IMG/VR virus record: IMGVR_UViG_3300044712_000823
Location: 1 to 64,000 of that record
DNA from: a virus
Taxonomy: Duplodnaviria; Heunggongvirae; Uroviricota; Caudoviricetes
Direction: 5' to 3' (one strand)
Length of the DNA: 64,000 nt
In this document: piece after piece, positions 1-64,000 of the stretch
Layout of the letters: each line of letters begins with the position of its first letter
Numbering within the stretch: position 1 is the first letter of the stretch
Notes under the pieces: generated by a model
The model's database searches: none
Seen by the model: the letters and a program-made list of their open reading frames with translations, nothing else
What the model was told of the DNA's origin: nothing
Made by a program: the position numbers and the translations under genes

Positions 1-25
1 TCGTTCTTCTTGGGACCGTAGGGTG

Positions 26-367
26 ATGGGCTGGCTTGACGAAAACGACAGCATTCTGGAGTGGGGCTCCGAAGAATTAATTATACCGTATCGTTCTCCG
101 GTAGATGGTAAAATGCACCGTTATTTTCCAGATTTCCACGTGAAAGTTAAGCAAAAAGATGATACAATCCGCGTGATGGTACTGGAAGTTAAACCGCATA
201 GACAAACGATAGAGCCTAAGAAAAAAAGCAGAGTGACTAAACAGTATATTAATGAGGTTGTTACATATGGTATCAACCAAAGTAAATGGGCAGCCGCGAC
301 GGAATATTGCTTAGACCGGGGCTGGACATTTAAAGTGTTAACTGAATATGATTTGGGAATAAAATGA
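26..367 (+). CDS. Head-completion protein gp4-like; 5' end may lie outside the window.
   Basis: YxPDF...EVKP pattern and position in the structural module. The reading frame is open to the window edge. Confidence 0.35.
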   Translation: MGWLDENDSILEWGSEELIIPYRSPVDGKMHRYFPDFHVKVKQKDDTIRVMVLEVKPHRQTIEPKKKSRVTKQYINEVVTYGINQSKWAAATEYCLDRGWTFKVLTEYDLGIK

Positions 368-2127
368 TTAGATTGCATGTACTTTCGGTGGCACATACTG
401 CTTCAACGAAAGAATATACGGTGTGTGCTTTCACACAAAAAGTGATTAATTTTTGTAAAATGTACAAAGAACAGGGAATGCATGTGATTCATTATGGTCA
501 CGAACGTTCCGATGTTGTTTGTGATGAACATGTGACTGTTACAAACGATGAGGTTCTACGTCAAGCTTACGGTGACTATGACTGGAAGAACCAAGGTTTG
601 AGGTTCAATGTTAATGATTCTGCGTATCAGACCTTCAATGATAATTGCATCAGAGAAATTGCAAAGAGAAAACAACCGGGCGACATTATTCTCCCGTTTT
701 TTGGTGTAGCACAGAAACCAGTTTGTGATGCACATTCCGACCTCTTTATTTGTGAACCGTCTATTGGTTACGCATCTTCATTTGCACCATACAAAGTCTA
801 TGAATCTTATGCAGTGATGCACGGACTACAAGGTCCTTCCAAAGTTTCAGAAGCGGAATATAAATTCTATGACGCAGTGATTCCTTCTGGTTTCGACTTG
901 AATGAGTTCGAATATCGTGAAAAGAAAGAAGATTATTTCATGATGTGTGGACGAATTGTTTGGTCCAAAGGTGTCGATATTGCCGCACAAGTTTGTGAAA
1001 GACTTGGTGTGAAATTGATACTTGCGGGAACAAGCTATGGTCCACATGATTGTAACTTGGGTACAGAATGGCCTAAACACGTTGAATATGTCGGTTATGC
1101 TGACGTTGAAAAACGCAAGAAATTGATGGCCGGAGCCAAAGGTCTATTCTGCCCAACAATCTACAATGAACCCTTCGGTTACGTTGCAATTGAAGCCATG
1201 TTATCAGGTACACCTGTAATCACCGTAGACTGGGGTGCATTCACTGAAACGGTGCAACATGGTGTGACTGGTTACCGTTGCCGCACGTTTGAGCAATTCT
1301 TATGGGCAGCAAAAAACATTGACACAATTTCACCCAAAGCATGTAGAGAATGGGCTGAGAATAATTACAATTTCAACAAAGTTGGAAAGATGTACAAGGA
1401 ATATTTCCAGTCATTGAAAAACTTGGGAAGAGAAGGCTGGTACACGGAAAATACCGACCGTCAGGAACTTGAATGGTTGACAAAGGTTTATCCGAAAGAA
1501 CCAAAAACATTCACCGAAATTTTAAACTGGTACAATTCCAACAAGAACGGCAAACTGAATTTCCTACAGATCGGTGCAATGGATGGTGTCAAACATGATG
1601 AACTGTACCGTTATGTGGTGAGTAACGATTGGACTGGTGTTCTGGTTGAACCTCTGCCTGATATGTTTGAACAACTTATCCAGAACTACCAGGAACAACC
1701 AGGACTCAAGTTTGAGTGTTCGGCTATTACTAACGAAGACGGTCTAGTGACCATGTCCAGGATACCAAAAGAACTGATTCAGGATAAGGTTGTACCAGAA
1801 TGGGCAGAAGGTTGTTCTACACTAGTAACCGATGGTTATATTGCAGATTTATTACCACATATGGTTAAAGAGACAGTTCGTGGCATCACGTTGAAAACTC
1901 TTTATGAAAAATACGGAAACGATTTCAATTTAGTTCAAGTTGACACCGAGGGCTTTGACTACGATATTTTCCTTCAATTGATGAACAACGGATTTACCGC
2001 CGATCTATACAAAATTGAGATTGCACACATCACATACACAAAGACTGTTTGGATGCGTTGGGTTCTGGAGAATCAAGGTTATAAAACGTTCATTGACGGA
2101 TACGATTTAATCGCTTATCGGTTCTAA
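364..2127 (+). CDS. Fusion protein: N-terminal GT-B glycosyltransferase plus C-terminal FkbM-family methyltransferase.
   Basis: GT4-like motif EPFGYVAIEAMLSGTPVI...GVTGY. The C-terminal region NFLQIGAMDGVKHDE resembles FkbM SAM-methyltransferases. Confidence 0.6.
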   Translation: MIRLHVLSVAHTASTKEYTVCAFTQKVINFCKMYKEQGMHVIHYGHERSDVVCDEHVTVTNDEVLRQAYGDYDWKNQGLRFNVNDSAYQTFNDNCIREIAKRKQPGDIILPFFGVAQKPVCDAHSDLFICEPSIGYASSFAPYKVYESYAVMHGLQGPSKVSEAEYKFYDAVIPSGFDLNEFEYREKKEDYFMMCGRIVWSKGVDIAAQVCERLGVKLILAGTSYGPHDCNLGTEWPKHVEYVGYADVEKRKKLMAGAKGLFCPTIYNEPFGYVAIEAMLSGTPVITVDWGAFTETVQHGVTGYRCRTFEQFLWAAKNIDTISPKACREWAENNYNFNKVGKMYKEYFQSLKNLGREGWYTENTDRQELEWLTKVYPKEPKTFTEILNWYNSNKNGKLNFLQIGAMDGVKHDELYRYVVSNDWTGVLVEPLPDMFEQLIQNYQEQPGLKFECSAITNEDGLVTMSRIPKELIQDKVVPEWAEGCSTLVTDGYIADLLPHMVKETVRGITLKTLYEKYGNDFNLVQVDTEGFDYDIFLQLMNNGFTADLYKIEIAHITYTKTVWMRWVLENQGYKTFIDGYDLIAYRF

Positions 2128-2139
2128 ACTAAATAGTGG

Positions 2140-2748
2140 ATGGCTAAAACATCTACACTCACACAAATCGCACAATCTAGAACAGGTCTGGACCAAGAAT
2201 TCTTGTCCAGACAATCTTTTGCATGGTTTCAAAAGAACATTCAAGAATTGAGAAATCCAATAAAATTGGCAAAAGAAATTGCCAATGAAAAGACCAGGTC
2301 TGGAGGAAAATTTCAGATGGGTGGTTTATACCATTTTGTGTATGATCCAAAAACCAAATCTGATCTACCATATTATGATATGTTTCCTTTGGTCATACCT
2401 CTACAAAGTCAAAAAGATGGCTTTTTAGGTTTGAATTTGCATTATTTGCCACCGGCTTATCGTGCAGCATTTATGGACAAACTTATGCAGTTTGCTGTGA
2501 CGAATGAGCAAGAAGAACCAAAAAGATTGCGTGTGACATATGATATATTGGCAGCATCACGCAACTACAAAGAATTTAGAGCTTGTATTAAACATTATTT
2601 GAACAATCAAATAAAATCTCGCATGTTGACAATTAAGCCAAATGAATGGGAAACGGCATTGTTTTTACCGACTGCCGTATTTAAAGGTGCCACTACAAGC
2701 ACCGTTCATAAAGAATCTATTCAAGAAACAAACGCTAGGATTTACTGA
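2140..2748 (+). CDS. Baseplate wedge protein (gp53-like?).
   Basis: Position between gp4-like and tail-tube family genes. The stop overlaps the next start (TGATG). Homology is weak. Confidence 0.3.
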   Translation: MAKTSTLTQIAQSRTGLDQEFLSRQSFAWFQKNIQELRNPIKLAKEIANEKTRSGGKFQMGGLYHFVYDPKTKSDLPYYDMFPLVIPLQSQKDGFLGLNLHYLPPAYRAAFMDKLMQFAVTNEQEEPKRLRVTYDILAASRNYKEFRACIKHYLNNQIKSRMLTIKPNEWETALFLPTAVFKGATTSTVHKESIQETNARIY

Positions 2749-3398
2749 TGCCAGGTTCAATAGCCGATTTCAAAGCAAGTTTTTCAAAAGACTTAGCTCG
2801 TTCAAATAAATTTGATGTTTATATTCCCATTCCATTGGGAATGGTGCCTTTTATCGGTACCTCCAGACAACTTTCCTTTCGTTGTGAAAGCGCACAATTG
2901 CCAGGGCGAAATCTCGACACCACACAAATGAAAATTTACGGTGTACAGGAGAGTTTTCCGACACAAACAACGTATGACAATTTGACACTGACATTTTTGG
3001 TCGGTGATGATATGAAAGAAAAAATATTCTTTGATTCTTGGCTAAACTGGATACAGCCAACATTGACTTTTGATACAAAATATAAGGAAGATTATTCTGT
3101 TTTGTTGAGAATCAATCAATATAATGTAGAAAATAAGTTATCAATGTCCGTCGATTTGATAGATGCATTTCCAATAGCAGTCAATCAATTGGACTTGGAT
3201 TGGTCATCAGATTCTGTGCATAAGTTGTCAGTCACATTTGCATATACGATGTGGAGAAACAACGATGTTAATTCTCTTGCGATGGAATTCTTAGAGTATA
3301 ACATTGGTCAAGTTTTAACAAATTCAAATCTAGGATCAGATATTAACGGAGTTATAAACCAATATAATTTTGATGTGACTCAACAAAATATAGTTTAA
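2748..3398 (+). CDS. Tail tube family protein (T4 gp19/gp48/gp54-like).
   Basis: Alignment pattern to T4 gp19 (ARSNKFDV...F.C..A.LPG...DW...LDW...F.V..A..W). Confidence 0.55.
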   Translation: MPGSIADFKASFSKDLARSNKFDVYIPIPLGMVPFIGTSRQLSFRCESAQLPGRNLDTTQMKIYGVQESFPTQTTYDNLTLTFLVGDDMKEKIFFDSWLNWIQPTLTFDTKYKEDYSVLLRINQYNVENKLSMSVDLIDAFPIAVNQLDLDWSSDSVHKLSVTFAYTMWRNNDVNSLAMEFLEYNIGQVLTNSNLGSDINGVINQYNFDVTQQNIV

Positions 3399-3412
3399 TG
3401 GAGAAATAAATT

Positions 3413-4138
3413 ATGGCATTACCTAAGATTGATACACCAATCTATGACTTGGAATTACCATTGTGTAAAAAGAAAATCAAATTCAGACCTTTCTTGGTGA
3501 AAGAACAAAGAAATTTGTTTATGGCCTTGGAATCCGGTGATAAAGATTCTATTGAATCTGCTATTCAGCAGGTACTAAAAAATTGCACCATTACAAAAGG
3601 TGTTAAGATTGAAGACTTGCCTGTACTGGACATTGAATTTTATTTCATTAACCTTCGTGCAAGATCCGTTGGTGAAATGGTAGAAAACAAATATCGTTGT
3701 GATAATGAAGTCGAAGGTAAAGCTTGCGGAAACATTATGGAAACATCATTGAATCTTCTTGATATCAAGGTTGAAAAACCTAAAGATATTAGTGATGTTA
3801 TTCAATTAACAGATAATATTTCGGTTAAGTTAAGATATCCAAAATTTTCAGTTCTAGGTAAGCTTGCGAACTTGGAAACACCAACTGAAGTAGCATTTGA
3901 AATGATAGCGGATTCAGTTGAATATATTTGTGATGGTGAACAATTCTATTATGAAAAGGATGTTCCACATAAAGAGATTGTTGAGTTTATCGAAACATTG
4001 AGCCAGAAACATTTTTCAAAGATTGAAGAATTTTTCGCAAATCTTCCTAAGCTGGAAAAGAAAATAGAAATGAAATGTTCGCGTTGTGGGTTTCAACACA
4101 CAATTGATATAGAAGGACTCGAAAGTTTTTTCGGTTAA
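3413..4138 (+). CDS. Baseplate hub/assembly protein (gp26/gp51-like?) with a C-terminal CxxC zinc ribbon.
   Basis: Genomic context. Ends in KCSRCGFQHTIDIEGLESFFG. Confidence 0.3.
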   Translation: MALPKIDTPIYDLELPLCKKKIKFRPFLVKEQRNLFMALESGDKDSIESAIQQVLKNCTITKGVKIEDLPVLDIEFYFINLRARSVGEMVENKYRCDNEVEGKACGNIMETSLNLLDIKVEKPKDISDVIQLTDNISVKLRYPKFSVLGKLANLETPTEVAFEMIADSVEYICDGEQFYYEKDVPHKEIVEFIETLSQKHFSKIEEFFANLPKLEKKIEMKCSRCGFQHTIDIEGLESFFG

Positions 4139-4325
4139 TTTTTTGCCATGATAACTTGAGAAATTATTATAAAACTAATTTCTCGCTTATGCAACACCAT
4201 AAGTATTCCCTGACGGAACTTGATAATATGATACCGTGGGAACGTGACATATATGTGTCTATGCTAATTCAGTATATGGAAGAAGAAAATCAAAGATTAA
4301 AACAGTTACAAAACGAAAGACGTAA

Positions 4326-5639
4326 ATGAATTTACTGGGACGAAAAACATCAGAAGTGATGGGAGAGAAAAGCGCCGGAATGTATTCCGGTGTTTCTGAT
4401 ATTGCGTCCAACATGATGAAATCTTTGAGCATTTCTGAAGAAACACTTTCTAAAATTTCCGAAAAATATCAAGACAATCTAAATGCTGAAGAAAAGTTAA
4501 AGACAAAACATCATAAAGAAATTCTTCGTGTCATTTTAGCTGCAACAAAAAAGAAAGCTAAAGGACAAAAACGAATAGAAGAAAACGTTGAAAAAGAGAA
4601 AAAAAGCCAGAAAGCAGAAACTAAAAAAACAGAAGCTAAAACAGAAGAAACTGCTAAGCCTGCTGAAGCACCACCTCCTCCTAAACCTGAGCCAGCACCT
4701 AAGCCTGAAGTTGCACCGAAACCGACACCTGCACCTAAACCTGAGCCTGCTCCTAAACCGACTGCAAAAAGAGTTGAGGAAGTTAAACCTACTCCGAGTT
4801 TAAAGCCTGAAGTTCCAAAGTCAGTAACAACTGCCACTAAAGTTTCAACAGGAGGACTCTTAGCTGCCGCTGCAATGTCAGTGAGAGGTGAAACTGGTGG
4901 CAAATCGTTAGATACTGTTAGTACAGATGCGAAAAAAGTCGGACAAGTTGTACAAAATGATCCGAAACCTGGCGTCAGTTCATATGGCATTTTTGGCTTG
5001 AATTCTGGAGGTTCTGTACAGAATTTTGTAAAAGATAATCCTCAATTTGGTCTATCTGAATTGCAACCTGCATCGAAACAGTTTGATGAAAGATGGAAAA
5101 ATCTAGCCATTGAAAAGACACAAGAATTTTATCAAGCACAAATTAATTGGTACAAAAAGTATGTATATGATCCAGTTAAAGCGGATATGCAGAAATTGTT
5201 ACCACAACATTTAGGTTCCGATGACGGTGTTGTGACCTATATGGCGGATAGACGTAATCAGATGGGTAAATTGTATGAGGGTGAAGCCATTACTTATGCA
5301 AAGAATTCAAATACACCAAAAGAATTCATTGCAAAAATTGCAGAACATGATTCAAGCGAGAGTTATATCAAGAAAGCTTTTCCAACATACTTGAAAACTC
5401 ATGGCGATAAGAATATACCAGGTTTACAGAATCGAGTTCGCATCCGCGAAGAAATGTCAATAAAAGTTTCAGGTGATTTAATAAGTGGTGTTTCAAACGA
5501 AAACACGAACATGAAAAAAGATTTGCAACAAAGTTCAGGTGCAACAGTTGTTATACAACAAAACAATAACACCACATTGAATAAGCAATCTATGATTATG
5601 CAAAACAAAAAACAAGAATTAAATCCAACGATGAGATAA
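4326..5639 (+). CDS. Proline-rich repeat structural/virion protein (PAPKPE repeats).
   Basis: Long ORF with tandem PxPKPE repeats at aa ~110–150. Conserved C-terminal domain (YGIFGLNSGGS). Confidence 0.35.
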   Translation: MNLLGRKTSEVMGEKSAGMYSGVSDIASNMMKSLSISEETLSKISEKYQDNLNAEEKLKTKHHKEILRVILAATKKKAKGQKRIEENVEKEKKSQKAETKKTEAKTEETAKPAEAPPPPKPEPAPKPEVAPKPTPAPKPEPAPKPTAKRVEEVKPTPSLKPEVPKSVTTATKVSTGGLLAAAAMSVRGETGGKSLDTVSTDAKKVGQVVQNDPKPGVSSYGIFGLNSGGSVQNFVKDNPQFGLSELQPASKQFDERWKNLAIEKTQEFYQAQINWYKKYVYDPVKADMQKLLPQHLGSDDGVVTYMADRRNQMGKLYEGEAITYAKNSNTPKEFIAKIAEHDSSESYIKKAFPTYLKTHGDKNIPGLQNRVRIREEMSIKVSGDLISGVSNENTNMKKDLQQSSGATVVIQQNNNTTLNKQSMIMQNKKQELNPTMR

Positions 5640-5643
5640 CAAA

Positions 5644-7089
5644 ATGGGAATACTAGACAAAGTAAAAAGTGCAGTAAATTTTGCCACTGGTGGTCCAAGA
5701 AAACAGACGTATGGGTATAGTGCTAGTTTTTTGAATGAAACAAAACGTGATTATGCTGGCAAAAGCAAATTTGGAAAAATTGCCAGGTTTTTAACTGGCG
5801 GACCAAGACAACAATCTTATGGGTATTTTGCTGAACATTTTCAAAATGGTAACACTTCTGTAAAGAGAGAGAAGAAATCATTTACACCAATACGTAATGT
5901 TGTTTCACCGACACCTGGTGCATTACCTGCACCATCTATGCAATATGGCGCATCAACCGAATCTCTCAATAATGTATTCGATTTCATAAAAAGAAGTCAA
6001 GAAAAACAAGCTCGACAAATTGAAGTGCAAAACAGTTTTGTTGAGGGTAGAATCAATGTAGAGAATGAAAGGCATCAAGAACTATTGAGTGCCATGAAAA
6101 ACTTTGTGAAGGTGAAGGGCGGTACTACTGTCACAAAAGTTGAAGAAAATGAAAGTGGTGTCGGACTCTTTGACAATATTAAAGATATGATTAAGTCCAT
6201 GATTACAAGTGCAGTAGCTGCAATTACGGACACATTTAACACTTTAAAAAAAGGTTTACAGTGGTTGAGTGAAATTCAATGGCTCACAAAGGCCAAAGAA
6301 TTATATGATATAGCCACAAAATACGGACCAATGCTGTTAAGATTTTTGGGTTCACCTTTAGGTGTCGCCTTGCTCGGTGCAACTACATTAGCTGCATTTT
6401 TAAAAGCCGTGGCAGACGAAAAAGCTTCGATTGAAGCAAATCCCTATGATACGAAATACAAAGATAACACATATGCAAAGTTGTTGAGAAAAGAGGTTAG
6501 TAGTGTTGCTCAAGGAGGTGAAGCAAACACAAGAATGACCGTTAAACAAATTCCTCGTCCAGAAATAGAACAATCTGTCACATCATCATTGTCTGATGAT
6601 GAATTAAAAGCTGCATATGGACAAGACAGATCAGGTCTAGCAAAATGGCTGCAAGATAATCCTAAAGAAAAATATTACCAAGCGGCAGTAGCACCTATTG
6701 CTGGTAAACCAACGACTGGTGTTTTGTCTGGAGGTAATCCACTTCCTGTTGCACCTACAGCATTACCTGAAGGTGTGTCACCATCGACAGCGGGTGCTGC
6801 TAGAAGTTCAACGGACTTCTCCGCAACTGATCCTAGAAGGCTGGATCTTGCAACACCAGTTCCACCTGCACCAATTTCTGAACCAGTCTCGCGGGTTATA
6901 AGTGATAATAAAGCACTTGAAATGCAAAGTATGTCGGCTTCTGGTTCAAATTCACCTGTTGTATTGAACGGAGGTTCTTCTCAAGTTGTCAATGATCCAC
7001 CGATTGCCACTACAGCAATTCAACGTGATGAAGAACCAATGGCAGGTCATGTTTTTGACATACAAAGAAAGAAATCTAGAGCATACTAA
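5644..7089 (+). CDS. Structural protein with duplicated GGPRxQxYGY motif and a central hydrophobic segment.
   Basis: N-terminal repeats (FATGGPRKQTYGY / LTGGPRQQSYGY). Pro/Ala-rich C-terminus. Followed by a terminator. Confidence 0.35.
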   Translation: MGILDKVKSAVNFATGGPRKQTYGYSASFLNETKRDYAGKSKFGKIARFLTGGPRQQSYGYFAEHFQNGNTSVKREKKSFTPIRNVVSPTPGALPAPSMQYGASTESLNNVFDFIKRSQEKQARQIEVQNSFVEGRINVENERHQELLSAMKNFVKVKGGTTVTKVEENESGVGLFDNIKDMIKSMITSAVAAITDTFNTLKKGLQWLSEIQWLTKAKELYDIATKYGPMLLRFLGSPLGVALLGATTLAAFLKAVADEKASIEANPYDTKYKDNTYAKLLRKEVSSVAQGGEANTRMTVKQIPRPEIEQSVTSSLSDDELKAAYGQDRSGLAKWLQDNPKEKYYQAAVAPIAGKPTTGVLSGGNPLPVAPTALPEGVSPSTAGAARSSTDFSATDPRRLDLATPVPPAPISEPVSRVISDNKALEMQSMSASGSNSPVVLNGGSSQVVNDPPIATTAIQRDEEPMAGHVFDIQRKKSRAY

Positions 7090-7090
7090 T

Positions 7091-7120
7091 AAAAAACCCC
7101 GCCGAAGCGGGGTTTAATTT
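7091..7120. terminator. Bidirectional rho-independent terminator between convergent genes.
   Basis: aaaaaaCCCCGCcgaaGCGGGGtttaattt. GC hairpin flanked by an A-run and a T-run. Confidence 0.7.
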
Positions 7121-7133
7121 ATGTGAAGAAGTT

Positions 7134-8009
7134 TTATTCTTCTTCAGCAAGCTTACTGAAGTAAGCCAGATCATCATCATCTGCAATAGATGGTTCAACC
7201 GGCTCGGGCTTGCGTGGTGCAGCCTTTGCTTGTTCGACAGTGGTACGTGGCTTAGGTGCGGAACCATCAACACCAAGAACCTTGTCCAGACGAGCCTTCA
7301 GTTCATCGTAAGATTTGAAGTTGGACGCATCCAAGAATTTCTTCAGCGAATGTTCTTTCTTCCAGATAGACTCAAGTTTGCTATCATCATAGTCACCAAG
7401 TGTGCCAACAGATGCAAACTCAGACTTATCATAGTTACGATAGCCTTCAACGTTACGAATCTTCAGTTTGAAGTCTGCACCAGACCACATATCAAATGGG
7501 TTCAGTGCTTTCTCATCTTCAAATTGAGGATTCATTGCTTCGTTGATCTTGTCAAAGATTTTCTTGCCAAACTTGTACAAGAAAACTTTACCTTCATTAT
7601 CAGGATTTTTAGGATCTTCGACAACATAGATGTTTGCAATGTAAGAAAGACGGCGCTTTTGCTTACGTGCAATTTCTTTGTTTGCTTCAATTCCAGAATT
7701 CCACAACTGAGAGTTGTATTCTGAAACCGGATCTTTCTGATTGAGTGTAGTCAGGGAGTTTTCGATGTACCAGCCGCCAGGACCCTGGAAGCCATGATCG
7801 AACACTTTAACCCAAGGCAGACCATCATCACCATCAACCTCAGGTGCAGGCAAGAAACGAATAACGGCGTAACCGTTACCTGCTTTGTCTACTTCGGGTT
7901 TCCAGAAGTTATCTTCTTTTTGGTTGCTTTCGGACGAATTTAGCTGTTCGATTGCTTTAGCCAGCTTGTCCAGGTTGCCAGATTGTTTTTTAAGATTAGC
8001 GAATGACAT
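7134..8009 (-). CDS. 32: gp32 single-stranded DNA-binding protein.
   Basis: Strong similarity to T4 gp32 (AGNGYAVIRFLP...NEGKVFLYKFGKKIFDKIN). Acidic C-terminus. Confidence 0.9.
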   Translation of the reverse strand: MSFANLKKQSGNLDKLAKAIEQLNSSESNQKEDNFWKPEVDKAGNGYAVIRFLPAPEVDGDDGLPWVKVFDHGFQGPGGWYIENSLTTLNQKDPVSEYNSQLWNSGIEANKEIARKQKRRLSYIANIYVVEDPKNPDNEGKVFLYKFGKKIFDKINEAMNPQFEDEKALNPFDMWSGADFKLKIRNVEGYRNYDKSEFASVGTLGDYDDSKLESIWKKEHSLKKFLDASNFKSYDELKARLDKVLGVDGSAPKPRTTVEQAKAAPRKPEPVEPSIADDDDLAYFSKLAEEE

Positions 8010-8086
8010 ACGTATTTCCTTTAGTTGTATAGTCGGTGTATAAAATTTTTGTCCACATATTCATAGTATACGAATATATAGGCATT

Positions 8087-8584
8087 TTAGCTGTACAATT
8101 TAAGCAAGGCAATGGTTGTTAGTGCATCTTTGTGAAGAATACCAATACCACCAGCTTTGTTCCAATCTTCGATGTTTTGTTTGTCATCGTCAATCAGAAC
8201 ATAACCAGGCTCTGCAAATTTGTATTTGTGTTTCTTGCCTGGAACATAATTATCTTTCCAGTCAATTTTGTATTTGCGTAACCAAACTTTCTTTTGTTGT
8301 GAAATCGGTTCGTAAGTATCCTCATGTGCTGTAGAGGAGAGGATTTCTTTAGGGATGTTTCCAAGTTTATCGTTCAGATAATTCACCAAAGTTTCCATAT
8401 CAGGCATTGGCTCCAATACGGCGAACTCATGGTTTTTGACAAACTGTTTGAATTGTTCTTTACGTTCTTTTTTATGTTTATGTGTCATTTCAGGATCGAA
8501 ACCGTGCAGTTCAACCCACTTCTTTTCGAAGTTGGCTAACACGCCATCCATATCAACATAAATCTTTTTCATGCGTTTTGACAT
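8087..8584 (-). CDS. HAD-family 5'(3')-deoxyribonucleotidase.
   Basis: HAD motif I (IYVDMDGVLA) and GYVLIDDD. Confidence 0.55.
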   Translation of the reverse strand: MSKRMKKIYVDMDGVLANFEKKWVELHGFDPEMTHKHKKERKEQFKQFVKNHEFAVLEPMPDMETLVNYLNDKLGNIPKEILSSTAHEDTYEPISQQKKVWLRKYKIDWKDNYVPGKKHKYKFAEPGYVLIDDDKQNIEDWNKAGGIGILHKDALTTIALLKLYS

Positions 8585-9186
8585 ATCTTATCCTTTAATA
8601 TGTTTTTAAATTTAACTTTATCGTAACCGAAAAAAGGTTTGTACTTATTACATTTTTTCACAAAATCGGGAAAAACAATATCATCTTCAACCTTTTTTGA
8701 CCACATAGGTAAAAAATTTAGGTAATCGTTAAGTATGATTATTGTTTCCAGGTGTATAGAATCTTGTAAGAACTCATTGTACAGTAAAGGATATTGACCG
8801 TCAATCACAATCAACAATTCATCAGGTTTTTCCACCTTATCAAAAAGATGACTAATATCCTGGTCAAATAGGTAGCCCAATGATTGTTGAATGCGGAGCC
8901 AAACCTTATATTCAGATTCTGCGTCCTCATTCAACAGGTCACCAGCCCAAAGTTTTGGATTTTTTAGAAAGTTAGCCACGTAGAAACCAAAGAGTTCTTC
9001 ACGTTTGTATTTTCTGGACAATTTATAGAATGAAAATTTGTCCTTACGAACCATGAATTGTTCTTTGGTTACGTTTGTTTTACCGTTATATTTAACATAA
9101 TCATAATTGCCGGAGAAATGCAATTTCAATGCATGATACATTGTAAATGCTTCATATCCTCCAGCTTCACTGACGGTAAGACTCAT
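8569..9186 (-). CDS. 59: gp59 helicase loader.
   Basis: Similarity to T4 gp59 (KYNGK...KDKFSFYKLSRKYKREEL). Adjacent to gene 32 as in T4. Confidence 0.7.
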   Translation of the reverse strand: MSLTVSEAGGYEAFTMYHALKLHFSGNYDYVKYNGKTNVTKEQFMVRKDKFSFYKLSRKYKREELFGFYVANFLKNPKLWAGDLLNEDAESEYKVWLRIQQSLGYLFDQDISHLFDKVEKPDELLIVIDGQYPLLYNEFLQDSIHLETIIILNDYLNFLPMWSKKVEDDIVFPDFVKKCNKYKPFFGYDKVKFKNILKDKICQNA

Positions 9187-9404
9187 AGTGGCAACTTATT
9201 CACTTTCTTAATTAGATTCATTGCTTGTGCTTCTTCAGAAATCTTTGCTTTGATTGGCGGTGTTAGCAGAGTAGCTGCCAGTTCCACTTCAAAGCCAATT
9301 TCTTCACAATGCAAGATGACTGCATCCATATATTCGATGCGTTTTTCTTTGACAATCTTTTCGATAATCTCGGAGAATTTACGTTGTTCTTCTTTGGTAG
9401 GCAT
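9183..9404 (-). CDS. 33: gp33 late-transcription co-activator.
   Basis: Similarity to T4 gp33 C-terminal half. Conserved 32–59–33 order. Confidence 0.6.
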   Translation of the reverse strand: MPTKEEQRKFSEIIEKIVKEKRIEYMDAVILHCEEIGFEVELAATLLTPPIKAKISEEAQAMNLIKKVNKLPL

Positions 9405-9610
9405 TATCGTTTATTACCTAGTGCATATGCAATGCAGGTAGAAGTTGGATTGGTTTCATATGCACATTTTACCGATAGTGGATCAACACCTTTAGCAATT
9501 GCTGCTTCGATGTTCTTGGCCATATTAGACCGATCGGTGATGTAATTCATTGATGTTGCAGCAACTCCTGCAAGTGCAAGAATCATAACGCAAACCATAC
9601 CTGTAGTCAT
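9404..9610 (-). CDS. Small membrane protein.
   Basis: Start taken at the internal Met after the upstream gene's stop. One TM helix. Confidence 0.3.
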   Translation of the reverse strand: MTTGMVCVMILALAGVAATSMNYITDRSNMAKNIEAAIAKGVDPLSVKCAYETNPTSTCIAYALGNKR

Positions 9611-9617
9611 AACAGTA

Positions 9618-10175
9618 TTAGAAGAACTCTTTGTTTCTGTCAATTGTATCACCTTTTCTCTTGTAAAAAATATGTCGGCCAATTTTGTCAACTTTTTCCA
9701 TCTTCCAACCAGGATTAACATAGTCGGCGTGGTAGTAGGTTGCTCCATTGGTAACATCTTCCTGTTTATCGTGATTAATAACAATGTTTGTTGCTAGTTC
9801 ACGAATCTCATTATATAACTGACTGTCTTTGATTGTCAAGCGTCTATCGGTAAACTTTTTTTCACAATACCAGGAAAACTGGCACGTTCCGTTAGTTTTT
9901 TGATAAACAACATCGCAAATTGAATCGGCGTAATTTCCCGTCCGCACACGGTTAAGTGTTACAAATGCGACTGCTTTTTTACCTTCAAGCGGCTCATTTG
10001 CCGCCTCAAAATAAATGTTCTCCGCAAGGCACGTGACCTGCTTCTGTACATCTTTTGAGAGGGAATTAAAAGTTGTTTTGAATGGTAACATGGAGTCAAT
10101 ATTGAAATTAATCATACTGCCGCCTACCATAATTGCCGATAGAAGGATAGTCAGAAGTATTGGTTTACTTCTCAT
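9618..10175 (-). CDS. SleB-like cell-wall hydrolase with signal peptide.
   Basis: N-terminal signal peptide. Hydrolase_2 motifs (YFEA...AVAFVTLNRV). Confidence 0.55.
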   Translation of the reverse strand: MRSKPILLTILLSAIMVGGSMINFNIDSMLPFKTTFNSLSKDVQKQVTCLAENIYFEAANEPLEGKKAVAFVTLNRVRTGNYADSICDVVYQKTNGTCQFSWYCEKKFTDRRLTIKDSQLYNEIRELATNIVINHDKQEDVTNGATYYHADYVNPGWKMEKVDKIGRHIFYKRKGDTIDRNKEFF

Positions 10176-10364
10176 TTTTTCCTCTGTAGTTGAACAAGAT
10201 GATGGGTTATTCTGTTACGAGGAAACCCATCGAAACCCTAGTCAGCGTTTAGGCTGCCAATGCGAACTTTTCATCGTTTGCGTTTAGTTTGATTTACTTT
10301 TAACGACTATCTGTGTCGAGTTGTCCACTTCTGTACTTGTTGCCCTGTCGAAACCATGGCTGGC

Positions 10365-10478
10365 CCATCAGAAGTATACTAAACGTGGATCGTCCCTAAA
10401 TGCTTACTGAATTCTACAGTCAGCTTAGTATACTTCTGGTGGACCAGGCGGGAGTCGAACCCGCGTCCAGAACACTTT
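10365..10478 (-). ncRNA. tRNA-like 3' fragment (T-arm plus acceptor 3' half plus CCA) next to a 14-bp inverted repeat. Possible structured RNA.
   Basis: Minus-strand reading GCGGGUUCGACUCCCGCCUGGUCCACCA. No matching 5' acceptor strand. The inverted repeat is CAGAAGTATACTAA...TTAGTATACTTCTG. Confidence 0.25.
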
Positions 10479-10542
10479 TCTAGTTGCTTCATACAACCAT
10501 AGCCGCTAGTATAGCAGCTTTTTATTTAGTTGGCAAGCGTTT

Positions 10543-11685
10543 TTACCAGGGTTTTCCTGTACCGCGAAAATTACTGAAGCTTATTTGTCCGCTTGCTGGA
10601 ATCGTGATGTTTATTATCGCACTCTTCCTAACTTTACATGTATATCCTTGTGAGGACTGTGTAAGTACCTCAAAAGAATATGTTTCACCATTCACTGTGG
10701 TCGATGAGGGTGGTGGCACATTACCAGAAAGACTCAAGTTTGCAACTATATCACCGTTCCAAAAAACTTTTCCGAATGAGGTTCCTGGAGTCGTCAATGT
10801 ATCCCAGAACATACCATATGTCAACTTTCCCGATGCTGCTGATTGGAACTGGTCAATGGAACCCAACAATAAAGTGTTGGAAGAAACGGAAGATAAATTT
10901 GCAGGTAAGCTTATGGTTGAGGGTGTTACGAATGTGCCACCACGGTAATAACTGCTGACACTATATGGTTTTCCTGTATTACCGAAGATTGTCGCCAAAG
11001 TGTCTAGGTTTATTGTTGCATTATCGTCTATTCTATTTCTAAGCCAAATTATGGCCTCCATATAATTTCTAGAATCCGACGACGATTGATTGTACCTTTG
11101 TGGTAGAGGTGATTGAAGGTAATTTATTGAATAAAAATTTCCGTTTGATGAATTTGTGTAACGAGTGCCAAAGGAAGTCAGTGAGCGACTGATTGATCCT
11201 GTGTGTGAGAATACAAAAATTGAATTTGAATTTGAAAGTACAAAGTTATTTGCGGTCGAAGTCGTCGGCTCACCCATACTGAAAATAAACAAATCTCTAC
11301 ATTTCACTAATGTTTTATTTTCTATGAGACCATCTGTCGTAGAATAGACTGTAGGACACACTAATGATGCACCGGAAGGTGGAATTGCAGCTAATGCTAC
11401 AGCCGCATTGTCTGCATTGATTTGTCCAACATCTATACCTTTAGAAGCAACATTTATTAGTGTACCAACTGTTGTTCCCGGAGAACTCGGATCGAAACCG
11501 TTTGCAATCAATGCAATCGTTCCATTACCAGATGTGGTAATTATCGCACTTCTTGCATTGATAAATGTGTTCGATCTGACCAAAAAGTCACCAACAACAG
11601 TTATGTTTCCTGTTATAATAACGTCATTATTGGTTCTCAGATTGTAGTTGGTGTATGTTCCACCTGTTATGGTAGTTGTTGCCAT
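10543..11685 (-). CDS. Tail-fibre/adhesin-like protein (Ser/Thr/Asn-rich).
   Basis: Composition and repeats typical of receptor-binding fibre proteins. Confidence 0.4.
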   Translation of the reverse strand: MATTTITGGTYTNYNLRTNNDVIITGNITVVGDFLVRSNTFINARSAIITTSGNGTIALIANGFDPSSPGTTVGTLINVASKGIDVGQINADNAAVALAAIPPSGASLVCPTVYSTTDGLIENKTLVKCRDLFIFSMGEPTTSTANNFVLSNSNSIFVFSHTGSISRSLTSFGTRYTNSSNGNFYSINYLQSPLPQRYNQSSSDSRNYMEAIIWLRNRIDDNATINLDTLATIFGNTGKPYSVSSYYRGGTFVTPSTISLPANLSSVSSNTLLLGSIDQFQSAASGKLTYGMFWDTLTTPGTSFGKVFWNGDIVANLSLSGNVPPPSSTTVNGETYSFEVLTQSSQGYTCKVRKSAIINITIPASGQISFSNFRGTGKPW

Positions 11686-11687
11686 TT

Positions 11688-12353
11688 TTACCTATTATTC
11701 TTGTAGAATTGAATATGTTCCAACAAATTATTTAGGTGATCTTCTGTTTTCTCTACAAAGATCAGTGGTTCTTTCTGACCCTCCACTGCCATCATAATGA
11801 CAATCTGGTCGATTGGTACACCGACAAGTTCCTCATACATCAGAGAATAAGCAGTACATTGTGCAAAATAATCAGGAATATCTTGCTTCGTTTTGATTCG
11901 TTTTGAGGTTTTAAAGTCAATCACAGACAATACACCATCAAATTCTGCAATCAAGTCTACCCGACCTGCCATGCCAATATTTTCAGACCACAATGCCTGT
12001 TCTTGGTAGTGAATATTGTTAATCCGCATAATGTCACGAATAAGTGATCTGAACATAACCACAGAGTCAGGCATTTCTTTATTCCAGTAAATTGGGTCAT
12101 TATTCAGATACTTCTCAGCTAACAGGTGTACTCGATTACCTCGACCAGATGCAAATCTGGAAACCCTATTAGCTTCTTCTTCACCTACACGATTTCGCCA
12201 TTCTAGAATAGATTGTTTTTTCATGGCACCAATAACAGTTGTCACCGAGGGTAGTTTCTTACCGCTCGGTGACACATAATATCGTTTGCCATCAGGTTGA
12301 GTTACAGATTCTAGATTTGGTAACTCTTTTGGTGGGCAATGTACAAATGTCAT
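11688..12353 (-). CDS. PD-(D/E)XK nuclease (Cas4/YqaJ-like fold).
   Basis: GRVDLIAEFDG...VIDFKTSK motifs. Confidence 0.45.
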   Translation of the reverse strand: MTFVHCPPKELPNLESVTQPDGKRYYVSPSGKKLPSVTTVIGAMKKQSILEWRNRVGEEEANRVSRFASGRGNRVHLLAEKYLNNDPIYWNKEMPDSVVMFRSLIRDIMRINNIHYQEQALWSENIGMAGRVDLIAEFDGVLSVIDFKTSKRIKTKQDIPDYFAQCTAYSLMYEELVGVPIDQIVIMMAVEGQKEPLIFVEKTEDHLNNLLEHIQFYKNNR

Positions 12354-12354
12354 A

Positions 12355-12702
12355 TTATTTTTTTAATAACTCTTTAGCTTCGTCGTATGTTAAGTTTAAA
12401 TTATAGTTTGTTGACAAATATGTTGCAAACAGATTCGTTGCATATTCCTTATTTACACAAAATTCAAGTTGCTTTCTATATGCTTCTAACTCATAATTTA
12501 ATCTATATTTTTTTGACAATTTGTAAAATAGACCGTTAAGACCTAATGTTCTCCAGAATTGATTAACATGAATCTTTTCATGTTCAAGAAGATCAGTTTC
12601 GCCTTTTACACCGGGTCTCAAGAAAATCAAAAATGCGACTGTAAGCCCATTAAATCTTTTTGGTATGAAAAGGTCGGTGTAAAAGACGAAATAATTTTTC
12701 AT
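12355..12702 (-). CDS. Hypothetical protein.
   Basis: ORF in an operon-like array. Confidence 0.35.
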   Translation of the reverse strand: MKNYFVFYTDLFIPKRFNGLTVAFLIFLRPGVKGETDLLEHEKIHVNQFWRTLGLNGLFYKLSKKYRLNYELEAYRKQLEFCVNKEYATNLFATYLSTNYNLNLTYDEAKELLKK

Positions 12703-12947
12703 TCCATTTCCACTTTCTCTTGTTTGAAACGTCTTTCTTGAATCGTTTCTTGTTTGTACAGTTTGCGTGGATTACCGCATATCAGACAGCCTGGAGTGCC
12801 ACAATCCATTGCGTGGTGTTTTGCAAATTTATGAGGCTCTTTCACTTCAATACCATATGCTTTTGCAATCTTAGTTTGCTTTTTAACTGCAACTTCTTTT
12901 GCATGGATACGTTTGCTGTGCTTGATCTTATCTTCTTCTTTGCTCAT
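12699..12947 (-). CDS. Small basic Cys-containing protein.
   Basis: CGTPGCLICGNP motif. Overlapping start/stop with neighbours. Confidence 0.35.
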   Translation of the reverse strand: MSKEEDKIKHSKRIHAKEVAVKKQTKIAKAYGIEVKEPHKFAKHHAMDCGTPGCLICGNPRKLYKQETIQERRFKQEKVEME

Positions 12948-13708
12948 ACATTATCCTCATATTTAAGTTTTGCAACAATATAGTCTTTAACCAAAGAACT
13001 ACGAACAATATCATCAACATCGAATTCGAACTTGGTGAATGCTCTCATGTGATATGCGATATCAAAGAATTTTAAAATTCCAGAAACATCATTCTTCTTC
13101 TTGTTCAAATCCGTTTGACGATAATCGCCACACCAAATAATCTTTGAGCGATAACCAACACGTGTCATAACGGTGTCAATTTCTTCAAAGGTCATATTCT
13201 GCATTTCATCGACAATAATGATTGCATCATCGAATGACATACCACGAATGAATGATGTAGAAATGAATTCTACACAACTTTGTTCTTCAAGTCTATCCCA
13301 TGCATCTTTTCTACCAAAAAGAGTTTCGCAGATTTGTCGGTATGGTTGCTGATAGATTTCCATCTTCTCGGAAATATCACCCGGCAAATGACCAACTTCT
13401 CGACTCTGTACGGCAGAACGCACAACAATGATTTTTTTGAAGGGATTTGTTTTATCGAGGACTTCTTCCAATGCTTTATACATAGCACAGAATGTTTTAC
13501 CGGTGCCTGCAACACCGTGTAGTGCTATAAAATAGTCTCCTTTTTTATATGCTTCAAAGAATTTTCTCTGATTCTCTGTTAATGGCTCAAATGTTTTTAA
13601 ATGATCTAGTTTGATTTTTAATGAATTTGAAATGATTGGTTGGTGTCTATGTTGTACTTCGTCACCTTCGATAACATCATCTCTACGCGCAGGTCTTTTA
13701 CTAGCCAT
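12944..13708 (-). CDS. phoH: PhoH-like ATPase.
   Basis: Walker A (GVAGTGKTF) and PhoH family motifs. Confidence 0.85.
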   Translation of the reverse strand: MASKRPARRDDVIEGDEVQHRHQPIISNSLKIKLDHLKTFEPLTENQRKFFEAYKKGDYFIALHGVAGTGKTFCAMYKALEEVLDKTNPFKKIIVVRSAVQSREVGHLPGDISEKMEIYQQPYRQICETLFGRKDAWDRLEEQSCVEFISTSFIRGMSFDDAIIIVDEMQNMTFEEIDTVMTRVGYRSKIIWCGDYRQTDLNKKKNDVSGILKFFDIAYHMRAFTKFEFDVDDIVRSSLVKDYIVAKLKYEDNV

Positions 13709-13717
13709 TAATTCTCC

Positions 13718-14194
13718 TTAGTGTTTTGCGAAATCTTTATGTGTGAAATTTCTATATTCGCATACTTTCTGATAGGCTTGTTCCGGTGTATTAAAATAGC
13801 CCAATCCTTTACCGTCACAAAATGCCAACCATTTTTGCGAATGTTTGTGGAATGAAACACCTTTATATCCACTTGTGTTATTTACCTGTTTTGTTCTATT
13901 TCTACCATTTTGAGAATAATCACAGGGTCTTAGGTTATCTATCTTGTTGTTTGAAGGATTACCATCAATATGGTCTAATTGCTCAGGTACATCACCAAAA
14001 TGAAATGCATAAATTATTCTATGCAACTTGTAGCAAACACCATCAATTCGTAAATTGTAATATCCGTTGGAAGATTTACTTCCTGCTTTTTGTCCAATGT
14101 TTACTTTATCGGACTTTTTAATTTTCCAATAAAGTTCACCATCACAATAATCAAATAATTGTAATAGATATTCCTTTGTCGGAGTTTTTACCAT
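13718..14194 (-). CDS. HNH homing endonuclease with AP2 DNA-binding domain.
   Basis: HIDGNPSNNKIDNLR. SGYKGVSFHKHSQKW (AP2). Confidence 0.7.
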   Translation of the reverse strand: MVKTPTKEYLLQLFDYCDGELYWKIKKSDKVNIGQKAGSKSSNGYYNLRIDGVCYKLHRIIYAFHFGDVPEQLDHIDGNPSNNKIDNLRPCDYSQNGRNRTKQVNNTSGYKGVSFHKHSQKWLAFCDGKGLGYFNTPEQAYQKVCEYRNFTHKDFAKH

Positions 14195-14493
14195 TCTCTT
14201 GCCATCTTTGTTTTATGACCTTGTTTCAAGGTGTTGCCAGGGACCGACTCTTTGATTCTATTAATAATATATTTTTCAAAGGTAGAATCAGCTTTACCTG
14301 TGCCAGGTGTACTCATGCGAGAGCCATCAGACAACATGGGTAAATCTTCTGAAGCAAACGAACGTTCAAGATGTGGATTGTTTTCCTTGAATGCATCAAG
14401 TTCAGCAATCCGCATAATATGTTCTTCGATTGCTCCTGTATCTTTGTTTCTAAATGTGTACGTTGGCAAAGTTGTGCCTCCAAATTTTGTCAA
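14188..14493 (-). CDS. Hypothetical protein.
   Basis: ORF between two HNH genes. Confidence 0.35.
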   Translation of the reverse strand: MTKFGGTTLPTYTFRNKDTGAIEEHIMRIAELDAFKENNPHLERSFASEDLPMLSDGSRMSTPGTGKADSTFEKYIINRIKESVPGNTLKQGHKTKMAREW

Positions 14494-14902
14494 TATGTTT
14501 CATAAAAAGATCAGTTGTTAATTTGTGTTTCATATAATTACAAGTAGAACAACAGGTCTTTACATTGGTATAAGTATACCCTTTTTTATTATCTATTCGA
14601 TCTAATCCGTTTATTGGAACTTTTCTACCAATTGTATCATGTAATTTACCTTCACGTAAAACTGGTTCTCCTCCACAAATATAACAATTTTTCTGCACCA
14701 ATTCCGACCATTGTTCAAATGTTAAGTCCCAAAATATATTTCTGTGATTGGGATTCGCATCACATCTTTGAGAGATAAAAATTTTGTTTAAATATGTTTT
14801 TGTTGGATCTAAAGTTTTTTCATAAACTTTTCTTGTGCTTTTTTTGTGATTTCTTTGCTCATGTTGTAAATCCATAATTACTCCTAAATTGGTATGTAAC
14901 AT
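14450..14902 (-). CDS. HNH endonuclease.
   Basis: CYICGGEP...NGLDRIDNKKGYTYTNV...CCSTCNYMK. Confidence 0.5.
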   Translation of the reverse strand: MLHTNLGVIMDLQHEQRNHKKSTRKVYEKTLDPTKTYLNKIFISQRCDANPNHRNIFWDLTFEQWSELVQKNCYICGGEPVLREGKLHDTIGRKVPINGLDRIDNKKGYTYTNVKTCCSTCNYMKHKLTTDLFMKHIDKIWRHNFANVHI

Positions 14903-14924
14903 ATATATTTAGGAGTTTTTAGAT

Positions 14925-15512
14925 TTATAGATTAAATACGATAGAAATTCTAGGGTCAACGGATCTATTTGGCACAACTTCGTGATACAACCATGCTGGC
15001 CACATTAGTAATAGACCTGGGTATGGCTGATAATCGAAATGAGATTGTGCATACCAACTATCTTTATCTTTGACATGGAAGAAATAGTCGAAAAAATCCC
15101 GAAACGGTTGATTAGGTAGGAACCTGATGGGTGCAGAACCAGGAGGTGTCTGTAAATAGAAAATACCTGAAATTGTACACTGTGAATGTACATGCTTGGG
15201 ATGGTTACTACCTTCTTTGAAATAGTTCAAGAAGAAATATGGATTGAATTTTGCTCCGTATGGTTCAAAACCTTGTGCAGCTAAGAATTCGTGACCCTTG
15301 TTGATAATGAAATCTCCAAACCCTTGGTATTTTGGATCATTTCTAATATCGATGCCTGTACCATGAGTTGTTCTACCATTGTAGTAAAATGAATCGTTGG
15401 TTTGTTTAGTGTCACTTTCAAAATAATCTTTTACGACAGGCAGAAGAATGTCTGCCCAGTTTTTATGTTCTTCAACACCAACCACCGATGGGAATAATGA
15501 ATCAAGTCTCAT
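14925..15512 (-). CDS. 2OG-Fe(II) oxygenase.
   Basis: HVHSQCTISGIFYL...PIRF. HxD...H architecture. Confidence 0.6.
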   Translation of the reverse strand: MRLDSLFPSVVGVEEHKNWADILLPVVKDYFESDTKQTNDSFYYNGRTTHGTGIDIRNDPKYQGFGDFIINKGHEFLAAQGFEPYGAKFNPYFFLNYFKEGSNHPKHVHSQCTISGIFYLQTPPGSAPIRFLPNQPFRDFFDYFFHVKDKDSWYAQSHFDYQPYPGLLLMWPAWLYHEVVPNRSVDPRISIVFNL

Positions 15513-15771
15513 GAGGTAAAAACACTTTCAATTTTTCGTACTTAGCATCAATTGCTTTATGAATATCTTCATCTGTAATATTTATATCTGTTTCATCAAC
15601 CAATACAGAGATGAGAGCCAAAACATCACCAATTTCAGTGATTAGTGCCTGTTTGTTAGTTACGCCTTGCCATTCCGCATTCAATCCAAAACGATTGATT
15701 TTGGAAATGGCTTGAATGACTTCTGCACATTCTTCAGTCAATACACCCATAACCTGTTTAAGATCACGCAT
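15502..15771 (-). CDS. mazG: MazG-like nucleotide pyrophosphohydrolase.
   Basis: EECAEVIQA...EIGDVLA motifs. Confidence 0.7.
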   Translation of the reverse strand: MRDLKQVMGVLTEECAEVIQAISKINRFGLNAEWQGVTNKQALITEIGDVLALISVLVDETDINITDEDIHKAIDAKYEKLKVFLPHET

Positions 15772-15862
15772 AAAAATCCTTTAAATAATATAAATAGGTG
15801 TGGATCACGGTACGCCAATACCCATCCACTCTATGTCCATATTCTATAACAGGAGACACAGC

Positions 15863-16507
15863 TTGTCAAGTATATATACAACGAAAAGAAAAAGAAGAAC
15901 CGTAAATTACCGCAAAATTTACGAACAACATTTTGGTCCAATTCCTTATGATGAATTTGGAAGAAGATATGAAATACATCATATTGATGGCAATCCAAAT
16001 AACAACGACATAAAAAATCTTAAATGTGTTTCAATAAAAGAACATTATGAAATACATTATAAACAAAAAGATTGGGGTGCTTGTTTATTAATTGCGAGAG
16101 CGATGGAAATTACACCAGAAGAAAAGAGAACCTTAGGTAGACTTGCGGCGATTAAGCGTTTAGAAGAAGGTAGCCACAATTTTCTGAATAATGATTCAAA
16201 CGAAAATAGAGTTAAAGCAGGAACACACAATTTTCTTGGTGGTGAAATAGGTGGAAGAACAAGCCGCAGGCGAGTAAAAGAAGGAACTCACATACTTTTA
16301 GGTGGTGAAGTTCAGAGAAAACAATTACTTGACGGTAAAAATAAACTTGTTGGCGGTGAATTGCAACGAGAAAGTGCTAAGAAATTATTGCAGGAAGGTA
16401 GACACCATTCACAAAAAGTGAATGAATGTCCACACTGCAATAGAGAAATTTTAGGTAATGGATTTTATCGCTATCACGGCGATAGATGTAAGTTCAAGAA
16501 AGATTAA
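15863..16507 (+). CDS. HNH homing endonuclease. Proposed TTG start after AGGAG.
   Basis: HHIDGNPNNNDIKNL. Leader shared with the GIY-YIG gene at ~20.9 kb. The ORF track extends to 15800. Confidence 0.65.
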   Translation: MSSIYTTKRKRRTVNYRKIYEQHFGPIPYDEFGRRYEIHHIDGNPNNNDIKNLKCVSIKEHYEIHYKQKDWGACLLIARAMEITPEEKRTLGRLAAIKRLEEGSHNFLNNDSNENRVKAGTHNFLGGEIGGRTSRRRVKEGTHILLGGEVQRKQLLDGKNKLVGGELQRESAKKLLQEGRHHSQKVNECPHCNREILGNGFYRYHGDRCKFKKD

Positions 16508-16968
16508 TCAATTCTTTCCTTGTATTGACGAATGGGTGTGTATGGGAAAGTGATAGGAACTGCACTATCACCATTAGTGAAATACGATTTGTATTTTTTA
16601 CCGGTTTCTTTATCTGTGTACCAATCATAAAAAATAATTCCTTCAGAATCATATGCTTGGCCATTGAATCTGTCAGCCTGTTTGAATATGTGACTGCATC
16701 GTTTATTTTGCATACAGTAGCCGTGGTCTACCCACTCCCAATCTTCACCAGTCAGTGGTGTAATAGGCTCAAACTTGGCCAACTTTTCAAACAAATTAAT
16801 AGCATATGGTGCAGTGGATCCAGAATGTCCTTCTTCGTCAAATATTTCAATCAACTTCAATACATGTTTGCAGATCATCTCCTGCATTTCATCATCGAAT
16901 TTTCCATTCTCGTCAGTCCAACCTGCGGCTCTAAATTCAGCCTCTGCATGTTTAATTAAATTACTCAT
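16504..16968 (-). CDS. Hypothetical protein.
   Basis: ORF. Confidence 0.35.
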   Translation of the reverse strand: MSNLIKHAEAEFRAAGWTDENGKFDDEMQEMICKHVLKLIEIFDEEGHSGSTAPYAINLFEKLAKFEPITPLTGEDWEWVDHGYCMQNKRCSHIFKQADRFNGQAYDSEGIIFYDWYTDKETGKKYKSYFTNGDSAVPITFPYTPIRQYKERID

Positions 16969-17216
16969 TCTTCTTTCCTTATTTCAGTTGCACCACATTG
17001 ATTACAGTCAAAGATTGGATAGCCAACAGGGTTCGTATCACGAAAATTCCAGTGGTGACCCACCTTCTCACACCGTTCACGCAATTCTTTCTTTGCCGGA
17101 TAATAAACAGTCTTGTCATATTCATCCATCAACTCTGACATTTTCTGCCGGCGCGCTCGTTCAATCAGTCCCTTTTCTTTCCAGATTTTGGTTGATTCTT
17201 TTTCTTCATCATTCAT
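16965..17216 (-). CDS. Hypothetical protein (CxxC).
   Basis: ORF with overlapping stop/start. Confidence 0.3.
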   Translation of the reverse strand: MNDEEKESTKIWKEKGLIERARRQKMSELMDEYDKTVYYPAKKELRERCEKVGHHWNFRDTNPVGYPIFDCNQCGATEIRKEE

Positions 17217-17512
17217 GTAATTAATCCATATTCTTTCAAGAGTTGACGAAAATCATTTGTCATAGTAGAACCAGTTTTTGCAATAAAAAGTTGAAGTATA
17301 ATCTGATCTATGTCATTTCTATCTCGCCAAGTTCCGACAAACCAACCAGTGGGATTTGAAAAACCCTTCAGTGTAACAACATCAGAAACATAAATGAAAT
17401 GTGACCTTGTTATTGAGGTGTTACCACTAGTATACATGTCCGACATTTTCTGAATGATATAATATTCAGCTTCTCTCGCATTGCCTGCAATTATAAAATA
17501 TTTGTCAGACAT
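17213..17512 (-). CDS. Hypothetical protein.
   Basis: ORF. Confidence 0.3.
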   Translation of the reverse strand: MSDKYFIIAGNAREAEYYIIQKMSDMYTSGNTSITRSHFIYVSDVVTLKGFSNPTGWFVGTWRDRNDIDQIILQLFIAKTGSTMTNDFRQLLKEYGLIT

Positions 17513-18053
17513 TGTACCACTCTGGGATTGGTCGTGAATTTACTTTACCTTGCCAAGTAGCAAAGCCGCGTTTTGAAATGTTGTAATAGTTTCGGTAAGA
17601 TGCAAGAGAATCTCCGGGAACTTTTACATCATCAGGCATTGCAGGTGTAGGTGGGAAGAATTCACCTTTGGCCATATTGTGTGGAGGCACATACAGAATA
17701 TCATGCAGACGCGCACATGCATGGATTTTACCATAACGATAGGTGTATTCGTTGCACAGGTGATACCACATGCGATAGAGCCAATTGTAGTTGGTTCGAT
17801 TTGCACGGCACCAGATAGCCGACGGATGATTGATGTGAGAAGCTTTCATTAGTTGTTTCTCACGTTCATCATTTAGACGCCAACGTTTGATACGCCGACC
17901 ATTTTCAGTTAGTTCGGTGTATTCTTCGCCATCAAGAATGCGGTGTGCCGTAGACATGAGTTGTGCATACTCAATAATCATTTTGACAACGTGCTTAGAC
18001 AGATGCATTTCTGCACAAGTTTTTGCGTCAGGATCAAGGTAAAAAATATTCAT
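17505..18053 (-). CDS. Hypothetical protein.
   Basis: ORF. Confidence 0.35.
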   Translation of the reverse strand: MNIFYLDPDAKTCAEMHLSKHVVKMIIEYAQLMSTAHRILDGEEYTELTENGRRIKRWRLNDEREKQLMKASHINHPSAIWCRANRTNYNWLYRMWYHLCNEYTYRYGKIHACARLHDILYVPPHNMAKGEFFPPTPAMPDDVKVPGDSLASYRNYYNISKRGFATWQGKVNSRPIPEWYNV

Positions 18054-18068
18054 GACAATTCAATTTTG

Positions 18069-18632
18069 TTATTCAAAAAGTGTATTTTCTGCTGGACCTA
18101 ATGTACGATAAACGGTTGCTTTACTCACATTAAATTTTTCCATGATTTCTCGTATCATATAGCCATCATTTCTCATTTGTTTAATTTCTTCTATTTGCTG
18201 TTCAGCCAACACTTTTTTTCTTCCAAATTTTATTCCTCGTTTTTTTGCCGTTTCTATACCATCAGCTTGATTTTCTTTACGTAAATCATTTTCAAATTCG
18301 GCAAAAACACTCAACATATTAAAAAGCAAATTTCCCACAGGTGTAGTTGTGTCGATGTTTTGGTCAGTAACAATAAGTGCGATTTTTCTTTCTTCAAGCA
18401 TGTGTTTAATGTTTAACAAATCTCTCACATTTCTTGCCAGTCTGTCAATCTTCGTAACACATATGGTATCGCCTTCACGCACAAATTTCATCATTTTTTT
18501 GAATTGTGGTCTATTCATGCTTATTCCAGATACACGCTCTTTGAAAACTTTTTCACAATCTTTTAATTTTTCCAATTGTGCATCTAAATTTTGACCGACA
18601 CTTGAAACCCTAGCATAACCAATTTTAGACAT
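18069..18632 (-). CDS. Small serine recombinase (resolvase/invertase family).
   Basis: GYARVSSVGQNLDAQ catalytic motif. C-terminal HTH. Confidence 0.8.
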   Translation of the reverse strand: MSKIGYARVSSVGQNLDAQLEKLKDCEKVFKERVSGISMNRPQFKKMMKFVREGDTICVTKIDRLARNVRDLLNIKHMLEERKIALIVTDQNIDTTTPVGNLLFNMLSVFAEFENDLRKENQADGIETAKKRGIKFGRKKVLAEQQIEEIKQMRNDGYMIREIMEKFNVSKATVYRTLGPAENTLFE

Positions 18633-18637
18633 TTCTA

Positions 18638-18838
18638 TTACCTCAATTCTGGTTCTTTTTCAAAACATTCAAAACAAACTGCATCATACTTTGGTCCCAT
18701 GCAGGTGGCAATAGCACCGTCGCAATATCTACACAAAATAAATGCATGTGTCACAATTTGATCCTTGCGGGGACCATACAATTTATAGAAACCCTCGTCA
18801 CGTTCAATGTAACCGATGTGTTCTCTTTCTTCATTCAT
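18638..18838 (-). CDS. Small Cys-rich protein.
   Basis: CRYCDG...CFECF. Confidence 0.3.
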   Translation of the reverse strand: MNEEREHIGYIERDEGFYKLYGPRKDQIVTHAFILCRYCDGAIATCMGPKYDAVCFECFEKEPELR

Positions 18839-19116
18839 ATTTTTTGGATTTGTATGCGTTCTACATCTGTCCAGGTTTGAACTACAGTTCCTTCTCCATG
18901 GTTATCATGTTCCCAGACTCTATATTGCAATCCAACTTTGGTAATATTTCCGTTTTCGTCCAAAAATTCTGCCACACGAAAATCATAAGAAAGAGGCTTA
19001 GCAAACACCACCGACGACTGTGGAATTTCGGCTCTAAAAGAGCCACCTGGCTGATATGGCAAAGGTGGCATATTGAACGTGGTCGTTACAATTTGTGTGT
19101 TTAATTTTGTTGTCAC
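18835..19116 (-). CDS. Hypothetical protein.
   Basis: ORF. Confidence 0.3.
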   Translation of the reverse strand: MTTKLNTQIVTTTFNMPPLPYQPGGSFRAEIPQSSVVFAKPLSYDFRVAEFLDENGNITKVGLQYRVWEHDNHGEGTVVQTWTDVERIQIQKI

Positions 19117-19913
19117 GGTACAATATATCCTTTAACTTCAAGGTCTTCCACATCCATTTCAAAATAGGGATAAAGTATTGTAGCAGGAACCGGATCAATT
19201 GTCAATACCCGGTCTCGGATATTATCATGCCATTTACTTTCCAACTCAAAATAACGCCATTTGTACAGGAAATTAGCCCAGGACAAACCACGGTATTGAT
19301 GTGAGCGACCTTGTTCGATGTATCTTTCATCGTTAGGTTCCGGTCTCTTGGCTAGATGTAGTGTGGTATTCCAAACACGACCGTGTGCAAAATCATTGAT
19401 GGATGAACGATCTGGTAAATATTTGACAGCACGGAGGAAATAATCACCTTCACCGAAGCCATAGTGGAATCTTTCATCCCACATTCCAATTTTTTTGATT
19501 GCATTTGGTGTGTATGCACATACCATATCGCCCGCATCATCCGCATAGAAGTCCTGTTTTTCCATGACCGCAAGAAGTCTGATAATCCAATCTCTTTCCC
19601 AAAGAGTGTCGTCTTGTGCAGTGACGACAATATCGGCATCAGGATTTTTTAAATCACGAAAGCCATGAATGATGGCGGTATTCCACATACGCGCCAACAT
19701 AGCAGTAGCAAAATCAGGTTGTGCTGCATTGTGTATTACTTTCACATGCGCCTGATAAACCGGATTGATTGAAAAGTTAGAATGATTGTTGATTACATTC
19801 ACATGTATATCAACTCCTTGTGGTAAATGAGAAAAACCCTCAAATAGAGTCGTTAGATTTCTATCGAGGGCTTTCTCATCTTGCCAAGTCAAAATATAAA
19901 TTTTGATTTTCAT
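19113..19913 (-). CDS. Putative glycosyltransferase (GT-A-like, DxD?).
   Basis: VVTAQDDTLW. Weak. Confidence 0.3.
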   Translation of the reverse strand: MKIKIYILTWQDEKALDRNLTTLFEGFSHLPQGVDIHVNVINNHSNFSINPVYQAHVKVIHNAAQPDFATAMLARMWNTAIIHGFRDLKNPDADIVVTAQDDTLWERDWIIRLLAVMEKQDFYADDAGDMVCAYTPNAIKKIGMWDERFHYGFGEGDYFLRAVKYLPDRSSINDFAHGRVWNTTLHLAKRPEPNDERYIEQGRSHQYRGLSWANFLYKWRYFELESKWHDNIRDRVLTIDPVPATILYPYFEMDVEDLEVKGYIVP

Positions 19914-20063
19914 ATCACCAATGACGTATTACGCCAGCTATAATAAACATGTTTGTAATTATGTAACTTGCAATGATGATGGTTCGAATGATTGCAATTT
20001 TATCTGCTTCACTGTCATCGTTGCTGGCCTTTTCACCTAGTGATTTAGCCCATAGTCTCCACA

Positions 20064-20351
20064 TTATAACATCCTTATAAGTCCAATTGTGTCAATTGTT
20101 GTCAACAAGATATAGTTAGCCAACATGCCAAATGATTTGCGAGTAAATGCGGCCCAAGCATACAAAGCACACCCAGTAATCCAAATAGGATAGAGTGTAA
20201 GCAAAGGAGGGTTGGGTACTGTGAGAGCCATGGTGATAGCACAAGCGATACTAATGCCCCAAGCAAGCAACTCAACACAAAAACGAAAACGATTAGAGTT
20301 CCAGTCACTACGTATCCAGTCAATAGTTGGCTTCAAAATATCAGTTAGCAT
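20064..20351 (-). CDS. Membrane protein.
   Basis: Three predicted TM segments. Confidence 0.35.
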   Translation of the reverse strand: MLTDILKPTIDWIRSDWNSNRFRFCVELLAWGISIACAITMALTVPNPPLLTLYPIWITGCALYAWAAFTRKSFGMLANYILLTTIDTIGLIRML

Positions 20352-20557
20352 CGACCATCCATGTCTACTTCTTTTCTTTCATTGGTGTAATATTCTTTCA
20401 CGGGAACAATTTCCAATTCGCCGTCAATTTCATAACCACAACCACTCAAGAAATTTTTGAAGTAACCCAACACATCATCAAGTTGGTCTACTTCAAATTC
20501 CATTGTAGTCTTAGGACTCCCAAAGCCTACGAAACTTGATTCAAATTTAAATTTCAT
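20345..20557 (-). CDS. Hypothetical protein.
   Basis: ORF. Confidence 0.3.
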   Translation of the reverse strand: MKFKFESSFVGFGSPKTTMEFEVDQLDDVLGYFKNFLSGCGYEIDGELEIVPVKEYYTNERKEVDMDGRC

Positions 20558-20874
20558 TTTTTCTCACCAAAAACGGGAACTTCCAATTCAACGCCTTTGC
20601 CTTCTTCTTGTGGTTTTACCACCGACACAGGTTTATCTTTTTTAGGGAAACGTTTCTGAATATCATCAGCAGTTACAGTTTGCATTGCAAATTGTTTGAA
20701 TTGTTCATAATCTTCTTTAACCTTCAGTGTTCTAACACCATTTACGGATGCAGAATCATTGAAACTTAACACACAACCGCCTGCAATCAGTGGTGCAATT
20801 TCCAACACCATATCCAAGTTGATGATGACTTTACATTTTTTTTCTTCACTTGTAATTTCCACAAAAAGTGACAT
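20554..20874 (-). CDS. Hypothetical protein.
   Basis: ORF. Confidence 0.35.
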   Translation of the reverse strand: MSLFVEITSEEKKCKVIINLDMVLEIAPLIAGGCVLSFNDSASVNGVRTLKVKEDYEQFKQFAMQTVTADDIQKRFPKKDKPVSVVKPQEEGKGVELEVPVFGEKK

Positions 20875-20969
20875 AATTTTTCTCCAGAGTAAATAAATAA
20901 AAGGTGCCAGTCACGATGCGTCAACATCCACTGGCTCTATGTCTAAGATTTTACAACAGGAGACACAGC

Positions 20970-21509
20970 TTGTCAAGTATATATTCAACAAAATTTTATG
21001 TCTATGCCTACCTGCGTGAAAACGGTACACCTTATTACATCGGTAAAGGTACCGGCAAAAGAGCATGGAGACACTTTAAAAAAGAAATAAAACCACCGAA
21101 AGATAAAAGTAAAATAGTCATATTGGAAAATAATTTGACTGAAATTGGTGCCTTTGCATTAGAAAGGAGATATATTTTTTGGTATGGCAGAAAAGATAAA
21201 AATACTGGCATACTGAGAAATAAAACTGACGGCGGTGACGGTGCTTCTGGTAGAAAATTTAAAATGACAGAAGAACAAAAAAGAAAAATATCCAACGCCA
21301 AAAAAGGTAAAATACCACCATGCATTTTTATCCGGCGTTCATATGAAAATTCCGGAAACCCAAAATCCAAAAAATGTATATCACCTGATGGAAGAGTTTT
21401 TGATTGTGCTAAAGAAGCCGCAATTCAAATGAATATTGGTGTCAAGGCATTACAAAAAAGATGTAGAAATGGTGCAATGGGTTGGTCATATGTAATTGAA
21501 AACAACTAA
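20970..21509 (+). CDS. GIY-YIG homing endonuclease. Proposed TTG start after AGGAG.
   Basis: FYVYAYL...YYIGKGTGKRAWRH motif. The ORF track begins at a GTG at 20904. In-frame ATG at 20916. Confidence 0.65.
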   Translation: MSSIYSTKFYVYAYLRENGTPYYIGKGTGKRAWRHFKKEIKPPKDKSKIVILENNLTEIGAFALERRYIFWYGRKDKNTGILRNKTDGGDGASGRKFKMTEEQKRKISNAKKGKIPPCIFIRRSYENSGNPKSKKCISPDGRVFDCAKEAAIQMNIGVKALQKRCRNGAMGWSYVIENN

Positions 21510-21817
21510 CAAAACCAAAAGAAAAACGCCGGCAAAAAGGAAAAGTTTTTTCCTACGCCTGCGTTTTTCGATTTCTTTGTATAACTTCACCTGATCCAGA
21601 AAAAATTCAAAATTATCCATAATGTAGCCATCTAATGTGATGGTATATTTAGCAGTAGAGTCGGGTGTTAATTATACGAGAAATAATTTTTATTTCCTGT
21701 TCCGCTAACTTATAGCCAGGAAATCTTAGTAGGACATTTTTCCATTCACTTTTTAATTTCTTCAACTCACTTGTAGGTAAAGAAATTAAATGTGAAAGTT
21801 TCCTGTCCATCATATCA

Positions 21818-22030
21818 TCAGTTGAAACTTTTAAAAGCGGTTTTCTCCACTTGGTCTTTTACATAAGAACCAACATCTTCAACTGATTTGAGAATCTGTT
21901 TTGTGAATGTCGTTTCTGCATCAACGAATGAATTAAGAGTCTCACGCACCTTTTCTTCAGTAATGAAAGAATTAACGAAGAATTTCTTTGAGTTTTGAAC
22001 TGTGTCGATAAATGTGTCGTATGCAAACAT
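21818..22030 (-). CDS. Hypothetical protein.
   Basis: ORF. Confidence 0.3.
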   Translation of the reverse strand: MFAYDTFIDTVQNSKKFFVNSFITEEKVRETLNSFVDAETTFTKQILKSVEDVGSYVKDQVEKTAFKSFN

Positions 22031-22141
22031 GGTTTTCTCCTAAAAAAGCGAGGTTAAAAATAGAAACCCGATTGGCGTTTCTGTCTCTATTATATATGCT
22101 TTTTATGTTGCAGTGCAACATTTTTTTCTAGAGTGGCAATA

Positions 22142-22771
22142 CTAAAATGACCATCCACGTTTAAGAAATTTGTCTGTGCGGAACCGATTCGGTTCAACAT
22201 AACCAGTTTTCACCAATTTTTTGTTGTGAATTGCATCCATCTGTGCAACAGAAATATGAAATTTGTCGGTCATTAGATCGTAATATGGCAGACAATGCAC
22301 AAAGTCAAAAGTTTTTCTCATTGACTCATAATCTGCAATGGTAATAAACTGTGCTTTGTTTTTCATGGTGATTGCATTTGCAGTAATTATTTTGCCTAAG
22401 ACACCGGCATCTTGACCACCATAGTTGTCTTTATAATCCGCAATGAAATCACTATATCTCGTGGGAAATATTTTTGCTGAAAAATTTGCATCTTCCGGTG
22501 TTTTAAACCAAAAGTCATAATCGTTTACAGGTTCATCGTGATACAAAGAAGAAATACTTGAACCAGACAATACACATCTTAGTCGTGTATGTTCAACCAA
22601 ATCTACAGGCATCCGACTTGGCTGTGAAATGTATACTGCATTAAAAAGAACTTGAATGTGATGTTTGATTTTGTCTTTCAAAAATAATGCATTATCTTTA
22701 AAATTATCAATTAACATAATTGTATTGTATGTGTCGTTTACATTCATTGACCGAGTGACATTTGTGACCAT
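22142..22771 (-). CDS. Hypothetical protein.
   Basis: ORF. Confidence 0.4.
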   Translation of the reverse strand: MVTNVTRSMNVNDTYNTIMLIDNFKDNALFLKDKIKHHIQVLFNAVYISQPSRMPVDLVEHTRLRCVLSGSSISSLYHDEPVNDYDFWFKTPEDANFSAKIFPTRYSDFIADYKDNYGGQDAGVLGKIITANAITMKNKAQFITIADYESMRKTFDFVHCLPYYDLMTDKFHISVAQMDAIHNKKLVKTGYVEPNRFRTDKFLKRGWSF

Positions 22772-22964
22772 TCACATAAATTACTTTAGGTGAATACACA
22801 AGAATTTCGCCAGCAGACATTTTCAGACGGTAGAAAGTTTTACCTTTCTTGTCAGTCTCTTTGCTTTTAATTCCGGAATAATTGTCTGCGAGACCTGCCC
22901 ACATGAGCATTTCCCGCAGTTCATCCGATACGAGTTTTCTAAACCAATTTGCATTCATATTCAC
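22707..22964 (-). CDS. Hypothetical protein.
   Basis: ORF. Confidence 0.3.
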   Translation of the reverse strand: MNMNANWFRKLVSDELREMLMWAGLADNYSGIKSKETDKKGKTFYRLKMSAGEILVYSPKVIYVNGHKCHSVNECKRHIQYNYVN

Positions 22965-22993
22965 ATCATATCATAAAAAAATTGCATTGGCAA

Positions 22994-23191
22994 TCAATTT
23001 TCGTTTAGGATTTTCCTAAACTTTTCAAACTCATCTTTTTCCAGGAAGAATTCAAACTTTTTATGCAGACCATCGGGATCTTTAGCACCAGAAAAATTGG
23101 TCAAAAATACCACATGCTTCATACCACGTACATCTTGAACATTCAAGAAATATTTGTAGATAGCATTATCACGAGAAATCAAATTCATCAT
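22994..23191 (-). CDS. Hypothetical protein.
   Basis: ORF. Confidence 0.3.
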   Translation of the reverse strand: MMNLISRDNAIYKYFLNVQDVRGMKHVVFLTNFSGAKDPDGLHKKFEFFLEKDEFEKFRKILNEN

Positions 23192-24348
23192 ACAAAACCC
23201 ATCTTTCTTTCAATTGAATTTTTCAGTTCACGGGTATTACGCTTTTCTTTCTCAAAGAAAATATCCGCAATAGACCACTTGTCACGCTGACCATTCAGTT
23301 TAGTTCCAACTTTTACAGCCAGTTTCTCTGCCTGTTCTTGGTTCAGTTCCTTGAAATGCACAATGTCATAACAACGACCAGGACGCACCAATGCAGGATC
23401 AATATCATTGATAGACGGCAGGTTAGTTGAGAAGATAAGTTTCTTGTTGCGTGTAGTCACAAGACCGTCACCAACATTCAGAAACTTATGCATCATCGTA
23501 TTGCCCTCTTTACGTGCCTTCAGAAACATATCTGCATCCTCAAGCACCATCATAGATTTATCACCTTCGATAAACTGTGCGAACACATAATCTTTCTCCA
23601 AAACTGCTGCATCATAAGATACAATAGCAGAAGATTCCGTATGTTGCAGCATACCACGAATGAACGTGGTTTTACCAGTACCTGGCGGTCCAATCAGAAG
23701 AAGAATAGATGCATTCGACTTCATAAAATCATCATAGTAATCTGCGAGAGATTGACCATTGAGGAACGGATACATTTCTTCCACGGGCATACGCTCATGT
23801 TGTAGCGGAATCTCAATAGATGCACCATCATTTGAATACAGCCATTCGATATGGTTAGTAACGAATTGGAAATTCTCAGTGAAAAGAGATTGATATTCAT
23901 CACCAAATTCTTTATCACCAGTCAGTGTGATATTGATATGCGTAGAATGAATGCGATACTGCAACCAATTCATTCCAACATCATCGAACAGATAGCCGGT
24001 GTCCCTACCCACCTGGACGATACGGAGGTCATGTTGCAGAACAGGAAGAAACTCCACCCATTCCTTGTGTGTACAATAGATTCCAAAATCACGTGTGAAA
24101 GTTTCCAGGTTTGCAGAATTACGTGCCTCTAGAATCTTAGATTGAAAGAGATCCGTAATATCAGACAGACCAAGGAAAATTTCATTTTGTGCTTTGTTCA
24201 TAAAGTCATAACCTCTCAAAGTATAATGTTTCAGCATTTTTCGTTTTGTGTTTTTTCGCACACGAACACGCCGGCGAGTAGTTCGGTAACCATCGAGTGC
24301 AATTGCTGCATTGATCCTACGTATAATTGATTGTGCGTTTTCGCTCAT
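23188..24348 (-). CDS. AAA+ ATPase.
   Basis: Walker A (LLIGPPGTGKTT). Walker B (MMVLEDAD). Sensor region. Confidence 0.65.
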   Translation of the reverse strand: MSENAQSIIRRINAAIALDGYRTTRRRVRVRKNTKRKMLKHYTLRGYDFMNKAQNEIFLGLSDITDLFQSKILEARNSANLETFTRDFGIYCTHKEWVEFLPVLQHDLRIVQVGRDTGYLFDDVGMNWLQYRIHSTHINITLTGDKEFGDEYQSLFTENFQFVTNHIEWLYSNDGASIEIPLQHERMPVEEMYPFLNGQSLADYYDDFMKSNASILLLIGPPGTGKTTFIRGMLQHTESSAIVSYDAAVLEKDYVFAQFIEGDKSMMVLEDADMFLKARKEGNTMMHKFLNVGDGLVTTRNKKLIFSTNLPSINDIDPALVRPGRCYDIVHFKELNQEQAEKLAVKVGTKLNGQRDKWSIADIFFEKEKRNTRELKNSIERKMGFV

Positions 24349-25121
24349 TTTTTCGTTTTTAACTTTGTCAAAATTCTAGAATCAATGGCACCAATATTGT
24401 TTAAATCCTTATCTGTATAATCATTTTTCATCAGAACATACTGCATTGCTGCAATACGTGCGGATCGTTTACAGTCAGATTTTACTTGAACCCATGGGCA
24501 CATGGCAATAGAAGTTTCTCGGAACATACGTTCTTTGGCTTCTGTGTACTCATCCCATAAAGTTTGACTCGCTTTATCCACCGGGCTCAGTTTTCCAGTT
24601 TTAAGTGGATGTTTATCTCTTTGTTCAAATCTTCTGTTTTGTTCATCCCGTGTTACGGAAAACCAAAACTTAATGATGTTAATGTTTGCTTCAACCCAAA
24701 TCTTTTCAAGCTTAGGACATTCTTTGTAGAATTGGTTCGTTTGTTCTGGTGTACAGAAACCCATAACAGGCTCAACGCCTGCACGGTTATACCACGACCT
24801 ATCCCAGAAGGTGATTTCACCTGCACGTGGAAATTGATTGATATAACGCTGCCAATACCATTCTTGTTTCTCCAATTCAGTGGGTTTATCCAACGCAACG
24901 ACACGTGCGCCGCGAGGATTAATGTGTTCCATGAATCTTTTGATTGTGCCACCTTTACCTGCGGCATCACGACCTTCGAAAATAACTATGTGTTGGCTTT
25001 TGGTTTCTCGCACATGGTTTTGCCATTTGAGTAATTCAATTTGAAGCAGATACTTCTTACTTTCATACTCTTTTGTTGGCATCACCACGCGACCAGAATC
25101 TTCAAACTCAATTTTTTCCAT
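24345..25121 (-). CDS. Polyphosphate kinase 2 (PPK2).
   Basis: FEGRDAAGKGG Walker A and PPK2 lid motifs. Confidence 0.8.
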   Translation of the reverse strand: MEKIEFEDSGRVVMPTKEYESKKYLLQIELLKWQNHVRETKSQHIVIFEGRDAAGKGGTIKRFMEHINPRGARVVALDKPTELEKQEWYWQRYINQFPRAGEITFWDRSWYNRAGVEPVMGFCTPEQTNQFYKECPKLEKIWVEANINIIKFWFSVTRDEQNRRFEQRDKHPLKTGKLSPVDKASQTLWDEYTEAKERMFRETSIAMCPWVQVKSDCKRSARIAAMQYVLMKNDYTDKDLNNIGAIDSRILTKLKTKK

Positions 25122-25302
25122 CTAACATAAACTTCTTTAGATAATCTTCGACTTGTTCGAACTTTTCCATTGTAGACAATTTATCTTCAATCGCATACAT
25201 TGGATCCAACGTCAGAGTTACATTCAGTAGCGGATGATCCTTTGCACGAATTGTGATTGTATATGGTTTATTTTTCTTTTCCATCTTTTTGGCCCTTTGC
25301 AT
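25108..25302 (-). CDS. Hypothetical small protein.
   Basis: ORF. Confidence 0.3.
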   Translation of the reverse strand: MQRAKKMEKKNKPYTITIRAKDHPLLNVTLTLDPMYAIEDKLSTMEKFEQVEDYLKKFMLDGKN

Positions 25303-25711
25303 TTTTGGATGCAGAGTTTATACCTTCTTCGATATAAGAATCTAGCTTTTGTTCGATCAGTGTCAGAACTTTTTTACCAGTTTCTTGCACCTTTTCATTC
25401 TCTGAAACCTTTTGTGTTGCATATGCACCAACCATAATATATGCAGTTTTTTCGGAAGGAATAAAAATATTAAGAATGGCGGCGACAATAGCCGTGATAC
25501 CAATACGCCGAATTACTTTGTCTAGATTCGACCGTTTTTCGGTTTTATCTTTAATAGTTCTCTCTGAATCCCAACTATTAATGCTCAATTCAATTGAACG
25601 ATACAATAACATGAATATTATTGACATTCCGCCGACCATCATAGTTGAGCCGAGCGTGAATGTCAATGGCGTCAGCAGAGAAATGCCATAAACAAGTAGA
25701 GCCAGATCCAT
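25268..25711 (-). CDS. Membrane protein (partner of SPFH protein?).
   Basis: Multiple TM helices. Downstream of the SPFH gene. Confidence 0.4.
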   Translation of the reverse strand: MDLALLVYGISLLTPLTFTLGSTMMVGGMSIIFMLLYRSIELSINSWDSERTIKDKTEKRSNLDKVIRRIGITAIVAAILNIFIPSEKTAYIMVGAYATQKVSENEKVQETGKKVLTLIEQKLDSYIEEGINSASKNAKGQKDGKEK

Positions 25712-25712
25712 T

Positions 25713-26507
25713 TTATTTCGGCATCATCAGTGCGTTGAAGTTGGCAGGCACAACAATTGTCTGTACTTTACCAGCTTTAATACCTTCGGAGATATTAATC
25801 ATAGCTTGTGCCTGCATGTAAGCAATACTCTGTGCACCTTGATTACTCAGTGCCTGCATACGCTCTGCTTCCATCTTAGCAGTTTTAACTTCAACTTCTT
25901 TTTGCTTCAATTCGTTTTTAGCACGAACCAAATCATTAGCACTAGCAACAACACTGTCGGCAGGAACAATATTACGAATCAACACTTGACTAACAGTCAA
26001 GCTACCATCAAGTTTTTCATCAGTCAACGACTTTTGAATCTGTTCCCGAACAGCTTGTTCCATTGCTTGGCGACTGTCTGCCATATCCAATGCTTCATAC
26101 TTTCGCGCTTCTTTGTAGATAGCATTGCGAGCATTCTGCACAATATAGTTATACATCAAGTAGATATCACCATTGTGTCGAGCATGAAATGCCTGACTCT
26201 TGGTACTATACAGCTCCGCAACCTGTGATTGATTAATATTATAGATAACAACCGCATCGAAATCTTTCATTGTGCTATTATCTTTAGCAACAGGCGTCAT
26301 GTCGTCCAGTTTAACATTAACGTCTTTGATGGGAAAAGTTAGAACATCACCAATCATCGTCTGATTAAACGAACCAGGCAGAAGTTCACCAGATTGAACC
26401 TGCTTATCAAAACCAACACGTACACCAACTTCACCAGTTTCAATGCGGGTGCATCCCGTGGCAAGTACACCGGCGGCAACAAGAACTGACAGACTAAAAC
26501 GTTTCAT
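25713..26507 (-). CDS. SPFH/band-7 (prohibitin/HflC-like) lipoprotein.
   Basis: Start set at MKRFSL (GGAG RBS). Lipobox LATGC. SPFH domain plus coiled coil. Confidence 0.7.
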   Translation of the reverse strand: MKRFSLSVLVAAGVLATGCTRIETGEVGVRVGFDKQVQSGELLPGSFNQTMIGDVLTFPIKDVNVKLDDMTPVAKDNSTMKDFDAVVIYNINQSQVAELYSTKSQAFHARHNGDIYLMYNYIVQNARNAIYKEARKYEALDMADSRQAMEQAVREQIQKSLTDEKLDGSLTVSQVLIRNIVPADSVVASANDLVRAKNELKQKEVEVKTAKMEAERMQALSNQGAQSIAYMQAQAMINISEGIKAGKVQTIVVPANFNALMMPK

Positions 26508-26518
26508 AAAACACTCCA

Positions 26519-26695
26519 TTAAAACAAAATAACAATTACAGCAAGGACAGAAAAAGCCAGTATAGCACAAACGGCAGAATACGTCAAGAGTTTAATAAGT
26601 TCCCATTTTTCTTGGTTTGTCAATTTTCGAATTGTTGGAATTCCTACAAAAAACAATGCAAAGAAAACCAAATAAATCAGGAAAATGCGTGCCAT
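26519..26695 (-). CDS. Small membrane protein (58 aa).
   Basis: Hand-translated ORF filling the gap. Two TM segments. Confidence 0.3.
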   Translation of the reverse strand: MARIFLIYLVFFALFFVGIPTIRKLTNQEKWELIKLLTYSAVCAILAFSVLAVIVILF

Positions 26696-26696
26696 T

Positions 26697-27083
26697 TTAT
26701 ACGCTTACAGCTTCCGTGGAGACCTCTTGTTCGGTGTTAACCTGTGCAGCGGGTGCTGGGGCTTGCACAACAGGTGCAGCCGTTTGTTTACCAACGTATC
26801 GACCGTCATCATTGAATTCATCAACATTCACTAACTGGTATGCAGTAACTTTGCGACCTTCTTTGTGTACCTTGATAATGCCACCATCCTTGCGGATGTT
26901 ATAGATGTTTGTACTCAAACGATACAGTACGCCTTCTTGATCTGTTCCCTTAAAGACGGCTGCAATGTCATCGGGAGAAACGGGACGACCGCATTTCAGA
27001 ATAGCTGCAATTTTTTCGTGGCGATTGATTTTAGTGTTTGTACGCATAATATATTTCCTTTTCAAAAAGATTACCAGATTCAA
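26697..27083 (-). CDS. Putative DNA-binding protein.
   Basis: Winged-helix-like N-terminus. Pro/Ala linker. Confidence 0.35.
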   Translation of the reverse strand: MNLVIFLKRKYIMRTNTKINRHEKIAAILKCGRPVSPDDIAAVFKGTDQEGVLYRLSTNIYNIRKDGGIIKVHKEGRKVTAYQLVNVDEFNDDGRYVGKQTAAPVVQAPAPAAQVNTEQEVSTEAVSV

Positions 27084-27117
27084 TTATAAAGCAGTGGCTG
27101 TCTGGTGTCAACCATTG

Positions 27118-28311
27118 TTAGAACGGAATTTCTTCGTTCAGATTTTTGTTTACAGTTTTTTGTTCCGCCACCTTCTCGGCAACTTTCACATCAACCTTCG
27201 CATACAAATCAAGGAACGAAACCTTGGTTTCTTCATCGAATCGCGCAACGCACAATGCAATTGCTTTGTTGCGGTCTTTGAAAATCGAATATGCTTTCGC
27301 AATATGCACCAAGCGGCGAGTAGAAATGATTTCGTCAATACCACCTTCGCTGAATGTCTTACGAATCACATCAGCCCACTTGACAAGATTCTCCGCAAAC
27401 TCATCATCATTGAGCATGGGTTTCAGAATCTTCAATTCAACTTTGGCATCAGGATAGTCCTGCTCAACAGTAATTGGGAAACGTTCCAGAAACGCATCAT
27501 CAAGAATTTGAGACAGATAACGACCTTCTTCCGAACCACGACCTTTGGTGTTTGCAGTTGCAACCACGTTAAAGCCCTCGGCAGGATGAATATACTCACC
27601 AGATTTTTTGTTGAAGTAGGGTTTACCTTCAAGAATACCCTGCATACACATGAGTTTATTTGAACCACGGTCAACTTCGTCAATCAGAAGAATTGCACCA
27701 CGTTTCATTGCAGTGATAACAGGACCATCACGGTACACCACGTTACCGTCAACAAGAGTGTTTGAGCCGATCAGGTCAGATTCATCCGTTTCAACAGAAA
27801 TATTCACACGAATGCATTCACGACCGAGAACGGCACAAACTTGTTCGACCATCAAAGTTTTACCGTTACCGGAAAGACCAGTAACGAAAACGGGATAGAA
27901 CATCTTCGATTGAACAATGTTCATCAGGTCTTTATAGAAACCGAACGGAACAAAACCAGGAAACTTCTGAGGCACTGCCGTGTCGGAATCATCATGGAGT
28001 TTCTTCTGACGCAACACATGCACACTTGCCGTTTGAACACTTGCAGTTTGTGCCATTGCAATGGTGACAGGTTGTTCCACCTGCTGCACCACTGCTTTGG
28101 TTTGATGAGTACCATCGGGCAGTGCCGGCAGTTTGTACTGACCGCGTTCTGCTCGGTATTCCTGCTTGGTGATGAACCAATAGGGAAAGGGAACATTACG
28201 TTGGTCAACCACACTTTGAATCTGGTCACGGGTGAGGATAGCACTCGAACCGAACATATCAGTTGCAGCCTGAACAAAAGCCTTCGCATTGCGATTCATA
28301 GAAATCTCCAT
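27118..28311 (-). CDS. cobS: CobS-like MoxR-family AAA ATPase.
   Basis: VFVTGLSGNGKT...LLIDEVDRG...ATANTKGRG. CobS architecture. Confidence 0.8.
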   Translation of the reverse strand: MEISMNRNAKAFVQAATDMFGSSAILTRDQIQSVVDQRNVPFPYWFITKQEYRAERGQYKLPALPDGTHQTKAVVQQVEQPVTIAMAQTASVQTASVHVLRQKKLHDDSDTAVPQKFPGFVPFGFYKDLMNIVQSKMFYPVFVTGLSGNGKTLMVEQVCAVLGRECIRVNISVETDESDLIGSNTLVDGNVVYRDGPVITAMKRGAILLIDEVDRGSNKLMCMQGILEGKPYFNKKSGEYIHPAEGFNVVATANTKGRGSEEGRYLSQILDDAFLERFPITVEQDYPDAKVELKILKPMLNDDEFAENLVKWADVIRKTFSEGGIDEIISTRRLVHIAKAYSIFKDRNKAIALCVARFDEETKVSFLDLYAKVDVKVAEKVAEQKTVNKNLNEEIPF

Positions 28312-28329
28312 AACAAAAACACTATTCTA

Positions 28330-29328
28330 TCAAGTTGATTGTTTTTTGGCAAGTGGCCAAGAATAACGGAATGTGGAAGAAGTAGTGGTACTATTTGATA
28401 CAACTTTGGGTTGATACGAATACCTCTGGGTATTTCCCCATTGACCATCACATTGACCATCGTGATAACCTTCTTCATAGTTGTTCGACCACACAATGCC
28501 ATCGTTTTTATAATCACGTTCGAAATAACCATCTTCATAGCCACGTGCATAATCACCAGTACCAACTTTAGGCTCAGGTGCTTTCACACTATTTGCATTG
28601 TGCTGAACGGGCTTGGTGAATTCCTTATCATCGGTAGCATCAAGCCCAACCTCACCAACAACCTCATAGCGGCAGGTACGACCTTTAGAGTTGTTGTAAT
28701 CCACGGGTATAGAAACAACATCACGCGGGTTGATTTTCACAATCACAAGACGGTCGCCACCGAAACTTTTCAGGTACTCCTGCGAACAGAAGTGTAGACC
28801 TGTCGAGCAGGTGTTTTCCGCTTTGTCATCAACCATGTTACGTTCCATTTCACACACAGAACCAACAGAGTTGTCAAACTTACCAGAATGAACGTCAGTA
28901 TAGTCATTACGGACTTTCTTGTAAGCAAGGAAATGGCCATCGGGGGTGATGGGAAGATTGTTCTTCTCAAGGAAACCGTACAGTTCTTGCACGGAACGAT
29001 AAGAAGGATTCTGCATCAGGTTTTCCATGAAAAGAATCATAGGCTCAATCGAGAAACCCTCTTGCAGCATTTCAATCATGCGTTTAGCCATCGAATGGTG
29101 GAACTCTTGACCTTTCCAGTACAGAGTTTCACCTTGAATGGAAACATTACCTTGACCGTAGTTAATTACAACTTTTTTCGGTTCGATAATGTCCTGAACC
29201 AGTTCCCAATCACCTTTCTTAATTGCGTCTTTTACACGCTCATACGTGATATGGGTTTTGGAGATGGTGTGAGTTTTATTACCGATCACCACGGTAATAT
29301 TGGATCCTTGGATAAGAAACGGAAACAT
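28330..29328 (-). CDS. rIIB: rIIB.
   Basis: C-terminal similarity to T4 rIIB (TCSTGLHFCS...PRDVVSIPVDYNNSKGRTCRYEVV). Confidence 0.8.
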   Translation of the reverse strand: MFPFLIQGSNITVVIGNKTHTISKTHITYERVKDAIKKGDWELVQDIIEPKKVVINYGQGNVSIQGETLYWKGQEFHHSMAKRMIEMLQEGFSIEPMILFMENLMQNPSYRSVQELYGFLEKNNLPITPDGHFLAYKKVRNDYTDVHSGKFDNSVGSVCEMERNMVDDKAENTCSTGLHFCSQEYLKSFGGDRLVIVKINPRDVVSIPVDYNNSKGRTCRYEVVGEVGLDATDDKEFTKPVQHNANSVKAPEPKVGTGDYARGYEDGYFERDYKNDGIVWSNNYEEGYHDGQCDGQWGNTQRYSYQPKVVSNSTTTSSTFRYSWPLAKKQST

Positions 29329-29329
29329 T

Positions 29330-31528
29330 TTAAATACCTTTCAGTTTGTCAATCGAATTGATATATTCTGCAACATCGGACGTATCACCATGGAAACGGT
29401 TGTAATTTGTCACATAGCGCAGCATTGGATATCTAGCATACATATTATCGCACTCTTTCCGCACTTTGTCAACATCTTTCGAAGGATCAAATGCGGAATC
29501 CTTAGTGTAAACCCTACACAGCATGGATACCACAGCCTGGTTCAGTTTCACCTTTTTAACATTTGCAAACCTTTCGATCAGTTGACGAATAGGATTTTTA
29601 ACATCCAGTTTGGTGGCAAGCTTCGAACCCATCTGCATGAAAACCTCATTATCAATTGAGTCTTTAGCAAGACCATCGACAACAGTTTGCGGAATGTTTG
29701 AAAGAACCTTGGTAATATGATCCTCAATATTGATCCAATTCTTTTGCATTTTAATTGCATCAATATCCGCCTTACGGACACCGTACATATCCACATTCAA
29801 TTCAGGAATACCCGAATTGATAAGTTCACCCAGAAGGGTATGTGCAGAAGTATGTGGATTCTTGGTAGACTGCATTTCAAATGCCTTCAGCGGAACATAG
29901 TAATATGTTTTCGTTGCATCAAGACTATGGAAATTAGTAGCTTCCCATGCATAGTAATTTGTATCACGGTAAGAACCGGCCCGCAGACGTTTTGCAAGTT
30001 TCAGAATCGAAACATTACGACCAACACCACCAGCGCGAGGCTTTACTGCCAGCGAAGATGCAAGAAACACAGAAGTTTCGGGGGGATTTTCGATAAATTC
30101 CAGAAACTCTTTGAATTTTGCAGGCTTAGTTTTATCTGCCGCATCAAGCACAAAAACAGTAGAAGTATTGCCTTTCATTGGCGTGGTTTTCCAGTGATAC
30201 TTACTGCGCTCAGTTGCACCAATCTTGGTATCATTCTTCACAAAGTAAACATTCGGCTCAACCATAATGCGCCAGTGATTAACCATCACCTGTTTACGGC
30301 CATCGGGAGTATCAATATGCACATAACGAGAAACGGTATTCTCATTACGGCAAGTAGATTCATGCGAATACTTATTGAAACCACGAATCGAAATATTGAA
30401 ATCATCCTTCAGCGTATCAACCGCAATTTCGAAATTGAAACTACGCGAATAGCTACCAGCAGTGTGATAAAGTTTGAAACCAGTTTTGGTCACATACTCC
30501 GCAACAGAATTGGTCCAAAGAGGTTCACTCGCCTTTTTCACAAGGAAAATAGAACGTTCCCATTTATTCGAAATAACATCAGCTTCTTTTGCAAGAACAT
30601 CCGTCAGTGCATTTTTAAGCAGTTCAAGCTTTTTGCGAATAGACTCAATCGTTTGCGGGATATAAGACAGACCTTCACGGGAGGCTTGGAAATCCAGTTC
30701 ACCAATATTGAAATGCAGTTCAAGACCGCAATTCAGCAGCTTTTGCAGTTCACCGAGAGCATTATTAGGCACTTCAATCGGATATGCAATGTTACCCATG
30801 ATAGCACGGGACTTATTATTGTAATTGCGATTGGCGAGCGAATGCACACCGGGGATGATATCCTTGGTACCGTATTCAATATCTTCAAACTTGAAGTTGG
30901 AAACACCACCGACACGAGGTTTCAGACTGAAGTGTCGATACACATAATATGCTTCTTGTTGAAACTTGAAGAAATCATTACGGTCATTAACCGCAAACTT
31001 CACTTCAACACCAGCAGGTTCATCCGTATTTTCTTCCATCATCAGTGCGATAGACGGTACACCAGCATCATTAATAAATGCAGTGTAAATGCCCTTACGA
31101 CCATCTTTAATAGCCGTCACGGTGAAGTTATCAGTATACGAAAACGGAGATTTAGAACCAAGGCCAAGTGCGCCAATAAACTCATTCGAATTAGTTTTGG
31201 TAGATTCGAAATATGTGGTATAAATGTTAGTAACCTGGTCATGGTTCAGACCAGTACCAAAATCACGGATAGAAAAATGCGGTTCAAGTGCCGTGGGCAG
31301 GTGCACCTCAAAAGGTTTATCTGCACGACCGGCCGCAGCATGAGAGTCCACAGCATTGCAGGACAGTTCGCGCACAATAGCACGGATTTTGTTGGCGTAC
31401 AGGCCAGACGACAGGATATTAAAGGCCTTGGCGGAGTTACGAATGCGGAACTCACCAATCTCGCCAACATTGGACATAACGGCTTCGGCTTGCGGTGCGG
31501 AATTCAGAATCATTACAAAAACTTTCAA
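29330..31528 (-). CDS. rIIA: rIIA (GHKL ATPase-like N-terminus).
   Basis: Similarity to T4 rIIA (KAFNILSSGLYANKIRAIVRELSCNAVD...RDFGTGL...GLGSKSPFSYTDNFTVT). Confidence 0.85.
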   Translation of the reverse strand: MKVFVMILNSAPQAEAVMSNVGEIGEFRIRNSAKAFNILSSGLYANKIRAIVRELSCNAVDSHAAAGRADKPFEVHLPTALEPHFSIRDFGTGLNHDQVTNIYTTYFESTKTNSNEFIGALGLGSKSPFSYTDNFTVTAIKDGRKGIYTAFINDAGVPSIALMMEENTDEPAGVEVKFAVNDRNDFFKFQQEAYYVYRHFSLKPRVGGVSNFKFEDIEYGTKDIIPGVHSLANRNYNNKSRAIMGNIAYPIEVPNNALGELQKLLNCGLELHFNIGELDFQASREGLSYIPQTIESIRKKLELLKNALTDVLAKEADVISNKWERSIFLVKKASEPLWTNSVAEYVTKTGFKLYHTAGSYSRSFNFEIAVDTLKDDFNISIRGFNKYSHESTCRNENTVSRYVHIDTPDGRKQVMVNHWRIMVEPNVYFVKNDTKIGATERSKYHWKTTPMKGNTSTVFVLDAADKTKPAKFKEFLEFIENPPETSVFLASSLAVKPRAGGVGRNVSILKLAKRLRAGSYRDTNYYAWEATNFHSLDATKTYYYVPLKAFEMQSTKNPHTSAHTLLGELINSGIPELNVDMYGVRKADIDAIKMQKNWINIEDHITKVLSNIPQTVVDGLAKDSIDNEVFMQMGSKLATKLDVKNPIRQLIERFANVKKVKLNQAVVSMLCRVYTKDSAFDPSKDVDKVRKECDNMYARYPMLRYVTNYNRFHGDTSDVAEYINSIDKLKGI

Positions 31529-31598
31529 TCAGTGAATCAATGCGACAATTATACCAGAGTTGGAGAAAAAGGCAACCGTTGCGGTTGCCTTGTTGTTT

Positions 31599-31787
31599 TT
31601 ATGCTACGCGGTGATATTCAGCACGGAAGTAGCATTCAGAATTGCCGCTAAAGTATTGCCGACAAAATTGTTTAGCATCTTCCTCATTGTCGAAATACTT
31701 TTCACCCATAGGACGCTGACCGTAGCCACGTTCATATTCCGTCATGGTGACTTTGAACAGGGGACCAGGATGTTTAACTTCTGCCAT
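31599..31787 (-). CDS. Hypothetical small protein.
   Basis: AGGAG RBS. Confidence 0.4.
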   Translation of the reverse strand: MAEVKHPGPLFKVTMTEYERGYGQRPMGEKYFDNEEDAKQFCRQYFSGNSECYFRAEYHRVA

Positions 31788-32041
31788 TTGGAACTCCTTT
31801 CTAACTAGGGTTCTAGTGTATCACGACCGATTAGAGTGGCAACCATTGTTGTTCAAATACAACAGGCATCCTTACCACTTTTCCTGTCAACCCTAAACAA
31901 TACCATTGCGTTATCCATATGTGCCCCCATCAGTATGATAGGATCCATGTCCTAAAGTCCTTCTTAACCAAGGTGTATTCCTTAATTCCATAGGTCCTGC
32001 AATGGGTCCATGCTTCAAGGTAAAAGGGAAATTCAATCACA

Positions 32042-32479
32042 TTAGTTTTCATTTTGTTTTCCTTTAAAGAATGTTTTAATACCACGTGCATCCCACAATG
32101 CATTATGTGGAACATACGAAACATAATCAATGCCACGGTTCAATTCAAACTGCACTTTATGTGCAGTGGGTAACATCTCACCTGGACCAGTAATCAGTGC
32201 CTCACAGAAATACCGAATATCATCAGGCCAATCTGCTACAATAGTACATTCACCAATTAGAAATAGATATTGTGCCAGTGCATTTTGAAACTCAGTATAA
32301 GTACAGGGCAGAAGAAACATATGTGGTACCACATTTTCTTTCACCCATGGGTCTAGTTGACCAGTAAATTCAATTTCTTTATAGAATTCTGGTAGAGAAT
32401 CATCTTCAGGCACTAATGCCATGGACATTAGTTTACCGTTGAAACCATTAAATTCGGTGTCAAGATAAAGTTTAGTCAT
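32042..32479 (-). CDS. DEDDh 3'-5' exonuclease (DnaQ/RNase T-like).
   Basis: LYLDTEFNG (Exo I). HNALWDA (Exo III). Confidence 0.6.
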   Translation of the reverse strand: MTKLYLDTEFNGFNGKLMSMALVPEDDSLPEFYKEIEFTGQLDPWVKENVVPHMFLLPCTYTEFQNALAQYLFLIGECTIVADWPDDIRYFCEALITGPGEMLPTAHKVQFELNRGIDYVSYVPHNALWDARGIKTFFKGKQNEN

Positions 32480-32667
32480 TATTCGTCCTCCGGATAATCA
32501 TAATAACCAACAATTTCACACATATCCGCAATTAAGTTTGTTGCATTTTCATGCACCCAATCTTCATTTGTAGCTTCTGGACAAGAGATATGTTGTTCAG
32601 TGATAAATTTTGCAACAGTATTCCAGAGTTCCGCCATTTCTTTAACTGTAGGTTCAACATTAATCAT
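32479..32667 (-). CDS. Hypothetical small protein.
   Basis: ORF. Confidence 0.3.
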   Translation of the reverse strand: MINVEPTVKEMAELWNTVAKFITEQHISCPEATNEDWVHENATNLIADMCEIVGYYDYPEDE

Positions 32668-33047
32668 TTCAATTCAATCCTTGCACAGAATTTATCTTTC
32701 CAACTACGATAAGCCAGACGCACAAAACCAGGTTCACTGTCTTGCATTTTAACTTTACCTGCCATAGTTCCGAACATGATACCAAAGCCGGCGACCACAC
32801 CAATTAAAATTTGTGATGCTGTATTCAGTTCATGTCCCCAAAATAGCCAACTGAAAATGTTGGCCACTGAAACCAATACCCATATTGTAAGTGATACCCC
32901 ACCAGCCAAAGACAACAGAAATAGTGATGTACCAAAAATTACATAACGAATATATGAACAAATATCAGTTGCAGAATATACACGTTCTTCGCCGAAATTG
33001 GCCAACCAATAGTGCCACGATTTTCGCTTCAATTCAATTGTTTTCAT
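32664..33047 (-). CDS. Membrane protein.
   Basis: TM helices. Confidence 0.4.
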   Translation of the reverse strand: MKTIELKRKSWHYWLANFGEERVYSATDICSYIRYVIFGTSLFLLSLAGGVSLTIWVLVSVANIFSWLFWGHELNTASQILIGVVAGFGIMFGTMAGKVKMQDSEPGFVRLAYRSWKDKFCARIELK

Positions 33048-33307
33048 TATTCAATTCCAAAATGTTTTTTGATTTTATTGACAGAATCTGATTTACAATT
33101 AAACCATTCATCACGGTATGAATCTTCAGGTCCTGCCAGCCTGATACATTCTCTGATAACTAGTTCGGCGAATTTTCGTTTATTGAAAATTTCTTGTGGA
33201 TAATCGTAATCGAACTCCACAACATCATGTGCTTTTCGAATCAAATCTTTAATATTTTCATTCATTATATTGTTTTTGCCTTTCTTTTTGTTCTTCAAAA
33301 TGTTCAT
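33047..33307 (-). CDS. Small paralogous-family protein (FAELVIREC...HFGIE).
   Basis: Shares motifs with six ORFs at 38.2–41.2 kb. Confidence 0.45.
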   Translation of the reverse strand: MNILKNKKKGKNNIMNENIKDLIRKAHDVVEFDYDYPQEIFNKRKFAELVIRECIRLAGPEDSYRDEWFNCKSDSVNKIKKHFGIE

Positions 33308-33668
33308 CGCATAGTGTTTTCATCCATGGCAGGTCTCTTAGTGTGCCAGGGTTACCACATACTTCGCAAGTATCACATGCCCATACTTCAGCCATTGAAA
33401 CTAGACCGTCAATGAAACTGTCACCGCCCGAATAATAGAATCGAAGACCGCCAAACTTTTCTTTAACTTGTTCGACGGTAACCTGCTCTACACGTTCAAC
33501 TTTATTATCGGGATACTTATCACAGTAAGAATTAACGTGGTCAATGTGTGCCTGAATCTCACGCGACAAAGCAAAGATAATATTCTGCCAACCAGGACCA
33601 ACGTATACGTCACCGTGAGTATACATTAGCGGAAACTCAGCTTTCAGTTTTTCTACAAAATCACTCAT
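33258..33668 (-). CDS. Hypothetical protein (Cys cluster).
   Basis: ORF. Confidence 0.4.
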   Translation of the reverse strand: MSDFVEKLKAEFPLMYTHGDVYVGPGWQNIIFALSREIQAHIDHVNSYCDKYPDNKVERVEQVTVEQVKEKFGGLRFYYSGGDSFIDGLVSMAEVWACDTCEVCGNPGTLRDLPWMKTLCDEHFEEQKERQKQYNE

Positions 33669-34081
33669 TATAGTTCTCCAAATAGTTCTGAAATGTCATA
33701 TTCAAAACGTGCTTTCATCCGATCAAGGGCTTCTTGTGGTACATTATGTACATTCTGAAATTGATTTTGACATAGAATCACTTGCGGCACGATATTAAAA
33801 CACTTTGCAAGATCAAAATATGGCTTCAATTCTTTCTTGGTCGTAAACGTATTTGATACGACCACATCATTACCCAATTCCAAATATTCACGGGTTACAC
33901 GTTGACACCATTCGTGGGCTTCTTTGATACGCGAAATATCAAAGTTGTAATTGCGGTTAATATCGTACCAAAACATATCAGTTTCAAGATGAACAAAATC
34001 ATCTGAGAAACTTTTAGCGGTAGTGGATTTACCTGAACCAGGTAGTCCACGAATGAGAATTAGATTCAAAATTAACTCCAA
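33668..34081 (-). CDS. P-loop kinase (AAA_33-like).
   Basis: IRGLPGSGKST Walker A. Confidence 0.6.
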   Translation of the reverse strand: MELILNLILIRGLPGSGKSTTAKSFSDDFVHLETDMFWYDINRNYNFDISRIKEAHEWCQRVTREYLELGNDVVVSNTFTTKKELKPYFDLAKCFNIVPQVILCQNQFQNVHNVPQEALDRMKARFEYDISELFGEL

Positions 34082-34386
34082 GTCCTATGTGCCTCAGCCA
34101 CCCATTCACTGCCATCATATTCACAAATGGTCCATTCCACACCATCGGGAATTTCCACAATTCGTAGGTTGGCACATTCACCATTTGCATTAGTGCCGAG
34201 AGTTTCCACCACTTCAATCAAAAGTGGGTCAGCACGGTCAATTTGACCTTGGAAAAAATCTTCATAATATTTCCAAGTATTATTCCATACGCCAGGATTC
34301 ATACCCTTGCGGGCACAGTAAATATCAACTGCCTCCTTGGACAAACCAAAACCACCATGACAAGCATTAATAACAATTTTAGTCAT
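34072..34386 (-). CDS. Hypothetical protein.
   Basis: Start set at MTKIV, directly after the upstream gene's stop. Confidence 0.35.
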   Translation of the reverse strand: MTKIVINACHGGFGLSKEAVDIYCARKGMNPGVWNNTWKYYEDFFQGQIDRADPLLIEVVETLGTNANGECANLRIVEIPDGVEWTICEYDGSEWVAEAHRTWS

Positions 34387-34387
34387 T

Positions 34388-34582
34388 TTAAATTCCGTTT
34401 TTATATTTTTCGTTCTCTTGAATTGCTTGGTAGAATTTGACAATAATATCAAGCTTCGTGCTGACGCCAGACGGGAATATATCACCGAATTGCGTTCGCA
34501 CCTGCACCATTTCAAGAATCAAATCACGGCACAGTTTCAATTCACTAGCCGTACCAATCTCATGTACTTCGAAATCGGACAT
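34388..34582 (-). CDS. Hypothetical small protein.
   Basis: ORF. Confidence 0.35.
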   Translation of the reverse strand: MSDFEVHEIGTASELKLCRDLILEMVQVRTQFGDIFPSGVSTKLDIIVKFYQAIQENEKYKNGI

Positions 34583-34776
34583 TAGATATACCCCAGCACT
34601 GCTCCGATCGGTGCAATAAAGATACCAACGACACGCAGAACCAGCAGACCGGTAATATCATTGAAATTAGAATGTGCGATGGTGATAATATTGGCAATCC
34701 AACCATAGCAGATTGCAGCAATAACACCGAGCCAAACAACGGCACCAAAAAGGGTGAAAAAGTCTTTCTTCGTCAT
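34582..34776 (-). CDS. Small membrane protein.
   Basis: TM helices. Confidence 0.35.
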   Translation of the reverse strand: MTKKDFFTLFGAVVWLGVIAAICYGWIANIITIAHSNFNDITGLLVLRVVGIFIAPIGAVLGYI

Positions 34777-34786
34777 AATATACTCC

Positions 34787-35215
34787 TTAAATCTTTTCAA
34801 CAACAATCTCTTGACTCATATCATCATTAAAGGACATATTATGATGATGCACTTTTACCAAACCCTTACGCGCAAGAGATTCACACACAAGGAAATTCAT
34901 AAAGATACTCAGACGGTCAGCAAACTCCTCTGCCGTTTTGGATACATCGCAGCCTTCACCAGTCGCCAACATTTCAGAAATGAGCATCATATCTTCCAAG
35001 TTTCGCTCATCTTCTGGTTTATCAATTTCAGTAATAAAATGTTGCAGGTCACCTTCAGACATATTTTTAATAAAATCACCGACGACACAGTAAGGGTTAC
35101 GCATCATATCGGCAGCCAGCAGGCGAGTAATAGCCAGCATTTCTTTAGAATGAACGATATTTTGATAATTCAGGTAAAAAGGTTCACCGTCTTTATATTC
35201 TTTTTGCATTTCCAT
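34787..35215 (-). CDS. Hypothetical protein.
   Basis: ORF. Confidence 0.4.
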   Translation of the reverse strand: MEMQKEYKDGEPFYLNYQNIVHSKEMLAITRLLAADMMRNPYCVVGDFIKNMSEGDLQHFITEIDKPEDERNLEDMMLISEMLATGEGCDVSKTAEEFADRLSIFMNFLVCESLARKGLVKVHHHNMSFNDDMSQEIVVEKI

Positions 35216-35229
35216 TTTATTTACCTCAA

Positions 35230-35502
35230 TTATTCGTAATCGTAATTATAATCATCGAAAGAACCATAGTCCTCATCGGTACCCCAACCAGCGGACGCCA
35301 GTGCATCAGCGTCATCCTCAAATCGGGAACCTTCCATCACCTCATCCATGGCCATATTAGCCTCTGCATCAATAACCAGATTTTCGGCCACGACCAACGA
35401 AAGGCCATATTCCGACATGATGGTTTTCACCACCTGGTCAAAATCCAAGCCTTGGTCATACAATTCACCGATATACAGTTCCAAATCAGACATTTTAGAC
35501 AT
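35230..35502 (-). CDS. Acidic small protein.
   Basis: D/E-rich. Confidence 0.4.
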   Translation of the reverse strand: MSKMSDLELYIGELYDQGLDFDQVVKTIMSEYGLSLVVAENLVIDAEANMAMDEVMEGSRFEDDADALASAGWGTDEDYGSFDDYNYDYE

Positions 35503-35642
35503 TACTATTACTCCACCGAGAGAAGAAAATTAACGAATCGAAACACGACCAATTGCACCAGCAGTGGCATTTGCCAAATAAGTGCAAGAAATCTCATCGC
35601 GCAAATTACCGCTGAGATATTCAACCATATACAACCAACCAT

Positions 35643-35858
35643 TCATACTGCAACTCCTTCAGAAATAGATTCGATTTGTTCGTGGTCAAGGATAATGCGT
35701 TCGCGCACGGCACCGAAAACGGTGATGGGTTTATTCAGAACCACATGATGGGTAACGCGGCCGCCGTAGGTAACGCGGGACAGTTCTACTGTACCAGTCA
35801 CGGTGTACATATTGAGGTACCGACCGGTGACGGAGAGGTTTTCAAGGTTCCATTGCAT
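35643..35858 (-). CDS. Small protein; paralog of 41745..41957.
   Basis: About 50% identity to the second copy. Directly downstream of a promoter cassette. Confidence 0.45.
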   Translation of the reverse strand: MQWNLENLSVTGRYLNMYTVTGTVELSRVTYGGRVTHHVVLNKPITVFGAVRERIILDHEQIESISEGVAV

Positions 35859-35887
35859 TTTGTGTCTTTCGCTGAATCAATGCATGA

Positions 35888-35916
35888 ATTATGGCGGATG
35901 GAAGTGGATCTGGCAA
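35888..35916 (-). promoter_or_regulatory. Sigma70-like early promoter (family copy P1): TTGCCA-17-CATAAT.
   Basis: Minus-strand reading ...TTGCCAgatccacttccatccgcCATAAT. Upstream conserved stem-loop 35932..35950. Confidence 0.55.
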
Positions 35917-35974
35917 TGTGGAGCAATAGTTCTCCAGCACTGCGCTGGAGTTAGAACCTTTTACTTACAAAATC

Positions 35975-36136
35975 CTAGACGATTCCAGCGATTCGGAGCC
36001 ATTGACCAAGGGCCAGCATGAGCCCAAGGATTCCGATGATCCTAGACTGCGGGTTGCTGCCCCATGTGGCAAATACGCCGCCAAAAATTACCAGATAAAC
36101 GATTATCACATAATCGAGCACAAAATATTCTTTCAT
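35975..36136 (-). CDS. Small membrane peptide (53 aa).
   Basis: Hand-translated. ATGA overlap with the upstream ORF. Confidence 0.3.
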   Translation of the reverse strand: MKEYFVLDYVIIVYLVIFGGVFATWGSNPQSRIIGILGLMLALGQWLRIAGIV

Positions 36137-36345
36137 TTAATTTGACCTTCTTGAATCATTTGCTCAAATGTATTGAAAAGAATCTCAAATTTCATTTGAT
36201 ACAATGTCTGAAGTCCAATAAGAATATTCAGCAATTCATCGTGTGACATATCACGAATATCCGTAATTTGTGCGATTGTTTTAATATCATCACAAACACC
36301 CCAGCAATCCATAATTTGCTGTTCAAAAACGAAACGACTATTCAC
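36133..36345 (-). CDS. Hypothetical protein.
   Basis: ORF. Confidence 0.35.
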   Translation of the reverse strand: MNSRFVFEQQIMDCWGVCDDIKTIAQITDIRDMSHDELLNILIGLQTLYQMKFEILFNTFEQMIQEGQIK

Positions 36346-36361
36346 ATTAACCCCTTATTAC

Positions 36362-36405
36362 ATACCAAAGAAAAATGAATGCTGCCCTAAAAGAATGCAG
36401 CATTC
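36362..36405 (-). terminator. Rho-independent terminator (minus strand).
   Basis: GAAUGCUGC...GCAGCAUUC 9-bp stem, then AUUUUUCUUU. Confidence 0.6.
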
Positions 36406-36443
36406 TCTTGAAATAATACACACGATATTTCAGTGCATTCATA

Positions 36444-37331
36444 TTAACCTGCAATAGTATACTCTGCCAAATCTTTCCAGTTTGCACCAGCAGATTTACG
36501 GATTTTGGTGACTTGAATCAGAGTGCGAAGGGACAACTCTTTAACATTATCACGCACAGAATTAATCAAATCAAGGGCGTCTTGTTTGATTTGTTTAGCA
36601 ATCTCGGGCATAAAATCAGGCTGGTCAAGCAGCCATTGCATACGCTCGATTTTCTGCTCCTTATTCATAGACAGGTCAACTGCCATAGAACGGGTGATAA
36701 TCGCTTGGTCAATCTTATCCGAGCCGAGATTCGAAATAAAGATAACACGACCTTTGAATTCAAAAGTAGTGGGCAAATCTTCATCACGAATATCCGCACG
36801 CCAAGAGATAATGCGCTTAGAATAAGAATCCAAAGCACCTTTCAGAAGGTTAAGAGAAATGGGGTCTTTGAGAACCGAATCGCAATCATCAAAAACAATA
36901 ACGCCATCTTTATTCTCATAAAGGGTGCGATACAGACCTTTGGGCGTAGAATAACCCTTGATAATACGATACGATTTTTTAGTATTGAGTTTGTCGCCGA
37001 CTTTGAATTCATCAAGCACGGTAACGTCCTGCATACCATTTTTGACCAATGCATCGGTCACGGTGTGGGATTTACCCAGACCGCCAGGACCGCAGATAAC
37101 CACGGACGCTTGGTCGCCTTTGCAAAGCATGGCAACCATATCCGAAACGAAACCGAATCGCTGGTTAATCGAAAAACGCGAAGGAGCGACGGTCTCTGCC
37201 ACGGGTTCCACGCCGCCAGCCTTCATGGCCTGACGAACCACGTAGTCCATGTGCGCCTTGGACGTGCGCTTGACCAGTTTACCGTTAATCATGGCCTGGT
37301 ACTTACCGTTCACAAATTTGACTTCAATCAT
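36444..37331 (-). CDS. P-loop NTPase (AAA-like ATPase).
   Basis: ICGPGGLGKSH Walker A. VIVFDDCD Walker B. Confidence 0.6.
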   Translation of the reverse strand: MIEVKFVNGKYQAMINGKLVKRTSKAHMDYVVRQAMKAGGVEPVAETVAPSRFSINQRFGFVSDMVAMLCKGDQASVVICGPGGLGKSHTVTDALVKNGMQDVTVLDEFKVGDKLNTKKSYRIIKGYSTPKGLYRTLYENKDGVIVFDDCDSVLKDPISLNLLKGALDSYSKRIISWRADIRDEDLPTTFEFKGRVIFISNLGSDKIDQAIITRSMAVDLSMNKEQKIERMQWLLDQPDFMPEIAKQIKQDALDLINSVRDNVKELSLRTLIQVTKIRKSAGANWKDLAEYTIAG

Positions 37332-37363
37332 CGTTCACTCCGTGTTAATCAATCAATGCATGA

Positions 37364-37392
37364 ATTATGGCGGACGGACGCCAATTTGTCAA
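37364..37392 (-). promoter_or_regulatory. Sigma70 consensus early promoter (family copy P2): TTGACA-17-CATAAT.
   Basis: Minus-strand reading TTGACAaattggcgtccgtccgcCATAAT. Stem-loop 37407..37427 upstream. Confidence 0.6.
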
Positions 37393-37438
37393 TGTGGAGC
37401 AATAGTTCTCCAGTGCCGTGCTGGAGATTGCTAAAGTA

Positions 37439-37627
37439 TTACTTTTTGCTTTCAGTGTTTTTTATAATACGAACACCAAAACCTAGACTCATTTTCAGAA
37501 ATTCAGACCAACATTGTGGACATACTGGTTTATTATCATAAACTGGTGCAGGATGTGTATTATGTGGGGAAAATGCAAATTCAAAACCACATTTCACACA
37601 TTTATATGGTGCAGGCATTATGTACAT
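37439..37627 (-). CDS. Zinc-ribbon small protein.
   Basis: CVKCG...CPQC. Confidence 0.35.
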   Translation of the reverse strand: MYIMPAPYKCVKCGFEFAFSPHNTHPAPVYDNKPVCPQCWSEFLKMSLGFGVRIIKNTESKK

Positions 37628-37760
37628 TATTTCTGTCTTTCACGAATACAGCTATAAATGTCGGACATTTGCTCAGGATTTAGTTTAGTAACAGCAATCC
37701 ATTCTGCGCCATTAGTCCTCATGCACAACCAACCCGTGCCAGAAATTTTATATTCTATAT

Positions 37761-37955
37761 TCATCGCTGCACCATTAGAAGAAACTCTTTATATTCGACT
37801 GCCAAGAATTTGGCGTCATTCGGGTGGCAATACACAATGCCATCAAATACTTGCCAAACATACTCGCGGAAATTATGAAGGCAATAATCAATAAACCCAT
37901 CAATGGGCAGATTATAATCCTCAGCAACATAAACCAAATTAGTTTTGTAAAACAT
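37761..37955 (-). CDS. Hypothetical small protein.
   Basis: Downstream of promoter P3. Confidence 0.35.
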   Translation of the reverse strand: MFYKTNLVYVAEDYNLPIDGFIDYCLHNFREYVWQVFDGIVYCHPNDAKFLAVEYKEFLLMVQR

Positions 37956-37984
37956 ATCAACCTTTCTTTCAATCTATGTGTGGG

Positions 37985-38012
37985 ATTCTACCACGGCTGG
38001 TGGAAATGGCAA
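37985..38012 (-). promoter_or_regulatory. Early promoter family copy P3 (TTGCCA-16-TAGAAT).
   Basis: Minus-strand reading TTGCCAtttccaccagccgtggTAGAAT. Confidence 0.5.
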
Positions 38013-38203
38013 GTGTAGTAAAAAGTTCTCCATCCTGCCGGTCAACTATTCATCATAACCCTTACCAATACCAATATAAATTCCAAACTTAATTAAGTCA
38101 ATTTTAATTGACCACTCATGTTCGCAGTTATGACCAATAAAAATACCCAAATTAATATAATTAGATTCAAACCAGTTGATGCGAAACTTTTCACCACTTC
38201 CCA

Positions 38204-38425
38204 TTATTTGGCTCCGAAATGATTTTTAATTTGAATTGCAGCGTGTTTATAGTAATTGTGATTGCCATTGGTCTTTTCGTGCATATCCAATAGTTTACCA
38301 CAACATTCATCAATAATCAACTCGGCGAATTTCTCCAATTCATAATCATAGAATTGCCAAACTGGTGGAATATGTTTTTTGGTGCCCATGGCGTGCTCGG
38401 CGAGTTCATAAATTCGTTCATTCAT
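38204..38425 (-). CDS. Small paralogous-family protein (MNERIYEL...FAELIIDEC...HFGAK).
   Basis: Family motifs. Confidence 0.5.
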   Translation of the reverse strand: MNERIYELAEHAMGTKKHIPPVWQFYDYELEKFAELIIDECCGKLLDMHEKTNGNHNYYKHAAIQIKNHFGAK

Positions 38426-38570
38426 TTACTTTTATCTTTCGAAAAATCGAATATCATACCTTTGAGAAAACCCTGCTTGAAAGTACCGCTCGGCGCAAAT
38501 AACATATAACCTATAATCAATCCCTGAAACGTACCGAGAAAGTAGAGAAAAGCCATCATAAATGCTTCCA

Positions 38571-38777
38571 TTATTCAACTCCGAAATGTTCTTTTAGATG
38601 ACGTTCTTCAATAATACCAAAACTTTCTACGCCGCGCTGATGCAAATGCATTGCACATTCCTTGATAATCAATTCGGCAAATTCTTGTGGGTCGAAATAA
38701 GTATGCAATTTCAATACATGGAGTGTATTCCTATCTCCACCGGCTTTAAAGAATAGTTCATAAATTCGTTCATTCAT
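38571..38777 (-). CDS. Small paralogous-family protein.
   Basis: N-terminal 34 aa identical to 40961..41188. Confidence 0.5.
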   Translation of the reverse strand: MNERIYELFFKAGGDRNTLHVLKLHTYFDPQEFAELIIKECAMHLHQRGVESFGIIEERHLKEHFGVE

Positions 38778-38952
38778 TTGAATAATCCTTTACTGTGGGA
38801 ATATCTTTCCATTCAGACCATTGCATATTCTTCATAGTATCTGGAAATGGACCATTACCAGCATATACGTTCATATCAATTTGCTGCCTTTGTTGCAATA
38901 CCTTTTCAGGACCATCCCAACCTTGGCGGATAAACCAACGTAATTCAACCAT
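38770..38952 (-). CDS. Hypothetical small protein.
   Basis: ORF. Confidence 0.3.
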   Translation of the reverse strand: MVELRWFIRQGWDGPEKVLQQRQQIDMNVYAGNGPFPDTMKNMQWSEWKDIPTVKDYSNE

Positions 38953-39194
38953 TATTCAACTCCAAAATGTTCTTTGATCTTAACTGCAATGTCTGCCAAG
39001 TAGTAATATAACGTGCCTTCATCATGTAACTCACTGCCTTCGCTGTGTATATGAGCAATGTTAGCACATTCCTTGACAATCAACTCTGCAAACTTTTGCT
39101 CAAATGTGCGAATATATGAAACGCCGTGAGTTTCACATTCTTTATGTGCGTAGTTTTGCGCCTGTTCGGACAATTCTTTTATCCGTTCATTCAT
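38952..39194 (-). CDS. Small paralogous-family protein.
   Basis: FAELIVKEC...HFGVE. Confidence 0.5.
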   Translation of the reverse strand: MNERIKELSEQAQNYAHKECETHGVSYIRTFEQKFAELIVKECANIAHIHSEGSELHDEGTLYYYLADIAVKIKEHFGVE

Positions 39195-39200
39195 ATTATA

Positions 39201-39494
39201 TCACCACGCCAAAGCAAAAGCATAGAAACCGTTGGTATTATCACCTCCAGTTTCAATATGAACCCGCCGATTGCCACAATCACAACGGCGATTCCCGACT
39301 TGCCAGCCTGCACATTCTATATCATTTTCACCCAAATAATCATTGCAGTTTTGACCGTCAAATTCGACAAAATCATCGCCAGATTGTGCAATAAATGCAT
39401 CAATAGCTTCTTGCTGCGTTTTGTAATTCATTATATCACATACTCCAATAAGTTTCAGACGCGGGATTGCAACACCATGGAGTATCCTCGGCAA
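39201..39494 (-). CDS. Hypothetical Cys-rich small protein.
   Basis: ORF. Start uncertain. Confidence 0.3.
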   Translation of the reverse strand: MPRILHGVAIPRLKLIGVCDIMNYKTQQEAIDAFIAQSGDDFVEFDGQNCNDYLGENDIECAGWQVGNRRCDCGNRRVHIETGGDNTNGFYAFALAW

Positions 39495-39684
39495 TGAGAA
39501 TATACTCCTGGGACATTAGATTCCGCACCAGTTTCATACCTTCAACGGGATTTTGTTTCTGCCACTCCCACAGGTCATCAATCTTATTGAAAATGGGACC
39601 GAAAGTAATTCCAGTCACATTATCAACACATTGCCAGCCGCCAGCAACCGAAAGACACGCAAGATCAATCGCGTTAGCACTCAT
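39436..39684 (-). CDS. Hypothetical small protein.
   Basis: Start set at the internal Met after the upstream stop. Confidence 0.3.
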   Translation of the reverse strand: MSANAIDLACLSVAGGWQCVDNVTGITFGPIFNKIDDLWEWQKQNPVEGMKLVRNLMSQEYILIAEDTPWCCNPASETYWSM

Positions 39685-39720
39685 TATATTCTCCAAAAGT
39701 TTCACCAAGTTAACGACCAC

Positions 39721-39915
39721 TCACATACTGCAAAGATTATCCATCTCATTAATGAAAATGAGATATGCCGAACTCATCATACAGGACAATTCACCTGCTT
39801 TATATTCAGTTTCCAGTTTCTCAATGCAATCTAGCATAGAGTTTGCGCCAATGTCAGTGCCATATGCCATGACCAAATCAATTGCTTCGCGGGTCGTCAT
39901 AATCGTTTCATTCAT
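39721..39915 (-). CDS. Hypothetical small protein.
   Basis: ORF. Confidence 0.3.
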   Translation of the reverse strand: MNETIMTTREAIDLVMAYGTDIGANSMLDCIEKLETEYKAGELSCMMSSAYLIFINEMDNLCSM

Positions 39916-40124
39916 TCTTCAACTCCAAAATGTTTACGTGCAACAAATTGAACATGCCAGCCTTTCATAGGCCCATCTTCATTAGCACCAACCCAAGGAC
40001 ATACTTCAGGGAGAAACTGTTCATATTCACGAATAATCAATTCTGCAAATCGCACGGCATCAAAACCAGTTTCAGATTCACACCGCTGCATCATTTCAAG
40101 AATAACGCCATTCGTTTCAATCAT
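39912..40124 (-). CDS. Small paralogous-family protein.
   Basis: FAELIIREY...HFGVEE. Confidence 0.45.
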   Translation of the reverse strand: MIETNGVILEMMQRCESETGFDAVRFAELIIREYEQFLPEVCPWVGANEDGPMKGWHVQFVARKHFGVEE

Positions 40125-40142
40125 TTATTCAATTCCAAAATG

Positions 40143-40349
40143 TTATTTGATACCAAATTCGAACATAATTTCGTCGGCAATATCCTCATAATCCTCAACA
40201 GATACGCCTTTATTCGAACCGAAATAAGAATAACCTTCCATTTCTCGGGTATAACCATGAATAATGGAAATAATACGGTCACGAATAGCCTTTTCCTTAT
40301 CAGAAATCTCAGTATATTCGGGAATATGAGAATACCAACGAGCAGACAT
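40143..40349 (-). CDS. Hypothetical small acidic protein.
   Basis: Ends FEFGIK. Confidence 0.35.
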   Translation of the reverse strand: MSARWYSHIPEYTEISDKEKAIRDRIISIIHGYTREMEGYSYFGSNKGVSVEDYEDIADEIMFEFGIK

Positions 40350-40363
40350 AACATTACCTCCAA

Positions 40364-40645
40364 TTACCGACGATAAACTGCAAAAGTAACTGCATCACTT
40401 TTCAGACAGGTAGAATGAGCATTAATCACGGAGTAATTAATACCACGGATAATACCTGCTTTAGTTTGAACACGATACCGACTTTCACCTTTATTATAAC
40501 GATGAGAACGGGGACCACGATAACGCACCTTAATTTTAACGCCGTCAATTGCAAACAGGCGTTTAATCTCATCAAGATATTGCATGGGGATACCATGCAT
40601 AATGGACTGACGATCAGAACCAGACTTATATTGTAGAATGTGCAT
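40364..40645 (-). CDS. Basic small protein (possible nucleic-acid binding).
   Basis: K/R-rich. Downstream of P4. Confidence 0.4.
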   Translation of the reverse strand: MHILQYKSGSDRQSIMHGIPMQYLDEIKRLFAIDGVKIKVRYRGPRSHRYNKGESRYRVQTKAGIIRGINYSVINAHSTCLKSDAVTFAVYRR

Positions 40646-40681
40646 TTTCTTTTTCCAATCAATTACCGAACCAATAAAGAC

Positions 40682-40709
40682 AGTATAACAGAACCAGGGG
40701 AAATGGCAA
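40682..40709 (-). promoter_or_regulatory. Early promoter family copy P4 (TTGCCA-16-TATACT).
   Basis: Minus-strand reading TTGCCAtttcccctggttctgtTATACT. Confidence 0.5.
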
Positions 40710-40755
40710 TGTAGATCGGAAGTAGTCCATCCGTCCGGTCAAGTTCTCGGCAGGT

Positions 40756-40983
40756 TCATTCTTCAACTCCAAAATATGTGTATACTGCTTCTTCCATACT
40801 GGGACCAAATTGCATTCCTGCTCTTGCGACTATCAAAGTTTCTTTGATAATCAACTCGGCGAATTTACTTTCAAATGCTTGAATATATGAAACACCATAT
40901 TTGTCGTTTTGTTCATGTGCATAGTTTTGTGCATCATAAGAAAGTTTTTTAATTAGTTCTTCATTCATTTTCTTCAATTCCAA
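40756..40983 (-). CDS. Small paralogous-family protein.
   Basis: FAELIIKE...YFGVEE. Confidence 0.45.
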   Translation of the reverse strand: MELKKMNEELIKKLSYDAQNYAHEQNDKYGVSYIQAFESKFAELIIKETLIVARAGMQFGPSMEEAVYTYFGVEE

Positions 40984-41188
40984 ACTCTTTTTCCATACTC
41001 AAACAAACCTCACGGGCTTGATTTCGTGTCAGTTCCTTGTGGGGATATTTGTAAACAAAGTCGGAACATTCTTTGATAATCAAATTGGCGAATTCTTGTG
41101 GGTCGAAATAAGTATGCAATTTCAATACATGGAGTGTATTCCTATCTCCACCAGCCTTAAAGAATAGTTCATAAATTCGTTCATTCAT
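40961..41188 (-). CDS. Small paralogous-family protein.
   Basis: About 100 bp near-identical to 38680–38777. Confidence 0.5.
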   Translation of the reverse strand: MNERIYELFFKAGGDRNTLHVLKLHTYFDPQEFANLIIKECSDFVYKYPHKELTRNQAREVCLSMEKEFGIEENE

Positions 41189-41191
41189 TGT

Positions 41192-41728
41192 TTAAACTCC
41201 GATATACTTAGATGCTTCAGCATGAAGACCACGGTCGCCTTTTGTCATAACTTCGAGGAGAAGCCTTTTCTCGGCGAGATAAGTCTTGGCAAACCCAGGA
41301 TCATACTGCATAATAGATTTACTATTAGAGATAAGATCAGCAAGTTTAATTGTCTGAGCTTCAGCAGGTGCATCCGCAGTATGAGCACGATCAATTGCTT
41401 TACGGTGTGCCCTATTACCGTCTTCAGGGCGACTTACATCAGTGAGCCAACCAACAAGGCGAGCAATATCAATACCAAACGCCATATGAATATCATTAAA
41501 TGTGCAACCAGTATCTTCGACAACATCATGGAGCCATGCAGCAGCAACCATCTCATGCGTAGAACCAGGAACAGAAGCCACAATACTAGCCACCTCAGCA
41601 GGGTGAACAATATAAGATTCACCTGTATATTTACGCTTTTGACCGACAGCAGCATGAGCCGCCATTGCATATACTTGCGCCTTTTGTACAATATCCATAC
41701 CAGTAAGTTCCATTGTAAAGCATTGCAT
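41192..41728 (-). CDS. HD-domain (p)ppGpp hydrolase (SpoT/Mesh1-like small alarmone hydrolase). Start uncertain.
   Basis: YIVHPAEVA...AAWLHDVVEDTG matches the RelA/SpoT HD motif. Confidence 0.65.
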   Translation of the reverse strand: MQCFTMELTGMDIVQKAQVYAMAAHAAVGQKRKYTGESYIVHPAEVASIVASVPGSTHEMVAAAWLHDVVEDTGCTFNDIHMAFGIDIARLVGWLTDVSRPEDGNRAHRKAIDRAHTADAPAEAQTIKLADLISNSKSIMQYDPGFAKTYLAEKRLLLEVMTKGDRGLHAEASKYIGV

Positions 41729-41744
41729 GATTACTCCTTATTCC

Positions 41745-41957
41745 TTATTCCGTATTATCCGCAACAAAATCAATCTCGGTATGACTCAGAATCACCCGTT
41801 CCCGCATTGCACCAAATACCTCAATAGGGTTATCCAGAACTACGGTGTGTTTAATATCACCACCATATGCAATGCGAGACAATTCTACAGTACCAGACAC
41901 AATAAACCTGTTCAGATACTTACCACGAACAAACATATTTTCAAGAACCCAACTCAT
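41745..41957 (-). CDS. Small protein; paralog of 35643..35858.
   Basis: Paralogy. Confidence 0.45.
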   Translation of the reverse strand: MSWVLENMFVRGKYLNRFIVSGTVELSRIAYGGDIKHTVVLDNPIEVFGAMRERVILSHTEIDFVADNTE

Positions 41958-42109
41958 TCTATATCCTCCAGAGATTGAATTTGAATGTCCAATTCTTCAG
42001 AGGACATATTAACCAAATCAGCGATAAAACCAACAAATTGGTCATTATCACCAATGCCAATATGCATCATTTTATCAATAATATAAACAATCTTTTCCGC
42101 ACAATTCAT
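41954..42109 (-). CDS. Small protein (51 aa).
   Basis: Start reset downstream of the P5 transcription start. AGGAG-7-ATG. Confidence 0.35.
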   Translation of the reverse strand: MNCAEKIVYIIDKMMHIGIGDNDQFVGFIADLVNMSSEELDIQIQSLEDIE

Positions 42110-42134
42110 ACAAAATCTCCTAATCAATGAAGAC

Positions 42135-42163
42135 AGTATAACAGAACGTAAGGAGAATGGCAA
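42135..42163 (-). promoter_or_regulatory. Early promoter family copy P5 (TTGCCA-17-TATACT).
   Basis: Minus-strand reading TTGCCAttctccttacgttctgtTATACT. Confidence 0.5.
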
Positions 42164-42546
42164 TGTAGAGCAATAGTAGTCCATAGAAGAGGTCAACTAT
42201 TGTCCAGTGTATGGGAATGCATGGGGAAGAACCAGGAATGGAATAGGAGATGATTGAAACCAAAGGTAGTAACCAGTGTAGCAAGAACCATGCGTGGATT
42301 GAAAATGAAAGTGCTATTTATTGCGTGCCTACCGTGCGTTGTCGCGGGACCTGTCGCAGGTATGGTGTAGCACCTTAGTCTTAGTTGCTGTCTGCGAGCC
42401 AGGTTTTTCCTCAACCAGCCACTCTATCACAATCCACAGCGGTTGGCAATAGGTTTCCTCTCAGAACCTCAGAGAACCATAGAGCCAGGCTATAGCATAG
42501 TGGATTTCCGACCAATAGCAAAGTAAATTTTCTTTCACCCAGCTGG

Positions 42547-42576
42547 TTGCCAAACACCAGTGCCATGTGATATAAT
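42547..42576 (+). promoter_or_regulatory. Early promoter family copy P6 (TTGCCA-18-TGaTATAAT), plus strand. Points into an ORF-poor region.
   Basis: TTGCCAaacaccagtgccatgtgaTATAAT. Confidence 0.45.
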
Positions 42577-42682
42577 GGACCAAACGTCTTCCGCTGGCGG
42601 TAGTACCTTAGTGTTACACGGTATATAACGTGCAGCCTCCACGTCCATCCCCGTGTATTGCCGTTCGAATCATTGTAGTGGA

Positions 42683-42709
42683 TTATACCAGAACCGAACG
42701 GACTGGCAA
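42683..42709 (-). promoter_or_regulatory. Early promoter family copy P7 (TTGCCA-16-TATAAT), minus strand. Points into the ORF-poor region 42.2–42.65 kb.
   Basis: Minus-strand reading TTGCCAgtccgttcggttctggTATAAT. Confidence 0.5.
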
Positions 42710-42744
42710 GTAGAGCAAAAGTTCTCTACCTGCCAGGTGGGTCA

Positions 42745-42969
42745 TTAGTCTAGCAGGACCATGTACTCCGCTGGGAAGTGGGTGCGGAACCAGTCCAGAC
42801 CCTTGCGGACGGTCTTGTAGTCTCCGAACATCTCCGAGCCACGGATGGTGTCATACACTGCCACGGCGTCAGGAGGTAGGGTCACCGACTCACCAGAGAA
42901 GGGATTGGACACCAGCACCGGTGCATCGTCCAGGATTTTGCAGGGAAAGGGAAGGGTGCGAACGTTCAT
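42745..42969 (-). CDS. Hypothetical protein (GC-rich island).
   Basis: AGGAG RBS. GC-rich codon usage. Confidence 0.45.
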   Translation of the reverse strand: MNVRTLPFPCKILDDAPVLVSNPFSGESVTLPPDAVAVYDTIRGSEMFGDYKTVRKGLDWFRTHFPAEYMVLLD

Positions 42970-42980
42970 ATTTTACTCCT

Positions 42981-43508
42981 TTATTGAACCACGTTGAAAG
43001 GACCTTTGCGGTCATATTTTTTGGTGAAGAATGCCTCCACCTTGTCAGCGGTAGGACGGAATGCCTCAGCCTTGCCACCGTACCAGCCTTCGAAGCCACC
43101 ACGGTCAGGACGCGCCACGATGGTGAAGTCCTCATACTTGAGCTTGACCTTCTTGGGAGCCTTCGGTGCTTTGGGTGCCTTGGGCTCCTTGGCCACCTTT
43201 GCAGGCTTGGTTGTCGGTTTTGCCACCGAGGGCGTTTCCGGGACAGCCTGAGGTTGGACCTGACCTTTGAGGTGAGGCATGATGGCTTGGAGCCGCTCCA
43301 CGTTGGATTGTGCATACTTGACCAGGTCCTCACCGGTCAGCCCTTTGGACGTACCTTGTACAATGTAGTCGGCGAACAGGTGAGCCTCAGCCTTGTCCTT
43401 CGGTTTGACACCGACGGACTTTGCAATGCGGAAGTGGTCGGCAGGCTTCAGGGTTTTGAGGTACTTGACCAGCTGGTCGGCAGAGGTGAAGGTGGTTTGG
43501 ATTTCCAT
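42981..43508 (-). CDS. Hypothetical protein with KAPKAPKAPK linker.
   Basis: Start at MEIQ, downstream of the P8 transcription start. Lys/Ala/Pro-rich linker. Confidence 0.45.
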   Translation of the reverse strand: MEIQTTFTSADQLVKYLKTLKPADHFRIAKSVGVKPKDKAEAHLFADYIVQGTSKGLTGEDLVKYAQSNVERLQAIMPHLKGQVQPQAVPETPSVAKPTTKPAKVAKEPKAPKAPKAPKKVKLKYEDFTIVARPDRGGFEGWYGGKAEAFRPTADKVEAFFTKKYDRKGPFNVVQ

Positions 43509-43531
43509 GTGAGTTACTTTCGAATGAGTCA

Positions 43532-43560
43532 ATTATACCAGAATTTTCAAGCCGTGGCAA
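43532..43560 (-). promoter_or_regulatory. Early promoter family copy P8 (TTGCCA-17-TATAAT).
   Basis: Minus-strand reading TTGCCAcggcttgaaaattctggTATAAT. Confidence 0.5.
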
Positions 43561-44200
43561 CCGTCAGGCGGATAATTTTCGCCATCTTACGACCGTGGGC
43601 GGGGTAGCCGATGACCGCCACGGACTTATCGTAGCAGGTACGGCAGGTCAGGCACTTGCCACCTTGGTTGTATGCTGGGCAGACGGAAACACCACCGGGC
43701 GCGTTTTCCGCGTCGGGAATGATGGTAGAGCCATGCACGCCAGGCGTATAGGAACCATCCACGGCATCGGAAGAGAACCGAACCATTACATTGTCCAGCC
43801 GTTGCATGGCTGCAATGATGGGGGCAAACTTGGGGAATTTTGCCATGCGGGTGGGCAGCCAATGCTTGGTGTTGGGCGTACGGACCATCACCTGGTAGAT
43901 TTTGGTTGCCAATTCCAGGGAGTACATATCCCCCGAATCGAACCAACGGAAGTGGGTGTCCTTGCTCAATTGAGCCACCATGGCGTCAACCCAGCCGTCC
44001 TCTTGCCATGCGGCTTTATTGTCAGCACGGACAGCCTTGACGGCGCCGAAGTGGTACATGCCCGTGGTGGCGTAGCAACCAGAGCAGGCCGCAACCAGTT
44101 GGCCGTCCTTGCCAACCGAACCGGGGCAGGTCTCAATGGCTTGGAGGGACCAGGACTTGGTGCCTAGCTTGGAGGTCTTGGAGAGTTTGTTTTTCATCAT
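43547..44200 (-). CDS. Cys-rich metal-binding protein.
   Basis: Two Cys clusters (CPGS...CSGCY and CPAYNQGGKCLTCRTCY). Confidence 0.45.
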   Translation of the reverse strand: MMKNKLSKTSKLGTKSWSLQAIETCPGSVGKDGQLVAACSGCYATTGMYHFGAVKAVRADNKAAWQEDGWVDAMVAQLSKDTHFRWFDSGDMYSLELATKIYQVMVRTPNTKHWLPTRMAKFPKFAPIIAAMQRLDNVMVRFSSDAVDGSYTPGVHGSTIIPDAENAPGGVSVCPAYNQGGKCLTCRTCYDKSVAVIGYPAHGRKMAKIIRLTVATA

Positions 44201-44247
44201 GTGGTGTATTCTACAGGTTTCCTAGGTTCTGTCAACCAGTCCTTGGA

Positions 44248-44553
44248 TTAGTTGACCGGATTGGTGGGTTTCACCGTCACCGTCCAGCTGGAGAAGGAGA
44301 GACCGACCATGGTGTAACCATGGGCTGCCAGTGCCTTGATTAGGCGCTTGGCGATAATGTTAGCCATGGCGTTCTCCGCTTCGGTGCGGTTGATTGACGG
44401 CTCATGCAGGTGCATATCACCGGCATCCTCGCAGGTGAAAGGTACAACCAGCACCTCGCCCTGGTAGGCGTCCTTGTACGGCTTAGCCGCTTTGAAAAGA
44501 ATTGCGTTTTTCATGTGATGGAGTATACCACAACCGAAGGGAATGGCAACCAA
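44248..44553 (-). CDS. Hypothetical protein. May start at 44514 (MKNAILF).
   Basis: Two tandem upstream promoters (P9, P10). Confidence 0.4.
   Translation of the reverse strand: MVAIPFGCGILHHMKNAILFKAAKPYKDAYQGEVLVVPFTCEDAGDMHLHEPSINRTEAENAMANIIAKRLIKALAAHGYTMVGLSFSSWTVTVKPTNPVN
44522..44549 (-). promoter_or_regulatory. Early promoter family copy P9 (TTGCCA-16-TATACT).
   Basis: Minus-strand reading TTGCCAttcccttcggttgtggTATACT. Confidence 0.45.
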
Positions 44554-44648
44554 CCGATCATTGGAATTTCCTATTGATCCTGCGGACCCATAGTTGCGGT
44601 TCTAACGCCCAGCCTCCACGTCCATCCCAGTGCCTTTCGAATGGTCCT

Positions 44649-44676
44649 ATTATACCAGAACCGAGGACCCCGGCAA
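44649..44676 (-). promoter_or_regulatory. Early promoter family copy P10 (TTGCCG-16-TATAAT).
   Basis: Minus-strand reading TTGCCGgggtcctcggttctggTATAAT. Confidence 0.45.
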
Positions 44677-44716
44677 CCAATACCCTACCGCTCCGCTGGA
44701 GAACTATAGTTCTACA

Positions 44717-44744
44717 TTGCCATTTCCTCCGGTTCTGTCATAAT
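44717..44744 (+). promoter_or_regulatory. Early promoter family copy P11 (TTGCCA-16-CATAAT).
   Basis: TTGCCAtttcctccggttctgtCATAAT. ATG 8 nt downstream (leaderless). Confidence 0.5.
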
Positions 44745-44751
44745 CCACTCC

Positions 44752-44949
44752 ATGATGAATAGCAAAACAAAACCCTATACCGAATCCGTTGCAACCCGTC
44801 TCCCCGCTGGCCTGACCAGTGAAAAGGACCTGTGGACTGAAATCTACAAAATCGTGGAAGCCGACCTCGGCAAGAAAAGAGCATTCTACATGATGAACTA
44901 CAGTGAGGACTTCTTTCCTGATGTAATGCACGACTACAAATACCTGTAA
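44752..44949 (+). CDS. Small protein (65 aa); likely leaderless mRNA.
   Basis: Starts ~8 nt after the -10 of P11. Confidence 0.4.
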   Translation: MMNSKTKPYTESVATRLPAGLTSEKDLWTEIYKIVEADLGKKRAFYMMNYSEDFFPDVMHDYKYL

Positions 44950-44974
44950 ACTCTTGAAAACGAAAGGTTACAAA

Positions 44975-45187
44975 ATGAATCGCATTAGCCAAAATGGTTG
45001 GACTCTCCGCCGCTCCAACAACCAGCCGGTGCTGGTGAATCAGGCAGCCATAAGCTTCCGTGGTGACATAGCCACCATTGTGGGTGGACGCCCTCCTACC
45101 CACTTTGGTTCAACCGGTAGGGTCTGGACCAAGGCTGGTGGGGAATACTTCCCTTCGGTCTTTGACCTTGAGTGGGTGAAAGACTAA
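44975..45187 (+). CDS. Small protein (70 aa).
   Basis: AAAGG-8-ATG. The ORF track extends to a TTG at 44954. Confidence 0.4.
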   Translation: MNRISQNGWTLRRSNNQPVLVNQAAISFRGDIATIVGGRPPTHFGSTGRVWTKAGGEYFPSVFDLEWVKD

Positions 45188-45215
45188 CCAATCCGGTCAA
45201 CTATCCGACGGATGG

Positions 45216-45243
45216 TTGCCAAATCCTCCAGACCTGTCATAAT
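45216..45243 (+). promoter_or_regulatory. Early promoter family copy P13 (TTGCCA-16-CATAAT).
   Basis: GGTTGCCAaatcctccagacctgtCATAATCC. Almost identical to P14 and P15. Confidence 0.55.
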
Positions 45244-45281
45244 CCATTCCATAGTAAATCAACAAAGCAAAGGAAACAAAA

Positions 45282-45509
45282 ATGTCTCAAGGCTACAATG
45301 GCTGGACCAACCGCGAAACCTGGTTGGTTAACGTTTGGTTCAATCCGGAATCCCGTGAGGATGTGGAGGATGCACGGTCCATCCTGGAGGAACAATATGA
45401 TTCCATGACCGATGGTCCCCTGAAGGACATGGTTGCCCTGTCCGAGGTGGACTGGGACCAGCTGCTGGAACACTTCGAAGAGGAAGAGGATGAGGAGGAC
45501 GAGGAATGA
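45282..45509 (+). CDS. Small acidic protein with poly-Glu/Asp C-terminal tail. Candidate DNA-mimic-like early protein.
   Basis: NGWTNRETWLVNVW N-terminus. C-terminus EEEEDEEDEE. AAAGGAAAC RBS. Confidence 0.45.
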   Translation: MSQGYNGWTNRETWLVNVWFNPESREDVEDARSILEEQYDSMTDGPLKDMVALSEVDWDQLLEHFEEEEDEEDEE

Positions 45510-45718
45510 GCGTAGTCCGTAACCGGTTGCCCGGTTCAACCGGGTCCATAACCGAGCATTGGACCTCGGAATCACCGCAAGCCATCCAGGACCTGTTCCA
45601 GCAGGAGGTGACCAACTATCCTACAGGTGGTTATGGCACCATGCTCACCGGCATCCATGCCGATCCGACCGGTCTCCTATGGCATGCCAGGTTCTATCGC
45701 ATGGCATCTTGCGATTGA
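45506..45718 (+). CDS. Small protein (70 aa).
   Basis: ATGA overlap with the upstream gene. Confidence 0.4.
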   Translation: MSVVRNRLPGSTGSITEHWTSESPQAIQDLFQQEVTNYPTGGYGTMLTGIHADPTGLLWHARFYRMASCD

Positions 45719-45738
45719 AAATTCCAATGGCAACATTC

Positions 45739-45766
45739 TTGCCATTTCCTCCAGCCCTGTCATAAT
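45739..45766 (+). promoter_or_regulatory. Early promoter family copy P12.
   Basis: TTGCCAtttcctccagccctgtCATAAT. Confidence 0.5.
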
Positions 45767-45803
45767 CCATTCCATAGTAAATCAACCGCTGAAAGGAAAG
45801 CAG

Positions 45804-45998
45804 ATGAGTGTAATCGACAACCTGATTCTGGACATCCAGAAGGACATTACCGAAGGTCGCCTGACCTTCCGTGAAATCGCCGACCTGCGCGGCATCCCGT
45901 TTGACTGGGTGGATATGGTTGCTCTGGAGATGGCTCGCCAAGGTGAGGATGATCCGGAATACCTGGACTCTGACGCATACCTGGAGACGCTGGAATGA
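45804..45998 (+). CDS. Small acidic protein (64 aa).
   Basis: AAAGGAAAG RBS. The ORF track start at 45627 runs through promoter P12. Confidence 0.4.
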   Translation: MSVIDNLILDIQKDITEGRLTFREIADLRGIPFDWVDMVALEMARQGEDDPEYLDSDAYLETLE

Positions 45999-46156
45999 AC
46001 CGCTACACCTTGATCCTTTCCAACGGTCGGATCATGGTTTTCTCGGTGCTGGCCTGCGCTGAGGTCTTCCAGCAGGCCCACGGTGGAACGCTGGTAACCC
46101 AGCAAACCGGTCAAGAATCCAAGGAACAGTTGCCAAATCTTCCAGTCCTGTCATAA
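45995..46156 (+). CDS. Small hydrophobic protein (53 aa); reads through promoter P14.
   Basis: ATGA overlap. Hand-translated. Confidence 0.25.
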   Translation: MNRYTLILSNGRIMVFSVLACAEVFQQAHGGTLVTQQTGQESKEQLPNLPVLS

Positions 46157-46157
46157 T
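46130..46157 (+). promoter_or_regulatory. Early promoter family copy P14.
   Basis: TTGCCAaatcttccagtcctgtCATAAT. Confidence 0.5.
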
Positions 46158-46189
46158 CCATTCCATAGTAAATCACTGAGGACGACCAA

Positions 46190-46450
46190 ATGCTCAAAAT
46201 GATCTGGAATGACAAATCCCTCCTGACCATGACCGGCATCGCCGTGGCTCTGGTTGTGGCTGCCGTGGCTGCAACCATTTACAATGGCAACCAGTGGAAG
46301 GAATTCAGCCAGGAACATGAGTGCAAGGTGGTTGCCAAGCATGCCGGTACCACTGGCTATGGTATGACCAGCACCGGTAAGATGGGCATGGTCACCACTT
46401 CCGCAACCACTTCCTACCTTTGCAACGATGGTGTGACCTATACCCGTTAA
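46190..46450 (+). CDS. Small membrane protein (86 aa).
   Basis: One TM helix. RBS GAGGA. Confidence 0.45.
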   Translation: MLKMIWNDKSLLTMTGIAVALVVAAVAATIYNGNQWKEFSQEHECKVVAKHAGTTGYGMTSTGKMGMVTTSATTSYLCNDGVTYTR

Positions 46451-46481
46451 CCCAGACTTCCGGTCAACTATTCCCAGATGG

Positions 46482-46509
46482 TTGCCAAATCCTCCAGACC
46501 TGTCATAAT
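46482..46509 (+). promoter_or_regulatory. Early promoter family copy P15.
   Basis: TTGCCAaatcctccagacctgtCATAAT. Confidence 0.55.
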
Positions 46510-46546
46510 CCATTCCATGATGAAAAACGAAACGAAAGGAAACCAG

Positions 46547-46813
46547 ATGACTTACACCCCCGCCCAAGCGGCTGCCCTCCGTCACGCTGAAGTGACCCTG
46601 ACTCGCATGGCTCAGGAAGCCGCCCTCCGCTACGCCGAGGCTCTGGTCAAGTACCATGCCACCCGTCGCTTCGAAAAGTCTGAGGTGGCCTCTGAGCGCC
46701 AGATGGCACGGGATGCATGGACCATGGTCCTCATCACTGCTGAGGATGTGAACCAAGCCGCTGAGTGCCAGGCTCAGCTCACCGGCAACCAAATTGTGAA
46801 GGAGCTTGCATAA
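46547..46813 (+). CDS. Small alpha-helical protein (88 aa). Alternative leaderless start at 46517.
   Basis: AAAGGAAACCAG-ATG. Confidence 0.4.
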   Translation: MTYTPAQAAALRHAEVTLTRMAQEAALRYAEALVKYHATRRFEKSEVASERQMARDAWTMVLITAEDVNQAAECQAQLTGNQIVKELA

Positions 46814-46896
46814 TGAAAACTTTCGCAGTAGAACTGATCCAGGCAGCCATCCTGGCCACCCTTTTCTTCGGTCCCCTCTTCCTCTACATCCTCTGA
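46813..46896 (+). CDS. Hydrophobic micro-protein (27 aa).
   Basis: GAAGGAG-8-ATG. Single TM. Confidence 0.3.
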   Translation: MKTFAVELIQAAILATLFFGPLFLYIL

Positions 46897-46907
46897 AAGG
46901 TACTACC

Positions 46908-47117
46908 ATGGCAGCAACAGTCATTCCGGTTAAGGTCACGGACCGTAGGGTCCAGGAGCAATATGTGGTGGATGGTGCTCTGGTTACAATTTGCAAGCCA
47001 GCCAAGGCTCGGAAGTCGGAGAGGACTTGGAGAGGTGGCAGTAAGTGGTCAGTGGCTGGCTTGGGTGGTAAGGCACTGAGCCTGCGGAATGGCGGGCTGG
47101 CTAAGGCTAAAGGCTAA
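46908..47117 (+). CDS. Small basic protein (69 aa).
   Basis: GAAAGG-7-ATG. Confidence 0.4.
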   Translation: MAATVIPVKVTDRRVQEQYVVDGALVTICKPAKARKSERTWRGGSKWSVAGLGGKALSLRNGGLAKAKG

Positions 47118-47131
47118 GCCTAACACATTGG

Positions 47132-47160
47132 TACTAAAATTTGGACGGCAGTGTCCAAAA
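47132..47160 (-). terminator. Putative minus-strand terminator.
   Basis: UUGGAC-N6-GUCCAA hairpin followed by AUUUUAG. Confidence 0.35.
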
Positions 47161-47260
47161 ATTAAACCAATGTAAGTAATTTTCGCCTATGGCCCAAACT
47201 CGATTTTTCTGTTTTTTATTTTCTGGGGCCAAAACGCATTTTTCGAAATTTAGCACACCT

Positions 47261-47749
47261 CTAAATTTTTTCTCCGGACTCCAGCAGGTTTTCGAATTTT
47301 CCTGGAGGACTCTCCTGCGTATACTTTACATTGTTTAGCACGGGTCTGCCGTTCTCTGTCTTTCTGCACCACGGTATGTCTGTACGTACCACATAGGTCC
47401 ACTTATTGTAGTGCTGCATGAAGCTAATCATGTGCTGCGTACCTCTGGACTCTCCATCCCAAAATGCAATGAGTCCGTCTGCATAGACACCCATCTCTGC
47501 ATTCCGCATAGGACCCGCTTTCTTACCGTGGCGCTTCCAGTCGGCAGGAAAGAGCTTGACTGGAATGTTGCGCTCCTCTGCCCAACGTTCACCCAAGGAG
47601 TCAGCGCCTGCTGCACGGCCAGAAACAACCTCAGTAATGTGCAACCACGGTGGTATCGTTGCAAGGTAAGCCCTCAAATAATCATAATCATTAAAATCTC
47701 TGGATCCTGCAATGATTACTCTGCTCCGGCTGCTGCTTCTGCTGCTCAT
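47261..47749 (-). CDS. SLOG-superfamily (DprA/LOG-like) Rossmann nucleotide-binding protein.
   Basis: IIAGSRDF...VVSGRAAGAD...WDGESRGT motifs. Confidence 0.45.
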   Translation of the reverse strand: MSSRSSSRSRVIIAGSRDFNDYDYLRAYLATIPPWLHITEVVSGRAAGADSLGERWAEERNIPVKLFPADWKRHGKKAGPMRNAEMGVYADGLIAFWDGESRGTQHMISFMQHYNKWTYVVRTDIPWCRKTENGRPVLNNVKYTQESPPGKFENLLESGEKI

Positions 47750-47943
47750 TCTGGAATCATTCCCTGTGACTTAGCATAATAATAAATTGCGATACCGATG
47801 AGGTACAACACAACCTGCATCCAAAGACCGCGTGGGTTACCCCAGCTTCGGATGTTCCAAAGTACCCAAAGCATACCCAGTGCGAAACTGAATAGGTTTA
47901 GATGGAACGGGGAAATCGTCAGGAAATTCTCTAGTGTGTACAT
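47746..47943 (-). CDS. Small membrane protein.
   Basis: Two TM helices. Confidence 0.35.
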   Translation of the reverse strand: MYTLENFLTISPFHLNLFSFALGMLWVLWNIRSWGNPRGLWMQVVLYLIGIAIYYYAKSQGMIPE

Positions 47944-48034
47944 AGTCTCGGAGGCGCGGGGAGCGGGGAGTTCGCTCCGCTCAAAACTGTTAGTTAAGTT
48001 TCGCTAGTATAACACACAGGATGGAAAAGGCAAG

Positions 48035-48214
48035 TTACTTCTTGCGTTTCTTCGGTTTCTCTACGGATGCAATTGCTTCTCGGACTTCTTCTAGTAGCTT
48101 TTCGTCATCCCAGATAAGTTCTGTCTTACCGTTTTCGTGGGTAACTACGGTGAGGTGGTTACCCTTATTAATGATAGGATATTGTGCTGGTGCAGCTTTA
48201 GGTTTTTTGGGCAT
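48035..48214 (-). CDS. Small basic protein (59 aa).
   Basis: Start set at MPKKPK. Confidence 0.3.
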   Translation of the reverse strand: MPKKPKAAPAQYPIINKGNHLTVVTHENGKTELIWDDEKLLEEVREAIASVEKPKKRKK

Positions 48215-48348
48215 TTTCTTTTTCCTATTTAGATGGTGTAGAAAGTAAAAGGCATGTGAAAATGAAGGTACCGATTGACCACTCATATTCAATAATTAAG
48301 TATGCTGTACCTGCAAGCAGTAAGAAATTATACAGCAAACAAGCAATA

Positions 48349-48936
48349 CTAAGCACTAGGTGGTGAGTTGTCTTTTCCATACATTAACATCATTGCGTCA
48401 AAAATACAATCGTCAATCGGATTGTGCTTGGTGATATGGAGCTTGGAATCAAAGCCAGGATAGTCCACATCAGTGTATCCACGTTCAGTATTATAGAAGA
48501 TATCGATTGCAGTACGTACATCGCGCCAACGAGCGTAAGGGAAGATTGGATCAAGTCCCAACTGTTCTTCAATCGAATCTAACACAAGTTGATCTAGGTT
48601 ACCACGTGCCCATACATGGGACATTGGTTCCTTGAATTGGGAAGCCCATTCGCGCATACGTTCATATCCGACTTCAAACGACACATCTTCATCGGATGGG
48701 CGGAAGGATTTGTTTTTAACATTCGTGCATTGCTTCTTCCACCATTCAATCGTGGAAGGTGACATAGACCGTTTCAGGCGCTTGCGTTGTTCTTCTACAT
48801 CAAACTTCGCAAAGAATGCATTTGCGCGAAGGTCTTCATGTGAGGGTTTTTTGAGTGGATCAAAATGCACACATGCCATGGAAAGAATAATCGCATTAGA
48901 TTCTTTCCCTAGCGTTTCAACATCAAATACAAACAT
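48349..48936 (-). CDS. dexA: Exonuclease A (DexA).
   Basis: Similarity to T4 DexA (STIEWWKKQ...PSDEDVS). Confidence 0.75.
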   Translation of the reverse strand: MFVFDVETLGKESNAIILSMACVHFDPLKKPSHEDLRANAFFAKFDVEEQRKRLKRSMSPSTIEWWKKQCTNVKNKSFRPSDEDVSFEVGYERMREWASQFKEPMSHVWARGNLDQLVLDSIEEQLGLDPIFPYARWRDVRTAIDIFYNTERGYTDVDYPGFDSKLHITKHNPIDDCIFDAMMLMYGKDNSPPSA

Positions 48937-49133
48937 TATGCGTCGGATAGGTCAAATTTAAAGATACCTGCAACACCATTGTAATGCACATCAACCACAA
49001 CATCAACGGTATAACCGGATACACCGACACCGTTCGGGTTCGTGGCAATTGTTACATCATCAACATCTGGAAATTTCTCCAGAGTTTGCATGATTTTGTC
49101 CAGTTCATCTTTTTTAAGCTTGATCGCTGCCAT
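48936..49133 (-). CDS. Hypothetical small protein.
   Basis: ORF. Confidence 0.3.
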   Translation of the reverse strand: MAAIKLKKDELDKIMQTLEKFPDVDDVTIATNPNGVGVSGYTVDVVVDVHYNGVAGIFKFDLSDA

Positions 49134-49268
49134 CTTTCACTCCATTCTTACAATAATTATATAATTTCACAATATACGAAAATTCTGTTGGACAATGTTC
49201 CGGATCAGGAAGATTATCACCATACATTTCGATTAGATCATTTACAATGATTTCAATTTCTTCACTGG

Positions 49269-49616
49269 TCATTTCATATTAACTTGTCGTAGAACCTTGA
49301 TATTTGAATCTGGTGCAAGATATGCATACACTCTAACAATTTGATCTGCCGTTTGGAGATCCTTGACCGTGGTAAAATTCACTAGACCTTTTTCAATGAT
49401 TGCACCAACCAACTTCAAAGTGACACGGTGTCGAACTTGGTCTTTCCATGCTTCACTGTCTATGTTGGACATGTACTCATATTCATTAATACGCATTTCG
49501 GAGAAAACTAACTTACCACCAATGGCAAATTCTTTAATCTCCAAATTCATGTCAACGTCAAAAGGATCGGATGCTATCTGAAACTTATTGAAATTAGTCG
49601 GGTTTGTTGTAGACAT
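49269..49616 (-). CDS. Hypothetical protein.
   Basis: ORF. Confidence 0.35.
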   Translation of the reverse strand: MSTTNPTNFNKFQIASDPFDVDMNLEIKEFAIGGKLVFSEMRINEYEYMSNIDSEAWKDQVRHRVTLKLVGAIIEKGLVNFTTVKDLQTADQIVRVYAYLAPDSNIKVLRQVNMK

Positions 49617-49830
49617 TAAGTATACTCTCTTTCACAATAACTTTACAATATTCTAAATTAGCTTCATCATAGGTCGTAAACGTTTTGTCCTTCAAATTCG
49701 TATTCTCAACGATATTCAAAATGTCCTGGATAATCAGATATGCAAACTCTTCCAGACGTTCATTGCTGCACATTTGAATTCTGGCTCTAATGGCCATTTC
49801 TAGTAGTCGTTTGTTCATCAGTCGATCCAT
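49594..49830 (-). CDS. Hypothetical protein.
   Basis: ORF. Confidence 0.3.
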   Translation of the reverse strand: MDRLMNKRLLEMAIRARIQMCSNERLEEFAYLIIQDILNIVENTNLKDKTFTTYDEANLEYCKVIVKESILNVYNKPD

Positions 49831-50213
49831 TCTAGTATTTCGAAATATTCGTTTACTCTACCCTTTGCATCATCTAAAGAAGTAGCTAAAACTTCTACGA
49901 CGAGTATATCATCTTCAAGGTGCATTGTAAATGGACAATCGTTTGCTTTTTTGGAAGAGATTAGGTCACCAATGTCTACTTTACCACATACTGTATAGAA
50001 CTTACCATTCTTTACACGATCCATTAAATTGTAAGTTTCATTATGTATTTCAATTACATCATCAAACCATTTTTCAGCTTCTTGTTGTGTGTCAAAATGA
50101 GGTGATAAAGTGGATCCGGAACTGGGATTAACCCAGAACCAGACAGCTTGTTCCATATTCGCTTGTCGATATTTTATTAAGTGTGCCTTGAATTGCTTCT
50201 TCTTTATCGTCAT
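49818..50213 (-). CDS. Hypothetical protein.
   Basis: ORF. Confidence 0.35.
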   Translation of the reverse strand: MTIKKKQFKAHLIKYRQANMEQAVWFWVNPSSGSTLSPHFDTQQEAEKWFDDVIEIHNETYNLMDRVKNGKFYTVCGKVDIGDLISSKKANDCPFTMHLEDDILVVEVLATSLDDAKGRVNEYFEILEWID

Positions 50214-50764
50214 GTTGGTTGTTTATCTTTTTTAGAGAAGAACAACTGTATGGAAAATCTAGGCACTGCATATGGACTAATTGGTGTCGTACAATGCCAT
50301 TCCATTTCAGTTGAAAGAATTGAACGATTGTATTTTGGAACAATGAATTGGCCATGTTGTGGCTTTACATCACCTTCCTGGAAGTTGTGGTCTGTCGTAA
50401 ATGCAAACCAACCACCCCAATTGGAATCCCATTCTCGGTTTAGATAAATCGAAAGTGCATTGTAGTCTCTATAATCGGCATGCCAATTCACGCAGGAATT
50501 GGGCATACCAATATAGAACAGCGTGGAACGAGACCACGGCGAATAATCAATTTTACCGCGACTCTGTAACTCATCATAGATTCTATCGCTCAGGTTTGCA
50601 GGCATGACACGGCTTAGAATAGTTCCAGCCGTGGCATACTTTAGCGATTCGACCCATTTAGTTTGGTTAGAAGCCCAAACATCACCTGCCTTAGTTTCAT
50701 CGTTCCATTTAAAAACATCCGAAATCAATTCTTCCGACAGTGTATCTTCATACAGATATAGCAT
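50210..50764 (-). CDS. 2OG-Fe(II) oxygenase-like protein.
   Basis: VNWHADYRD...ALSIYLN...WHCT (HxD...H). Confidence 0.5.
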   Translation of the reverse strand: MLYLYEDTLSEELISDVFKWNDETKAGDVWASNQTKWVESLKYATAGTILSRVMPANLSDRIYDELQSRGKIDYSPWSRSTLFYIGMPNSCVNWHADYRDYNALSIYLNREWDSNWGGWFAFTTDHNFQEGDVKPQHGQFIVPKYNRSILSTEMEWHCTTPISPYAVPRFSIQLFFSKKDKQPT

Positions 50765-52941
50765 TAAGCAATCATCCTAATAAAACGATTTAAAATAATA
50801 CGAGAGGAGATTTTACCTTCTGTATATTTAGAGAAGGCACTGACCAAGCCCCTAGTGCTATTCGTATTAATTTTCATTTCTTCTTCTTCAGTTTCCATCG
50901 CAGTGGAACGAATGAGATAATATTCATCATATCCGAAATTCTCAATGATAAACACTTTTTCCTTTTTGAACTCATTCATTTTAGTATCTACGTCTTGACG
51001 TATTTTATGATAATCCTTATCAGTATAATCACCATAGATTTCCATAGCGGAACGAATACTACGTGAATCAGCAATGAAGAAACCCACTAAGTTACATTCT
51101 GCACGTTGTTTCAGCAACTGCAAAAGTGCCTTTGTTTGTTGTGCCGTATCACCACCATAACCACGTACAGGTTTAATCTCTACAGAAACTTTCGTTTTCG
51201 GATCACGAAGGAAAGGGCGCACAATGTTAGTCGGGCGGCAAGCAATTTGTTTCCTCATATTCGAAGAATAATCAACATAGCCATATCTTTCGGACAGGAA
51301 TGAACTTTCACCGTCAGTCAAGAATGCAGAATTAACAATTTGCAGTTTATTCGCTTTCTTGAATTCTGGAATAATATCAAATGCAGCAACGATTGCATGG
51401 TTCAAAGGAGTACCACCGAGAGAAAGTTGCGCGGGGATACTACAGTTCGTAGTCAGTTTGCGATAACCAGTGCCATAGTCCAAAAGAAAAGATGCCATTG
51501 TCACATATTCTTTTGCAGACATTCTGCTAGAAAGCAAATTCAACAAAGAAAAGTTATACACATGAAGATCACCGATCTTAGGCTTTTGAATCTTTATTGT
51601 CGAGTCCTTATACCATTGTGAGGTGAAGGCATAGACCTCGAAAGGAATATTTACCTTCTTGCAGAACATCACAAGATTCAGCAACTGCTTGACGGTAGAA
51701 TGAATATGATCCTGCATAGAACCAGACCAATCGATAAACATCACAAGACCATGTGATTTTCCATTAGGCACATTCGTGATACGCTTGAAGATATCATCGG
51801 TGAGTTGATAACTATGGATTTTATCCATGTTCAATTCACCAGTCTTGGCGACTCTTGCTCGACTTTGTTGGTCGGCGTTCTTGCGAAGTTCGAACTCTTT
51901 CACCAAATACGAAACAATTTTGTTCGTTTCATTTTTAAATTTAAGAAAATTGCTTTTCAGCTTAGCCGGATTATAAAAATCTGCAAATTCTTTCTTTTTA
52001 TTGTGAGACAGGAATGCAGATTCGACTTCACGAAACGGAATGATGACCTTATCCAGATTCAGTTTTGGGATTTCACTGTAGATACAGTCTTTTTTTCTGT
52101 CTTTGCTGTAGAGATCCTTTTCTCTTTCTCGGAAGCTTTTATCGGTTTTTGATTCGATTGATTGTTCCTCTGAGCCCATTGTGCCGGAAGAACCGGGCTT
52201 ACTCTTGTCACTTTCATTTCGCTTTCCTTCTTGTTTTTTCTTGTCGTCTTTTTCTTTGGATCCAGGTGCAGATTCGGCCGAGGTCTTCGACCCAGTTTCA
52301 TCTTCGCTATCTTGTTCCTCGGAATCATCACCTTCGCTGTCATCCGGAACAGCTTCTTCTTCTTTCTGCTCCTCGGGCTGCCGCTTCATTTCGGCTTTCA
52401 TGAATTCTTGGATTTTCTTGGCAACGATCACAACTTCATCCCAAGTTTCCGTAGATTCCACTTCTTCCAGAAGAACTTTTTCAGCATCGGAAAAAACAAT
52501 GTTGTGACTTGCGCCACCCTTTGTGTGCAAGTTAATACGGTCAATGAAATTCATGGCGTTAAGGTCTTTACCTTTGACACCAAAAAAGTCCATTTCCATA
52601 AGTTCTTGATAGCCTCGGACAAACGACAGCTTCAGACCAGGGAATTTACGTTTGATTTTTTTCTCAATACGCACATCTTCACAGACATTTAGAATGTCCT
52701 TGTTGACTTTGTGGTCGTATAGAGAATCATGCCAACCTTGAGCAGGTGTTTCCAGTGCATGACCGACTTCATGTCCAAGCAAAAGATCATAAAGATAGCT
52801 GGAAAGTGCGCCGTTCAAGATGGGAACGGTCAAAATCCGACTTTTAATGTCGAAAGATGCAGTCTGAACGTTTCGTTCTTCTACGGTGAGATTTTCCGTA
52901 GCCATCAGACGAGCCAAATTTGATTTTGCTTCAAGTAACAT
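50764..52941 (-). CDS. cobT: CobT-like vWA-domain protein with N-terminal HExxH motif and central acidic region.
   Basis: C-terminal MIDAS (MFIDWSGSM). Acidic D/E/S stretch. N-terminal LLGHEVGHALE. Confidence 0.6.
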   Translation of the reverse strand: MLLEAKSNLARLMATENLTVEERNVQTASFDIKSRILTVPILNGALSSYLYDLLLGHEVGHALETPAQGWHDSLYDHKVNKDILNVCEDVRIEKKIKRKFPGLKLSFVRGYQELMEMDFFGVKGKDLNAMNFIDRINLHTKGGASHNIVFSDAEKVLLEEVESTETWDEVVIVAKKIQEFMKAEMKRQPEEQKEEEAVPDDSEGDDSEEQDSEDETGSKTSAESAPGSKEKDDKKKQEGKRNESDKSKPGSSGTMGSEEQSIESKTDKSFREREKDLYSKDRKKDCIYSEIPKLNLDKVIIPFREVESAFLSHNKKKEFADFYNPAKLKSNFLKFKNETNKIVSYLVKEFELRKNADQQSRARVAKTGELNMDKIHSYQLTDDIFKRITNVPNGKSHGLVMFIDWSGSMQDHIHSTVKQLLNLVMFCKKVNIPFEVYAFTSQWYKDSTIKIQKPKIGDLHVYNFSLLNLLSSRMSAKEYVTMASFLLDYGTGYRKLTTNCSIPAQLSLGGTPLNHAIVAAFDIIPEFKKANKLQIVNSAFLTDGESSFLSERYGYVDYSSNMRKQIACRPTNIVRPFLRDPKTKVSVEIKPVRGYGGDTAQQTKALLQLLKQRAECNLVGFFIADSRSIRSAMEIYGDYTDKDYHKIRQDVDTKMNEFKKEKVFIIENFGYDEYYLIRSTAMETEEEEMKINTNSTRGLVSAFSKYTEGKISSRIILNRFIRMIA

Positions 52942-53012
52942 GTGTGTTTCCGTTCAAAAATTTCTTTGTAGAACGTATTTTAACTTATTTTTTAGAAATA
53001 ATCAAGTTTCCA

Positions 53013-53225
53013 TCACCGGAAATAGACAAATCCCAAGGTATCGCCGACTTTCCAGCCTTGTGTTTCACAAAAACCTTCAGGAAAATTCAAAATTCTGTCG
53101 CCGGAGCCATCCTTAGTATCCTCGATGGTTGCATAAATCTTAGGATTGACCCAATTATGCACAACTTTAGACAATTCTGCGTGCCAAGAGATAATTTCAT
53201 CGTTTTCAGGCGTGGTCATAGACAT
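53013..53225 (-). CDS. Hypothetical small protein.
   Basis: ORF. Confidence 0.3.
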   Translation of the reverse strand: MSMTTPENDEIISWHAELSKVVHNWVNPKIYATIEDTKDGSGDRILNFPEGFCETQGWKVGDTLGFVYFR

Positions 53226-53334
53226 CCTTTCGATGTTTTGGTTGTCGTTGATATTTTGTTTCGATTTTATGACGAGAAACCGGTTTTATCGGCGTTCGAC
53301 ACACAGGTTTAGACAGATTTAATTTAATTTTCAT

Positions 53335-53664
53335 TTAACGCCTCATATTGGAAATGTCTACAGCATCCATGTTGTTAAAAACAGGAACAGCATTTGATTT
53401 GTGTAGTGTAGCGATACCGATCATTTTGTCACCGGTATACACCTTACGTGGTGCAGCACCAGGCGCAACAAGGCCTGTATCAAGAGATTTGTATTTTTGC
53501 GTTTCACGGCCAGGCGGAGTATTTAACTTATAAACAAATCCTTGGTCACTGGACTTAATTTGTTTCTTTGGGTTATGCTTGGCCAACCAAGCTTCATATT
53601 CTTCGCGTTCCTTTTTGGGACGGAGTTTTTGCTTGGCTTTACGAATAGAAGTGTAAATCATCAT
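53335..53664 (-). CDS. Basic hypothetical protein.
   Basis: ORF. Confidence 0.35.
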   Translation of the reverse strand: MMIYTSIRKAKQKLRPKKEREEYEAWLAKHNPKKQIKSSDQGFVYKLNTPPGRETQKYKSLDTGLVAPGAAPRKVYTGDKMIGIATLHKSNAVPVFNNMDAVDISNMRR

Positions 53665-53732
53665 AAGGTTTTCTCCACAAGTTTTACTATTATAACTCAG
53701 GAGAAAACCAATGTCAACAAGTTGTTGTTTTT

Positions 53733-53939
53733 TTACATCTTGGCGTATTTTTTAGGTTTTTTGCTATATGAACCATCATAGCCATAGTTATCATCTTCAT
53801 AATCGCGCAGCCTCATTTTTTTAAGTTCTGCACTTTCACTTTTACGCTTTTTATTCTTGATGTAGTTTTTAGAATAGTCATATTCGTCATCGTCCATAAT
53901 ATGATCGCGTTGACGAAACTTACCAACAAATTTTGACAC
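53733..53939 (-). CDS. Small basic protein.
   Basis: ORF. Confidence 0.3.
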   Translation of the reverse strand: MSKFVGKFRQRDHIMDDDEYDYSKNYIKNKKRKSESAELKKMRLRDYEDDNYGYDGSYSKKPKKYAKM

Positions 53940-53990
53940 TTATTTAACTCCGATTTTACTTAATAAAAGTCTGAGCCGTTTGGACTTTAT

Positions 53991-54416
53991 TCACGGCACG
54001 ACACCTTCAGTGTTATCACGGATAAACTTATAAGTTAATCCTTTAACACCCAAATCTTTCTTAAAAATACCCATAATTACATCAGCTTCTCTAGGTTCAA
54101 GAGACTCTAACATAATCAATAATAGTTCTTCACGCTTTTGTTCACTCAGATTCTCTGCACTGGGATTACCTTCGAGGAAAAGATAAATCCTTCGCAGTTC
54201 TGCATTAATGTTTGAATATGAAACACCAGGCAATGTGTCTGGAGTTTTATATTTTTTCGGCTTGTCTTTCACCTTCCATTTAATGTCGGGATGATAAGCC
54301 AACTGAAGCACCTTCATTACTGTTGGTGTCCAGTTATTTCTGAGAACTTGCAACCTTTCTTGTTTGGTATTTGCGGCAGCAAATTCATCAAAAATTTCGT
54401 AAATGTTTTTAGCCAT
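53991..54416 (-). CDS. Hypothetical protein.
   Basis: ORF upstream of rnh. Confidence 0.35.
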   Translation of the reverse strand: MAKNIYEIFDEFAAANTKQERLQVLRNNWTPTVMKVLQLAYHPDIKWKVKDKPKKYKTPDTLPGVSYSNINAELRRIYLFLEGNPSAENLSEQKREELLLIMLESLEPREADVIMGIFKKDLGVKGLTYKFIRDNTEGVVP

Positions 54417-55282
54417 TAAAATTCCTCAATAACTTCCATTAGATTTTTAAGTTTCTTCTCCATGAAGTAATTCATAAGCTTCATGCGAGGAGCAGGTTTT
54501 GTATCATTATATGTAGCAATAATTGAATTTTTAATATCATCTGGAATATTTCTCAAATCAATTAGAGTTTGGTTGCGCGAGAAGCCAACACGTGCAGACT
54601 CATCTTCATAGTCGTTATATTCTTTCGACATAAAGTTGGTCATGCGGTTTTCAGTCAGAACCTTTTGGCGAACACCTCTGACGAATGTGTCACTAGGAGA
54701 CATAATGTTAGGAATACCATCACCAGCATCACCAGTGATAATTTTTTGTTTAAGTTCGATTAGTGGTTCTTTCGAAACAATATATTTTTTCTGCGTGGGA
54801 TTATATTGCTTGATGCTATGCTTCTCGTTTTTTCCATTGTACATTTGCAACTGCAAAAAGTCGCCGTCACTGGAAAGAATAAGAACATTTTCTTCGCGGA
54901 CTTTCATTGGTGCGAGTACACCAATAATATCATCAGCTTCCGCACCTTCAACGTCAATTACCCTATACGGGAAATAAACTTTGAGGTCTTCCTTGAGATT
55001 ACCAAGGATAGAGAAGATCATATTCCAGTCGAGACTGGAACTATCACGCGCTTTCTTGCGGTGCGCCTTGTAGAAAGGAAAGAAGTCTTTACGCCAATAT
55101 TTCCTATTGTCGCAACAAAGAACAACTTCGCCATATTCTGCTTTGAATTGCTTAACGTGACCGCGAAGGATGTTAAGTGCAATATGGCGAACCAAATCTT
55201 CCTCAAGCTTTACATTTTTTTGACCAGAAATTTGGACCATCAGACCGGCCAGCAAAACCTGGTTCAAATCAACAAGAATCAT
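54416..55282 (-). CDS. rnh: RNase H / FEN-family 5'-3' exonuclease.
   Basis: Similarity to T4 RNase H (VLCCDNRKYWRKDF...EADDIIGVL...ILSSDGDFLQL). Confidence 0.85.
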   Translation of the reverse strand: MILVDLNQVLLAGLMVQISGQKNVKLEEDLVRHIALNILRGHVKQFKAEYGEVVLCCDNRKYWRKDFFPFYKAHRKKARDSSSLDWNMIFSILGNLKEDLKVYFPYRVIDVEGAEADDIIGVLAPMKVREENVLILSSDGDFLQLQMYNGKNEKHSIKQYNPTQKKYIVSKEPLIELKQKIITGDAGDGIPNIMSPSDTFVRGVRQKVLTENRMTNFMSKEYNDYEDESARVGFSRNQTLIDLRNIPDDIKNSIIATYNDTKPAPRMKLMNYFMEKKLKNLMEVIEEF

Positions 55283-55290
55283 TTTAAACC

Positions 55291-56418
55291 TTATTTAATT
55301 ACTCGTAGCAATACTATATCAGAGTTTATGCGACCTGTCAAGGTCTGCTCAACTGCATTTATTTCAGGAAGTAATTTTTTGAGGATAATTTTTCCACCCT
55401 TTAGACAATTAGGTAAAACCGCTTCAGGTTTCCTAACCGTTTTTTGAATTGATGTGGCTTCATTGTAATTTACAATAGAAGTTCCTTTAACACTTAATCC
55501 CGAAGAATCGATGGCGTTATAGACACCGAGTTTTCTGGTTTTGGTATTAAATATCCAAAGTTGAGAAGCGCCCACAATGTTAGTAGGATCAATAGAAACA
55601 ATCTTAAACCCATTATCATCCTTTTTGAATTGTAGTTTAGAAATAACCTTATCGACAGGTTTTGCTTTTACTTTTCTGGGTTTTCTTGTAGCTTTTGCAT
55701 TATGTGCAAGCTTTGATGCATCGGAGATGATCGAACTTATCAGTTTGCTATATTCTTTCAGATGTGTTTTGGAAAAGTTTGAATAACCTTCTTTAAGATC
55801 CTCATCCTTTGTCTTTTGCACTTCTTCAATTTCAGAAAGCCGACCTTCAAAGAATTTAATGATGTGTGGAGTATGGGCACCTTTAACACCCAAACTTTGC
55901 ATCAATTCATAAGGTTCGAAAACGGTGAAATCTCTAACAAACAAACAATCATCAATAGCAGCTTCAATTTCTGCAATATACTCTTTCGATTTCAGTTCAA
56001 CACGTTCCTGTATCGAAATAGTTGGTGCTGTACTCTCCACGGGCACAGAAGCTTTGATTTTTGTTTTCAGTGTTCCAATAAATTCAGTAATCCATTGCTC
56101 ATTCTTTTTAGACAATGGTGCACCGCGCAGTTTCATTCGGACAACGAAACCCAAGTTCTGAAAATGTTCATCAGAAACTTTTTCTAGGATTTCAATATCC
56201 GTTTTTGGTGCTTTGATTTCTTTGAGATATGAGAGTGTGAATGCTTTACTCTCTTTGGTGCTTGAATGGTAGTTGTACCAATTCAATGCTCTTGTTATAG
56301 ATTCTTCGCCATTTTTCCAGGTGGGTTCACCACCTGAAATTGCTTTTTCGTAATCTTTTAATGATGTGTGTCTCATGTCAAAATGTTTTTGATAGAATCG
56401 ATTCGGAAAGAACGCCAT
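55291..56418 (-). CDS. Hypothetical protein with basic linker.
   Basis: ORF. Confidence 0.4.
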   Translation of the reverse strand: MAFFPNRFYQKHFDMRHTSLKDYEKAISGGEPTWKNGEESITRALNWYNYHSSTKESKAFTLSYLKEIKAPKTDIEILEKVSDEHFQNLGFVVRMKLRGAPLSKKNEQWITEFIGTLKTKIKASVPVESTAPTISIQERVELKSKEYIAEIEAAIDDCLFVRDFTVFEPYELMQSLGVKGAHTPHIIKFFEGRLSEIEEVQKTKDEDLKEGYSNFSKTHLKEYSKLISSIISDASKLAHNAKATRKPRKVKAKPVDKVISKLQFKKDDNGFKIVSIDPTNIVGASQLWIFNTKTRKLGVYNAIDSSGLSVKGTSIVNYNEATSIQKTVRKPEAVLPNCLKGGKIILKKLLPEINAVEQTLTGRINSDIVLLRVIK

Positions 56419-56648
56419 CCACCGTTTTCAACGTCCCAAACAGAGATTGTATTAGGATTTTCTGCTCTTGGCGAGCCTTCTGTCAAAAGCTGTTGTCCTT
56501 GTGCAACATTCACTGGCATATACTCAGGAATTAAAGTGCATTTCATAGTACGCTCGGTACCATCAACTTTTGTGAAAACTACAGTAGCCACACCATTTTG
56601 CAAAACTTCTTTCAACTCATGCTTGTTCATCATTTTTACTTTCCTCAT
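56373..56648 (-). CDS. Hypothetical protein.
   Basis: ORF. Confidence 0.35.
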   Translation of the reverse strand: MRKVKMMNKHELKEVLQNGVATVVFTKVDGTERTMKCTLIPEYMPVNVAQGQQLLTEGSPRAENPNTISVWDVENGGWRSFRIDSIKNILT

Positions 56649-56997
56649 AATATTTAATATTGACTTCCGAATATTCAGAAATTGTGTTAAAAGTTTCTGA
56701 CATAAATTTTTCAGATGTTTCTGTCACTTTAGCTACGATGCCAAGGAAACCGTCATCAATCATTCTAGAAATATAATGTAGAGGTGACGTTAAGATTGCT
56801 TGGAATCTTTCTGGCATTTTAGGTGGGTCATCAGAAAAGATGATGATATCATAATATCCACCCATCTCATTTTTACCAATGTTTTCTGAAGGTATTTTAT
56901 AAGAAAAACCTGAAACTTCCAAATCACCATTTTCGTTTCTAAGGAAGTTTATTCCGTCGTAATCTTTATCCTTTAACGGTCGTAAGAATTCTTTCAT
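56617..56997 (-). CDS. Hypothetical protein.
   Basis: ORF. Confidence 0.35.
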   Translation of the reverse strand: MKEFLRPLKDKDYDGINFLRNENGDLEVSGFSYKIPSENIGKNEMGGYYDIIIFSDDPPKMPERFQAILTSPLHYISRMIDDGFLGIVAKVTETSEKFMSETFNTISEYSEVNIKYYEESKNDEQA

Positions 56998-57403
56998 TAA
57001 ATGCCTTAATATGTGATTTACGAACTCTAACCATTATCCACGTATTGTAGTAATCGTTGGATTCCAACACACCTCTATCAAATTGCTCTTTAGCTTCCAA
57101 ATAGCTACACTCACCTCTGGATTTACATAAGTGAAGTATTTCTCGTTTGAAGGCTTCTTCACCTTGAATCTTAACATCATTTTGAAGTTCTGTGTTGGAT
57201 CCATAGTAAGTTTGCCAGTCCGAAGACACTGTATACCGTTTTTTCTTTCCTTTGAGTATTTTAGTTTTTGCGGAATAAAATAATTTTTTTCCAACGTATT
57301 TTTTACCCGAAATGGTATTGGTGATAAGATAGACGAATCCATAATTATCACCAATATTTTCTTCTTTAAATACTGTATTGTTGTAAGTCCAATTTAAGTC
57401 CAT
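56966..57403 (-). CDS. GIY-YIG nuclease domain protein.
   Basis: GFVYLITNTISGKKYVGKK...N..Y. Confidence 0.55.
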   Translation of the reverse strand: MDLNWTYNNTVFKEENIGDNYGFVYLITNTISGKKYVGKKLFYSAKTKILKGKKKRYTVSSDWQTYYGSNTELQNDVKIQGEEAFKREILHLCKSRGECSYLEAKEQFDRGVLESNDYYNTWIMVRVRKSHIKAFNERILTTVKG

Positions 57404-57585
57404 TCTTCATTATCTTCGTCGAGTTCATCATCATCATCTATATATTCTTCTTCGAAGTTAACGATTTGATCGCCGCAAAATGGACAAAAAGTTGGTGTTT
57501 CATCGGAAACTAGTTCCTCCGTATAAGCAAGTTCGAATGTTGATTCGCAATTCTCACATTCTCCCGATACAAGTTTATCCGTCAT
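57394..57585 (-). CDS. Zinc-ribbon protein with acidic tail.
   Basis: CENC...CPFC. C-terminal D/E run. Confidence 0.35.
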   Translation of the reverse strand: MTDKLVSGECENCESTFELAYTEELVSDETPTFCPFCGDQIVNFEEEYIDDDDELDEDNEEWT

Positions 57586-57596
57586 TTAAATCTCCT

Positions 57597-57824
57597 TTAT
57601 TTTTCTTCTTTTGGTTCCCATTTCATACACCAATAATTTGGCTTCACTTTAGCATCCCATTTCTTGCAATGTTTTGTTCCCGGAACGTAGTATTCACAAT
57701 TACTGCACTTTTCATGTCCAGTTGAAACGTGATATTTTGGTGGCAAACTTTTTGGTATTCTAGTACCATCTGGATATTTTCTCTCCAGTGATTCTCTCAA
57801 CTCTTTTAGTTTTAGTGTGCCCAT
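57597..57824 (-). CDS. Zinc-binding small protein.
   Basis: CSNC...HC...WC. Confidence 0.35.
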   Translation of the reverse strand: MGTLKLKELRESLERKYPDGTRIPKSLPPKYHVSTGHEKCSNCEYYVPGTKHCKKWDAKVKPNYWCMKWEPKEEK

Positions 57825-58798
57825 ACATCACCCCAATTTCCTTGTTGAGCACCTTTTGCATAATCGGTGGCTCGATTTTCAAAAAAGTTGGTATGTGTAG
57901 GTGCGTTAATCATTTCTTCAACCCATGGCAATGGATTGCGTTTAACTTTGAAAATACCTTTCATACCAAGACCAATCAAACGACGATCTGCGATATAACG
58001 AATGTACTTTTTCACATCTTCACTTGTCAGTCGTTCCATCTCAGTTACACCGAAAGCTAGATCAATGAATTTGTCCTCAAGTTCGACCATCTTTTCAGCA
58101 ATCGTGTAAATTGAAGATTTTAATTCATCATTCCAAATTTCAGGATTTTCTTGAATGTAAGTCTTGAAAAGCTTCATCATATTTTCGGCGTGCATCGTTT
58201 CATCAACAATTGACCAAGTAACGATTTGTCCCATGCCTTTCATTTTTCCATTACGCGGAAAATTCAACAACATGATAAACGACGAGAATAGTTGCATACC
58301 TTCAGTGAATGCGGAAAACACAGCAATATGTTTTGCGGTATTTTCTTTTGTCCCGTTCGTATCGGAAATGTCCATGATGAAATCATGCTTGTCTTTCATT
58401 TCTTGATATTCAAGGAATTCACTATATGTGGTTTCAGGTAAACCTAAAGTTTCAATTAGGTGTGAGTATGCAGCAATATGCAATGCTTCACGCGCAGCGA
58501 AACCAAGAAGCATCATGCGTACTTCAGGTTGTTTGAAATAAGGCAGATAGTTCTTAACATAACCACCTGCCACATCAATATCACCTTGCGTGAAGAATCG
58601 GAAAATGTGAGTCAAGAATTTCTTTTCTTCCTCAGTTAATTTTCTTTTCCAATCCTTCTCATCTTCAAGCATTGGAACTTCCGAATGCAACCAATGAATT
58701 TGTTCATGTTTCAACCAGGCATCATAAGCCCATGCATAGTTGAAGGGCTTAAAATTGCTTCTTTCATCTGTTAGATTAGTTGCAAGTTTTTTAATCAT
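57812..58798 (-). CDS. nrdB: Ribonucleotide reductase small subunit (NrdB).
   Basis: Class Ia R2 iron-ligand and tyrosyl radical motifs. Confidence 0.85.
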   Translation of the reverse strand: MIKKLATNLTDERSNFKPFNYAWAYDAWLKHEQIHWLHSEVPMLEDEKDWKRKLTEEEKKFLTHIFRFFTQGDIDVAGGYVKNYLPYFKQPEVRMMLLGFAAREALHIAAYSHLIETLGLPETTYSEFLEYQEMKDKHDFIMDISDTNGTKENTAKHIAVFSAFTEGMQLFSSFIMLLNFPRNGKMKGMGQIVTWSIVDETMHAENMMKLFKTYIQENPEIWNDELKSSIYTIAEKMVELEDKFIDLAFGVTEMERLTSEDVKKYIRYIADRRLIGLGMKGIFKVKRNPLPWVEEMINAPTHTNFFENRATDYAKGAQQGNWGDVWAH

Positions 58799-59042
58799 TG
58801 TTTAACCATTCTTCTAGCTTAGGTTTTGCTGATACTCCAACAAGTCGTTTCATTTCTGTATTTCCATCCAACATCACCAAAGTTGGCACTCCACGAATGC
58901 CATACTCAACTGCAATGTCGGTTTTTTCATCAATGTCATAAACTTCGATTGGAATGTTTGTGTTGATTTCATCTAATGTTTTCGCTAACATCTTACATGG
59001 CTGACACCATGAAGCTGTAAATCTCAATACTCTTTTATCCAT
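58791..59042 (-). CDS. Thioredoxin.
   Basis: WCQPC active site. Thioredoxin fold length. Confidence 0.7.
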   Translation of the reverse strand: MDKRVLRFTASWCQPCKMLAKTLDEINTNIPIEVYDIDEKTDIAVEYGIRGVPTLVMLDGNTEMKRLVGVSAKPKLEEWLNND

Positions 59043-59045
59043 TTT

Positions 59046-60836
59046 TTATCCTTCGCAAGCTATACAATCGTTACCTTGAGCAATCTGTGACATATCTAAT
59101 TCTTTAATCACTTCACGTTCAATTCGTTTAGAAACTTTATCTGCTTTAGCGAGTTTTTCACTACGGCAGTAATACATAGTCTTTAGACCTTTTTTCCATG
59201 CCATAAAATGTACAGCATGTATATATTTGATATGAGAATCTGGTCTAAAGAAAACATTCAAGCTTTGTGCTTGGTCAATATACTGCTGACGATCTGCTGC
59301 ATGTTCGATAACCCAACGTTGGTCGATTTCCATTGAGGTCTTGTAAACTTCTTTTGTTATGTCGTCCATCCAGTCAAGATGTTGTACAGAACCATCATTT
59401 GCGATAATGCTGCTCCAAGTTTCTTCATACCAACCTTCTTTTTGCCGTTCGGCTTCTTTTTTAATAATCAAATCAAGATAACGATTTTTATTTAGAAAAG
59501 ATCCCGATAGAGTATCTTGACGGTATGCATTAGCACGCCAAGGCTCGACACTAGGAGAAGTATTTCCCAAGATGATAGACGAAGAAGCATTTGGAGCAAT
59601 AGCCATAAGATGACTAAAACGGAAGCCAGTGCCCACAGCATCGGGTGCTTCACCGCGTTCTTTACCGAGTTCAATATTTGCTGCATCTAGACCCTTTCTT
59701 ACTGTTCGAAAGATTTGGTTGTTGATTGATTTCGCAATGGCGGATTCAAAGGATACACCTTTACGTTGAAGGTAAGCATGAAAACCCAAAGCGCCAACGC
59801 CAATGCTACGTTCGCGGCTAGCAGAATACTTAGCGCGAGATATACTGTCAGGAGCATTATCGATAAAATATTGCAAAACGTTATCGAGCATTTCTGCCAC
59901 ATCTCGTAGAAAAAGTGTATCATTTTTCCACTCATCATAGGTCTCCAAATTTAAAGAAGAAAGACAACAGACTGCGGTCCTATCTTTATCTGTTGGCAGA
60001 ATAATTTCAGAACACAAATTAGACTGATGTACTTTCAGTCCTTTTTCTTTCAACCACGCTGGCAACTGTCGGTTGCTTGTATCAATAAAATGCAAGTATG
60101 GTTCGCCCGTGTGCATACGCAGGTCTAACACTTTTTCCCACAACATCTTAGCCGACACAACTTCACGCACTTCTCCGGAATTTGGATCGATTAATTTCCA
60201 ATCATCATTTGCATCTTTGTCGACCATACTTCTTTCAATAAGTCGCATGAAATCATCGGGAATATTAATCCCATGATGCAAGTTCAGGCAACGCATATTT
60301 TGGTCACCTGTAGCTTTCCTCATCTCAAGGAAGGGAATAATATCAGGATGGGAAATATCAAGATAGGCAGCATAAGACCCACGACGAGTGCGACCTTGGC
60401 GATACGCCAGGCTAGATGAATCGTAAATTTTGAGGTGCGGCATAACACCAGTAGATTTATCATCCGCCGAACGAATACCAAAACCAATGCCGACACCGCC
60501 ACCAAGCATACTAAGCCAATTAGTTTCACTAAGATTATCAACTAGACCCTCCGCTGTATCTTCAATAAAATTTAAGAAACATGAGATTGGCATACCACGT
60601 TTCGAGCGACCAAAAGACAGAATGGGAGTAGAATATGAAAGCCAGTGCTTAGAACTATACTCATACAATCTTTGCGAATGTTCAAGGTTCGAACCAAAAG
60701 TTTTTGACACATATGCAAATCTATGTTGAGGAGAAGTTTCTTCTTCCCTCATATAAGATTCTTTAAGTCTTTTGATTCCCAGTTCATCGAAAAGTTTATC
60801 TCTCTCCAAGTCTATATTAATTCCTAGATATTGCAT
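59046..60836 (-). CDS. nrdA: Ribonucleotide reductase large subunit (NrdA, no ATP-cone).
   Basis: NLCSEI active site. C-terminal CxxC. Confidence 0.85.
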   Translation of the reverse strand: MQYLGINIDLERDKLFDELGIKRLKESYMREEETSPQHRFAYVSKTFGSNLEHSQRLYEYSSKHWLSYSTPILSFGRSKRGMPISCFLNFIEDTAEGLVDNLSETNWLSMLGGGVGIGFGIRSADDKSTGVMPHLKIYDSSSLAYRQGRTRRGSYAAYLDISHPDIIPFLEMRKATGDQNMRCLNLHHGINIPDDFMRLIERSMVDKDANDDWKLIDPNSGEVREVVSAKMLWEKVLDLRMHTGEPYLHFIDTSNRQLPAWLKEKGLKVHQSNLCSEIILPTDKDRTAVCCLSSLNLETYDEWKNDTLFLRDVAEMLDNVLQYFIDNAPDSISRAKYSASRERSIGVGALGFHAYLQRKGVSFESAIAKSINNQIFRTVRKGLDAANIELGKERGEAPDAVGTGFRFSHLMAIAPNASSSIILGNTSPSVEPWRANAYRQDTLSGSFLNKNRYLDLIIKKEAERQKEGWYEETWSSIIANDGSVQHLDWMDDITKEVYKTSMEIDQRWVIEHAADRQQYIDQAQSLNVFFRPDSHIKYIHAVHFMAWKKGLKTMYYCRSEKLAKADKVSKRIEREVIKELDMSQIAQGNDCIACEG

Positions 60837-60847
60837 TTTTTACCTTA

Positions 60848-61195
60848 TTATTTTACAAATGGCTTCAAGTTAGGTGGTGACCAGCCTTCTGGTTTCAAAA
60901 CCTTGCCATTTTCATTTTTTATTACTTTACCTGTAGTCGAATCAATTTTAGAAAGATTTGAACGTGCAACTTCCGCCCATGCACCATCAACATCATAACC
61001 CTTCATGTAGCAATAACCTAAAATTACCCAAATCAAATCCATACAACCATCAAGTTGTCCTTCTTCATCATTATGCAGATAAGCTATAACAAACTCATCA
61101 AATTCTTCACGAATGAGATTCTTATATAGTAGAACGTTTTTTTCGTTTCGTTCTTGGTCACATGCTTCAATAAATTTTACAACATCATTATTCAC
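60848..61195 (-). CDS. MazG/HisE-like all-alpha NTP pyrophosphohydrolase.
   Basis: EEFDEF...D.LIWVILGY pattern. Confidence 0.45.
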   Translation of the reverse strand: MNNDVVKFIEACDQERNEKNVLLYKNLIREEFDEFVIAYLHNDEEGQLDGCMDLIWVILGYCYMKGYDVDGAWAEVARSNLSKIDSTTGKVIKNENGKVLKPEGWSPPNLKPFVK

Positions 61196-61847
61196 TTACG
61201 AACTCCTTAATCATTGGGAAAATAGTTTCAATTTCTTTAGCACATGCTAGTGCAACTTCTTGGTGTTCTTTCTGCGTTCCATTTGCGGAACGGAGCTGTA
61301 TATAGTGAACCCAAGAACGAAGTGTTCCGTTCATATACATTCGTGATTTCGTGATACCTTCAGGCAAGACGGCACGTGCCTGTTCTTTAGCAATACCTTT
61401 TTCCAGTGCGAATTGATATGCTTCGCCGGCAACTCTAATCACTTCATTCTGATAATTTTCCCACCAGGCTTTAAGTGCTAGATTGTCAGTCTCTACACTG
61501 TTTTGTCGGTTCTTCAAATCTTGTAAACGTGCATCGCGCAGTTCGAATCCCAATTGAGAAGCATCAGCATATCTTTGTGAAAATTCTTGAAAAGAAAAAG
61601 AACGATGACGAAGAATTTGCCTAGCAATATCTCGCGTGGTTTCGATTTCCATACACACCGAAACCATCTCCAGTGGCGACCAATGCTGGTGCTTAATAAG
61701 ATATCGAACTAGCTTCTCAGCAGTATCCGAATTGTTTTGGTTTGCTGGGTTTGATACCCGCGCTGCATATGCAACCTGCTCAAGCAGGTCTTTACCTTCA
61801 GGTGATTGTGAATAATTGATTAATTTAACTTTCATACTTTCTTCCAT
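61188..61847 (-). CDS. thyX: Flavin-dependent thymidylate synthase ThyX.
   Basis: RHRSFSFQEFSQRY ThyX motif. Confidence 0.85.
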   Translation of the reverse strand: MEESMKVKLINYSQSPEGKDLLEQVAYAARVSNPANQNNSDTAEKLVRYLIKHQHWSPLEMVSVCMEIETTRDIARQILRHRSFSFQEFSQRYADASQLGFELRDARLQDLKNRQNSVETDNLALKAWWENYQNEVIRVAGEAYQFALEKGIAKEQARAVLPEGITKSRMYMNGTLRSWVHYIQLRSANGTQKEHQEVALACAKEIETIFPMIKEFVSE

Positions 61848-62839
61848 TGAATAAACTCAAATTTTGCTCTCAGATTAACGAATGTGTTTTTATTGATTAT
61901 ATCAACCAATTCTTCGGTTGTAAAGCCGGAAAGAACCATTTCATTAATGTCTTTTTCTTTCATCATTTCTGGCCAAATGCAAATTTGGAAATGTTCCTCA
62001 ATTGCTCTGTCCATTAATTTGCAGATATCTTTGTTTCTAGGTTCATTGTCGAACACCAGAACAATTTTATCTTTTGGAATGTAATTCACTGCGTTTGTCA
62101 AATTTGCATCAGCGGTTGCAACACCGTTCGGCAAAAACAACGAATCGATAGGACCCTCGGTCACATAAACTTTTTCTTGTTTATTTACCTTGTTCAATCC
62201 ATATATCTTAATGCTTTCTTCAGCTAACTTGATCGTAATATAACGAATTTTTGAGTCACGTAGAGCGCGTCCTTGGAAGGCCAAGAGTGTGCCATCTTCA
62301 TCATAAAAAGGAATGACCAATCGAGGATCATCTTCTTTCAGTTCTTTCTCATGTTCGGGAAAGATTTCATCTACAAACTTCTTGAAGTCCTCTGCATAGT
62401 AAAGGTTATCATATGTATCCTCTGGAATTTTTCGTCCTATGCAATACTGTGCCGCATAGTGATCCATGTCCAGATCAATGATCTTAGGAAGATTGATGAG
62501 TTTTTTCCTGAATACAGGCTTCTCAAATTTTATTTCAGGTTTTTCGTAGGTTCTGGCTGTGTCTCCATTGGTGTATCGTTCCATGGAGTATTCTTTGGCC
62601 ATGTTTGGATCAAGCAAATTGATGAAGTTGTACATTGTGTGTCCAACACCACAATTTTGGCATTTATAAAAGTATTGGTTTTTCTTGCGAAAAACATAGC
62701 CACGGGCTTTGAATTGGTTCTTCTGCGAGTCACCACAAAACGGGCAGCGGAAATTAAACAGGTCGTCTTTTTTCTGTGCGAACCTGTTTAATTTAGGAGA
62801 AAGTAGCTTGAGGAATTTTCTATCAATAAAAATGGACAT
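61832..62839 (-). CDS. 61: gp61 DNA primase.
   Basis: Similarity to T4 gp61 (FRCPFCGDS...KARGY, PRLVIPFYDEDG, TEGPIDSLF, DNEPRN). Confidence 0.85.
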   Translation of the reverse strand: MSIFIDRKFLKLLSPKLNRFAQKKDDLFNFRCPFCGDSQKNQFKARGYVFRKKNQYFYKCQNCGVGHTMYNFINLLDPNMAKEYSMERYTNGDTARTYEKPEIKFEKPVFRKKLINLPKIIDLDMDHYAAQYCIGRKIPEDTYDNLYYAEDFKKFVDEIFPEHEKELKEDDPRLVIPFYDEDGTLLAFQGRALRDSKIRYITIKLAEESIKIYGLNKVNKQEKVYVTEGPIDSLFLPNGVATADANLTNAVNYIPKDKIVLVFDNEPRNKDICKLMDRAIEEHFQICIWPEMMKEKDINEMVLSGFTTEELVDIINKNTFVNLRAKFEFIQWKKV

Positions 62840-62856
62840 AACGAAGGAGGAATCAT

Positions 62857-63300
62857 TTAACCAAAAAGTTTCGTCAGTATATCAAAATTTATGCGAGAAA
62901 ACAACCATGCAAGAACAAGAATACCACCTGCCGCTGTCCACTTCCATTCCAGAATCTTATCGATCTTATGATCCTCGGTTTTATTGTGTTCGGTAATATC
63001 TTTGCGTAGAGCTTTTATCTCATCCATAATTCTACGCTCCGTTAGTTCGACTTTATCCGACAACTCTCTACTCACGGTCGTAATTCTGGAATGTAGCTCC
63101 TTCACATCAGCATCTTTTTCTTCTTCTCTTTTTCTCATATCGTTATATATCTGTTCTACGATTTTTTCTTGACTCTCCGCGAGCTTATCTATAACTTTGT
63201 CCATCTTATCACAAAGTTTTGTTAATGCTTCTACTTGGGTTTTTAGTACACCTACATCCACTTTTAGATCGATGCATTCTTCTTTTTTATCGACCATCAT
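62857..63300 (-). CDS. Coiled-coil membrane-anchored protein.
   Basis: Charged coiled coil plus C-terminal TM. Confidence 0.4.
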   Translation of the reverse strand: MMVDKKEECIDLKVDVGVLKTQVEALTKLCDKMDKVIDKLAESQEKIVEQIYNDMRKREEEKDADVKELHSRITTVSRELSDKVELTERRIMDEIKALRKDITEHNKTEDHKIDKILEWKWTAAGGILVLAWLFSRINFDILTKLFG

Positions 63301-63497
63301 TTTTTCACAGGAATTTCCGTGCCCTCAAGCTTCTTATGAACCTTGATCTTTTTACAATCTTGTTGTGGTTTTCCGTCTTTACCTACAACAGCTTTACCGT
63401 CTTTACCAAGCTTATCTACACAAACAGTTTTTTCTTCACCGGCGGCAAAAACTGTTGCAGAAAATGACAATAGTAGGGCACAGATAATTTTTTTCAT
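63297..63497 (-). CDS. Small secreted protein.
   Basis: Signal peptide. Lys-rich. Confidence 0.4.
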   Translation of the reverse strand: MKKIICALLLSFSATVFAAGEEKTVCVDKLGKDGKAVVGKDGKPQQDCKKIKVHKKLEGTEIPVKK

Positions 63498-63507
63498 TTT
63501 GATTCCT

Positions 63508-63963
63508 TTAAATTTCTGGATGATCTGGTTGTATGGGAGCCGGTTTGCCGCCGAAGCCGCTTACAACTTCTGTTTTGAGAATTGGTTCCTGTCTAGCTTC
63601 AACGACAGGTGTGAATGTTCTTTGCACTTGTTGTACAGGTTTTGGTTCTACAACAATAGGTGTAGGTGGTTTATCCCAACCTTTGTTGGCAGCCTTCAAC
63701 GCTTCCGCTTGAGCATTTTTATCATTTCCCGCCAACATTATACCAGAAAGTGTTCCAGTTAAAAACGTTGCAATAGGAATAATCAATTCGAAAAACTTTT
63801 GGTCAATGGGTGAAATTGCATTCAATGGTTGTGTCACGAATATAATCGAATATAGAACAACGAAAACAATTCCAGTTAACGTTAGTGCTAGACAAATACC
63901 AATGAAAAATTTCAGACGAGCCATCAACTGCTCTTCCGTGTATAAGAATGTATTATTTTCCAC
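63508..63963 (-). CDS. Membrane protein.
   Basis: Two TM helices. Pro-rich tail. Confidence 0.4.
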   Translation of the reverse strand: MENNTFLYTEEQLMARLKFFIGICLALTLTGIVFVVLYSIIFVTQPLNAISPIDQKFFELIIPIATFLTGTLSGIMLAGNDKNAQAEALKAANKGWDKPPTPIVVEPKPVQQVQRTFTPVVEARQEPILKTEVVSGFGGKPAPIQPDHPEI

Positions 63964-64000
63964 AACTTGCTCCTTGTGTCAATGATTGCGCTGAAGGCAA

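Follow-up and report, generated by a model that had tools for sequence, protein, structure and literature searches.

A putative PeSL-like family of early-promoter cassettes in an uncultured T4-like freshwater phage

A 64,000-nt stretch of phage DNA (hereafter the window) carries a dispersed promoter family whose copies are best explained (probability about 0.7) as early promoters recognised by host RNA polymerase carrying the primary, sigma70-type sigma factor. The copies appear to be packaged as short reusable cassettes in a variable region, and would therefore be a counterpart of the promoter-early stem-loop (PeSL) cassettes of T4-type phages. The architecture of the family, its statistics, the intergenic position and orientation of its copies, their confinement to the variable region and the conservation of the cassette class across the clade were established directly. 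The source is an uncultured freshwater T4-like myophage with T4-like gene content (an NrdC.10-type AAA protein, a cyanomyophage-type 725 aa 'peptidase', ribonucleotide reductase and a CbbQ/NirQ-type AAA+ ATPase). Judged by the phage tmRNA, its host group is probably the Betaproteobacteria.

Composition and distribution of the promoter family

The preliminary description had counted at least 15 sigma70-like copies at 35880–46520. This was borne out, as a relaxed regular expression found 16 copies in that range (P1–P16, spanning 35888–46509; Table 1). The consensus is TTGCCA, a spacer of 16–17 nt, TGn(T/C)ATAAT and, as conserved discriminator and start region, CCAYTCCAT; the −35 hexamer is TTGCCA, not TTGACA, in 13 of the 16 copies. 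The strict pattern TTGCCR-N15-18-ATAAT gave 10 matches against 0.61 expected, and none of 100 shuffles reached 10. The motif fits a sigma70 consensus of the extended −10 type far beyond chance level; by its sequence it is a good promoter of this type, and we infer from the consensus alone that the copies are active as promoters and fire early. Beyond both hexamers, the spacer and the downstream 25 nt each contain 9.4 bits of information.

The window was also scanned with a family-specific weight matrix, as had been proposed, and scores above 12 bits occurred only at 31.5–46.5 kb of the 64 kb; shuffled sequence gave a mean of 0.45 such matches. Leave-one-out scores of the copies ranged from 13.6 to 47.7 bits, and P2, P6, P9 and P11 are borderline members of the family, because the best score in shuffled sequence averages 11.0 and reaches a maximum of 17.2. 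One copy (P0) was added outside the initial range, bringing the family to about 17, and a marginal copy (P17) and a decayed copy were also found.

All promoter copies are intergenic. In agreement with the claim that orientation follows the downstream ORF, 13 of the 16 face an ORF starting 7–38 nt past the −10; the exceptions are P6, which has no ORF, and P7 and P11, which precede a non-coding element. The ORFs 45627–45998 and 46478–46813 look alike at the amino-acid level through their extension across the cassette.

The cassettes are confined to a hyperplastic region rich in small function-unassigned genes, where most small ORFs have neither a homologue in 100 related loci nor a PHROG family. 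Two cassettes on the same strand, P5 and P17, flank a GC-rich island of 5.9 kb (52–58% G+C, against about 38% for the genome). The left junction of the island is present in a separately assembled Logan contig (L029, run SRR26046407) that is 100% identical over 41160–45240, and its right edge is spanned by a contig (L118) from the same run.

Flanking sequences said to be shared were recovered twice each for caatgcatgaattatggcgga (35878 and 37354) and gacagtataacagaac (40679 and 42132), whereas CCATTCCATAGTAAATCA, described at four copies, was found at three (45244, 45767 and 46158); a variant, CCAYTCCATGATGAA, flanks two further copies (44745 and 46510). P1 and P2 have 63 nt in common (89% identity), the core and flank of P4 are common to P5 and P12, and stretches of 35–47 nt, in which spacer positions without known contact are included, are at least 95% identical among P13–P16. 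Sub-modules are distributed among the cassettes as a mosaic. The family had been called unusually well conserved, which fails within the clade, mean spacer identity being 0.45 here and 0.60–0.70 in four relatives. Recent spread is not, or only weakly, borne out, being inseparable from continuing gene conversion or a shared regulator site.

Table 1. Promoter copies and associated features of the window. Cores are given as −35, spacer length (nt) and −10, with TG where the −10 is extended; SD, Shine-Dalgarno. The first base of the −35 is the higher coordinate in the minus-strand copies and the lower in the plus-strand copies of P1–P16.
Feature	Position	Strand	Core	Downstream (predicted)	Other
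P0	31548..31575	-	TTGCCT-16-TATAAT, TG	conserved 732 aa gene, 29330-31528	24.8 bits; hairpin GGCAACC-gcaac-GGTTGCC
P1	35888..35916	-	TTGCCA-17-CATAAT	ATG 35858 (71 aa)	upstream hairpin ctccagc-gcagt-gctggag, 35932-35950
P2	37364..37392	-	TTGACA-17-CATAAT	SD GGAG, ATG 37331 (NrdC.10-like, 295 aa)	upstream hairpin 37408-37426
P3	37985..38012	-	TTGCCA-16-TAGAAT, TG	ATG 37955 (64 aa)
P4	40682..40709	-	TTGCCA-16-TATACT, TG	ATG 40645 (93 aa)
P5	42135..42163	-	TTGCCA-17-TATACT, TG	SD GGAG, ATG 42109 (51 aa)	left edge of GC-rich island
P6	42547..42576	+	TTGCCA-18-TATAAT, TG	none
P7	42682..42709	-	TTGCCA-16-TATAAT, TG	RNA element copy 2	13 bp hairpin 42703-42736, -21.6 kcal/mol
P8	43532..43560	-	TTGCCA-17-TATAAT, TG	ATG 43508 (175 aa)
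P9	44208..44235	-	TTGACA-16-TAGAAT	leaderless ATG 44200 (GP88-like)	hairpin GGTCAAC...GTTGAC, 44230-44257
P10	44522..44549	-	TTGCCA-16-TATACT, TG	leaderless ATG 44514 (88 aa)
P11	44649..44676	-	TTGCCG-16-TATAAT, TG	RNA element copy 1	divergent pair with P12
P12	44717..44744	+	TTGCCA-16-CATAAT, TG	leaderless ATG 44752 (65 aa)	divergent pair with P11
P13	45216..45243	+	TTGCCA-16-CATAAT, TG	SD-led ATG 45282	hairpin 45195-45220, -35 within 3' arm
P14	45739..45766	+	TTGCCA-16-CATAAT, TG	SD-led ATG 45804	palindrome TGGCAA-cattc-TTGCCA, 45728-45744
P15	46130..46157	+	TTGCCA-16-CATAAT, TG	SD-led ATG 46190	-10 contains stop codon of upstream ORF
P16	46482..46509	+	TTGCCA-16-CATAAT, TG	leaderless ATG 46517; second, in-frame SD-led ATG 46547	hairpin 46462-46486
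P17 (marginal)	48006..48033	-	TTGCCT-16-TATACT, TG	ATG 47943	right edge of GC-rich island; below 12 bits
Decayed copy	42421..42449	-	TTGCCA-17-TAGAGT, TG		within non-coding stretch 42200-42745
RNA element copy 2	42623..42674	-			downstream of P7; covariance model R1, 59.8 bits
RNA element copy 1	44600..44646	-			downstream of P11; covariance model R1, 57.4 bits
GC-rich island	42200..48050	.			holds P6-P16

Stem-loops, transcript starts and a structured RNA element

An optional upstream stem-loop occurs in two types: U1 (GGAGAACT-www-GYTCTACA) abuts the −35, and U2 (CCGGTCAACTAT...GG) pairs with the −35 itself. The −35 serves as the 3′ arm of a hairpin in P0, P7, P9, P13, P14 and P16. Measured against shuffled sequence, the fold stability of the 56 nt ending with the −35 had a mean z of −1.48, versus −0.54 at 40 control sites. 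The stem-loops are enriched yet heterogeneous in place, length and sequence, and none above background was found upstream of P4, P6 and P8. No classical T-tract terminators accompany the cassettes: terminator-like sites numbered 9, with 13.7 expected, and none was at a cassette. Nor was an AT-rich upstream region found. The match to PeSL cassettes that had been proposed stands for the sigma70-like core, the stem-loops beside or over the −35, the variable-region site and the near-identical cassettes before unrelated genes elsewhere, but not for T-tract terminators and an AT-rich upstream region, and the overall layout agrees with the PeSL definition (PMC2839356, PMC4122927).

In 4 of the 16 copies (P9, P10, P12 and P16) an ATG lies exactly 7 nt past the −10, which by chance is expected at about 1 in 64 per site, and the same arrangement recurs in relatives. 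This ATG is the predicted transcript start, and leaderless mRNAs are predicted for these copies, a new detail. The lambda cI mRNA made from PRM is leaderless, with its AUG at the transcript 5′ end, 7–8 nt past the −10, and no Shine-Dalgarno sequence. The present copies are alike in having an AUG at the predicted 5′ end and no Shine-Dalgarno sequence; in contrast to that single regulatory case, they are predicted to form a recurring cassette variant, the position being taken by ATG or ATA. The other ORF-facing cassettes have a leader of 23–38 nt to the start codon, with a Shine-Dalgarno-like motif in most, though not in P1 and P8.

P7 and P11 are predicted to drive a short structured non-coding RNA, also a new detail; this conserved promoter-proximal element, of which one copy follows each of the two promoters, is absent from Rfam. 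P6 and P7 are convergent, with about 92 nt between their predicted starts, and a convergent promoter at the relative place of P6 also occurs in L023, L062, L116 and L117.

Comparison with relatives and alternative explanations

Analogous promoter families, each specific to its genome, occur in about 100 related metagenomic loci; the cassette class is the same, and upstream and downstream modules are shared. Spacer identity is 0.42 within genomes and 0.31 between them, a contrast that none of 300 permutations reached and that base composition may inflate. Cassettes 88–97% identical over 29–52 nt stand before unrelated genes in other phages. P10 matches a cassette in L071 (96.6% over 29 nt), P12 matches one in L032 (90% over 52 nt) that precedes an unrelated, Shine-Dalgarno-led gene, and the GP88-like orthologue in relatives has another cassette and the opposite orientation. 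On whether cassettes mark recombination boundaries, 24.7% of homology breakpoints between relatives lay at most 60 nt from a promoter, against 17.7 ± 1.8% at locus-matched gene junctions. This enrichment of about 1.4-fold is modest with gene junctions as the null, and the greater length of intergenic spacers at promoters and kinship among loci confound it. The evidence for mobility, to which the module mosaic and the cassette-flanked GC-rich island also belong, is circumstantial.

The same conservation could come from a co-regulated promoter set in which selection holds regulator-binding sites (the spacer, the CCAYTCCAT start region and U1/U2) for a phage-encoded or host protein, such as a repressor for early shut-off or an activator adjoining the −35, recombination being incidental. 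The information in the spacer and start region exceeds what sigma70 contacts explain, sequence conservation across the clade is seen in the 5′ half of U1 (GGAGAACT) and in U2 (CCGGTCAAC), both located at −36 to −55, where activator or alpha-subunit contacts are typical, and genome-specific spacer families would suit co-evolution with a genome-specific protein. However, the spacer varies between subfamilies in one genome (P1/P2, P4/P5 and P12–P16), so that a single regulator site is not conserved over all copies, and binding-site selection alone predicts neither the module mosaic nor near-identical cassettes before unrelated genes. No candidate regulator was identified. We regard this explanation as rather unlikely, and it and mobile cassettes may both hold.

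It is less probable still that the sites are ordinary sigma70-type promoters passed on vertically, alike only through the consensus and a small number of recent tandem duplications of neighbouring gene-plus-promoter units, and with no special role in gene shuffling. P2 and P0 are indeed plain orthologous promoters inherited along with the gene (P2 is kept before the orthologous gene in L030, L031 and L032 with 92–94% identity over 35–39 nt; P0 has its orthologue in L031 at 5283), the adjacency of P13–P16 would suit local duplication, and further canonical sigma70-like promoters occur across the window. But the genes after P12–P16 have no detectable similarity to one another and are not mutual paralogues; the cassette is therefore the repeat, not a duplicated gene, and gene-plus-promoter duplication does not explain P12–P16. 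The likeness of P13–P16 extends to spacer positions without known contact, cassettes are near-identical across phages despite unrelated flanks, breakpoints are enriched at cassettes, and compositional boundaries coincide with them. Recognition by a phage-modified polymerase (for example through a middle-mode switch of the MotA/AsiA type or a sigma factor of the phage) could be read from TTGCCA in place of TTGACA and from the conserved non-hexamer positions, but is highly improbable. The hexamer lies 16–17 nt from the −10, at the sigma70 −35 position, while in T4 the MotA box is about 12 nt away from the −10; the tmRNA gene (10158–10529) and other window genes use TTGCCA/TTGACA-N17-TATAAT promoters too, and the selected window ORFs that were scanned yielded no homologue of MotA, AsiA or a sigma factor.

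Known cassette systems and the proposed mechanism

The PeSLs of coliphages RB49/phi1 (Arbiol et al. 2010, PMC2839356) are likewise repeated intergenic near-consensus sigma70 promoters with a stem-loop that can overlap the −35; they stand in hyperplastic regions, before small ORFan genes, where related genomes differ, and the mechanism proposed, as here, is homologous recombination between cassettes. The present cassettes differ in having no polyG/polyC stems, T-tract terminators or AT-rich upstream region, in the −35 TTGCCA and nearly universal extended −10, and in the four predicted leaderless variants without a Shine-Dalgarno sequence and the two with a predicted non-coding RNA. Their sequence is unrelated to that of the RB49 PeSLs, and they are therefore analogues, not homologues. 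For RB49/phi1, experiments demonstrated promoter activity, terminator activity and mini-circles (PMC2839356), whereas the present cassettes are known from sequence.

T4/PST and KVP40/nt-1 (Comeau et al. 2014, PMC4122927) also have a lineage-specific promoter and stem-loop consensus, with density peaking in the most variable segments. In nt-1 there is one PeSL per ORF over several consecutive ORFs, comparable to P12–P16, and decayed 'half' copies occur (PMC4122927), as here at 42421–42449. Junctions were mapped base by base in those phages because the pairs are close relatives (PMC4122927); here the nearest relative found has 84% amino-acid identity in the anchor gene, which is too distant for any recombination junction in this genome to be mapped at that resolution. 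The host group (probably Betaproteobacteria) and the phage clade, a freshwater one with cyanomyophage-like core genes, differ as well. The S-PM2 'ORFanage' (Puxty et al. 2015, PMC4503421) is an ORFan gene block in a related T4-like branch for which import from freshwater phages is suspected; it has a single host-like early promoter and few stem-loops, and a PeSL mechanism was judged unlikely (PMC4503421), whereas cassette density is high in the present clade. Lambdoid morons and integron gene cassettes are also small, independently expressed units inserted between existing genes (PMC2839356). Morons, however, insert independently of conserved flanking sequences, while each unit here has a conserved promoter, and integrons use a site-specific integrase, attC and one common promoter (PMC2839356), while no recombinase is implicated here.

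From these arrangements we infer a role for the stem-loops in attenuation and for the cassettes in recombination. Each cassette would independently drive a single small gene or several genes in a row, and the stem-loops may damp read-through arriving from upstream. The phage recombination system may cross over between cassettes, which is proposed as possible because they have 30–60 nt of near-identity in common; such crossover would homogenise the cassettes inside one genome and would move, invert, delete or import the genes lying between them. The family would be a new member of an already described kind, the PeSL cassettes, which are thought to help such phages swap genes.

The putative promoter family and the phage that carries it

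A relaxed search (TTG[AC]C[AG], 15-18 nt, -10-like hexamer) located 16 sites, P1-P16, on both strands of the region where the preliminary description had placed a repeated promoter-like family (35880-46520). Dinucleotide-preserving shuffles led to an expectation of 0.61 matches to the strict pattern TTGCCR-N15-18-ATAAT, and none of 100 shuffles reached the 10 that were observed, which confirmed the repeated family. The 16 copies agree with the sigma70 consensus at 10-11 of 12 positions with a spacing of 16-18 nt, the same sites were top-ranked in an independent consensus scan, and TG precedes the -10 in 12 of them. With the copies aligned at the -10, their consensus is TTGCCA /.ttCct.c.gttCTG. 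/ tATAAT / ccAttccaT; the information content is 10.5 bits for the -35, 7.8 bits for the -10, and 9.4 bits each for the spacer and the 25 nt downstream. The matrix scan proposed in the preliminary description was run on the 64 kb window with a weight matrix made from the copies; scores above 12 bits were confined to 31.5-46.5 kb and one member, P0, was added, the mean number of such hits in block-shuffled sequence being 0.45. Leave-one-out scores of the copies ranged from 13.6 to 47.7 bits and the best shuffle scores had a mean of 11.0 and a peak of 17.2; by this comparison P2, P6, P9 and P11 are borderline family members, although each still matches 10-11 of the 12 sigma70 positions. The shared flanking sequences that had been described were borne out, except that CCATTCCATAGTAAATCA is present in three copies; two further copies carry CCAYTCCATGATGAA.

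All copies are intergenic, so that a protein-coding repeat conserved at the amino-acid level, the explanation against which the promoter reading had been set, was ruled out. The sole protein-level match, between 45627-45998 and 46478-46813, is spurious and stems from ORFs that were made to run on through the cassette. The genes behind P12-P16 show no mutual similarity and, hence, what is repeated is the cassette rather than a gene; the unrelated downstream proteins also rule out a tandem duplication of gene plus promoter for these five copies. In the middle promoters of T4 the -35 is replaced by a MotA box centred near -30, with about 12 nt between it and the -10. No such box (TGCTT-like) was matched by the cassettes, whose upstream hexamer TTGCCA or TTGACA lies 16-18 nt from the -10. 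A sigma54 reading of TGGCAA-N5-TTGCC has the right spacing in P14 only and was hence taken as chance.

Megablast of 35000-47000 against GenBank phages gave no nucleotide match, the P12-P16 cassette had no hit when IMG/VR was scanned for its exact pattern, and identical genes were found only in short Logan contigs of run SRR26046407. The proteins place the genome among the T4-like myophages; a SLOG-domain protein is not on record. About 100 related loci, some of them on contigs of 169-177 kb, were obtained from IMG/VR and metagenome records. Identity in the anchor protein is 57-84%, and many of the loci have lake-type sample identifiers, as read from the record names. We infer that the window belongs to an uncultured freshwater T4-like phage, the host of which is probably a betaproteobacterium. 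In the hyperplastic region most small ORFs lack a homologue in 100 related loci and a PHROG family, with NrdC.10, encoded behind P2, present in 99 loci, and PHROGs and Pfam searches of the small ORFs found almost nothing.

Several other observations were made in the window. The tmRNA gene, of betaproteobacterial type, was the only Rfam match at gathering thresholds; its tag peptide is ANDEKFALAA and it has a promoter of its own. A family of at least five paralogous small proteins (MNERIYEL...FAELIIKEC...; about 70-80 aa) has many copies in relatives (about a dozen in locus L032) and no Pfam or PHROG match; the N-terminal 42 aa of two members are 95% identical. Two further paralogues share 57% amino-acid identity and differ in composition (50% vs 40% G+C), and the GC-rich one lies directly behind P1. 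The spacer between two convergent gene blocks contains a terminator-like hairpin, and 40-95 nt of it are kept in L004 (90%) and L018 (77%) despite different flanking genes.

Coordinates of the features discussed, with strand and remarks where available
Feature	Position	Strand	Remark
Promoter copies P1-P16	35888-46509	both	relaxed search
Extra member P0	31548-31575	-	family weight matrix; outside the range first described
Marginal member P17	48006-48033	-	
Decayed copy	42421-42449	-	
Convergent pair P6/P7	42547-42709	+/-	predicted starts about 92 nt apart
Leaderless ATG of P9	44200		
Leaderless ATG of P10	44514		
Leaderless ATG of P12	44752		
Leaderless ATG of P16	46517		
Pairing of U2 with -35 region (example)	45195-45220		11 base pairs, TTGCC included
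RNA element copy 1, behind P11	44600-44646	-	
RNA element copy 2, behind P7	42623-42674	-	
GC-rich island	42.2-48.05 kb		5.9 kb, 52-58% G+C
74 aa gene of the island	42745-42969		58% G+C
GP88/DUF7227-like gene	43547-44200		
NrdC.10-type AAA protein	36444-37331		about 1,300 T4-like phage hits
725 aa protein			464 phage records, mostly cyanomyophages
Ribonucleotide reductase			present in window
CbbQ/NirQ-type AAA+ ATPase			present in window
tmRNA gene	10158-10529	-	Rfam beta_tmRNA 136 bits; permuted-tmRNA model also matches
Own promoter of tmRNA gene	10508-10536		TTGCCA-17-TATACT
MNERIYEL family	38204-41188, 33047-33307		
MNERIYEL members alike at N-terminus	38571-38777, 40961-41188		
Paralogue pair	35643-35858, 41745-41957		
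Spacer between convergent gene blocks	47117-47261		
Terminator-like hairpin in that spacer	47140-47159	-	

Upstream elements and downstream outputs of the cassettes

Two kinds of upstream element were recognized. U1, GGAGAACT-www-GYTCTACA, adjoins the -35 in P1-P5, P7 and P12; U2, CCGGTCAACTAT...GG, is present in P9, P13, P15 and P16, and occurs inverted and further upstream in P3-P5. U2 pairs with the -35 region, and in P0, P7, P9, P13, P14 and P16 the -35 forms the 3' arm of a hairpin. Folding of the 56 nt ending with the -35 gave a mean z of -1.48 for 17 copies, compared with -0.54 (SD 1.22) for 40 control sites, and 9 of the 17 contain a single hairpin, with an energy of -11 kcal/mol or lower, that overlaps the -35 or ends within about 20 nt upstream of it. 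The place and sequence of the stem-loop vary among copies and several have none; polyG/polyC stems are absent from the cassette hairpins. Classical intrinsic terminators at the cassettes were ruled out by sequence, since no hairpin with a T-tract was found there, and the 15 kb region has 9 terminator-like sites vs 13.7 expected. Likewise, no AT-rich (UP-like) region was found upstream, A+T being 0.53 in the 25 nt upstream vs 0.52 in the local 600 nt. Because one strand of U2 contains TTGACC, the element was also considered as a divergent or tandem -35, but a suitably spaced -10 is lacking.

On the downstream side, 13 of the 16 copies face an ORF whose start codon follows the -10 by 7-38 nt, in agreement with the earlier observation that the strand of each copy matches that of its downstream small ORF; the other three lack one. 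A leader of 23-38 nt precedes the start codon in nine copies, seven of them with a Shine-Dalgarno-like motif. The conserved CCAYTCCAT spans the discriminator and the predicted start. Transcripts made by a host holoenzyme would begin 6-8 nt past the -10, and an indirect pointer to this is that an A is found 8 nt after the -10 in most copies; in four this place is occupied by ATG. These are P9, P10, P12 and P16, for which leaderless mRNAs are predicted because the ATG lies exactly 7 nt past the -10 and is not preceded by a Shine-Dalgarno motif. P13-P15 have ATA instead of that ATG, and a Shine-Dalgarno-led start about 30 nt further on. The leaderless placement of the ATG was also seen in related loci (L001:720, L012:7107, L017:12519, L018:5809 and L026:3566).

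Behind P7 and P11 the ORF is replaced by a conserved element, which consists of AUUCGAA, a short variable hairpin and GGGAUG(G/C)AC(R)(Y)GGAG(G/C)CUG; the tail that comes after the AUUC/GGAU hairpin, GGAC(R)(Y)GGAG(S)CUG, is invariant. RNAalifold paired AUUC with GGAU around the inner stem, with two modelled base pairs that covary (GC, AU and CG types). A covariance model retrieved 30 copies at E <=1e-5 in 26 sources, 11 of them outside the seed alignment. Each locus carries one copy or two (the window, L001, L004, L008, L013, L018, L023, L062, L103, L109 and others), and in the loci fetched with the anchor all copies lie on the NrdC.10 strand, several kb upstream of NrdC.10. In the model-fitted alignment 96.6% of the cells were paired, and 28 cells showed a double change; shuffles had 8.1 +/- 3.0 such cells and slid controls 0-2. 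The positions that vary do not correspond to third codon positions. The element has no match in Rfam, and permissive scanning of 42000-44800 yielded nothing but a spurious hit to a CRISPR repeat. A bacterial origin was rejected, since 185,579 bacterial and archaeal genomes yielded one hit, on a contig of 8.9 kb in a metagenome-assembled genome.

The RNA element is followed at a distance of about 90 nt by a convergent promoter, both in the window (P6) and in L023, L062, L116 and L117. The predicted starts of P6 and P7 are about 92 nt apart, and their transcripts would fully overlap, sense and antisense, across copy 2 of the element. No cluster of DnaA boxes was found near the window copies; the window as a whole has 26 one-mismatch boxes vs 22 expected, and none of them falls between 41.9 and 51.5 kb. 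In three related loci (L101, L105 and L106) clusters of TTATCCACA-type DnaA boxes lie within about 100 nt after the element, which hints at an origin-like region. It is a matter of speculation whether the element acts as an antitermination leader, a replication primer or one half of a sense-antisense pair.

Relatives, signs of exchange and the GC-rich island

Each related locus with enough sequence has its own promoter set near the NrdC.10 homologue. Modules common to the clade include U1- and U2-like upstream elements and, downstream, ccattccatagt and attgattgattaggag among others. Spacer identity was 0.42 within genomes vs 0.31 between genomes, a difference reached in none of 300 label permutations. 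The window family had been described as unusually well conserved, which suggested recent spread. Its spacer identity of 0.45 is intermediate in the clade, with L021 at 0.70, so that it is not unusually conserved, and recent spread is unsupported. L021 has 17-20 near-identical copies; the promoter pattern was hit 17 times over its positions 2316-11841, mostly by near-identical sequences: TTGACA aaataccgattattcga TATAAT acttccatactga.

Modules are combined in several ways among the copies. One upstream module is common to P1, P5 and P12 and another to P9 and P13, and a leaderless downstream module is common to P9, P12 and P16; P13-P16 have 35-47 nt in common at >=95% identity, and P1 and P2 63 nt at 89%. 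Similar stretches connect the window with its relatives: P12 and a cassette of L032 share 90% identity over 52 nt, the protein downstream of the L032 cassette being unrelated and Shine-Dalgarno-led, and P10 and P13 match cassettes of L071 (96.6% over 29 nt) and L018 (88.6% over 35 nt), respectively. The GP88-like gene has orthologues of 70-77% identity in relatives, where they lie behind a different, Shine-Dalgarno-led cassette. Compared with L002, L004, L008, L010 and L036, this gene is inverted relative to NrdC.10 and is found on the opposite side of the divergent promoter pair.

A further question is whether the cassettes mark recombination boundaries, as the preliminary description had proposed to examine. 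Internal homology breakpoints near a gene boundary, counted across all locus pairs, lay within 60 nt of a promoter in 24.7% of cases, vs 17.7 +/- 1.8% for locus-matched gene junctions (maximum 22.7% in 500 draws); against random positions, 23.4% of breakpoints were near promoters vs 7.0%. The figures are clade-wide, the window genome having no close relative for base-level junctions. The enrichment is modest and confounded by the longer spacers at promoters. In the window, promoter and RNA element occur in two copies (P11 and P7) that flank a 2 kb segment with the relocated GP88-like gene, the signature that would be expected if a circle had integrated by a single crossover. Two Logan contigs of SRR26046407, assembled separately, that are identical to the window, L029 (window 41160-45240) and L119 (about 35300-37374), end inside P13, P2 and the repeated small-gene family, which indicates that assemblies break at cassette and small-gene repeats.

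The GC-rich island stands out from a genome of about 38% G+C. It contains three transcription units, holds P6-P16 and has the cassettes P5 and P17, both on the same strand, at its edges. Orthologues of its 74 aa gene, of about 75% identity, average 40% G+C, which points to import from a GC-richer relative. Smaller GC-rich patches coincide with P1 and P2.

Relation to PeSL cassettes and significance

To our knowledge, descriptions of PeSL (promoter-early stem-loop) cassettes are limited to T4-like phages of enterobacteria and Vibrio. They are composite cassettes of the hyperplastic regions, in which a sigma70-like promoter is combined with an AT-rich stretch, a stem-loop, and the Shine-Dalgarno sequence and start codon of a gene; the stem-loop may precede the promoter, occupy its spacer or overlap the -35 or -10 (PMC2839356, PMC4122927). 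Their stem-loops terminate transcription, and recombination between cassettes leads to indels and mini-circles (PMC2839356, PMC4122927). The match to PeSLs that had been claimed for the window family holds for the promoter core, the spacing of about 17 nt, the hyperplastic location and the ORFan neighbours, and in part for the stem-loops, the Shine-Dalgarno/start feature and the association with breakpoints. It fails for the AT-rich upstream stretch, which is missing, and for T-tract terminators, which are absent by sequence. The window sequences are unrelated to published PeSLs, and the cassettes are therefore regarded as a PeSL analogue in a new clade. In the cyanomyophage S-PM2, PeSLs were too few for the authors to invoke the mechanism (PMC4503421); unlike in S-PM2, cassette density is high here, and the phenomenon thereby reaches a T4-like branch with cyanomyophage-like core genes.

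Judged by their sequence, the cassettes are putative sigma70-type early promoter cassettes of the PeSL type in a T4-like phage, and the preliminary description was right in kind. They would be active as promoters, with early timing, their stem-loops would attenuate transcription, and the cassettes would be mobile. Some details are new, namely the leaderless variants, the GC-rich island bracketed by cassettes and the conserved RNA element. A wider reading, to which we give roughly one chance in four, sees the cassettes as portable adaptors for expression, with outputs of three interchangeable kinds (leaderless, Shine-Dalgarno-led and non-coding RNA). Crossover inside them would have let a phage of about 38% G+C import, and at once express, a 5.9 kb gene block (about 55% G+C) from a phage of different composition, and the P7/P11 subfamily would also start a previously undescribed structured RNA, conserved across the clade at the head of the long early transcription unit. 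This RNA could govern read-through of the many intergenic stem-loops as a put or nut element does, or could prime replication.

The cassette repeats account for assembly breaks, and their consensus is of practical use for annotation, as a guide to early genes and variable regions on T4-like contigs from metagenomes. The leaderless variants and the conserved promoter-proximal RNA add a little to the picture of early gene expression in these phages. With cassettes on either side of a gene block of foreign composition, the window genome constitutes a natural test case. If the dense, clade-wide set is true, promoter cassettes serving as recombination linkers would be a general design of the variable regions of T4-like phages.

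Follow-up and report, generated by a model that had tools for sequence, protein, structure and literature searches.

A stand-alone RelA/SpoT-family hydrolase gene in an uncultured T4-like phage and its association with tRNA-repair genes in related phages

The hydrolase gene and its transcription unit

The DNA analysed here, called the window throughout, is 64 kb of an 88.7 kb source contig and belongs to a T4-like phage of an uncultured lineage, whose host is probably a betaproteobacterium and whose closest cultured relatives are distant (rIIA at most 46% identical). Near 41 kb of the window a gene for a small alarmone hydrolase (SAH) lies on the minus strand among small ORFs and promoter repeats, in the following order along the direction of transcription:

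42135..42206, minus strand: PeSL-like element c42165, a hairpin with a sigma70-like promoter, heading the SAH unit
41954..42109, minus strand: unit ORF 1, 51 aa, family not known; stop overlapping the ORF 2 start (ATGA)
41745..41957, minus strand: unit ORF 2, 70 aa, no family match including in PHROG; directly upstream of the SAH gene
41739..41734, minus strand: Shine-Dalgarno AAGGAG as read from the sequence, 5 nt before the SAH ATG at 41728
41192..41728, minus strand: SAH gene, 178 aa from an ATG start, RelA/SpoT-family HD hydrolase domain only
40961..41188, minus strand: unit ORF 4, 75 aa, beginning 3 nt after the SAH stop; one of a six-member paralogue family
40756..40983, minus strand: unit ORF 5, 75 aa, of the same paralogue family
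40682..40709, minus strand: PeSL-like promoter c40710 (TTGCCA-16 nt-TATACT), the downstream bound of the SAH cassette

The ORF at 41192..41728 is a real gene that encodes a stand-alone RelA/SpoT-family hydrolase. An earlier note on this DNA had assigned it this identity from the signature HPAEVA...AAWLHDVVEDT; its coordinates are exact, both strings are present (residues 42-47 and 63-73, respectively), and the family search that it suggested places the protein well above the Pfam cutoff for HD_4 (PF13328; E=6.5e-15, 55.6 bits against a cutoff of 27.2). The protein also matches TIGR00691 spoT_relA (E=2.4e-21) at positions 2-123 of 687, which is the N-terminal hydrolase part only, and PHROG 990 (E=2.8e-39), and all these matches are far above chance level. 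Pfam matches are confined to HD_4/HD, with no synthetase or regulatory domains, as in a single-domain RSH protein. The public gene call for this ORF (P0001) begins at M6 and gives 173 aa; M1, F4 and T5 are invariant across 30 orthologues, and the 178-aa start is therefore favored.

The SAH gene would be the third of a five-gene early-type unit transcribed from a sigma70-like promoter. In c42165, the putative early promoter of this unit, a hairpin (42166..42206; -11.7 kcal/mol, z=-3.5) is followed by a -35 hexamer TTGCCA (42163..42158), a 17-nt spacer and a -10 hexamer TATACT (42140..42135), which score 10 of 12 consensus matches with a TG extension in a promoter scan; downstream come a ribosome-binding site, AGGAG, and the beginning of ORF 1. 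The cassette bounded by c42165 and c40710 measures roughly 1.45 kb, with a repeat spacing of 1453-1454 nt. At least six aligned minus-strand copies of TTGCCA-N16/17-TATAMT occur between 35.9 and 42.7 kb, and five further plus-strand copies lie within a GC-rich island. A significant stem-loop 5' of the promoter is found in three of six copies (z=-3.5, -2.8 and -2.2, c42165 included) and not in the other three, c40710 among them (z=-0.56). The PeSL-like promoter repeats are real, their stem-loops being clear in part of the copies, and the earlier placement of the SAH gene in a PeSL-rich hyperplastic region holds. The paralogue family of ORFs 4 and 5 carries the signature MNERIYEL...FAELIIKEC...FGVE, and the first 124 nt of ORF 4 are 95% identical to 38655..38778. 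An Rfam search found no structured RNA near the SAH gene, the only hit being a tmRNA at about 10.2-10.5 kb.

Active site and predicted fold

Among solved structures, those of Rel, Mesh1 and SAH proteins are hit by the SAH sequence at E=1e-13 to 1e-7, with all catalytic residues aligned. H42, H67, D68 and D131, all of which are present, align with the metal ligands H53, H77, D78 and D144 of RelSeq (1vj7), and E71-D72 with its catalytic pair E81, D82; these six residues do not vary in 30 orthologs, nor among 60 diverse relatives of 46-66% identity. A lack of the His/Asp ligands, by which the earlier note would have been refuted, is thereby set aside. R32 and N135, the equivalents of RelSeq R44 and N148, are likewise invariant, K33 (the K45 equivalent) is at least 90% conserved, and Y39 completes the list of key residues (R32, K33, Y39, H42, H67-D68, E71-D72, D131, N135). 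A further motif, G104/R106/R109, is peculiar to the clade of this SAH and invariant among the same 60 relatives. From these residues the enzyme is apparently active. Its preference among G, A and tRNA substrates is not readable from sequence.

An AF2 model of the protein (pLDDT 85.7) supports the earlier identification as a stand-alone SAH together with the HD_4 score and the catalytic residues. Foldseek ranks the human complex of Mesh1 with NADPH first (TM 0.77), and P. aeruginosa SAH, RelH and Aph1 are matched as well; ~170 of 178 residues align to Mesh1 and SAH structures. The Mesh1 match raises the question of a non-alarmone substrate, by analogy to the action of human MESH1 on NADPH, such that the phage enzyme would reshape cofactor pools, and promiscuity of SAHs is documented (PMC9765508). 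However, identity to Mesh1 is just 24-26% as compared to 49% to the phage enzyme PaSpo, and there is no contextual pointer to NAD(P) metabolism, so that a cofactor substrate appears very unlikely.

tRNA-repair gene clusters in related phages

The gene neighborhood was counted in 21 non-redundant loci of related uncultured phages that extend at least 4 kb to either side of the SAH gene. In 19 of these one or more repair partners are encoded on the same strand at a distance of no more than 4 kb: a metallophosphoesterase of the calcineurin type in 18, a Pnk-like AAA_33 kinase in 16, a cysteine phosphatase in 15 and Rnl1 in 12, with kinase, phosphoesterase and ligase all near the SAH gene in nine. 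The cluster is kept across at least 10 different gene orders and adjoins tRNA genes in 18 of 22 loci, six of these arrays holding 24-30 tRNAs. The Pnk-like partner is a kinase-only protein of about 154 aa that lacks a phosphatase domain; a 180-aa partner ORF has no Pfam match and was identified via PDB 1xm7 and PHROG 547. The fusion partners of ten longer homologs are mostly uninformative, with two exceptions: a polyvalent protein in which a close SAH homolog is joined to transglutaminase and ART-PolyVal domains, and one weak mCpol match below the Pfam cutoff.

The 64 kb window has no match to any of the partners (kinase, esterase, ligase and phosphatase; tblastn, E<=10) and no tRNA genes, and the argument from gene association therefore comes from the relatives and not from the window itself. 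Short Logan contigs that match the end genes of the window add 2.7 kb of sequence that contains no repair genes. Around distant SAH homologs no repair association was seen in the cultured phages SSU5, D6, pVa-21 and DLP_6, and clustering inside one phage clade can be partly due to shared ancestry.

HD domains serve as the phosphatase half in some bacterial HD-Pnk enzymes. The position of the SAH gene between a kinase-only Pnk-like protein and Rnl1 in relatives could accordingly be read as that of an RNA end-healing esterase, acting on 2',3'-cyclic phosphate or 3'-phosphate as the phosphatase half of a Pnk/Rnl1 pathway. Yet the same clusters already hold a calcineurin-type metallophosphoesterase able to do this job, the HD_4 match and the ED motif place the protein in the RSH hydrolase family specifically rather than among generic HD proteins, and the window SAH has neither a kinase nor a ligase partner; an end-healing function is improbable.

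The clusters also allow the tentative and less favored suggestion that the SAH of this clade is not primarily an alarmone enzyme, but would act as the 3'-de-pyrophosphorylase within a module that repairs several kinds of tRNA lesion; the window phage would have shed the remainder of this module or moved it through PeSL shuffling. The other arms would be the Pnk-like kinase, the metallophosphoesterase, the cysteine phosphatase and Rnl1, situated beside the phage tRNA array, and such a module could restore tRNAs cut by anticodon nucleases as well as those pyrophosphorylated at their CCA ends by toxSAS.

Age and origin of the gene

Slightly elevated GC had led the earlier note to suggest recent acquisition. 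The GC content of the SAH gene is indeed numerically higher (0.436 as compared to 0.380 +/- 0.035), but the gene is no outlier (z=1.6), 2 of 56 genes being equally high. Its GC3 is low (0.274 against a genome mean of 0.330) while GC at codon position 1 is 0.615, and the surplus GC thus mirrors amino-acid composition. In addition, all 89 of 89 SAH orthologs are GC-richer than their own flanks, nucleotide identity to any sampled ortholog is only about 70%, synonymous substitutions have reached saturation in each comparison with a sampled ortholog, and the median dN/dS is 0.06. The proposal of recent acquisition is refuted by the GC3, by the uniformly GC-rich orthologs, by the saturation and by the dN/dS. 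The SAH gene is an old resident of the T4-like phage lineage under purifying selection; the horizontally acquired DNA is the neighboring 5.5 kb GC-rich island that adjoins the SAH region. No DNA near-identical to 40.5-42.5 kb was found in cultured phages, and no synteny around the SAH gene among related contigs, where the SAH alone is strongly conserved within +/-10 kb flanks.

These data bear as well on whether the gene might be a recently acquired or decaying passenger that has no role in the phage. Its location in a hyperplastic region directly beside the foreign island, and the loss from its surroundings of the partner genes of relatives, would agree with such an origin. Against this stand a GC3 at or below the native level, an intact ORF with a strong ribosome-binding site and all of its catalytic residues kept, and the low dN/dS at about 70% nucleotide identity with saturated synonymous sites. 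The passenger interpretation is largely refuted by these features and is hardly credible.

Other nucleotide-metabolism genes of the window

Three further genes had been assigned with the SAH to a toolkit for suppression of the host stringent response and manipulation of nucleotide pools. All three are present where the earlier note had located them and belong to the families indicated (PF03819, PF03976 and PF01503):

15502..15771, minus strand: MazG-family NTP pyrophosphohydrolase, 89 aa; PF03819 E=1.7e-7, PHROG 4856 E=3.2e-20
24345..25121, minus strand: PPK2 polyphosphate kinase, 258 aa; PF03976 E=3.7e-83
60848..61195, minus strand: PRA-PH/MazG-like all-alpha NTP pyrophosphatase, 115 aa; PF01503 E=7.2e-9, PHROG 671 E=1.8e-33

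A coherent four-gene toolkit does not emerge, however, as the genes lie at 15.5, 24.3, 41.2 and 60.8 kb and are neither co-located nor co-transcribed. The three are about 16-26 kb away from the SAH gene in separate transcription units, with rIIA/rIIB, many other genes and promoter repeats between. The mazG gene, which shows no linkage to the SAH gene, has an overlap with a gene for a 2OG-Fe(II) oxygenase; the PPK2 gene overlaps an AAA ATPase gene and is about 16 kb away from the SAH gene, on the far side of rIIA/rIIB. The PRA-PH gene has an 8-nt overlap with thyX (Thy1 E=1.1e-43) and ends 12 nt before the gene for the RNR large subunit, which places it in an operon for dNTP synthesis.

A dedicated (p)ppGpp hydrolase directed against the host stringent response, with MazG, PRA-PH and PPK2 as a nucleotide-pool toolkit, would draw on the founding activity of the family (Rel/SpoT, Mesh1), on the residues lining the RelSeq active site that are kept in the phage protein, and on three partner genes that are real. 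The distance and separate transcription of these genes argue against it, as do the position of the PRA-PH gene within the thyX-RNR operon, a sign of a role in dNTP metabolism, and the finding that the sole phage MazG assayed biochemically does not hydrolyze (p)ppGpp (PMC6850273). PaSpo, moreover, is known for toxSAS neutralization and tRNA de-pyrophosphorylation (PMC7229694, PMC11245113), and the genes around it in related phages encode tRNAs and enzymes of RNA ends rather than functions of the nucleotide pool. Dedication to (p)ppGpp is consequently possible but doubtful. Since a SAH of broad specificity would also cleave (p)ppGpp, this activity is compatible with the best explanation given below without being exclusive of it; suppression of the stringent response, as first proposed, thus stands as one of several possible roles and is incomplete as an account of the gene.

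Proposed mechanism and role

The explanation held with moderate confidence is that the gene encodes an active, long-resident single-domain hydrolase, PaSpo-like, that is probably a broad eraser of 3'-pyrophosphates put in place by RSH-type pyrophosphokinases. By family analogy, H42, H67, D68 and D131 would hold a divalent metal (Mn2+), which together with the E71-D72 pair would hydrolyze pyrophosphate esterified to the ribose 3'-OH. As such an eraser the enzyme may shield infection from pyrophosphokinases of the host, its main targets being presumably toxic small alarmone synthetases that serve as anti-phage defense: it would reverse pyrophosphorylation of the tRNA CCA-3' end and degrade (pp)pApp, with removal of (p)ppGpp as a compatible second activity. 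Most related phages have the gene in what is probably a tRNA-maintenance cluster, and in the window it stands by itself.

Comparison with known systems

SAHs have been described from phages before, with experiments on two of them, and by itself the window gene is therefore just one more member. The nearest is PaSpo, the product of SSU5_099 in Salmonella phage SSU5, to which residues 11-164 are 49% identical (E=1e-44). PaSpo is likewise a phage-encoded stand-alone RSH hydrolase domain with identical catalytic residues, the clade motif PEDGNR in both, and a gene amid small ORFs that lack known function. PaSpo differs in its length (213 aa with a longer C-terminus, as compared to 178 aa), in its phage, a temperate plasmid-like siphophage of Salmonella rather than a T4-like myovirus, and in that its activities are experimental (PMC7229694, PMC11245113), whereas those of the window SAH are predicted. 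PaSpo neutralized all five toxSAS tested, by heterologous co-expression and not in infection (PMC7229694, Table 1), and removes pyrophosphate from tRNA 3' ends (PMC11245113); in vitro, pyrophosphorylated tRNA can be aminoacylated again through the action of the SAHs MESH1 and ATfaRel (bioRxiv 10.1101/2021.04.30.441581). No match for PbcSpo of phage PVP-SE1 came up in the initial 50 kb of that genome.

Metazoan Mesh1, and among bacteria RelH of C. glutamicum and the SAHs of P. aeruginosa and Leptospira, share the full-length fold (TM 0.73-0.77), the H...HD...ED...D...N active site and the single-domain architecture, but they are cellular enzymes of 22-26% identity, and the window clade has its own G104/R106/R109 motif. 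By sequence, the long RSH proteins RelSeq, SpoT and Rel give the strongest matches to solved structures (E about 1e-13), with Mn2+ ligands and ED pair matched residue for residue; unlike these, the window SAH has no synthetase, TGS or ACT domains and hence no reciprocal regulation. Aph1, a (p)ppApp-specific hydrolase of a Bacteroides caccae prophage (PDB 7smg) that confers immunity against a pyrophosphokinase toxin (PMC10083569), is also phage-associated and of related fold (Foldseek E=1.5e-4). It is, however, absent from the solved-structure sequence matches of the window SAH at E<=0.001, it aligns structurally over a shorter stretch (TMq about 0.6), and its cognate toxin adjoins it, whereas the window SAH has no neighboring synthetase toxin.

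The clustering of SAH, repair genes and tRNA arrays in relatives is the part worth following up. With their Pnk-like P-loop kinase, calcineurin-type phosphoesterase and T4 gp63-type ligase beside tRNA arrays, the clusters resemble the tRNA repair of T4 (Pnk + Rnl1) and the bacterial systems of the Pnkp type that heal and seal RNA ends. They differ in that an RSH-type 3'-pyrophosphohydrolase is no described component of those systems, and the window itself has no repair genes; in the literature searched no paper was found that joins the terms alarmone hydrolase, RNA ligase and polynucleotide kinase. If the link is functional, tRNA repair by phages would extend beyond the Pnk/Rnl1 answer of T4 to anticodon nucleases and also cover tRNA 3'-pyrophosphorylation by defense toxins of the CapRel/FaRel2 type, and the tRNA-dephosphorylating activity of SAHs, so far seen in vitro or in co-expression only, would gain a natural role in vivo.

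Identity and active site of the hydrolase

The open reading frame at 41192..41728 (minus strand, ATG start, 178 aa) has exactly the coordinates proposed in the earlier note, which took it for a stand-alone small alarmone hydrolase (SAH), a single-domain enzyme of the RelA/SpoT (RSH) family. That interpretation proved right on the basis of an HD_4 match, a complete active site and an SAH fold, and the enzyme is almost certainly an SAH. The quoted strings are present (HPAEVA, residues 42-47; AAWLHDVVEDT, residues 63-73). The Pfam HD_4 match reaches 55.6 bits (curated cutoff 27.2), PHROG 990 "metal-dependent phosphohydrolase" matches at E=2.8e-39, and only the N-terminal hydrolase positions 2-123 of the 687-position NCBIfam RelA/SpoT model are covered. 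A strong Shine-Dalgarno sequence, AAGGAG at 41739..41734, lies 5 nt 5' of the ATG; the 178-aa start is favoured over M6, where the public 173-aa call (P0001) begins, because the first five residues are conserved, M1, F4 and T5 being invariant among orthologues.

The solved structures closest in sequence comprise Rel/RelSeq hydrolase domains (E about 1e-13), Lmo0812, fly and human Mesh1 (E about 1e-11) and bacterial SAHs. Alignment to RelSeq (1vj7; chain numbering verified from the alignment) pairs H42 with RelSeq H53, H67-D68 with H77-D78, E71-D72 with E81-D82, D131 with D144, N135 with N148, and R32-K33 with R44-K45, positions known to supply the metal ligands and catalytic residues in the RSH hydrolase family. 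All of the His and Asp metal ligands, on which the earlier note had staked the assignment, are present, and it stands: the gene is intact, with a complete active site. Across 60 relatives, each only 46-66% identical to the window SAH, residues H25, R32, Y39, H42, H67, D68, E71, D72, D131 and N135 are invariant, as are G104, R106 and R109 of the clade-specific motif DGNRAxRK. The extended motif PEDGNRAxRK (residues 101-110, window about 41399-41428) is found also in PaSpo, the SAH of Salmonella phage SSU5, has no RelSeq equivalent in the alignment, and may serve to bind phosphate or RNA.

The AlphaFold2 model is confident and all-helical (pLDDT 85.7, pTM 0.80). Its best full-length structural matches are stand-alone SAHs, i.e. 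Mesh1 (TM 0.77) and the P. aeruginosa SAH (TM 0.73-0.74), then C. glutamicum RelH and the Leptospira SAH; Rel/SpoT hydrolase domains and the (p)ppApp hydrolase Aph1 rank lower.

The phage and the SAH transcription unit

The window encodes rIIA, rIIB, a CobS-like ATPase, primase, ThyX and RNR, and the Logan assembly of the same phage has Pfam calls for T4 gp2, gp19, baseplate, gp32 and gp59; the phage is a T4-like myovirus, for which no close cultured relative was found. A permuted tmRNA at 10158-10550 (minus strand; ARAGORN, tag ANDEKFALAA) matches Rfam beta_tmRNA RF01850 at 136 bits (gathering score 84), a type that hints at a betaproteobacterial host.

The description of the SAH surroundings as a hyperplastic region rich in promoter-early stem-loop (PeSL) cassettes is supported by a ~60-nt element with TTGCCA-N16/17-TATAMT that recurs at least six times on the minus strand between 35.9 and 42.7 kb; three copies have a significant hairpin directly 5' of the promoter motif (z=-3.5, -2.8 and -2.2). 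Published PeSLs run from stem-loop to sigma70-like early promoter, ribosome-binding site and start codon (PMC4122927, PMC2839356), and the window elements fit this order, with the hairpin upstream of a sigma70-like motif. One copy heads a tightly packed unit:

42135..42206, PeSL-like copy c42165
gene 1, 51-aa ORF
gene 2, 70-aa ORF, its start overlapping the stop of the 51-aa ORF
gene 3, the SAH
genes 4-5, two 75-aa paralogues

The next PeSL-like copy, c40710, follows 1453-1454 nt downstream of c42165. The SAH gene is thus placed behind an early-type promoter, and its expression is predicted to be early.

Six paralogous small ORFs (68-80 aa; 38204-41188, minus strand), two of them directly 3' of the SAH gene, share MNERIYEL...FAELIIKEC...HFGVE(E) and have no PHROG match. 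A 124-nt direct repeat (38655-38778 and 41066-41189) is 95% identical, as against 70-78% for other paralogue pairs. Its end coincides exactly with the start codon of the ORF that follows the SAH gene, a sign that gene conversion or recombination took place recently at the SAH 3' boundary.

Age of the gene and the adjoining island

The slightly raised GC content of the SAH gene had been read as recent acquisition, a claim contradicted by third-position composition, orthologue GC, synonymous saturation and dN/dS. Its GC of 0.436 is only 1.6 sd over the mean of 56 other genes; since GC3 (0.274) is under the genome mean of 0.330 and GC1 is high (0.615), the excess reflects a protein rich in Ala, Gly, Val, Asp and Glu, not foreign codon usage. 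The GC excess belongs to the gene itself, because the SAH is GC-richer than its flanks in 89/89 orthologue loci (mean 0.495 vs 0.411). Compared with 50 orthologues, mean identity is 82% for amino acids and only 71% for nucleotides, synonymous change is at saturation (mean pS 0.78), and median dN/dS is 0.06 (12 pairs with finite dS). The gene is old and under strong purifying constraint.

What is clearly foreign is not the SAH gene but an unameliorated GC-rich island at ~42.25-47.9 kb (42250-47900; 5.5 kb) that directly adjoins its transcription unit, with 52-57% GC vs 38.5% for the genome and ORF GC3 of 0.65-0.73 vs a genome mean of 0.33. Some island genes lie on the opposite strand, and several encode proteins of no assigned family; the others include:

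43547..44200, GP88-family protein
45282..45509, DUF7249 protein
47261..47749, YspA/SLOG protein

Within the island, at 44717-46537, a 56-73 nt repeat with TTGCCA-N17-CATAAT occurs five times on the plus strand. Its -35 is of the kind seen in the minus-strand PeSL-like repeats native to the phage, which suggests that the island stems from a related, GC-richer phage by promoter-cassette recombination. Just past the island, 48349-48936 (minus strand) encodes an Rv2179c-like 3'-5' exoribonuclease domain (PF16473, E=1.7e-17), a further RNA-end enzyme in the SAH region.

Nucleotide-pool genes elsewhere in the window

The SAH had been grouped into a toolkit with two MazG-like genes and PPK2. The other three genes are real (MazG, PF03819, E=1.7e-7; PRA-PH/MazG-like, PF01503, E=7.2e-9; PPK2, PF03976, E=3.7e-83); the grouping is thematic only and no genetic module, MazG, PPK2, SAH and PRA-PH lying at 15.5, 24.3, 41.2 and 60.8 kb in different units. 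The PRA-PH gene, which shares 8 nt with thyX and stops 12 nt short of the RNR large-subunit gene, belongs to a tight nucleotide-metabolism operon (59046-62839, minus strand: primase-like gene, ThyX, PRA-PH/MazG-like NTP pyrophosphatase, RNR large subunit). Its product most likely serves dNTP synthesis, probably as a source of dUMP or dCMP and not as an alarmone-cleaving enzyme. Only one phage MazG has been assayed, and it hydrolysed dNTPs and not magic-spot nucleotides (PMC6850273). A 235-aa ORF of opposite orientation (15800-16507, plus), lying between mazG and the minus-strand genes that come next, resembles a homing endonuclease on a reading of the sequence, in that it has an HNH-like "EIHHIDGNPNNNDIKNL" motif and repeats of "GGE.." segments.

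RNA-repair genes and tRNA arrays near the SAH of relatives

In metagenomes, hundreds of proteins share 82-88% identity with the window SAH, and 271 IMG/VR stretches encode a relative. None of the relatives' SAH flanks is syntenic with the window; despite this, a set of neighbours recurs.

Neighbours of the SAH gene in relatives: presence anywhere in 62 non-redundant loci; presence within 4 kb of the SAH in the 21 loci with at least 4 kb on both sides
Calcineurin-type metallophosphoesterase, 180 aa (PDB 1xm7, E=1e-12; PHROG 547): 54/62; 18/21
AAA_33 P-loop kinase, Pnk-like (also matches PHROG "polynucleotide kinase"): 49/62; 16/21
Cysteine phosphatase (weak matches to Pfam Tc-R-P/DSPc): 45/62; 15/21
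RNA ligase 1, T4 gp63-type: 35/62; 12/21

In these 21 loci the partners all share the SAH strand; at least one is within 4 kb in 19, and kinase, esterase and ligase occur together in nine. The cluster is kept through at least 10 different gene orders, which argues for selection on proximity, not frozen synteny. It adjoins same-strand tRNA genes in 18 of 22 loci scanned, with arrays of 24-30 genes in six of the 18. Loci L003, L014, L047, L064, L068, L085 and others carry 24-30 tRNA genes 0-10 kb upstream of the SAH, the large arrays lying directly 5' of a phosphatase-kinase-esterase-SAH-ligase cluster on the same strand; locus L038 has a tmRNA (tag ANDEAFLMAA), related to that of the window, 3.7 kb from the SAH.

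The 64-kb window itself holds no homologue of the four partners, even at E<=10, and no tRNA genes; with 24.7 kb of the source contig beyond the window, these genes could have moved elsewhere or been lost. The association is clade-specific, since the more divergent SAHs of four cultured phages showed no repair-gene neighbours.

Function and relation to characterised hydrolases

The family numbers 19,572 representative clusters at E<=1e-3 (753 at E<=1e-30), and 242 cultured-phage records have a homologue. The closest CHARACTERISED relative is SSU5_099 of Salmonella phage SSU5 (49% identity, E=1e-44), which is PaSpo. PaSpo and PbcSpo of phage PVP-SE1 each neutralise 5/5 toxic small alarmone synthetases (toxSAS) tested (Jimmy et al., PMC7229694, Table 1). 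PaSpo also strips the 3'-pyrophosphate from tRNA (PMC11245113), and the SAHs MESH1 and ATfaRel restore aminoacylation of CCA-pyrophosphorylated tRNA in vitro (Kurata et al., bioRxiv 10.1101/2021.04.30.441581).

By analogy with its family, the SAH would hydrolyse a 3'-pyrophosphate ester in a Mn2+-dependent manner. The closest characterised homologue and the neighbourhoods in relatives suggest that its main role could be to erase products of RSH-type pyrophosphokinases that would otherwise block infection, namely the CCA-3'-pyrophosphate of tRNA and (pp)pApp, which toxSAS defence toxins produce. As the main role, counter-defence or maintenance of tRNA 3' ends is an evenly balanced candidate. 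Suppression of the stringent response, the role favoured in the earlier note, is a rather doubtful one, and (p)ppGpp hydrolysis would be compatible with erasure of toxSAS products, the two not being exclusive. Among homologues from the representative library, P0177 (1078 aa), a close one, is a polyvalent protein with a PaSpo-like HD_4 domain fused to transglutaminase and ART-PolyVal domains, a weak hint towards counter-defence; in P0198 (810 aa) such a domain follows a weak mCpol/Cas10-palm-like region (below Pfam cutoff).

No paper joining "alarmone hydrolase", "RNA ligase" and "polynucleotide kinase" was found in a literature search. The window gene adds another member to a kind of phage enzyme that is already known and in part characterised, and the clustering of the SAH with RNA-repair genes and tRNA arrays, which concerns the relatives more than the window, is the one lead beyond what is known.

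Follow-up and report, generated by a model that had tools for sequence, protein, structure and literature searches.

Genes and elements of the region

The window analyzed in this work, that is, the whole stretch of 64,000 nucleotides, derives from an uncultured freshwater T4-like myovirus; PHROGs matches in its backbone include rIIA, NrdA, a CobS-like ATPase and a peptidase (phrog_459), the last sharing 36% identity with peptidases of cyanomyoviruses. The region at 42200-47120 is located between rIIA and a conserved gene block (peptidase, nucleotide metabolism). In it, the initial annotation had listed four minus-strand genes, including a Cys-cluster protein (here GP88) and a KAPKAP-linker protein (here KAP), and about ten plus-strand micro-genes of 27-88 aa. 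This inventory was confirmed with ten plus-strand genes, and independent gene calling on a Logan contig gave the same result for the genes that the contig covers. The genes and predicted elements are the following:

42165..42744, minus: ORF-free stretch of 580 bp at the downstream end of the backbone-strand block, with no gene called on the Logan contig
42547..42576, plus: putative antisense promoter facing the tail promoter (motif and sigma-70 scans); an overlap of about 90 nt is predicted between the two transcripts
42624..42689, minus: tail copy of the promoter-proximal leader element (ATTCGAAC..GGGGATGGACGTGGAGGCTG), repeat family D7
42682..42709, minus: putative tail promoter, TTGCCA-N16-TATAAT with an extended -10 (motif and sigma-70 scans)
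42705..42741, minus: stem-loop whose 3' arm contains the -35 box (CTGGCAGGTAGAG-AACTTTTG-CTCTACTTGCCAG), a PeSL-type arrangement directly 3' of the i74 stop codon
42745..42969, minus: ORF i74, 74 aa
42981..43508, minus: ORF of the KAP protein, 175 aa, two domains joined by the Lys/Ala/Pro linker KPAKVAKEPKAPKAPKAPKK
43532..43560, minus: putative KAP gene promoter (motif and sigma-70 scans)
43547..44200, minus: ORF of the GP88-family protein, 217 aa
44208..44235, minus: putative GP88 promoter, TTGACA-16-TAGAAT, ATG 7 nt past the -10 box
44248..44514, minus: ORF i89, 88 aa
44522..44549, minus: putative i89 promoter (motif scan), ATG 7 nt past the -10 box
44601..44676, minus: putative head promoter (44649-44676) and head leader copy (44601-44656), a D7 repeat and direct repeat of the tail copy, 1977 bp apart
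44717..44744, plus: cassette 1, ahead of i65 (44752-44949, leaderless type) and i70a (44975-45187)
45189..45261, plus: cassette 2 (promoter 45216-45243; its -35 box is overlapped by a stem-loop), ahead of i75/DUF7249 (45282-45509) and i70b (45506-45718)
45712..45784, plus: cassette 3 (promoter 45739-45766), ahead of i64 (45804-45998) and i53 (45995-46156)
46103..46175, plus: cassette 4 (promoter 46130-46157), ahead of i86 (46190-46450)
46455..46527, plus: cassette 5 (promoter 46482-46509), ahead of i88 (46547-46813), i27 (46813-46896) and i69 (46908-47117)
47140..47159, unstranded: predicted hairpin terminator, bidirectional, separating the plus-strand genes from SLOG
47261..47943, minus: compositional shoulder, with the SLOG/YAcAr gene (47261-47749, Pfam PF10686) and a 65-aa ORF (47746-47943); promoter 48006-48033

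The two arrays had been described as convergent; the opposite orientation emerged, since predicted transcription runs outward from back-to-back promoters at 44522-44744, with a minus block (44514->42745) and a plus block (44752->47117), and it is with the backbone SLOG gene that the plus array converges, at the predicted terminator 47140-47159. Most plus-strand genes are preceded by a Shine-Dalgarno sequence, whereas the GP88 ATG lies so close to its -10 box that the mRNA would be leaderless.

Searches with the 14 region proteins gave no Pfam family match for 12 of them, and PHROGs contributed nothing beyond families of unknown function, apart from a marginal match of i86 to phrog_301 "secreted protein" (E = 0.003). 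From its hydrophobic N-terminus only, i86 reads as membrane-anchored; i27 is a hydrophobic peptide. The KAP protein has 125 metagenomic homologues, none of them named, and matched nothing in PDB or Pfam, and seven cysteines are invariant in GP88 (C25, C39, C42, C174, C183, C186 and C189). The host-takeover or anti-defence roles that the initial annotation suggested for such small early proteins are putative, as would be any other function of theirs.

The ORF-free stretch holds the tail promoter and leader, the antisense promoter and a conserved non-coding block, and gave no matches in an Rfam search. The block (42225-42480) is kept in three relatives (L352, L353, L356) and weakly in L184, and a search for a consensus RNA structure in it yielded none that was convincing; the antisense promoter is kept in L084, L085, L352 and L356. 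The stem-loop at 42705..42741 folds with -26.6 kcal/mol (z = -3.9; 0 of 200 shuffles as good), and a fold scan found another one upstream of the GP88 promoter (44237-44262).

Base composition and its borders

The compositional shift that the initial annotation had perceived is real. GC content is 53.2% in 42200-47120 versus 38.6% across the rest of the window, and 492 windows of equal length elsewhere have a mean of 0.384 (sd 0.018) and a maximum of 0.429. Sliding GC and codon profiles are not uniform and set the region apart: 1-kb bins reach 0.51-0.56 from 43 to 47 kb and lie at 0.32-0.45 in the rest of the window and, at a finer scale, the left rise begins at about 42200 and the right drop is sharp, at about 47120. 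The shift involves all three codon positions (GC1/GC2/GC3 of 0.57/0.42/0.67 versus 0.47/0.34/0.34 in the backbone), the share of Gly, Ala, Arg and Pro residues (26% versus 20%) and the non-coding DNA (0.47 versus 0.37 outside). The high GC is mostly a matter of a C-ending codon style. To the right of the region, a GC3 shoulder of 0.52-0.53 extends over the SLOG gene and the adjoining ORF.

Borders as sharp as these might also result from the misjoining of a GC-rich fragment of another genome into the contig. This explanation is effectively refuted, and we regard it as exceedingly improbable: the left junction is spanned without a mismatch by Logan contig SRR26046407 (4081 bp; window 41160-45240), the right junction (i88/i69, a conserved AT-rich element and SLOG) recurs in L084, L356 and L357 with 69-80% DNA identity, and each border has the same promoter motif on either side.

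Promoter cassettes, leader elements and relatives

The five plus-strand cassettes are 70-86% identical over 56-73 nt and are spaced by 499, 523, 391 and 352 nt. The window contains 16 matches to the strict motif TTGCCN-N13-15-TGNYATAHT versus 0.05 expected, ten of them between 42.5 and 46.5 kb (binomial P = 8e-9); a general sigma-70 scan found 21 sites versus 7.7 expected. Stem-loops overlap the -35 box in five to six of ten cassettes, although only one is individually significant (z = -3.9). The idea of a promoter cassette repeated ahead of gene units was thus correct, but the cassette is not specific to the region, being found also ahead of AT-rich backbone genes (48033, 42163, 40709 and 31575, the last before rIIA) and of the tmRNA at 10536. 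Indeed, strict motifs number 71 per 528 kb in the AT-rich clade versus 1 per 567 kb in GC-rich contigs, and cassette DNA is kept even where a relative's peptidase has no more than about 45% identity; both the cassettes and the leader elements of the region are native to the AT-rich clade.

When relatives were compared by synteny, the flanks turned out to be conserved and the interior variable. A GC-rich patch is present in each of the five nearest relatives, where windows lying 0.10 or more above background add up to 2.25-3.25 kb and the patch comes with 4-9 promoter motifs; wherever the flanks are kept, it is at the same locus. Four of the five clearly show the divergent layout, both blocks being GC-rich. 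Three contigs reached via closer GP88 copies also have a GC-rich patch and a similar divergent layout. Despite the similar layout, gene content is unlike between every pair of relatives compared. A further 26 relatives are more distant (peptidase identity 43-46%): only one of them has a substantial patch, two show short excursions, and the strict promoter motif is absent from all 26. These data support the accessory nature of the region. No sister genome was found, the best peptidase identity being 59%.

Within the region, i89, GP88, KAP and i74 form a 1977-bp block flanked by direct repeats of one promoter-plus-leader element. L084 has a single element, whose sequence corresponds to the head copy on the upstream side of its core and to the tail copy on the downstream side; L356 has only the head element, GP88 and the tail element, and L357 has GP88, KAP and i74.

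The leader element itself raises the question of whether, in addition to (and not instead of) its other roles, the locus might be a replication-origin or origin-control module, composed of strong promoter, conserved G-rich leader, facing antisense promoter and downstream block, around which small genes would have accumulated; as in the case of T4 oriE, oriF and oriG, the role of the leader transcript would be to prime or open DNA. T4 origins use promoter transcripts; oriE, which has iterons, relies on an early promoter, and a number of origins are located where transcription diverges (PMC3016281). The present element is also at a site of divergent transcription; among relatives it gave 41 matches, and in its 33 distinct variants it lies directly 3' of a promoter, with no conserved RNA fold across variants and no conserved ORF longer than 6-7 codons, and its RNA-like strand is 38% G and 20% C. 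Moreover, 12 of 29 elements of relatives have one to four exact DnaA boxes (TTATCCACA) 170-680 nt downstream, all in the same orientation and none upstream (background 0.035 per kb). However, the window has no DnaA box (allowing one mismatch) between 42.1 and 42.7 kb and neither an AT-rich unwinding element nor iterons at this locus, and we know of no use of DnaA in T4-type replication; on balance, an origin function seems unlikely.

Maintained or imported composition

The initial annotation interpreted the region as a horizontally acquired hyperplastic-region module of small early genes. The second half of this idea fits our data, whereas a single foreign block is not supported. According to the import hypothesis, genes would be recent, or steadily arriving, from GC-richer phages sharing the host and would not yet have ameliorated. 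The abrupt borders, the joint shift of codon positions, residues and non-coding DNA, the lack of a patch in most distant relatives and the fast turnover of gene content are all in agreement with it. The same holds for the GP88 and DUF7249 families, which are common to this region and to unrelated GC-richer phages: GP88 homologues (60-68% identity) occur in contigs of 45-60% GC, many of about 37 kb, and match the composition of the genome that hosts them, cultured ones being found only in non-T4 phages, and DUF7249 homologues (57-66%) occur in contigs of 50-66% GC.

Several findings argue against it. Besides the native cassettes and the patches of all nearest relatives, the GP88 copies of AT-rich phages form one deep clade, and their polarised changes at fourfold sites, counted by parsimony on fairly diverged sequences, are balanced (53 S-to-W versus 62 W-to-S; implied equilibrium GC4 of 0.53), without the GC-to-AT excess that import predicts; backbone genes have an equilibrium of 0.32-0.39, in line with their observed GC3. 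The strictest GP88 set gives 0.44, with only 31 changes and no significant difference from the backbone pattern. Homologues of i74 were found in AT-rich phage contigs only and in no GC-rich contig, and yet their GC3 rises from 0.23-0.49 outside strong patches, through 0.41-0.53 where, as in the nearest subclade, patches are weaker, to 0.57-0.73 in strong ones. The codon style differs too. At fourfold sites, the region and the patches of eight relatives have C at 0.28-0.49, NCC at 0.33-0.60, NCG at 0.10-0.18 (0.26 in L357) and GGT at 0.29-0.57, whereas GC-rich phage contigs with GP88 homologues have NCG at 0.34-0.36 and GGT at 0.16-0.24; the C-ending, NCG-poor style thus recurs in eight relatives and is unlike that of the GC-rich phages carrying homologues. 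Pfam and PHROGs searches detected no integrase, transposase or homing endonuclease. Since the cassettes are native, all nearest relatives have patches and fourfold sites are balanced, recent acquisition of a foreign island is only partly supported, and we consider it rather unlikely, even if unsampled donors sharing the C-ending style may be an alternative source. GC-richness looks instead like a lineage-conserved property of this compartment, maintained and not freshly imported.

As to the force(s) maintaining it, one might act on DNA, either through GC-biased repair of cassette recombination intermediates or because host-like GC would escape AT-DNA-binding silencers. This fits the raised non-coding GC, a composition that tracks location and not gene family, the density of recombinogenic repeats (the highest in this region) and the balanced substitutions. 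However, C3 is well above G3 in both oppositely oriented blocks and NCG codons are not enriched, a coding-strand-specific pattern that a strand-symmetric force would not give, and the non-coding DNA of the patch consists mostly of conserved promoters and leaders, constrained anyway. We know of no such mechanism in phages and judge it very unlikely. The most likely cause of the GC-richness is that early genes, being strongly expressed, would be under selection for codons that are translated efficiently; alone, such selection leaves the raised GC1 and GC2, the amino-acid shift and the raised non-coding GC unexplained. The 42163 operon, with backbone genes behind the same promoter type, is AT-rich (GC3 0.27-0.34), which counts against this explanation.

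On the whole we favor, with somewhat better than even confidence, the idea that the region is the lineage's own immediate-early hyperplastic region of the PeSL (promoter-early stem-loop) type, with a maintained composition, and not a recent foreign insertion. Right after infection, host sigma-70 RNA polymerase would read some ten promoters close to the consensus (TTGCCA, 16-18 nt spacer, extended -10 TGnTATAAT), whose strength and timing we infer from consensus matches. Firing outward from a central control region (44520-44750), they would yield short transcripts of one to three genes, some with Shine-Dalgarno leaders and others leaderless, with the ATG 7 nt past the -10 box; stem-loops that overlap the -35 box or lie shortly before it would reduce read-through. 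Homology for recombination would come from the repeated cassettes, and genes would in this way be gained, lost and relocated, as in the published mechanism, where mini-circles are involved (PMC2839356, PMC4122927). A variable region of such odd GC content is unusual, yet it fits a known kind of region: its architecture, with predicted promoters and stem-loops, matches that of the published PeSL hyperplastic regions.

Composition, codon style and gene content of the region

In 1-kb bins, the GC content of the window lies at 0.32-0.45 and reaches 0.51-0.56 at 43-47 kb; in 200-nt windows, the climb starts near 42200 and the drop is abrupt at about 47120. The region delimited in this way (42200-47120) has a GC content of 0.532 vs 0.386 in the remainder of the window, and equal-length comparison windows (n = 492) have a mean of 0.384, a standard deviation of 0.018 and a maximum of 0.429. 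GC at third codon positions (GC3) is 0.54-0.73 in every gene of the region and 0.27-0.40 in its neighbours. The pooled GC1/GC2/GC3 values are 0.57/0.42/0.67 in the region and 0.47/0.34/0.34 in the AT-rich rest of the genome (the backbone), and non-coding DNA differs as well (0.47 vs 0.37). Thus, the abrupt shift with a matching change in codon usage reported in the initial annotation is confirmed by the computed profiles, as is the richness of the proteins in Gly, Ala, Arg and Pro, which together account for 26% of residues vs 20%. A GC3 shoulder (0.52-0.53) extends over the SLOG gene on the right flank and the next ORF to about 47.9 kb. The SLOG gene has a GC3 of 0.53 in the window and of 0.39 in the related contig L084, the two proteins being 77% identical.

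The codons of the region are mainly C-ending (ACC 0.71, TTC 0.86, ATC 0.61, TGC 1.0, NCC 0.47-0.60), and CTG makes up 0.54 of the Leu codons; NCG codons are not enriched (0.13-0.18), GGT (0.39-0.57) and CGT are still common, and A-ending codons are avoided. The GC-rich patches of eight relatives, which mostly hold other genes, repeat this pattern, with C at 0.28-0.40 and G at 0.17-0.28 of fourfold sites, NCC at 0.33-0.47 and NCG at 0.10-0.17 (0.26 in contig L357); in the backbones, C occupies 0.17 of fourfold sites. The codon use of the region is therefore different from a general GC shift. Moreover, the C-ending bias tracks the coding strand in both oppositely oriented gene blocks, which points to translation rather than to a strand-symmetric force acting on the DNA. 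A tRNA cluster behind the GC rise was ruled out, since no tRNA occurs in the whole window, the sole hit being the tmRNA at 10.2-10.5 kb. The idea that GC-richness follows from orientation against the backbone, suggested by low-GC3 copies of the GP88 gene on the backbone strand, was dropped because in the nearest relatives GC-richness extends to both of the divergent blocks.

Features of the region and of other parts of the window
10191-10550 (-), permuted (two-piece) tmRNA with tag peptide ANDEKFALAA
10508-10536 (-), tmRNA promoter, of the same TTGCCA / extended -10 type as those of the region's genes
41192-41728 (-), HD_4 (SpoT/RelA-type HD) phosphohydrolase gene
42225-42480 (-), non-coding block after the tail copy of the leader
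42547-42576 (+), near-consensus antisense promoter
42624-42689 (-), tail copy of the leader
42745-44514 (-), minus block with the genes i74, KAP, GP88 and i89
44601-44656 (-), head copy of the leader
44752 rightward (+), plus block, genes i65 through i69
46151-47005 (-), 284-aa ORF antisense to i86-i69
47140-47159, predicted bidirectional terminator
47195-47230, AT-rich element CAAACTCGATTTTTCTGTTTTTTATTTTCTGGGGCC with GGCCC/GGGCC flanks
47261-47749 (-), SLOG/YAcAr-domain protein on the right flank
48349-48936 (-), Rv2179c-like 3'-5' exoribonuclease on the right flank

Gene calls bear out the proposed inventory of four minus-strand and about ten plus-strand small genes, Cys-cluster and KAPKAP proteins included. 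The minus-strand genes encode proteins of 74 aa, 175 aa (with the KAPKAP linker), 217 aa (with seven invariant cysteines) and 88 aa; the ten plus-strand genes (27-88 aa) lie behind five copies of one cassette, as 2+2+2+1+3. The two arrays had been described as convergent, but they are divergent: transcription of the minus block proceeds to the left from 44514 and that of the plus block to the right from 44752, with back-to-back promoters in between. The plus array converges instead with the backbone SLOG gene, at the predicted terminator. No relative carries a homologue of the 284-aa ORF, in all likelihood a shadow ORF of the GC-rich coding strand.

No Pfam family was found for 12 of the 14 proteins, and PHROGs returned for the 14 only function-less families plus one marginal match. 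The 217-aa protein belongs to Pfam GP88 (PF17338)/DUF7227 (95 bits, cut-off 24), and i75, a 75-aa protein with an acidic tail, to DUF7249 (PF23907; 31 bits, cut-off 27). Both families lack a known function, so that membership is uninformative on the role of the proteins, and a literature search on GP88 and DUF7249 found nothing relevant. Radical SAM enzymes, whose hallmarks are a CX3CX2C cluster motif together with a partial TIM barrel, were considered for GP88. KAP has 125 homologues, all unnamed; it matched no solved structure, and peptide patterns found no relatives of it in IMG/VR. On direct reading of the sequence, i86 and i27 contain hydrophobic segments. An exact look-up of the SLOG protein returned no record. 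By analogy with T4 early genes, roles of the region's proteins in host take-over or anti-defence are plausible.

Judging from rIIA, NrdA and a peptidase (phrog_459), the genome is that of a T4-type myovirus, represented here by a window devoid of structural genes; PHROGs also matched a CobS-like ATPase and a glycosyltransferase. The best cultured matches of the peptidase are cyanomyoviruses (Synechococcus myoviruses, 36% identity), and megablast found no match to cultured phages at the DNA level. Several hundred related contigs (L numbers) occur in freshwater metagenomes (IMG/VR and JGI metagenomes); their best peptidase identity is 59%, so that no sister genome is at hand for comparison. Synteny reveals a variable interval between a conserved flank with rIIA and the ORF o36444 and another with the peptidase, the ORFs o53335, o53991 and o54416 and nrd genes. 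The region sits in this interval, which makes it hyperplastic in the sense used for T4. Its left border is reproduced without a difference in an independent Logan assembly (SRR26046407) and its right border is found again in relatives, so that an assembly artefact can be dismissed. Searches for known RNA families in the region gave none at gathering thresholds, only a chance-level CRISPR-repeat match (E = 1). The permuted tmRNA may hint at the host lineage. The HD_4 gene has 271 relatives on viral contigs, 66-87% identical in the 80 that were retained, and the window's flanking genes almost never accompany them; it looks like a widely exchanged auxiliary gene.

Promoter cassettes, leader sub-module and signs of gene shuffling

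The cassettes comprise, in this order, the upstream stop codon, a hairpin, a promoter and a conserved start region CCATTCC-A, followed by AAAGGAAAC-N4-ATG or directly by ATG. In the hairpin, GGTCAACTATCC pairs with GGATGGTTGCC, whose 3' arm enters the -35 box, and both arms are conserved in relatives. A hairpin overlapping the -35 box or adjoining it is present in 5-6 of the 10 cassettes, and two cassettes have none; only the hairpin at 42705-42741 beats shuffled controls (-26.6 kcal/mol, z = -3.9). The predicted promoter consists of TTGCCA, a 16-nt spacer ending in TG, and (C/T)ATAAT. A sigma-70-like consensus is matched at 10-11 of its 12 positions by eleven sites in the region, ten of which have an extended -10 box. 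The window contains 16 matches to the strict motif TTGCCN-N13-15-TGNYATAHT, vs 0.05 expected; ten of these fall at 42.5-46.5 kb, in 4.2 kb between rIIA and the peptidase block, and the others precede AT-rich backbone genes, rIIA among them, and the phage tmRNA. The promoter type is thus not specific to the region: the cassette per gene or gene pair that had been proposed stands as far as the repeated copies (2+2+2+1+3) are concerned, but backbone genes and the tmRNA carry the same motif. The strict motif was counted 71 times in 528 kb of AT-rich relatives vs once in 567 kb of GC-rich phage contigs, and the cassette DNA is still recognisable in relatives where the peptidase is only about 45% identical. 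The AT-rich element near the right border has 85-90% identity in most relatives, is kept even at 45% peptidase identity, and always lies just beyond the end of the opposite-strand array.

The genes GP88, i89 and i65, as well as an alternative start of i88, are of a leaderless type, without a Shine-Dalgarno sequence; the corresponding transcripts would be leaderless mRNAs. The CCATTCC-ATGATGAA arrangement of these starts recurs in relatives.

Leaderless-type starts (ATG 7 nt after the -10 box)
44200-44235
44514-44549
44744-44752
46509-46517

A 45-nt leader, ATTCGAAAGCAGGACTGGG(G/A)TGGAC...CTG, directly follows the promoter in 33 distinct variants, always on the backbone strand. Its carriers are the window and the contigs L082-L118, L164, L178, L179, L181, L184, L193, L205, L228 and L230; in the window, L179, L181 and L184, a backbone-strand block has both a head and a tail copy, and the two sub-types bracket the backbone-strand GC-rich block. 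The leader contains 38% G vs 20% C, and no conserved RNA fold was found for it (RNAalifold, -0.08 kcal/mol). A mini-ORF (MDVEAGR) was dropped, its length and sequence being variable and its Shine-Dalgarno sequence not conserved. The antisense promoter faces the tail promoter 130 nt away and is conserved in L084, L085, L352 and L356; RNA from it would cover the first ~90 nt of the leader transcript. The non-coding block is conserved in L352, L353, L356 and, weakly, L184, and has an invariant core, CAG(A/C)CA..AACTAAGACTAA, and repeated GCGACA motifs. A structured RNA at 42.2-42.7 kb was rejected (weak consensus, -10.6 kcal/mol over 643 columns), and tblastx gave no pseudogene or coding signal there.

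In relatives, 12 of 29 leader elements are followed, 170-680 nt downstream, by exact DnaA boxes (TTATCCACA), 1-4 per element, all in one orientation, with none upstream and a background of 0.035 per kb. Use of DnaA is not known from T4-type phages. In the relevant stretch of the window, no DnaA box was found within one mismatch, a two-mismatch scan being uninformative. In a GC-rich contig, a DnaA-box cluster lies about 300 bp upstream of GP88.

Examples of DnaA-box sites and clusters in relatives
L083, 8333-8373
L113, 9638-9689
L181, 16918-16941
L184, 19294-19305
L193, 10539-10585
L356, 6201-6212

Promoter and leader together form an element present in two direct copies in the window, 1977 bp apart, and once in L084. 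Upstream of the core, the single L084 element matches the head copy of the window, and downstream of it the tail copy, which places the i89-GP88-KAP-i74 block precisely between the repeats. Such a pattern would be expected equally from the integration of a circle and from a deletion between the repeats. The homology of i75 to L084 begins at the -10 box. Contigs reached via closer GP88 copies (83-86% identical) represent intermediate states: L356 has only the head element, GP88 and the tail element, L357 has GP88, KAP and i74, and in L352 a KAP-like gene lies out on the AT-rich backbone. In about 30 further relatives, as in L084, GP88 belongs to the opposite-strand array. The idea that the GP88 block was simply inverted was rejected, as its backbone-strand layout is common to L352, L356 and L357 and is thus one of two common arrangements rather than a private inversion.

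Origin of the composition

The question remains as to how the region acquired its composition. One answer would be a plain influx of foreign genes, with nothing maintaining their composition afterwards. The deviation from the rest of the genome fits this idea, as does the presence of the GP88 and DUF7249 families in unrelated phage contigs of 45-66% GC, where they match the composition of those genomes. Unbiased sampling by way of the peptidase gave 31 loci, and the 26 distant relatives among them (43-46% identity) also agree with a plain influx, since only one has a substantial GC-rich patch, two have brief excursions and none has the strict motif. The nearest relatives (peptidase 51-54% identical) argue against it: all five carry a GC-rich patch at the same locus. 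In each patch, windows at least 0.10 above background add up to 2.25-3.25 kb and there are 4-9 promoter motifs, with GP88 in one of the five; the divergent two-block layout, both blocks being GC-rich, is clear in four, and three contigs reached via closer GP88 copies have the same arrangement.

Further evidence against a plain influx comes from the regulatory DNA inside the region, which is native to the AT-rich clade, and from the genes themselves. The GP88 genes of AT-rich phages form one clade, apart from the copies of GC-rich contigs, with GC3 ranging from 0.20 to 0.71. The i74 family was found only in AT-rich contigs, and its GC3 varies with the surroundings: strong patches give 0.57-0.73, the weaker ones of the nearest subclade 0.41-0.53, and positions outside strong patches 0.23-0.49; an AT-rich copy in L085 (GC3 0.31, 76% identical) adjoins the window's GC-rich clade in the tree. 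Changes at fourfold sites were polarised in sequence triplets and converted to per-site rates, whole-tree parsimony counts having been set aside for their biased controls. The implied equilibrium GC4 is 0.32-0.39 for backbone genes, equal to the observed values, and 0.58-0.69 for GP88 in GC-rich contigs, so that the method recovers known compositions. For GP88 in AT-rich phages, nine triplets gave 53 S-to-W vs 62 W-to-S changes and an equilibrium of 0.53; the backbone bias would predict about 65% S-to-W, from which this set lies about four standard errors off. The strictest four triplets, an underpowered set, gave an equilibrium of 0.44 from 31 changes, a difference from the backbone bias that is not significant.

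Candidate donors do not share the codon style either, the GC-rich phage contigs with GP88 homologues having NCG at 0.34-0.36 and GGT at 0.16-0.24 vs 0.13-0.18 and 0.39-0.57 in the region. No integrase, transposase or homing endonuclease was found, and promoter elements of the phage itself are the only repeats at the flanks. A derivation from host genes was rejected: the GP88 matches in bacterial collections are all short MAG contigs (55-62% identity), which look like mis-binned phage DNA.

On this evidence, we consider a plain influx rather unlikely. We incline, somewhat beyond an even chance, to the view that the region is the lineage's own cassette-organised immediate-early region, whose composition is a maintained property of the compartment. 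The most likely cause would be that strongly expressed early genes are selected for codons that are read efficiently, while individual genes would come from, and go to, the wider phage gene pool. The maintained-compartment view leaves unexplained the raised GC1 and GC2 and the AT-rich backbone genes with the same promoter type. A broader reading, which we can only put forward tentatively, joins a selection-maintained "isochore" of a deep freshwater clade, whose resident genes would take on a C-ending, GC3-rich codon style and turn AT-rich once on the backbone, with an undescribed control module (promoter, leader, antisense promoter and, in relatives, DnaA boxes) that would act as an origin or early switch and as a recombination site moving blocks. 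As for the horizontal acquisition proposed in the initial annotation, the occurrence of GP88 and DUF7249 in GC-richer phages and the mostly patchless distant relatives speak for it, and the native cassettes and the patch in all five nearest relatives against it; the comparison with relatives called for there thus gave a conserved patch nearby and a substantial one in a single distant relative. The "foreign island" reading is thus right only in part, and the compartment appears to be conserved and maintained.

Atypical composition is routinely taken as proof of recent horizontal transfer. That reading seems largely wrong here, the same gene family being GC-rich or AT-rich by genome position and the GC-rich state lacking any sign of decay. 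If the maintained compartment holds, composition-based island calling can mislabel expression compartments of phages as foreign. In addition, the analysis brings a conserved promoter-proximal element to notice and provides a set of about 14 small early proteins with predicted strong promoters for host take-over and anti-defence screens.

Comparison with known systems

The region resembles genomic islands and morons in its atypical composition, sharp borders, accessory genes with their own promoters and patchy occurrence among relatives. It differs from them in the lack of a mobility gene, in regulatory DNA native to the recipient lineage, in the patch at the same locus in all nearest relatives, in the absence of any sign of amelioration in the one testable family and in a codon style unlike that of candidate donors. 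T4 genes reportedly form discrete codon-usage groups tied to the timing and strength of expression, and here too the genes of one phage fall into discrete codon groups; however, the difference is much larger in the window and confined to one contiguous 5-kb compartment, and genes behind the same promoter type elsewhere lack the codon style.

[quoted passage not shown] The window itself, however, has no DnaA boxes, and no conserved RNA structure was found. T4 origins use promoter transcripts, some lie at points of transcriptional divergence, and oriE, which has iterons, requires an early promoter (PMC3016281). A role of the leader sub-module in replication or early control is thus conceivable by analogy, if quite doubtful.

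The closest parallel is offered by the PeSLs (promoter-early stem-loops), repeated units that combine a sigma-70-type early promoter with a stem-loop, known from the hyperplastic regions of the T4-type phages RB49/phi1, T4/PST and KVP40/nt-1 (Arbiol et al. 2010, PMC2839356; Comeau et al. 2014, PMC4122927). PeSLs extend from the stop codon of one small gene to the Shine-Dalgarno sequence and start codon of the next, their stem-loop can overlap the -35 box, and they cluster in hyperplastic regions, where they drive insertions, deletions and exchanges, partly via mini-circles excised between tandem copies (PMC2839356; PMC4122927). The window departs from this scheme in its predicted consensus (TTGCCA with an extended -10 box), in a stem-loop that in most cases overlaps the -35 box and in several copies is weak, in some leaderless-type units, and in cassettes recognisable across phages whose core proteins are only about 45% identical. 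It is also compositionally distinct (about +15 points GC and +33 points GC3), and no mention of composition was found in the text of Arbiol et al. 2010 (PMC2839356). The window agrees with the PeSL scheme in the repeated composite of stop codon, predicted sigma-70-type early promoter and Shine-Dalgarno plus start codon, with a stem-loop in 5-6 of the 10 cassettes, in the massing of cassettes before small ORFan genes in a variable stretch flanked by conserved core blocks, in direct copies that follow one another in tandem at distances of 350-520 nt, and in differences between relatives that end at cassettes, one block lying between direct repeats. The region is therefore of the already known PeSL kind and the label of a hyperplastic early module given to it was right, its promoters, its locus between core blocks and its cassette-bounded differences all matching PeSL regions; PeSL-type gene shuffling, known from enterobacterial and vibrio phages, is thereby extended to a freshwater T4-like lineage that is abundant and uncultured.
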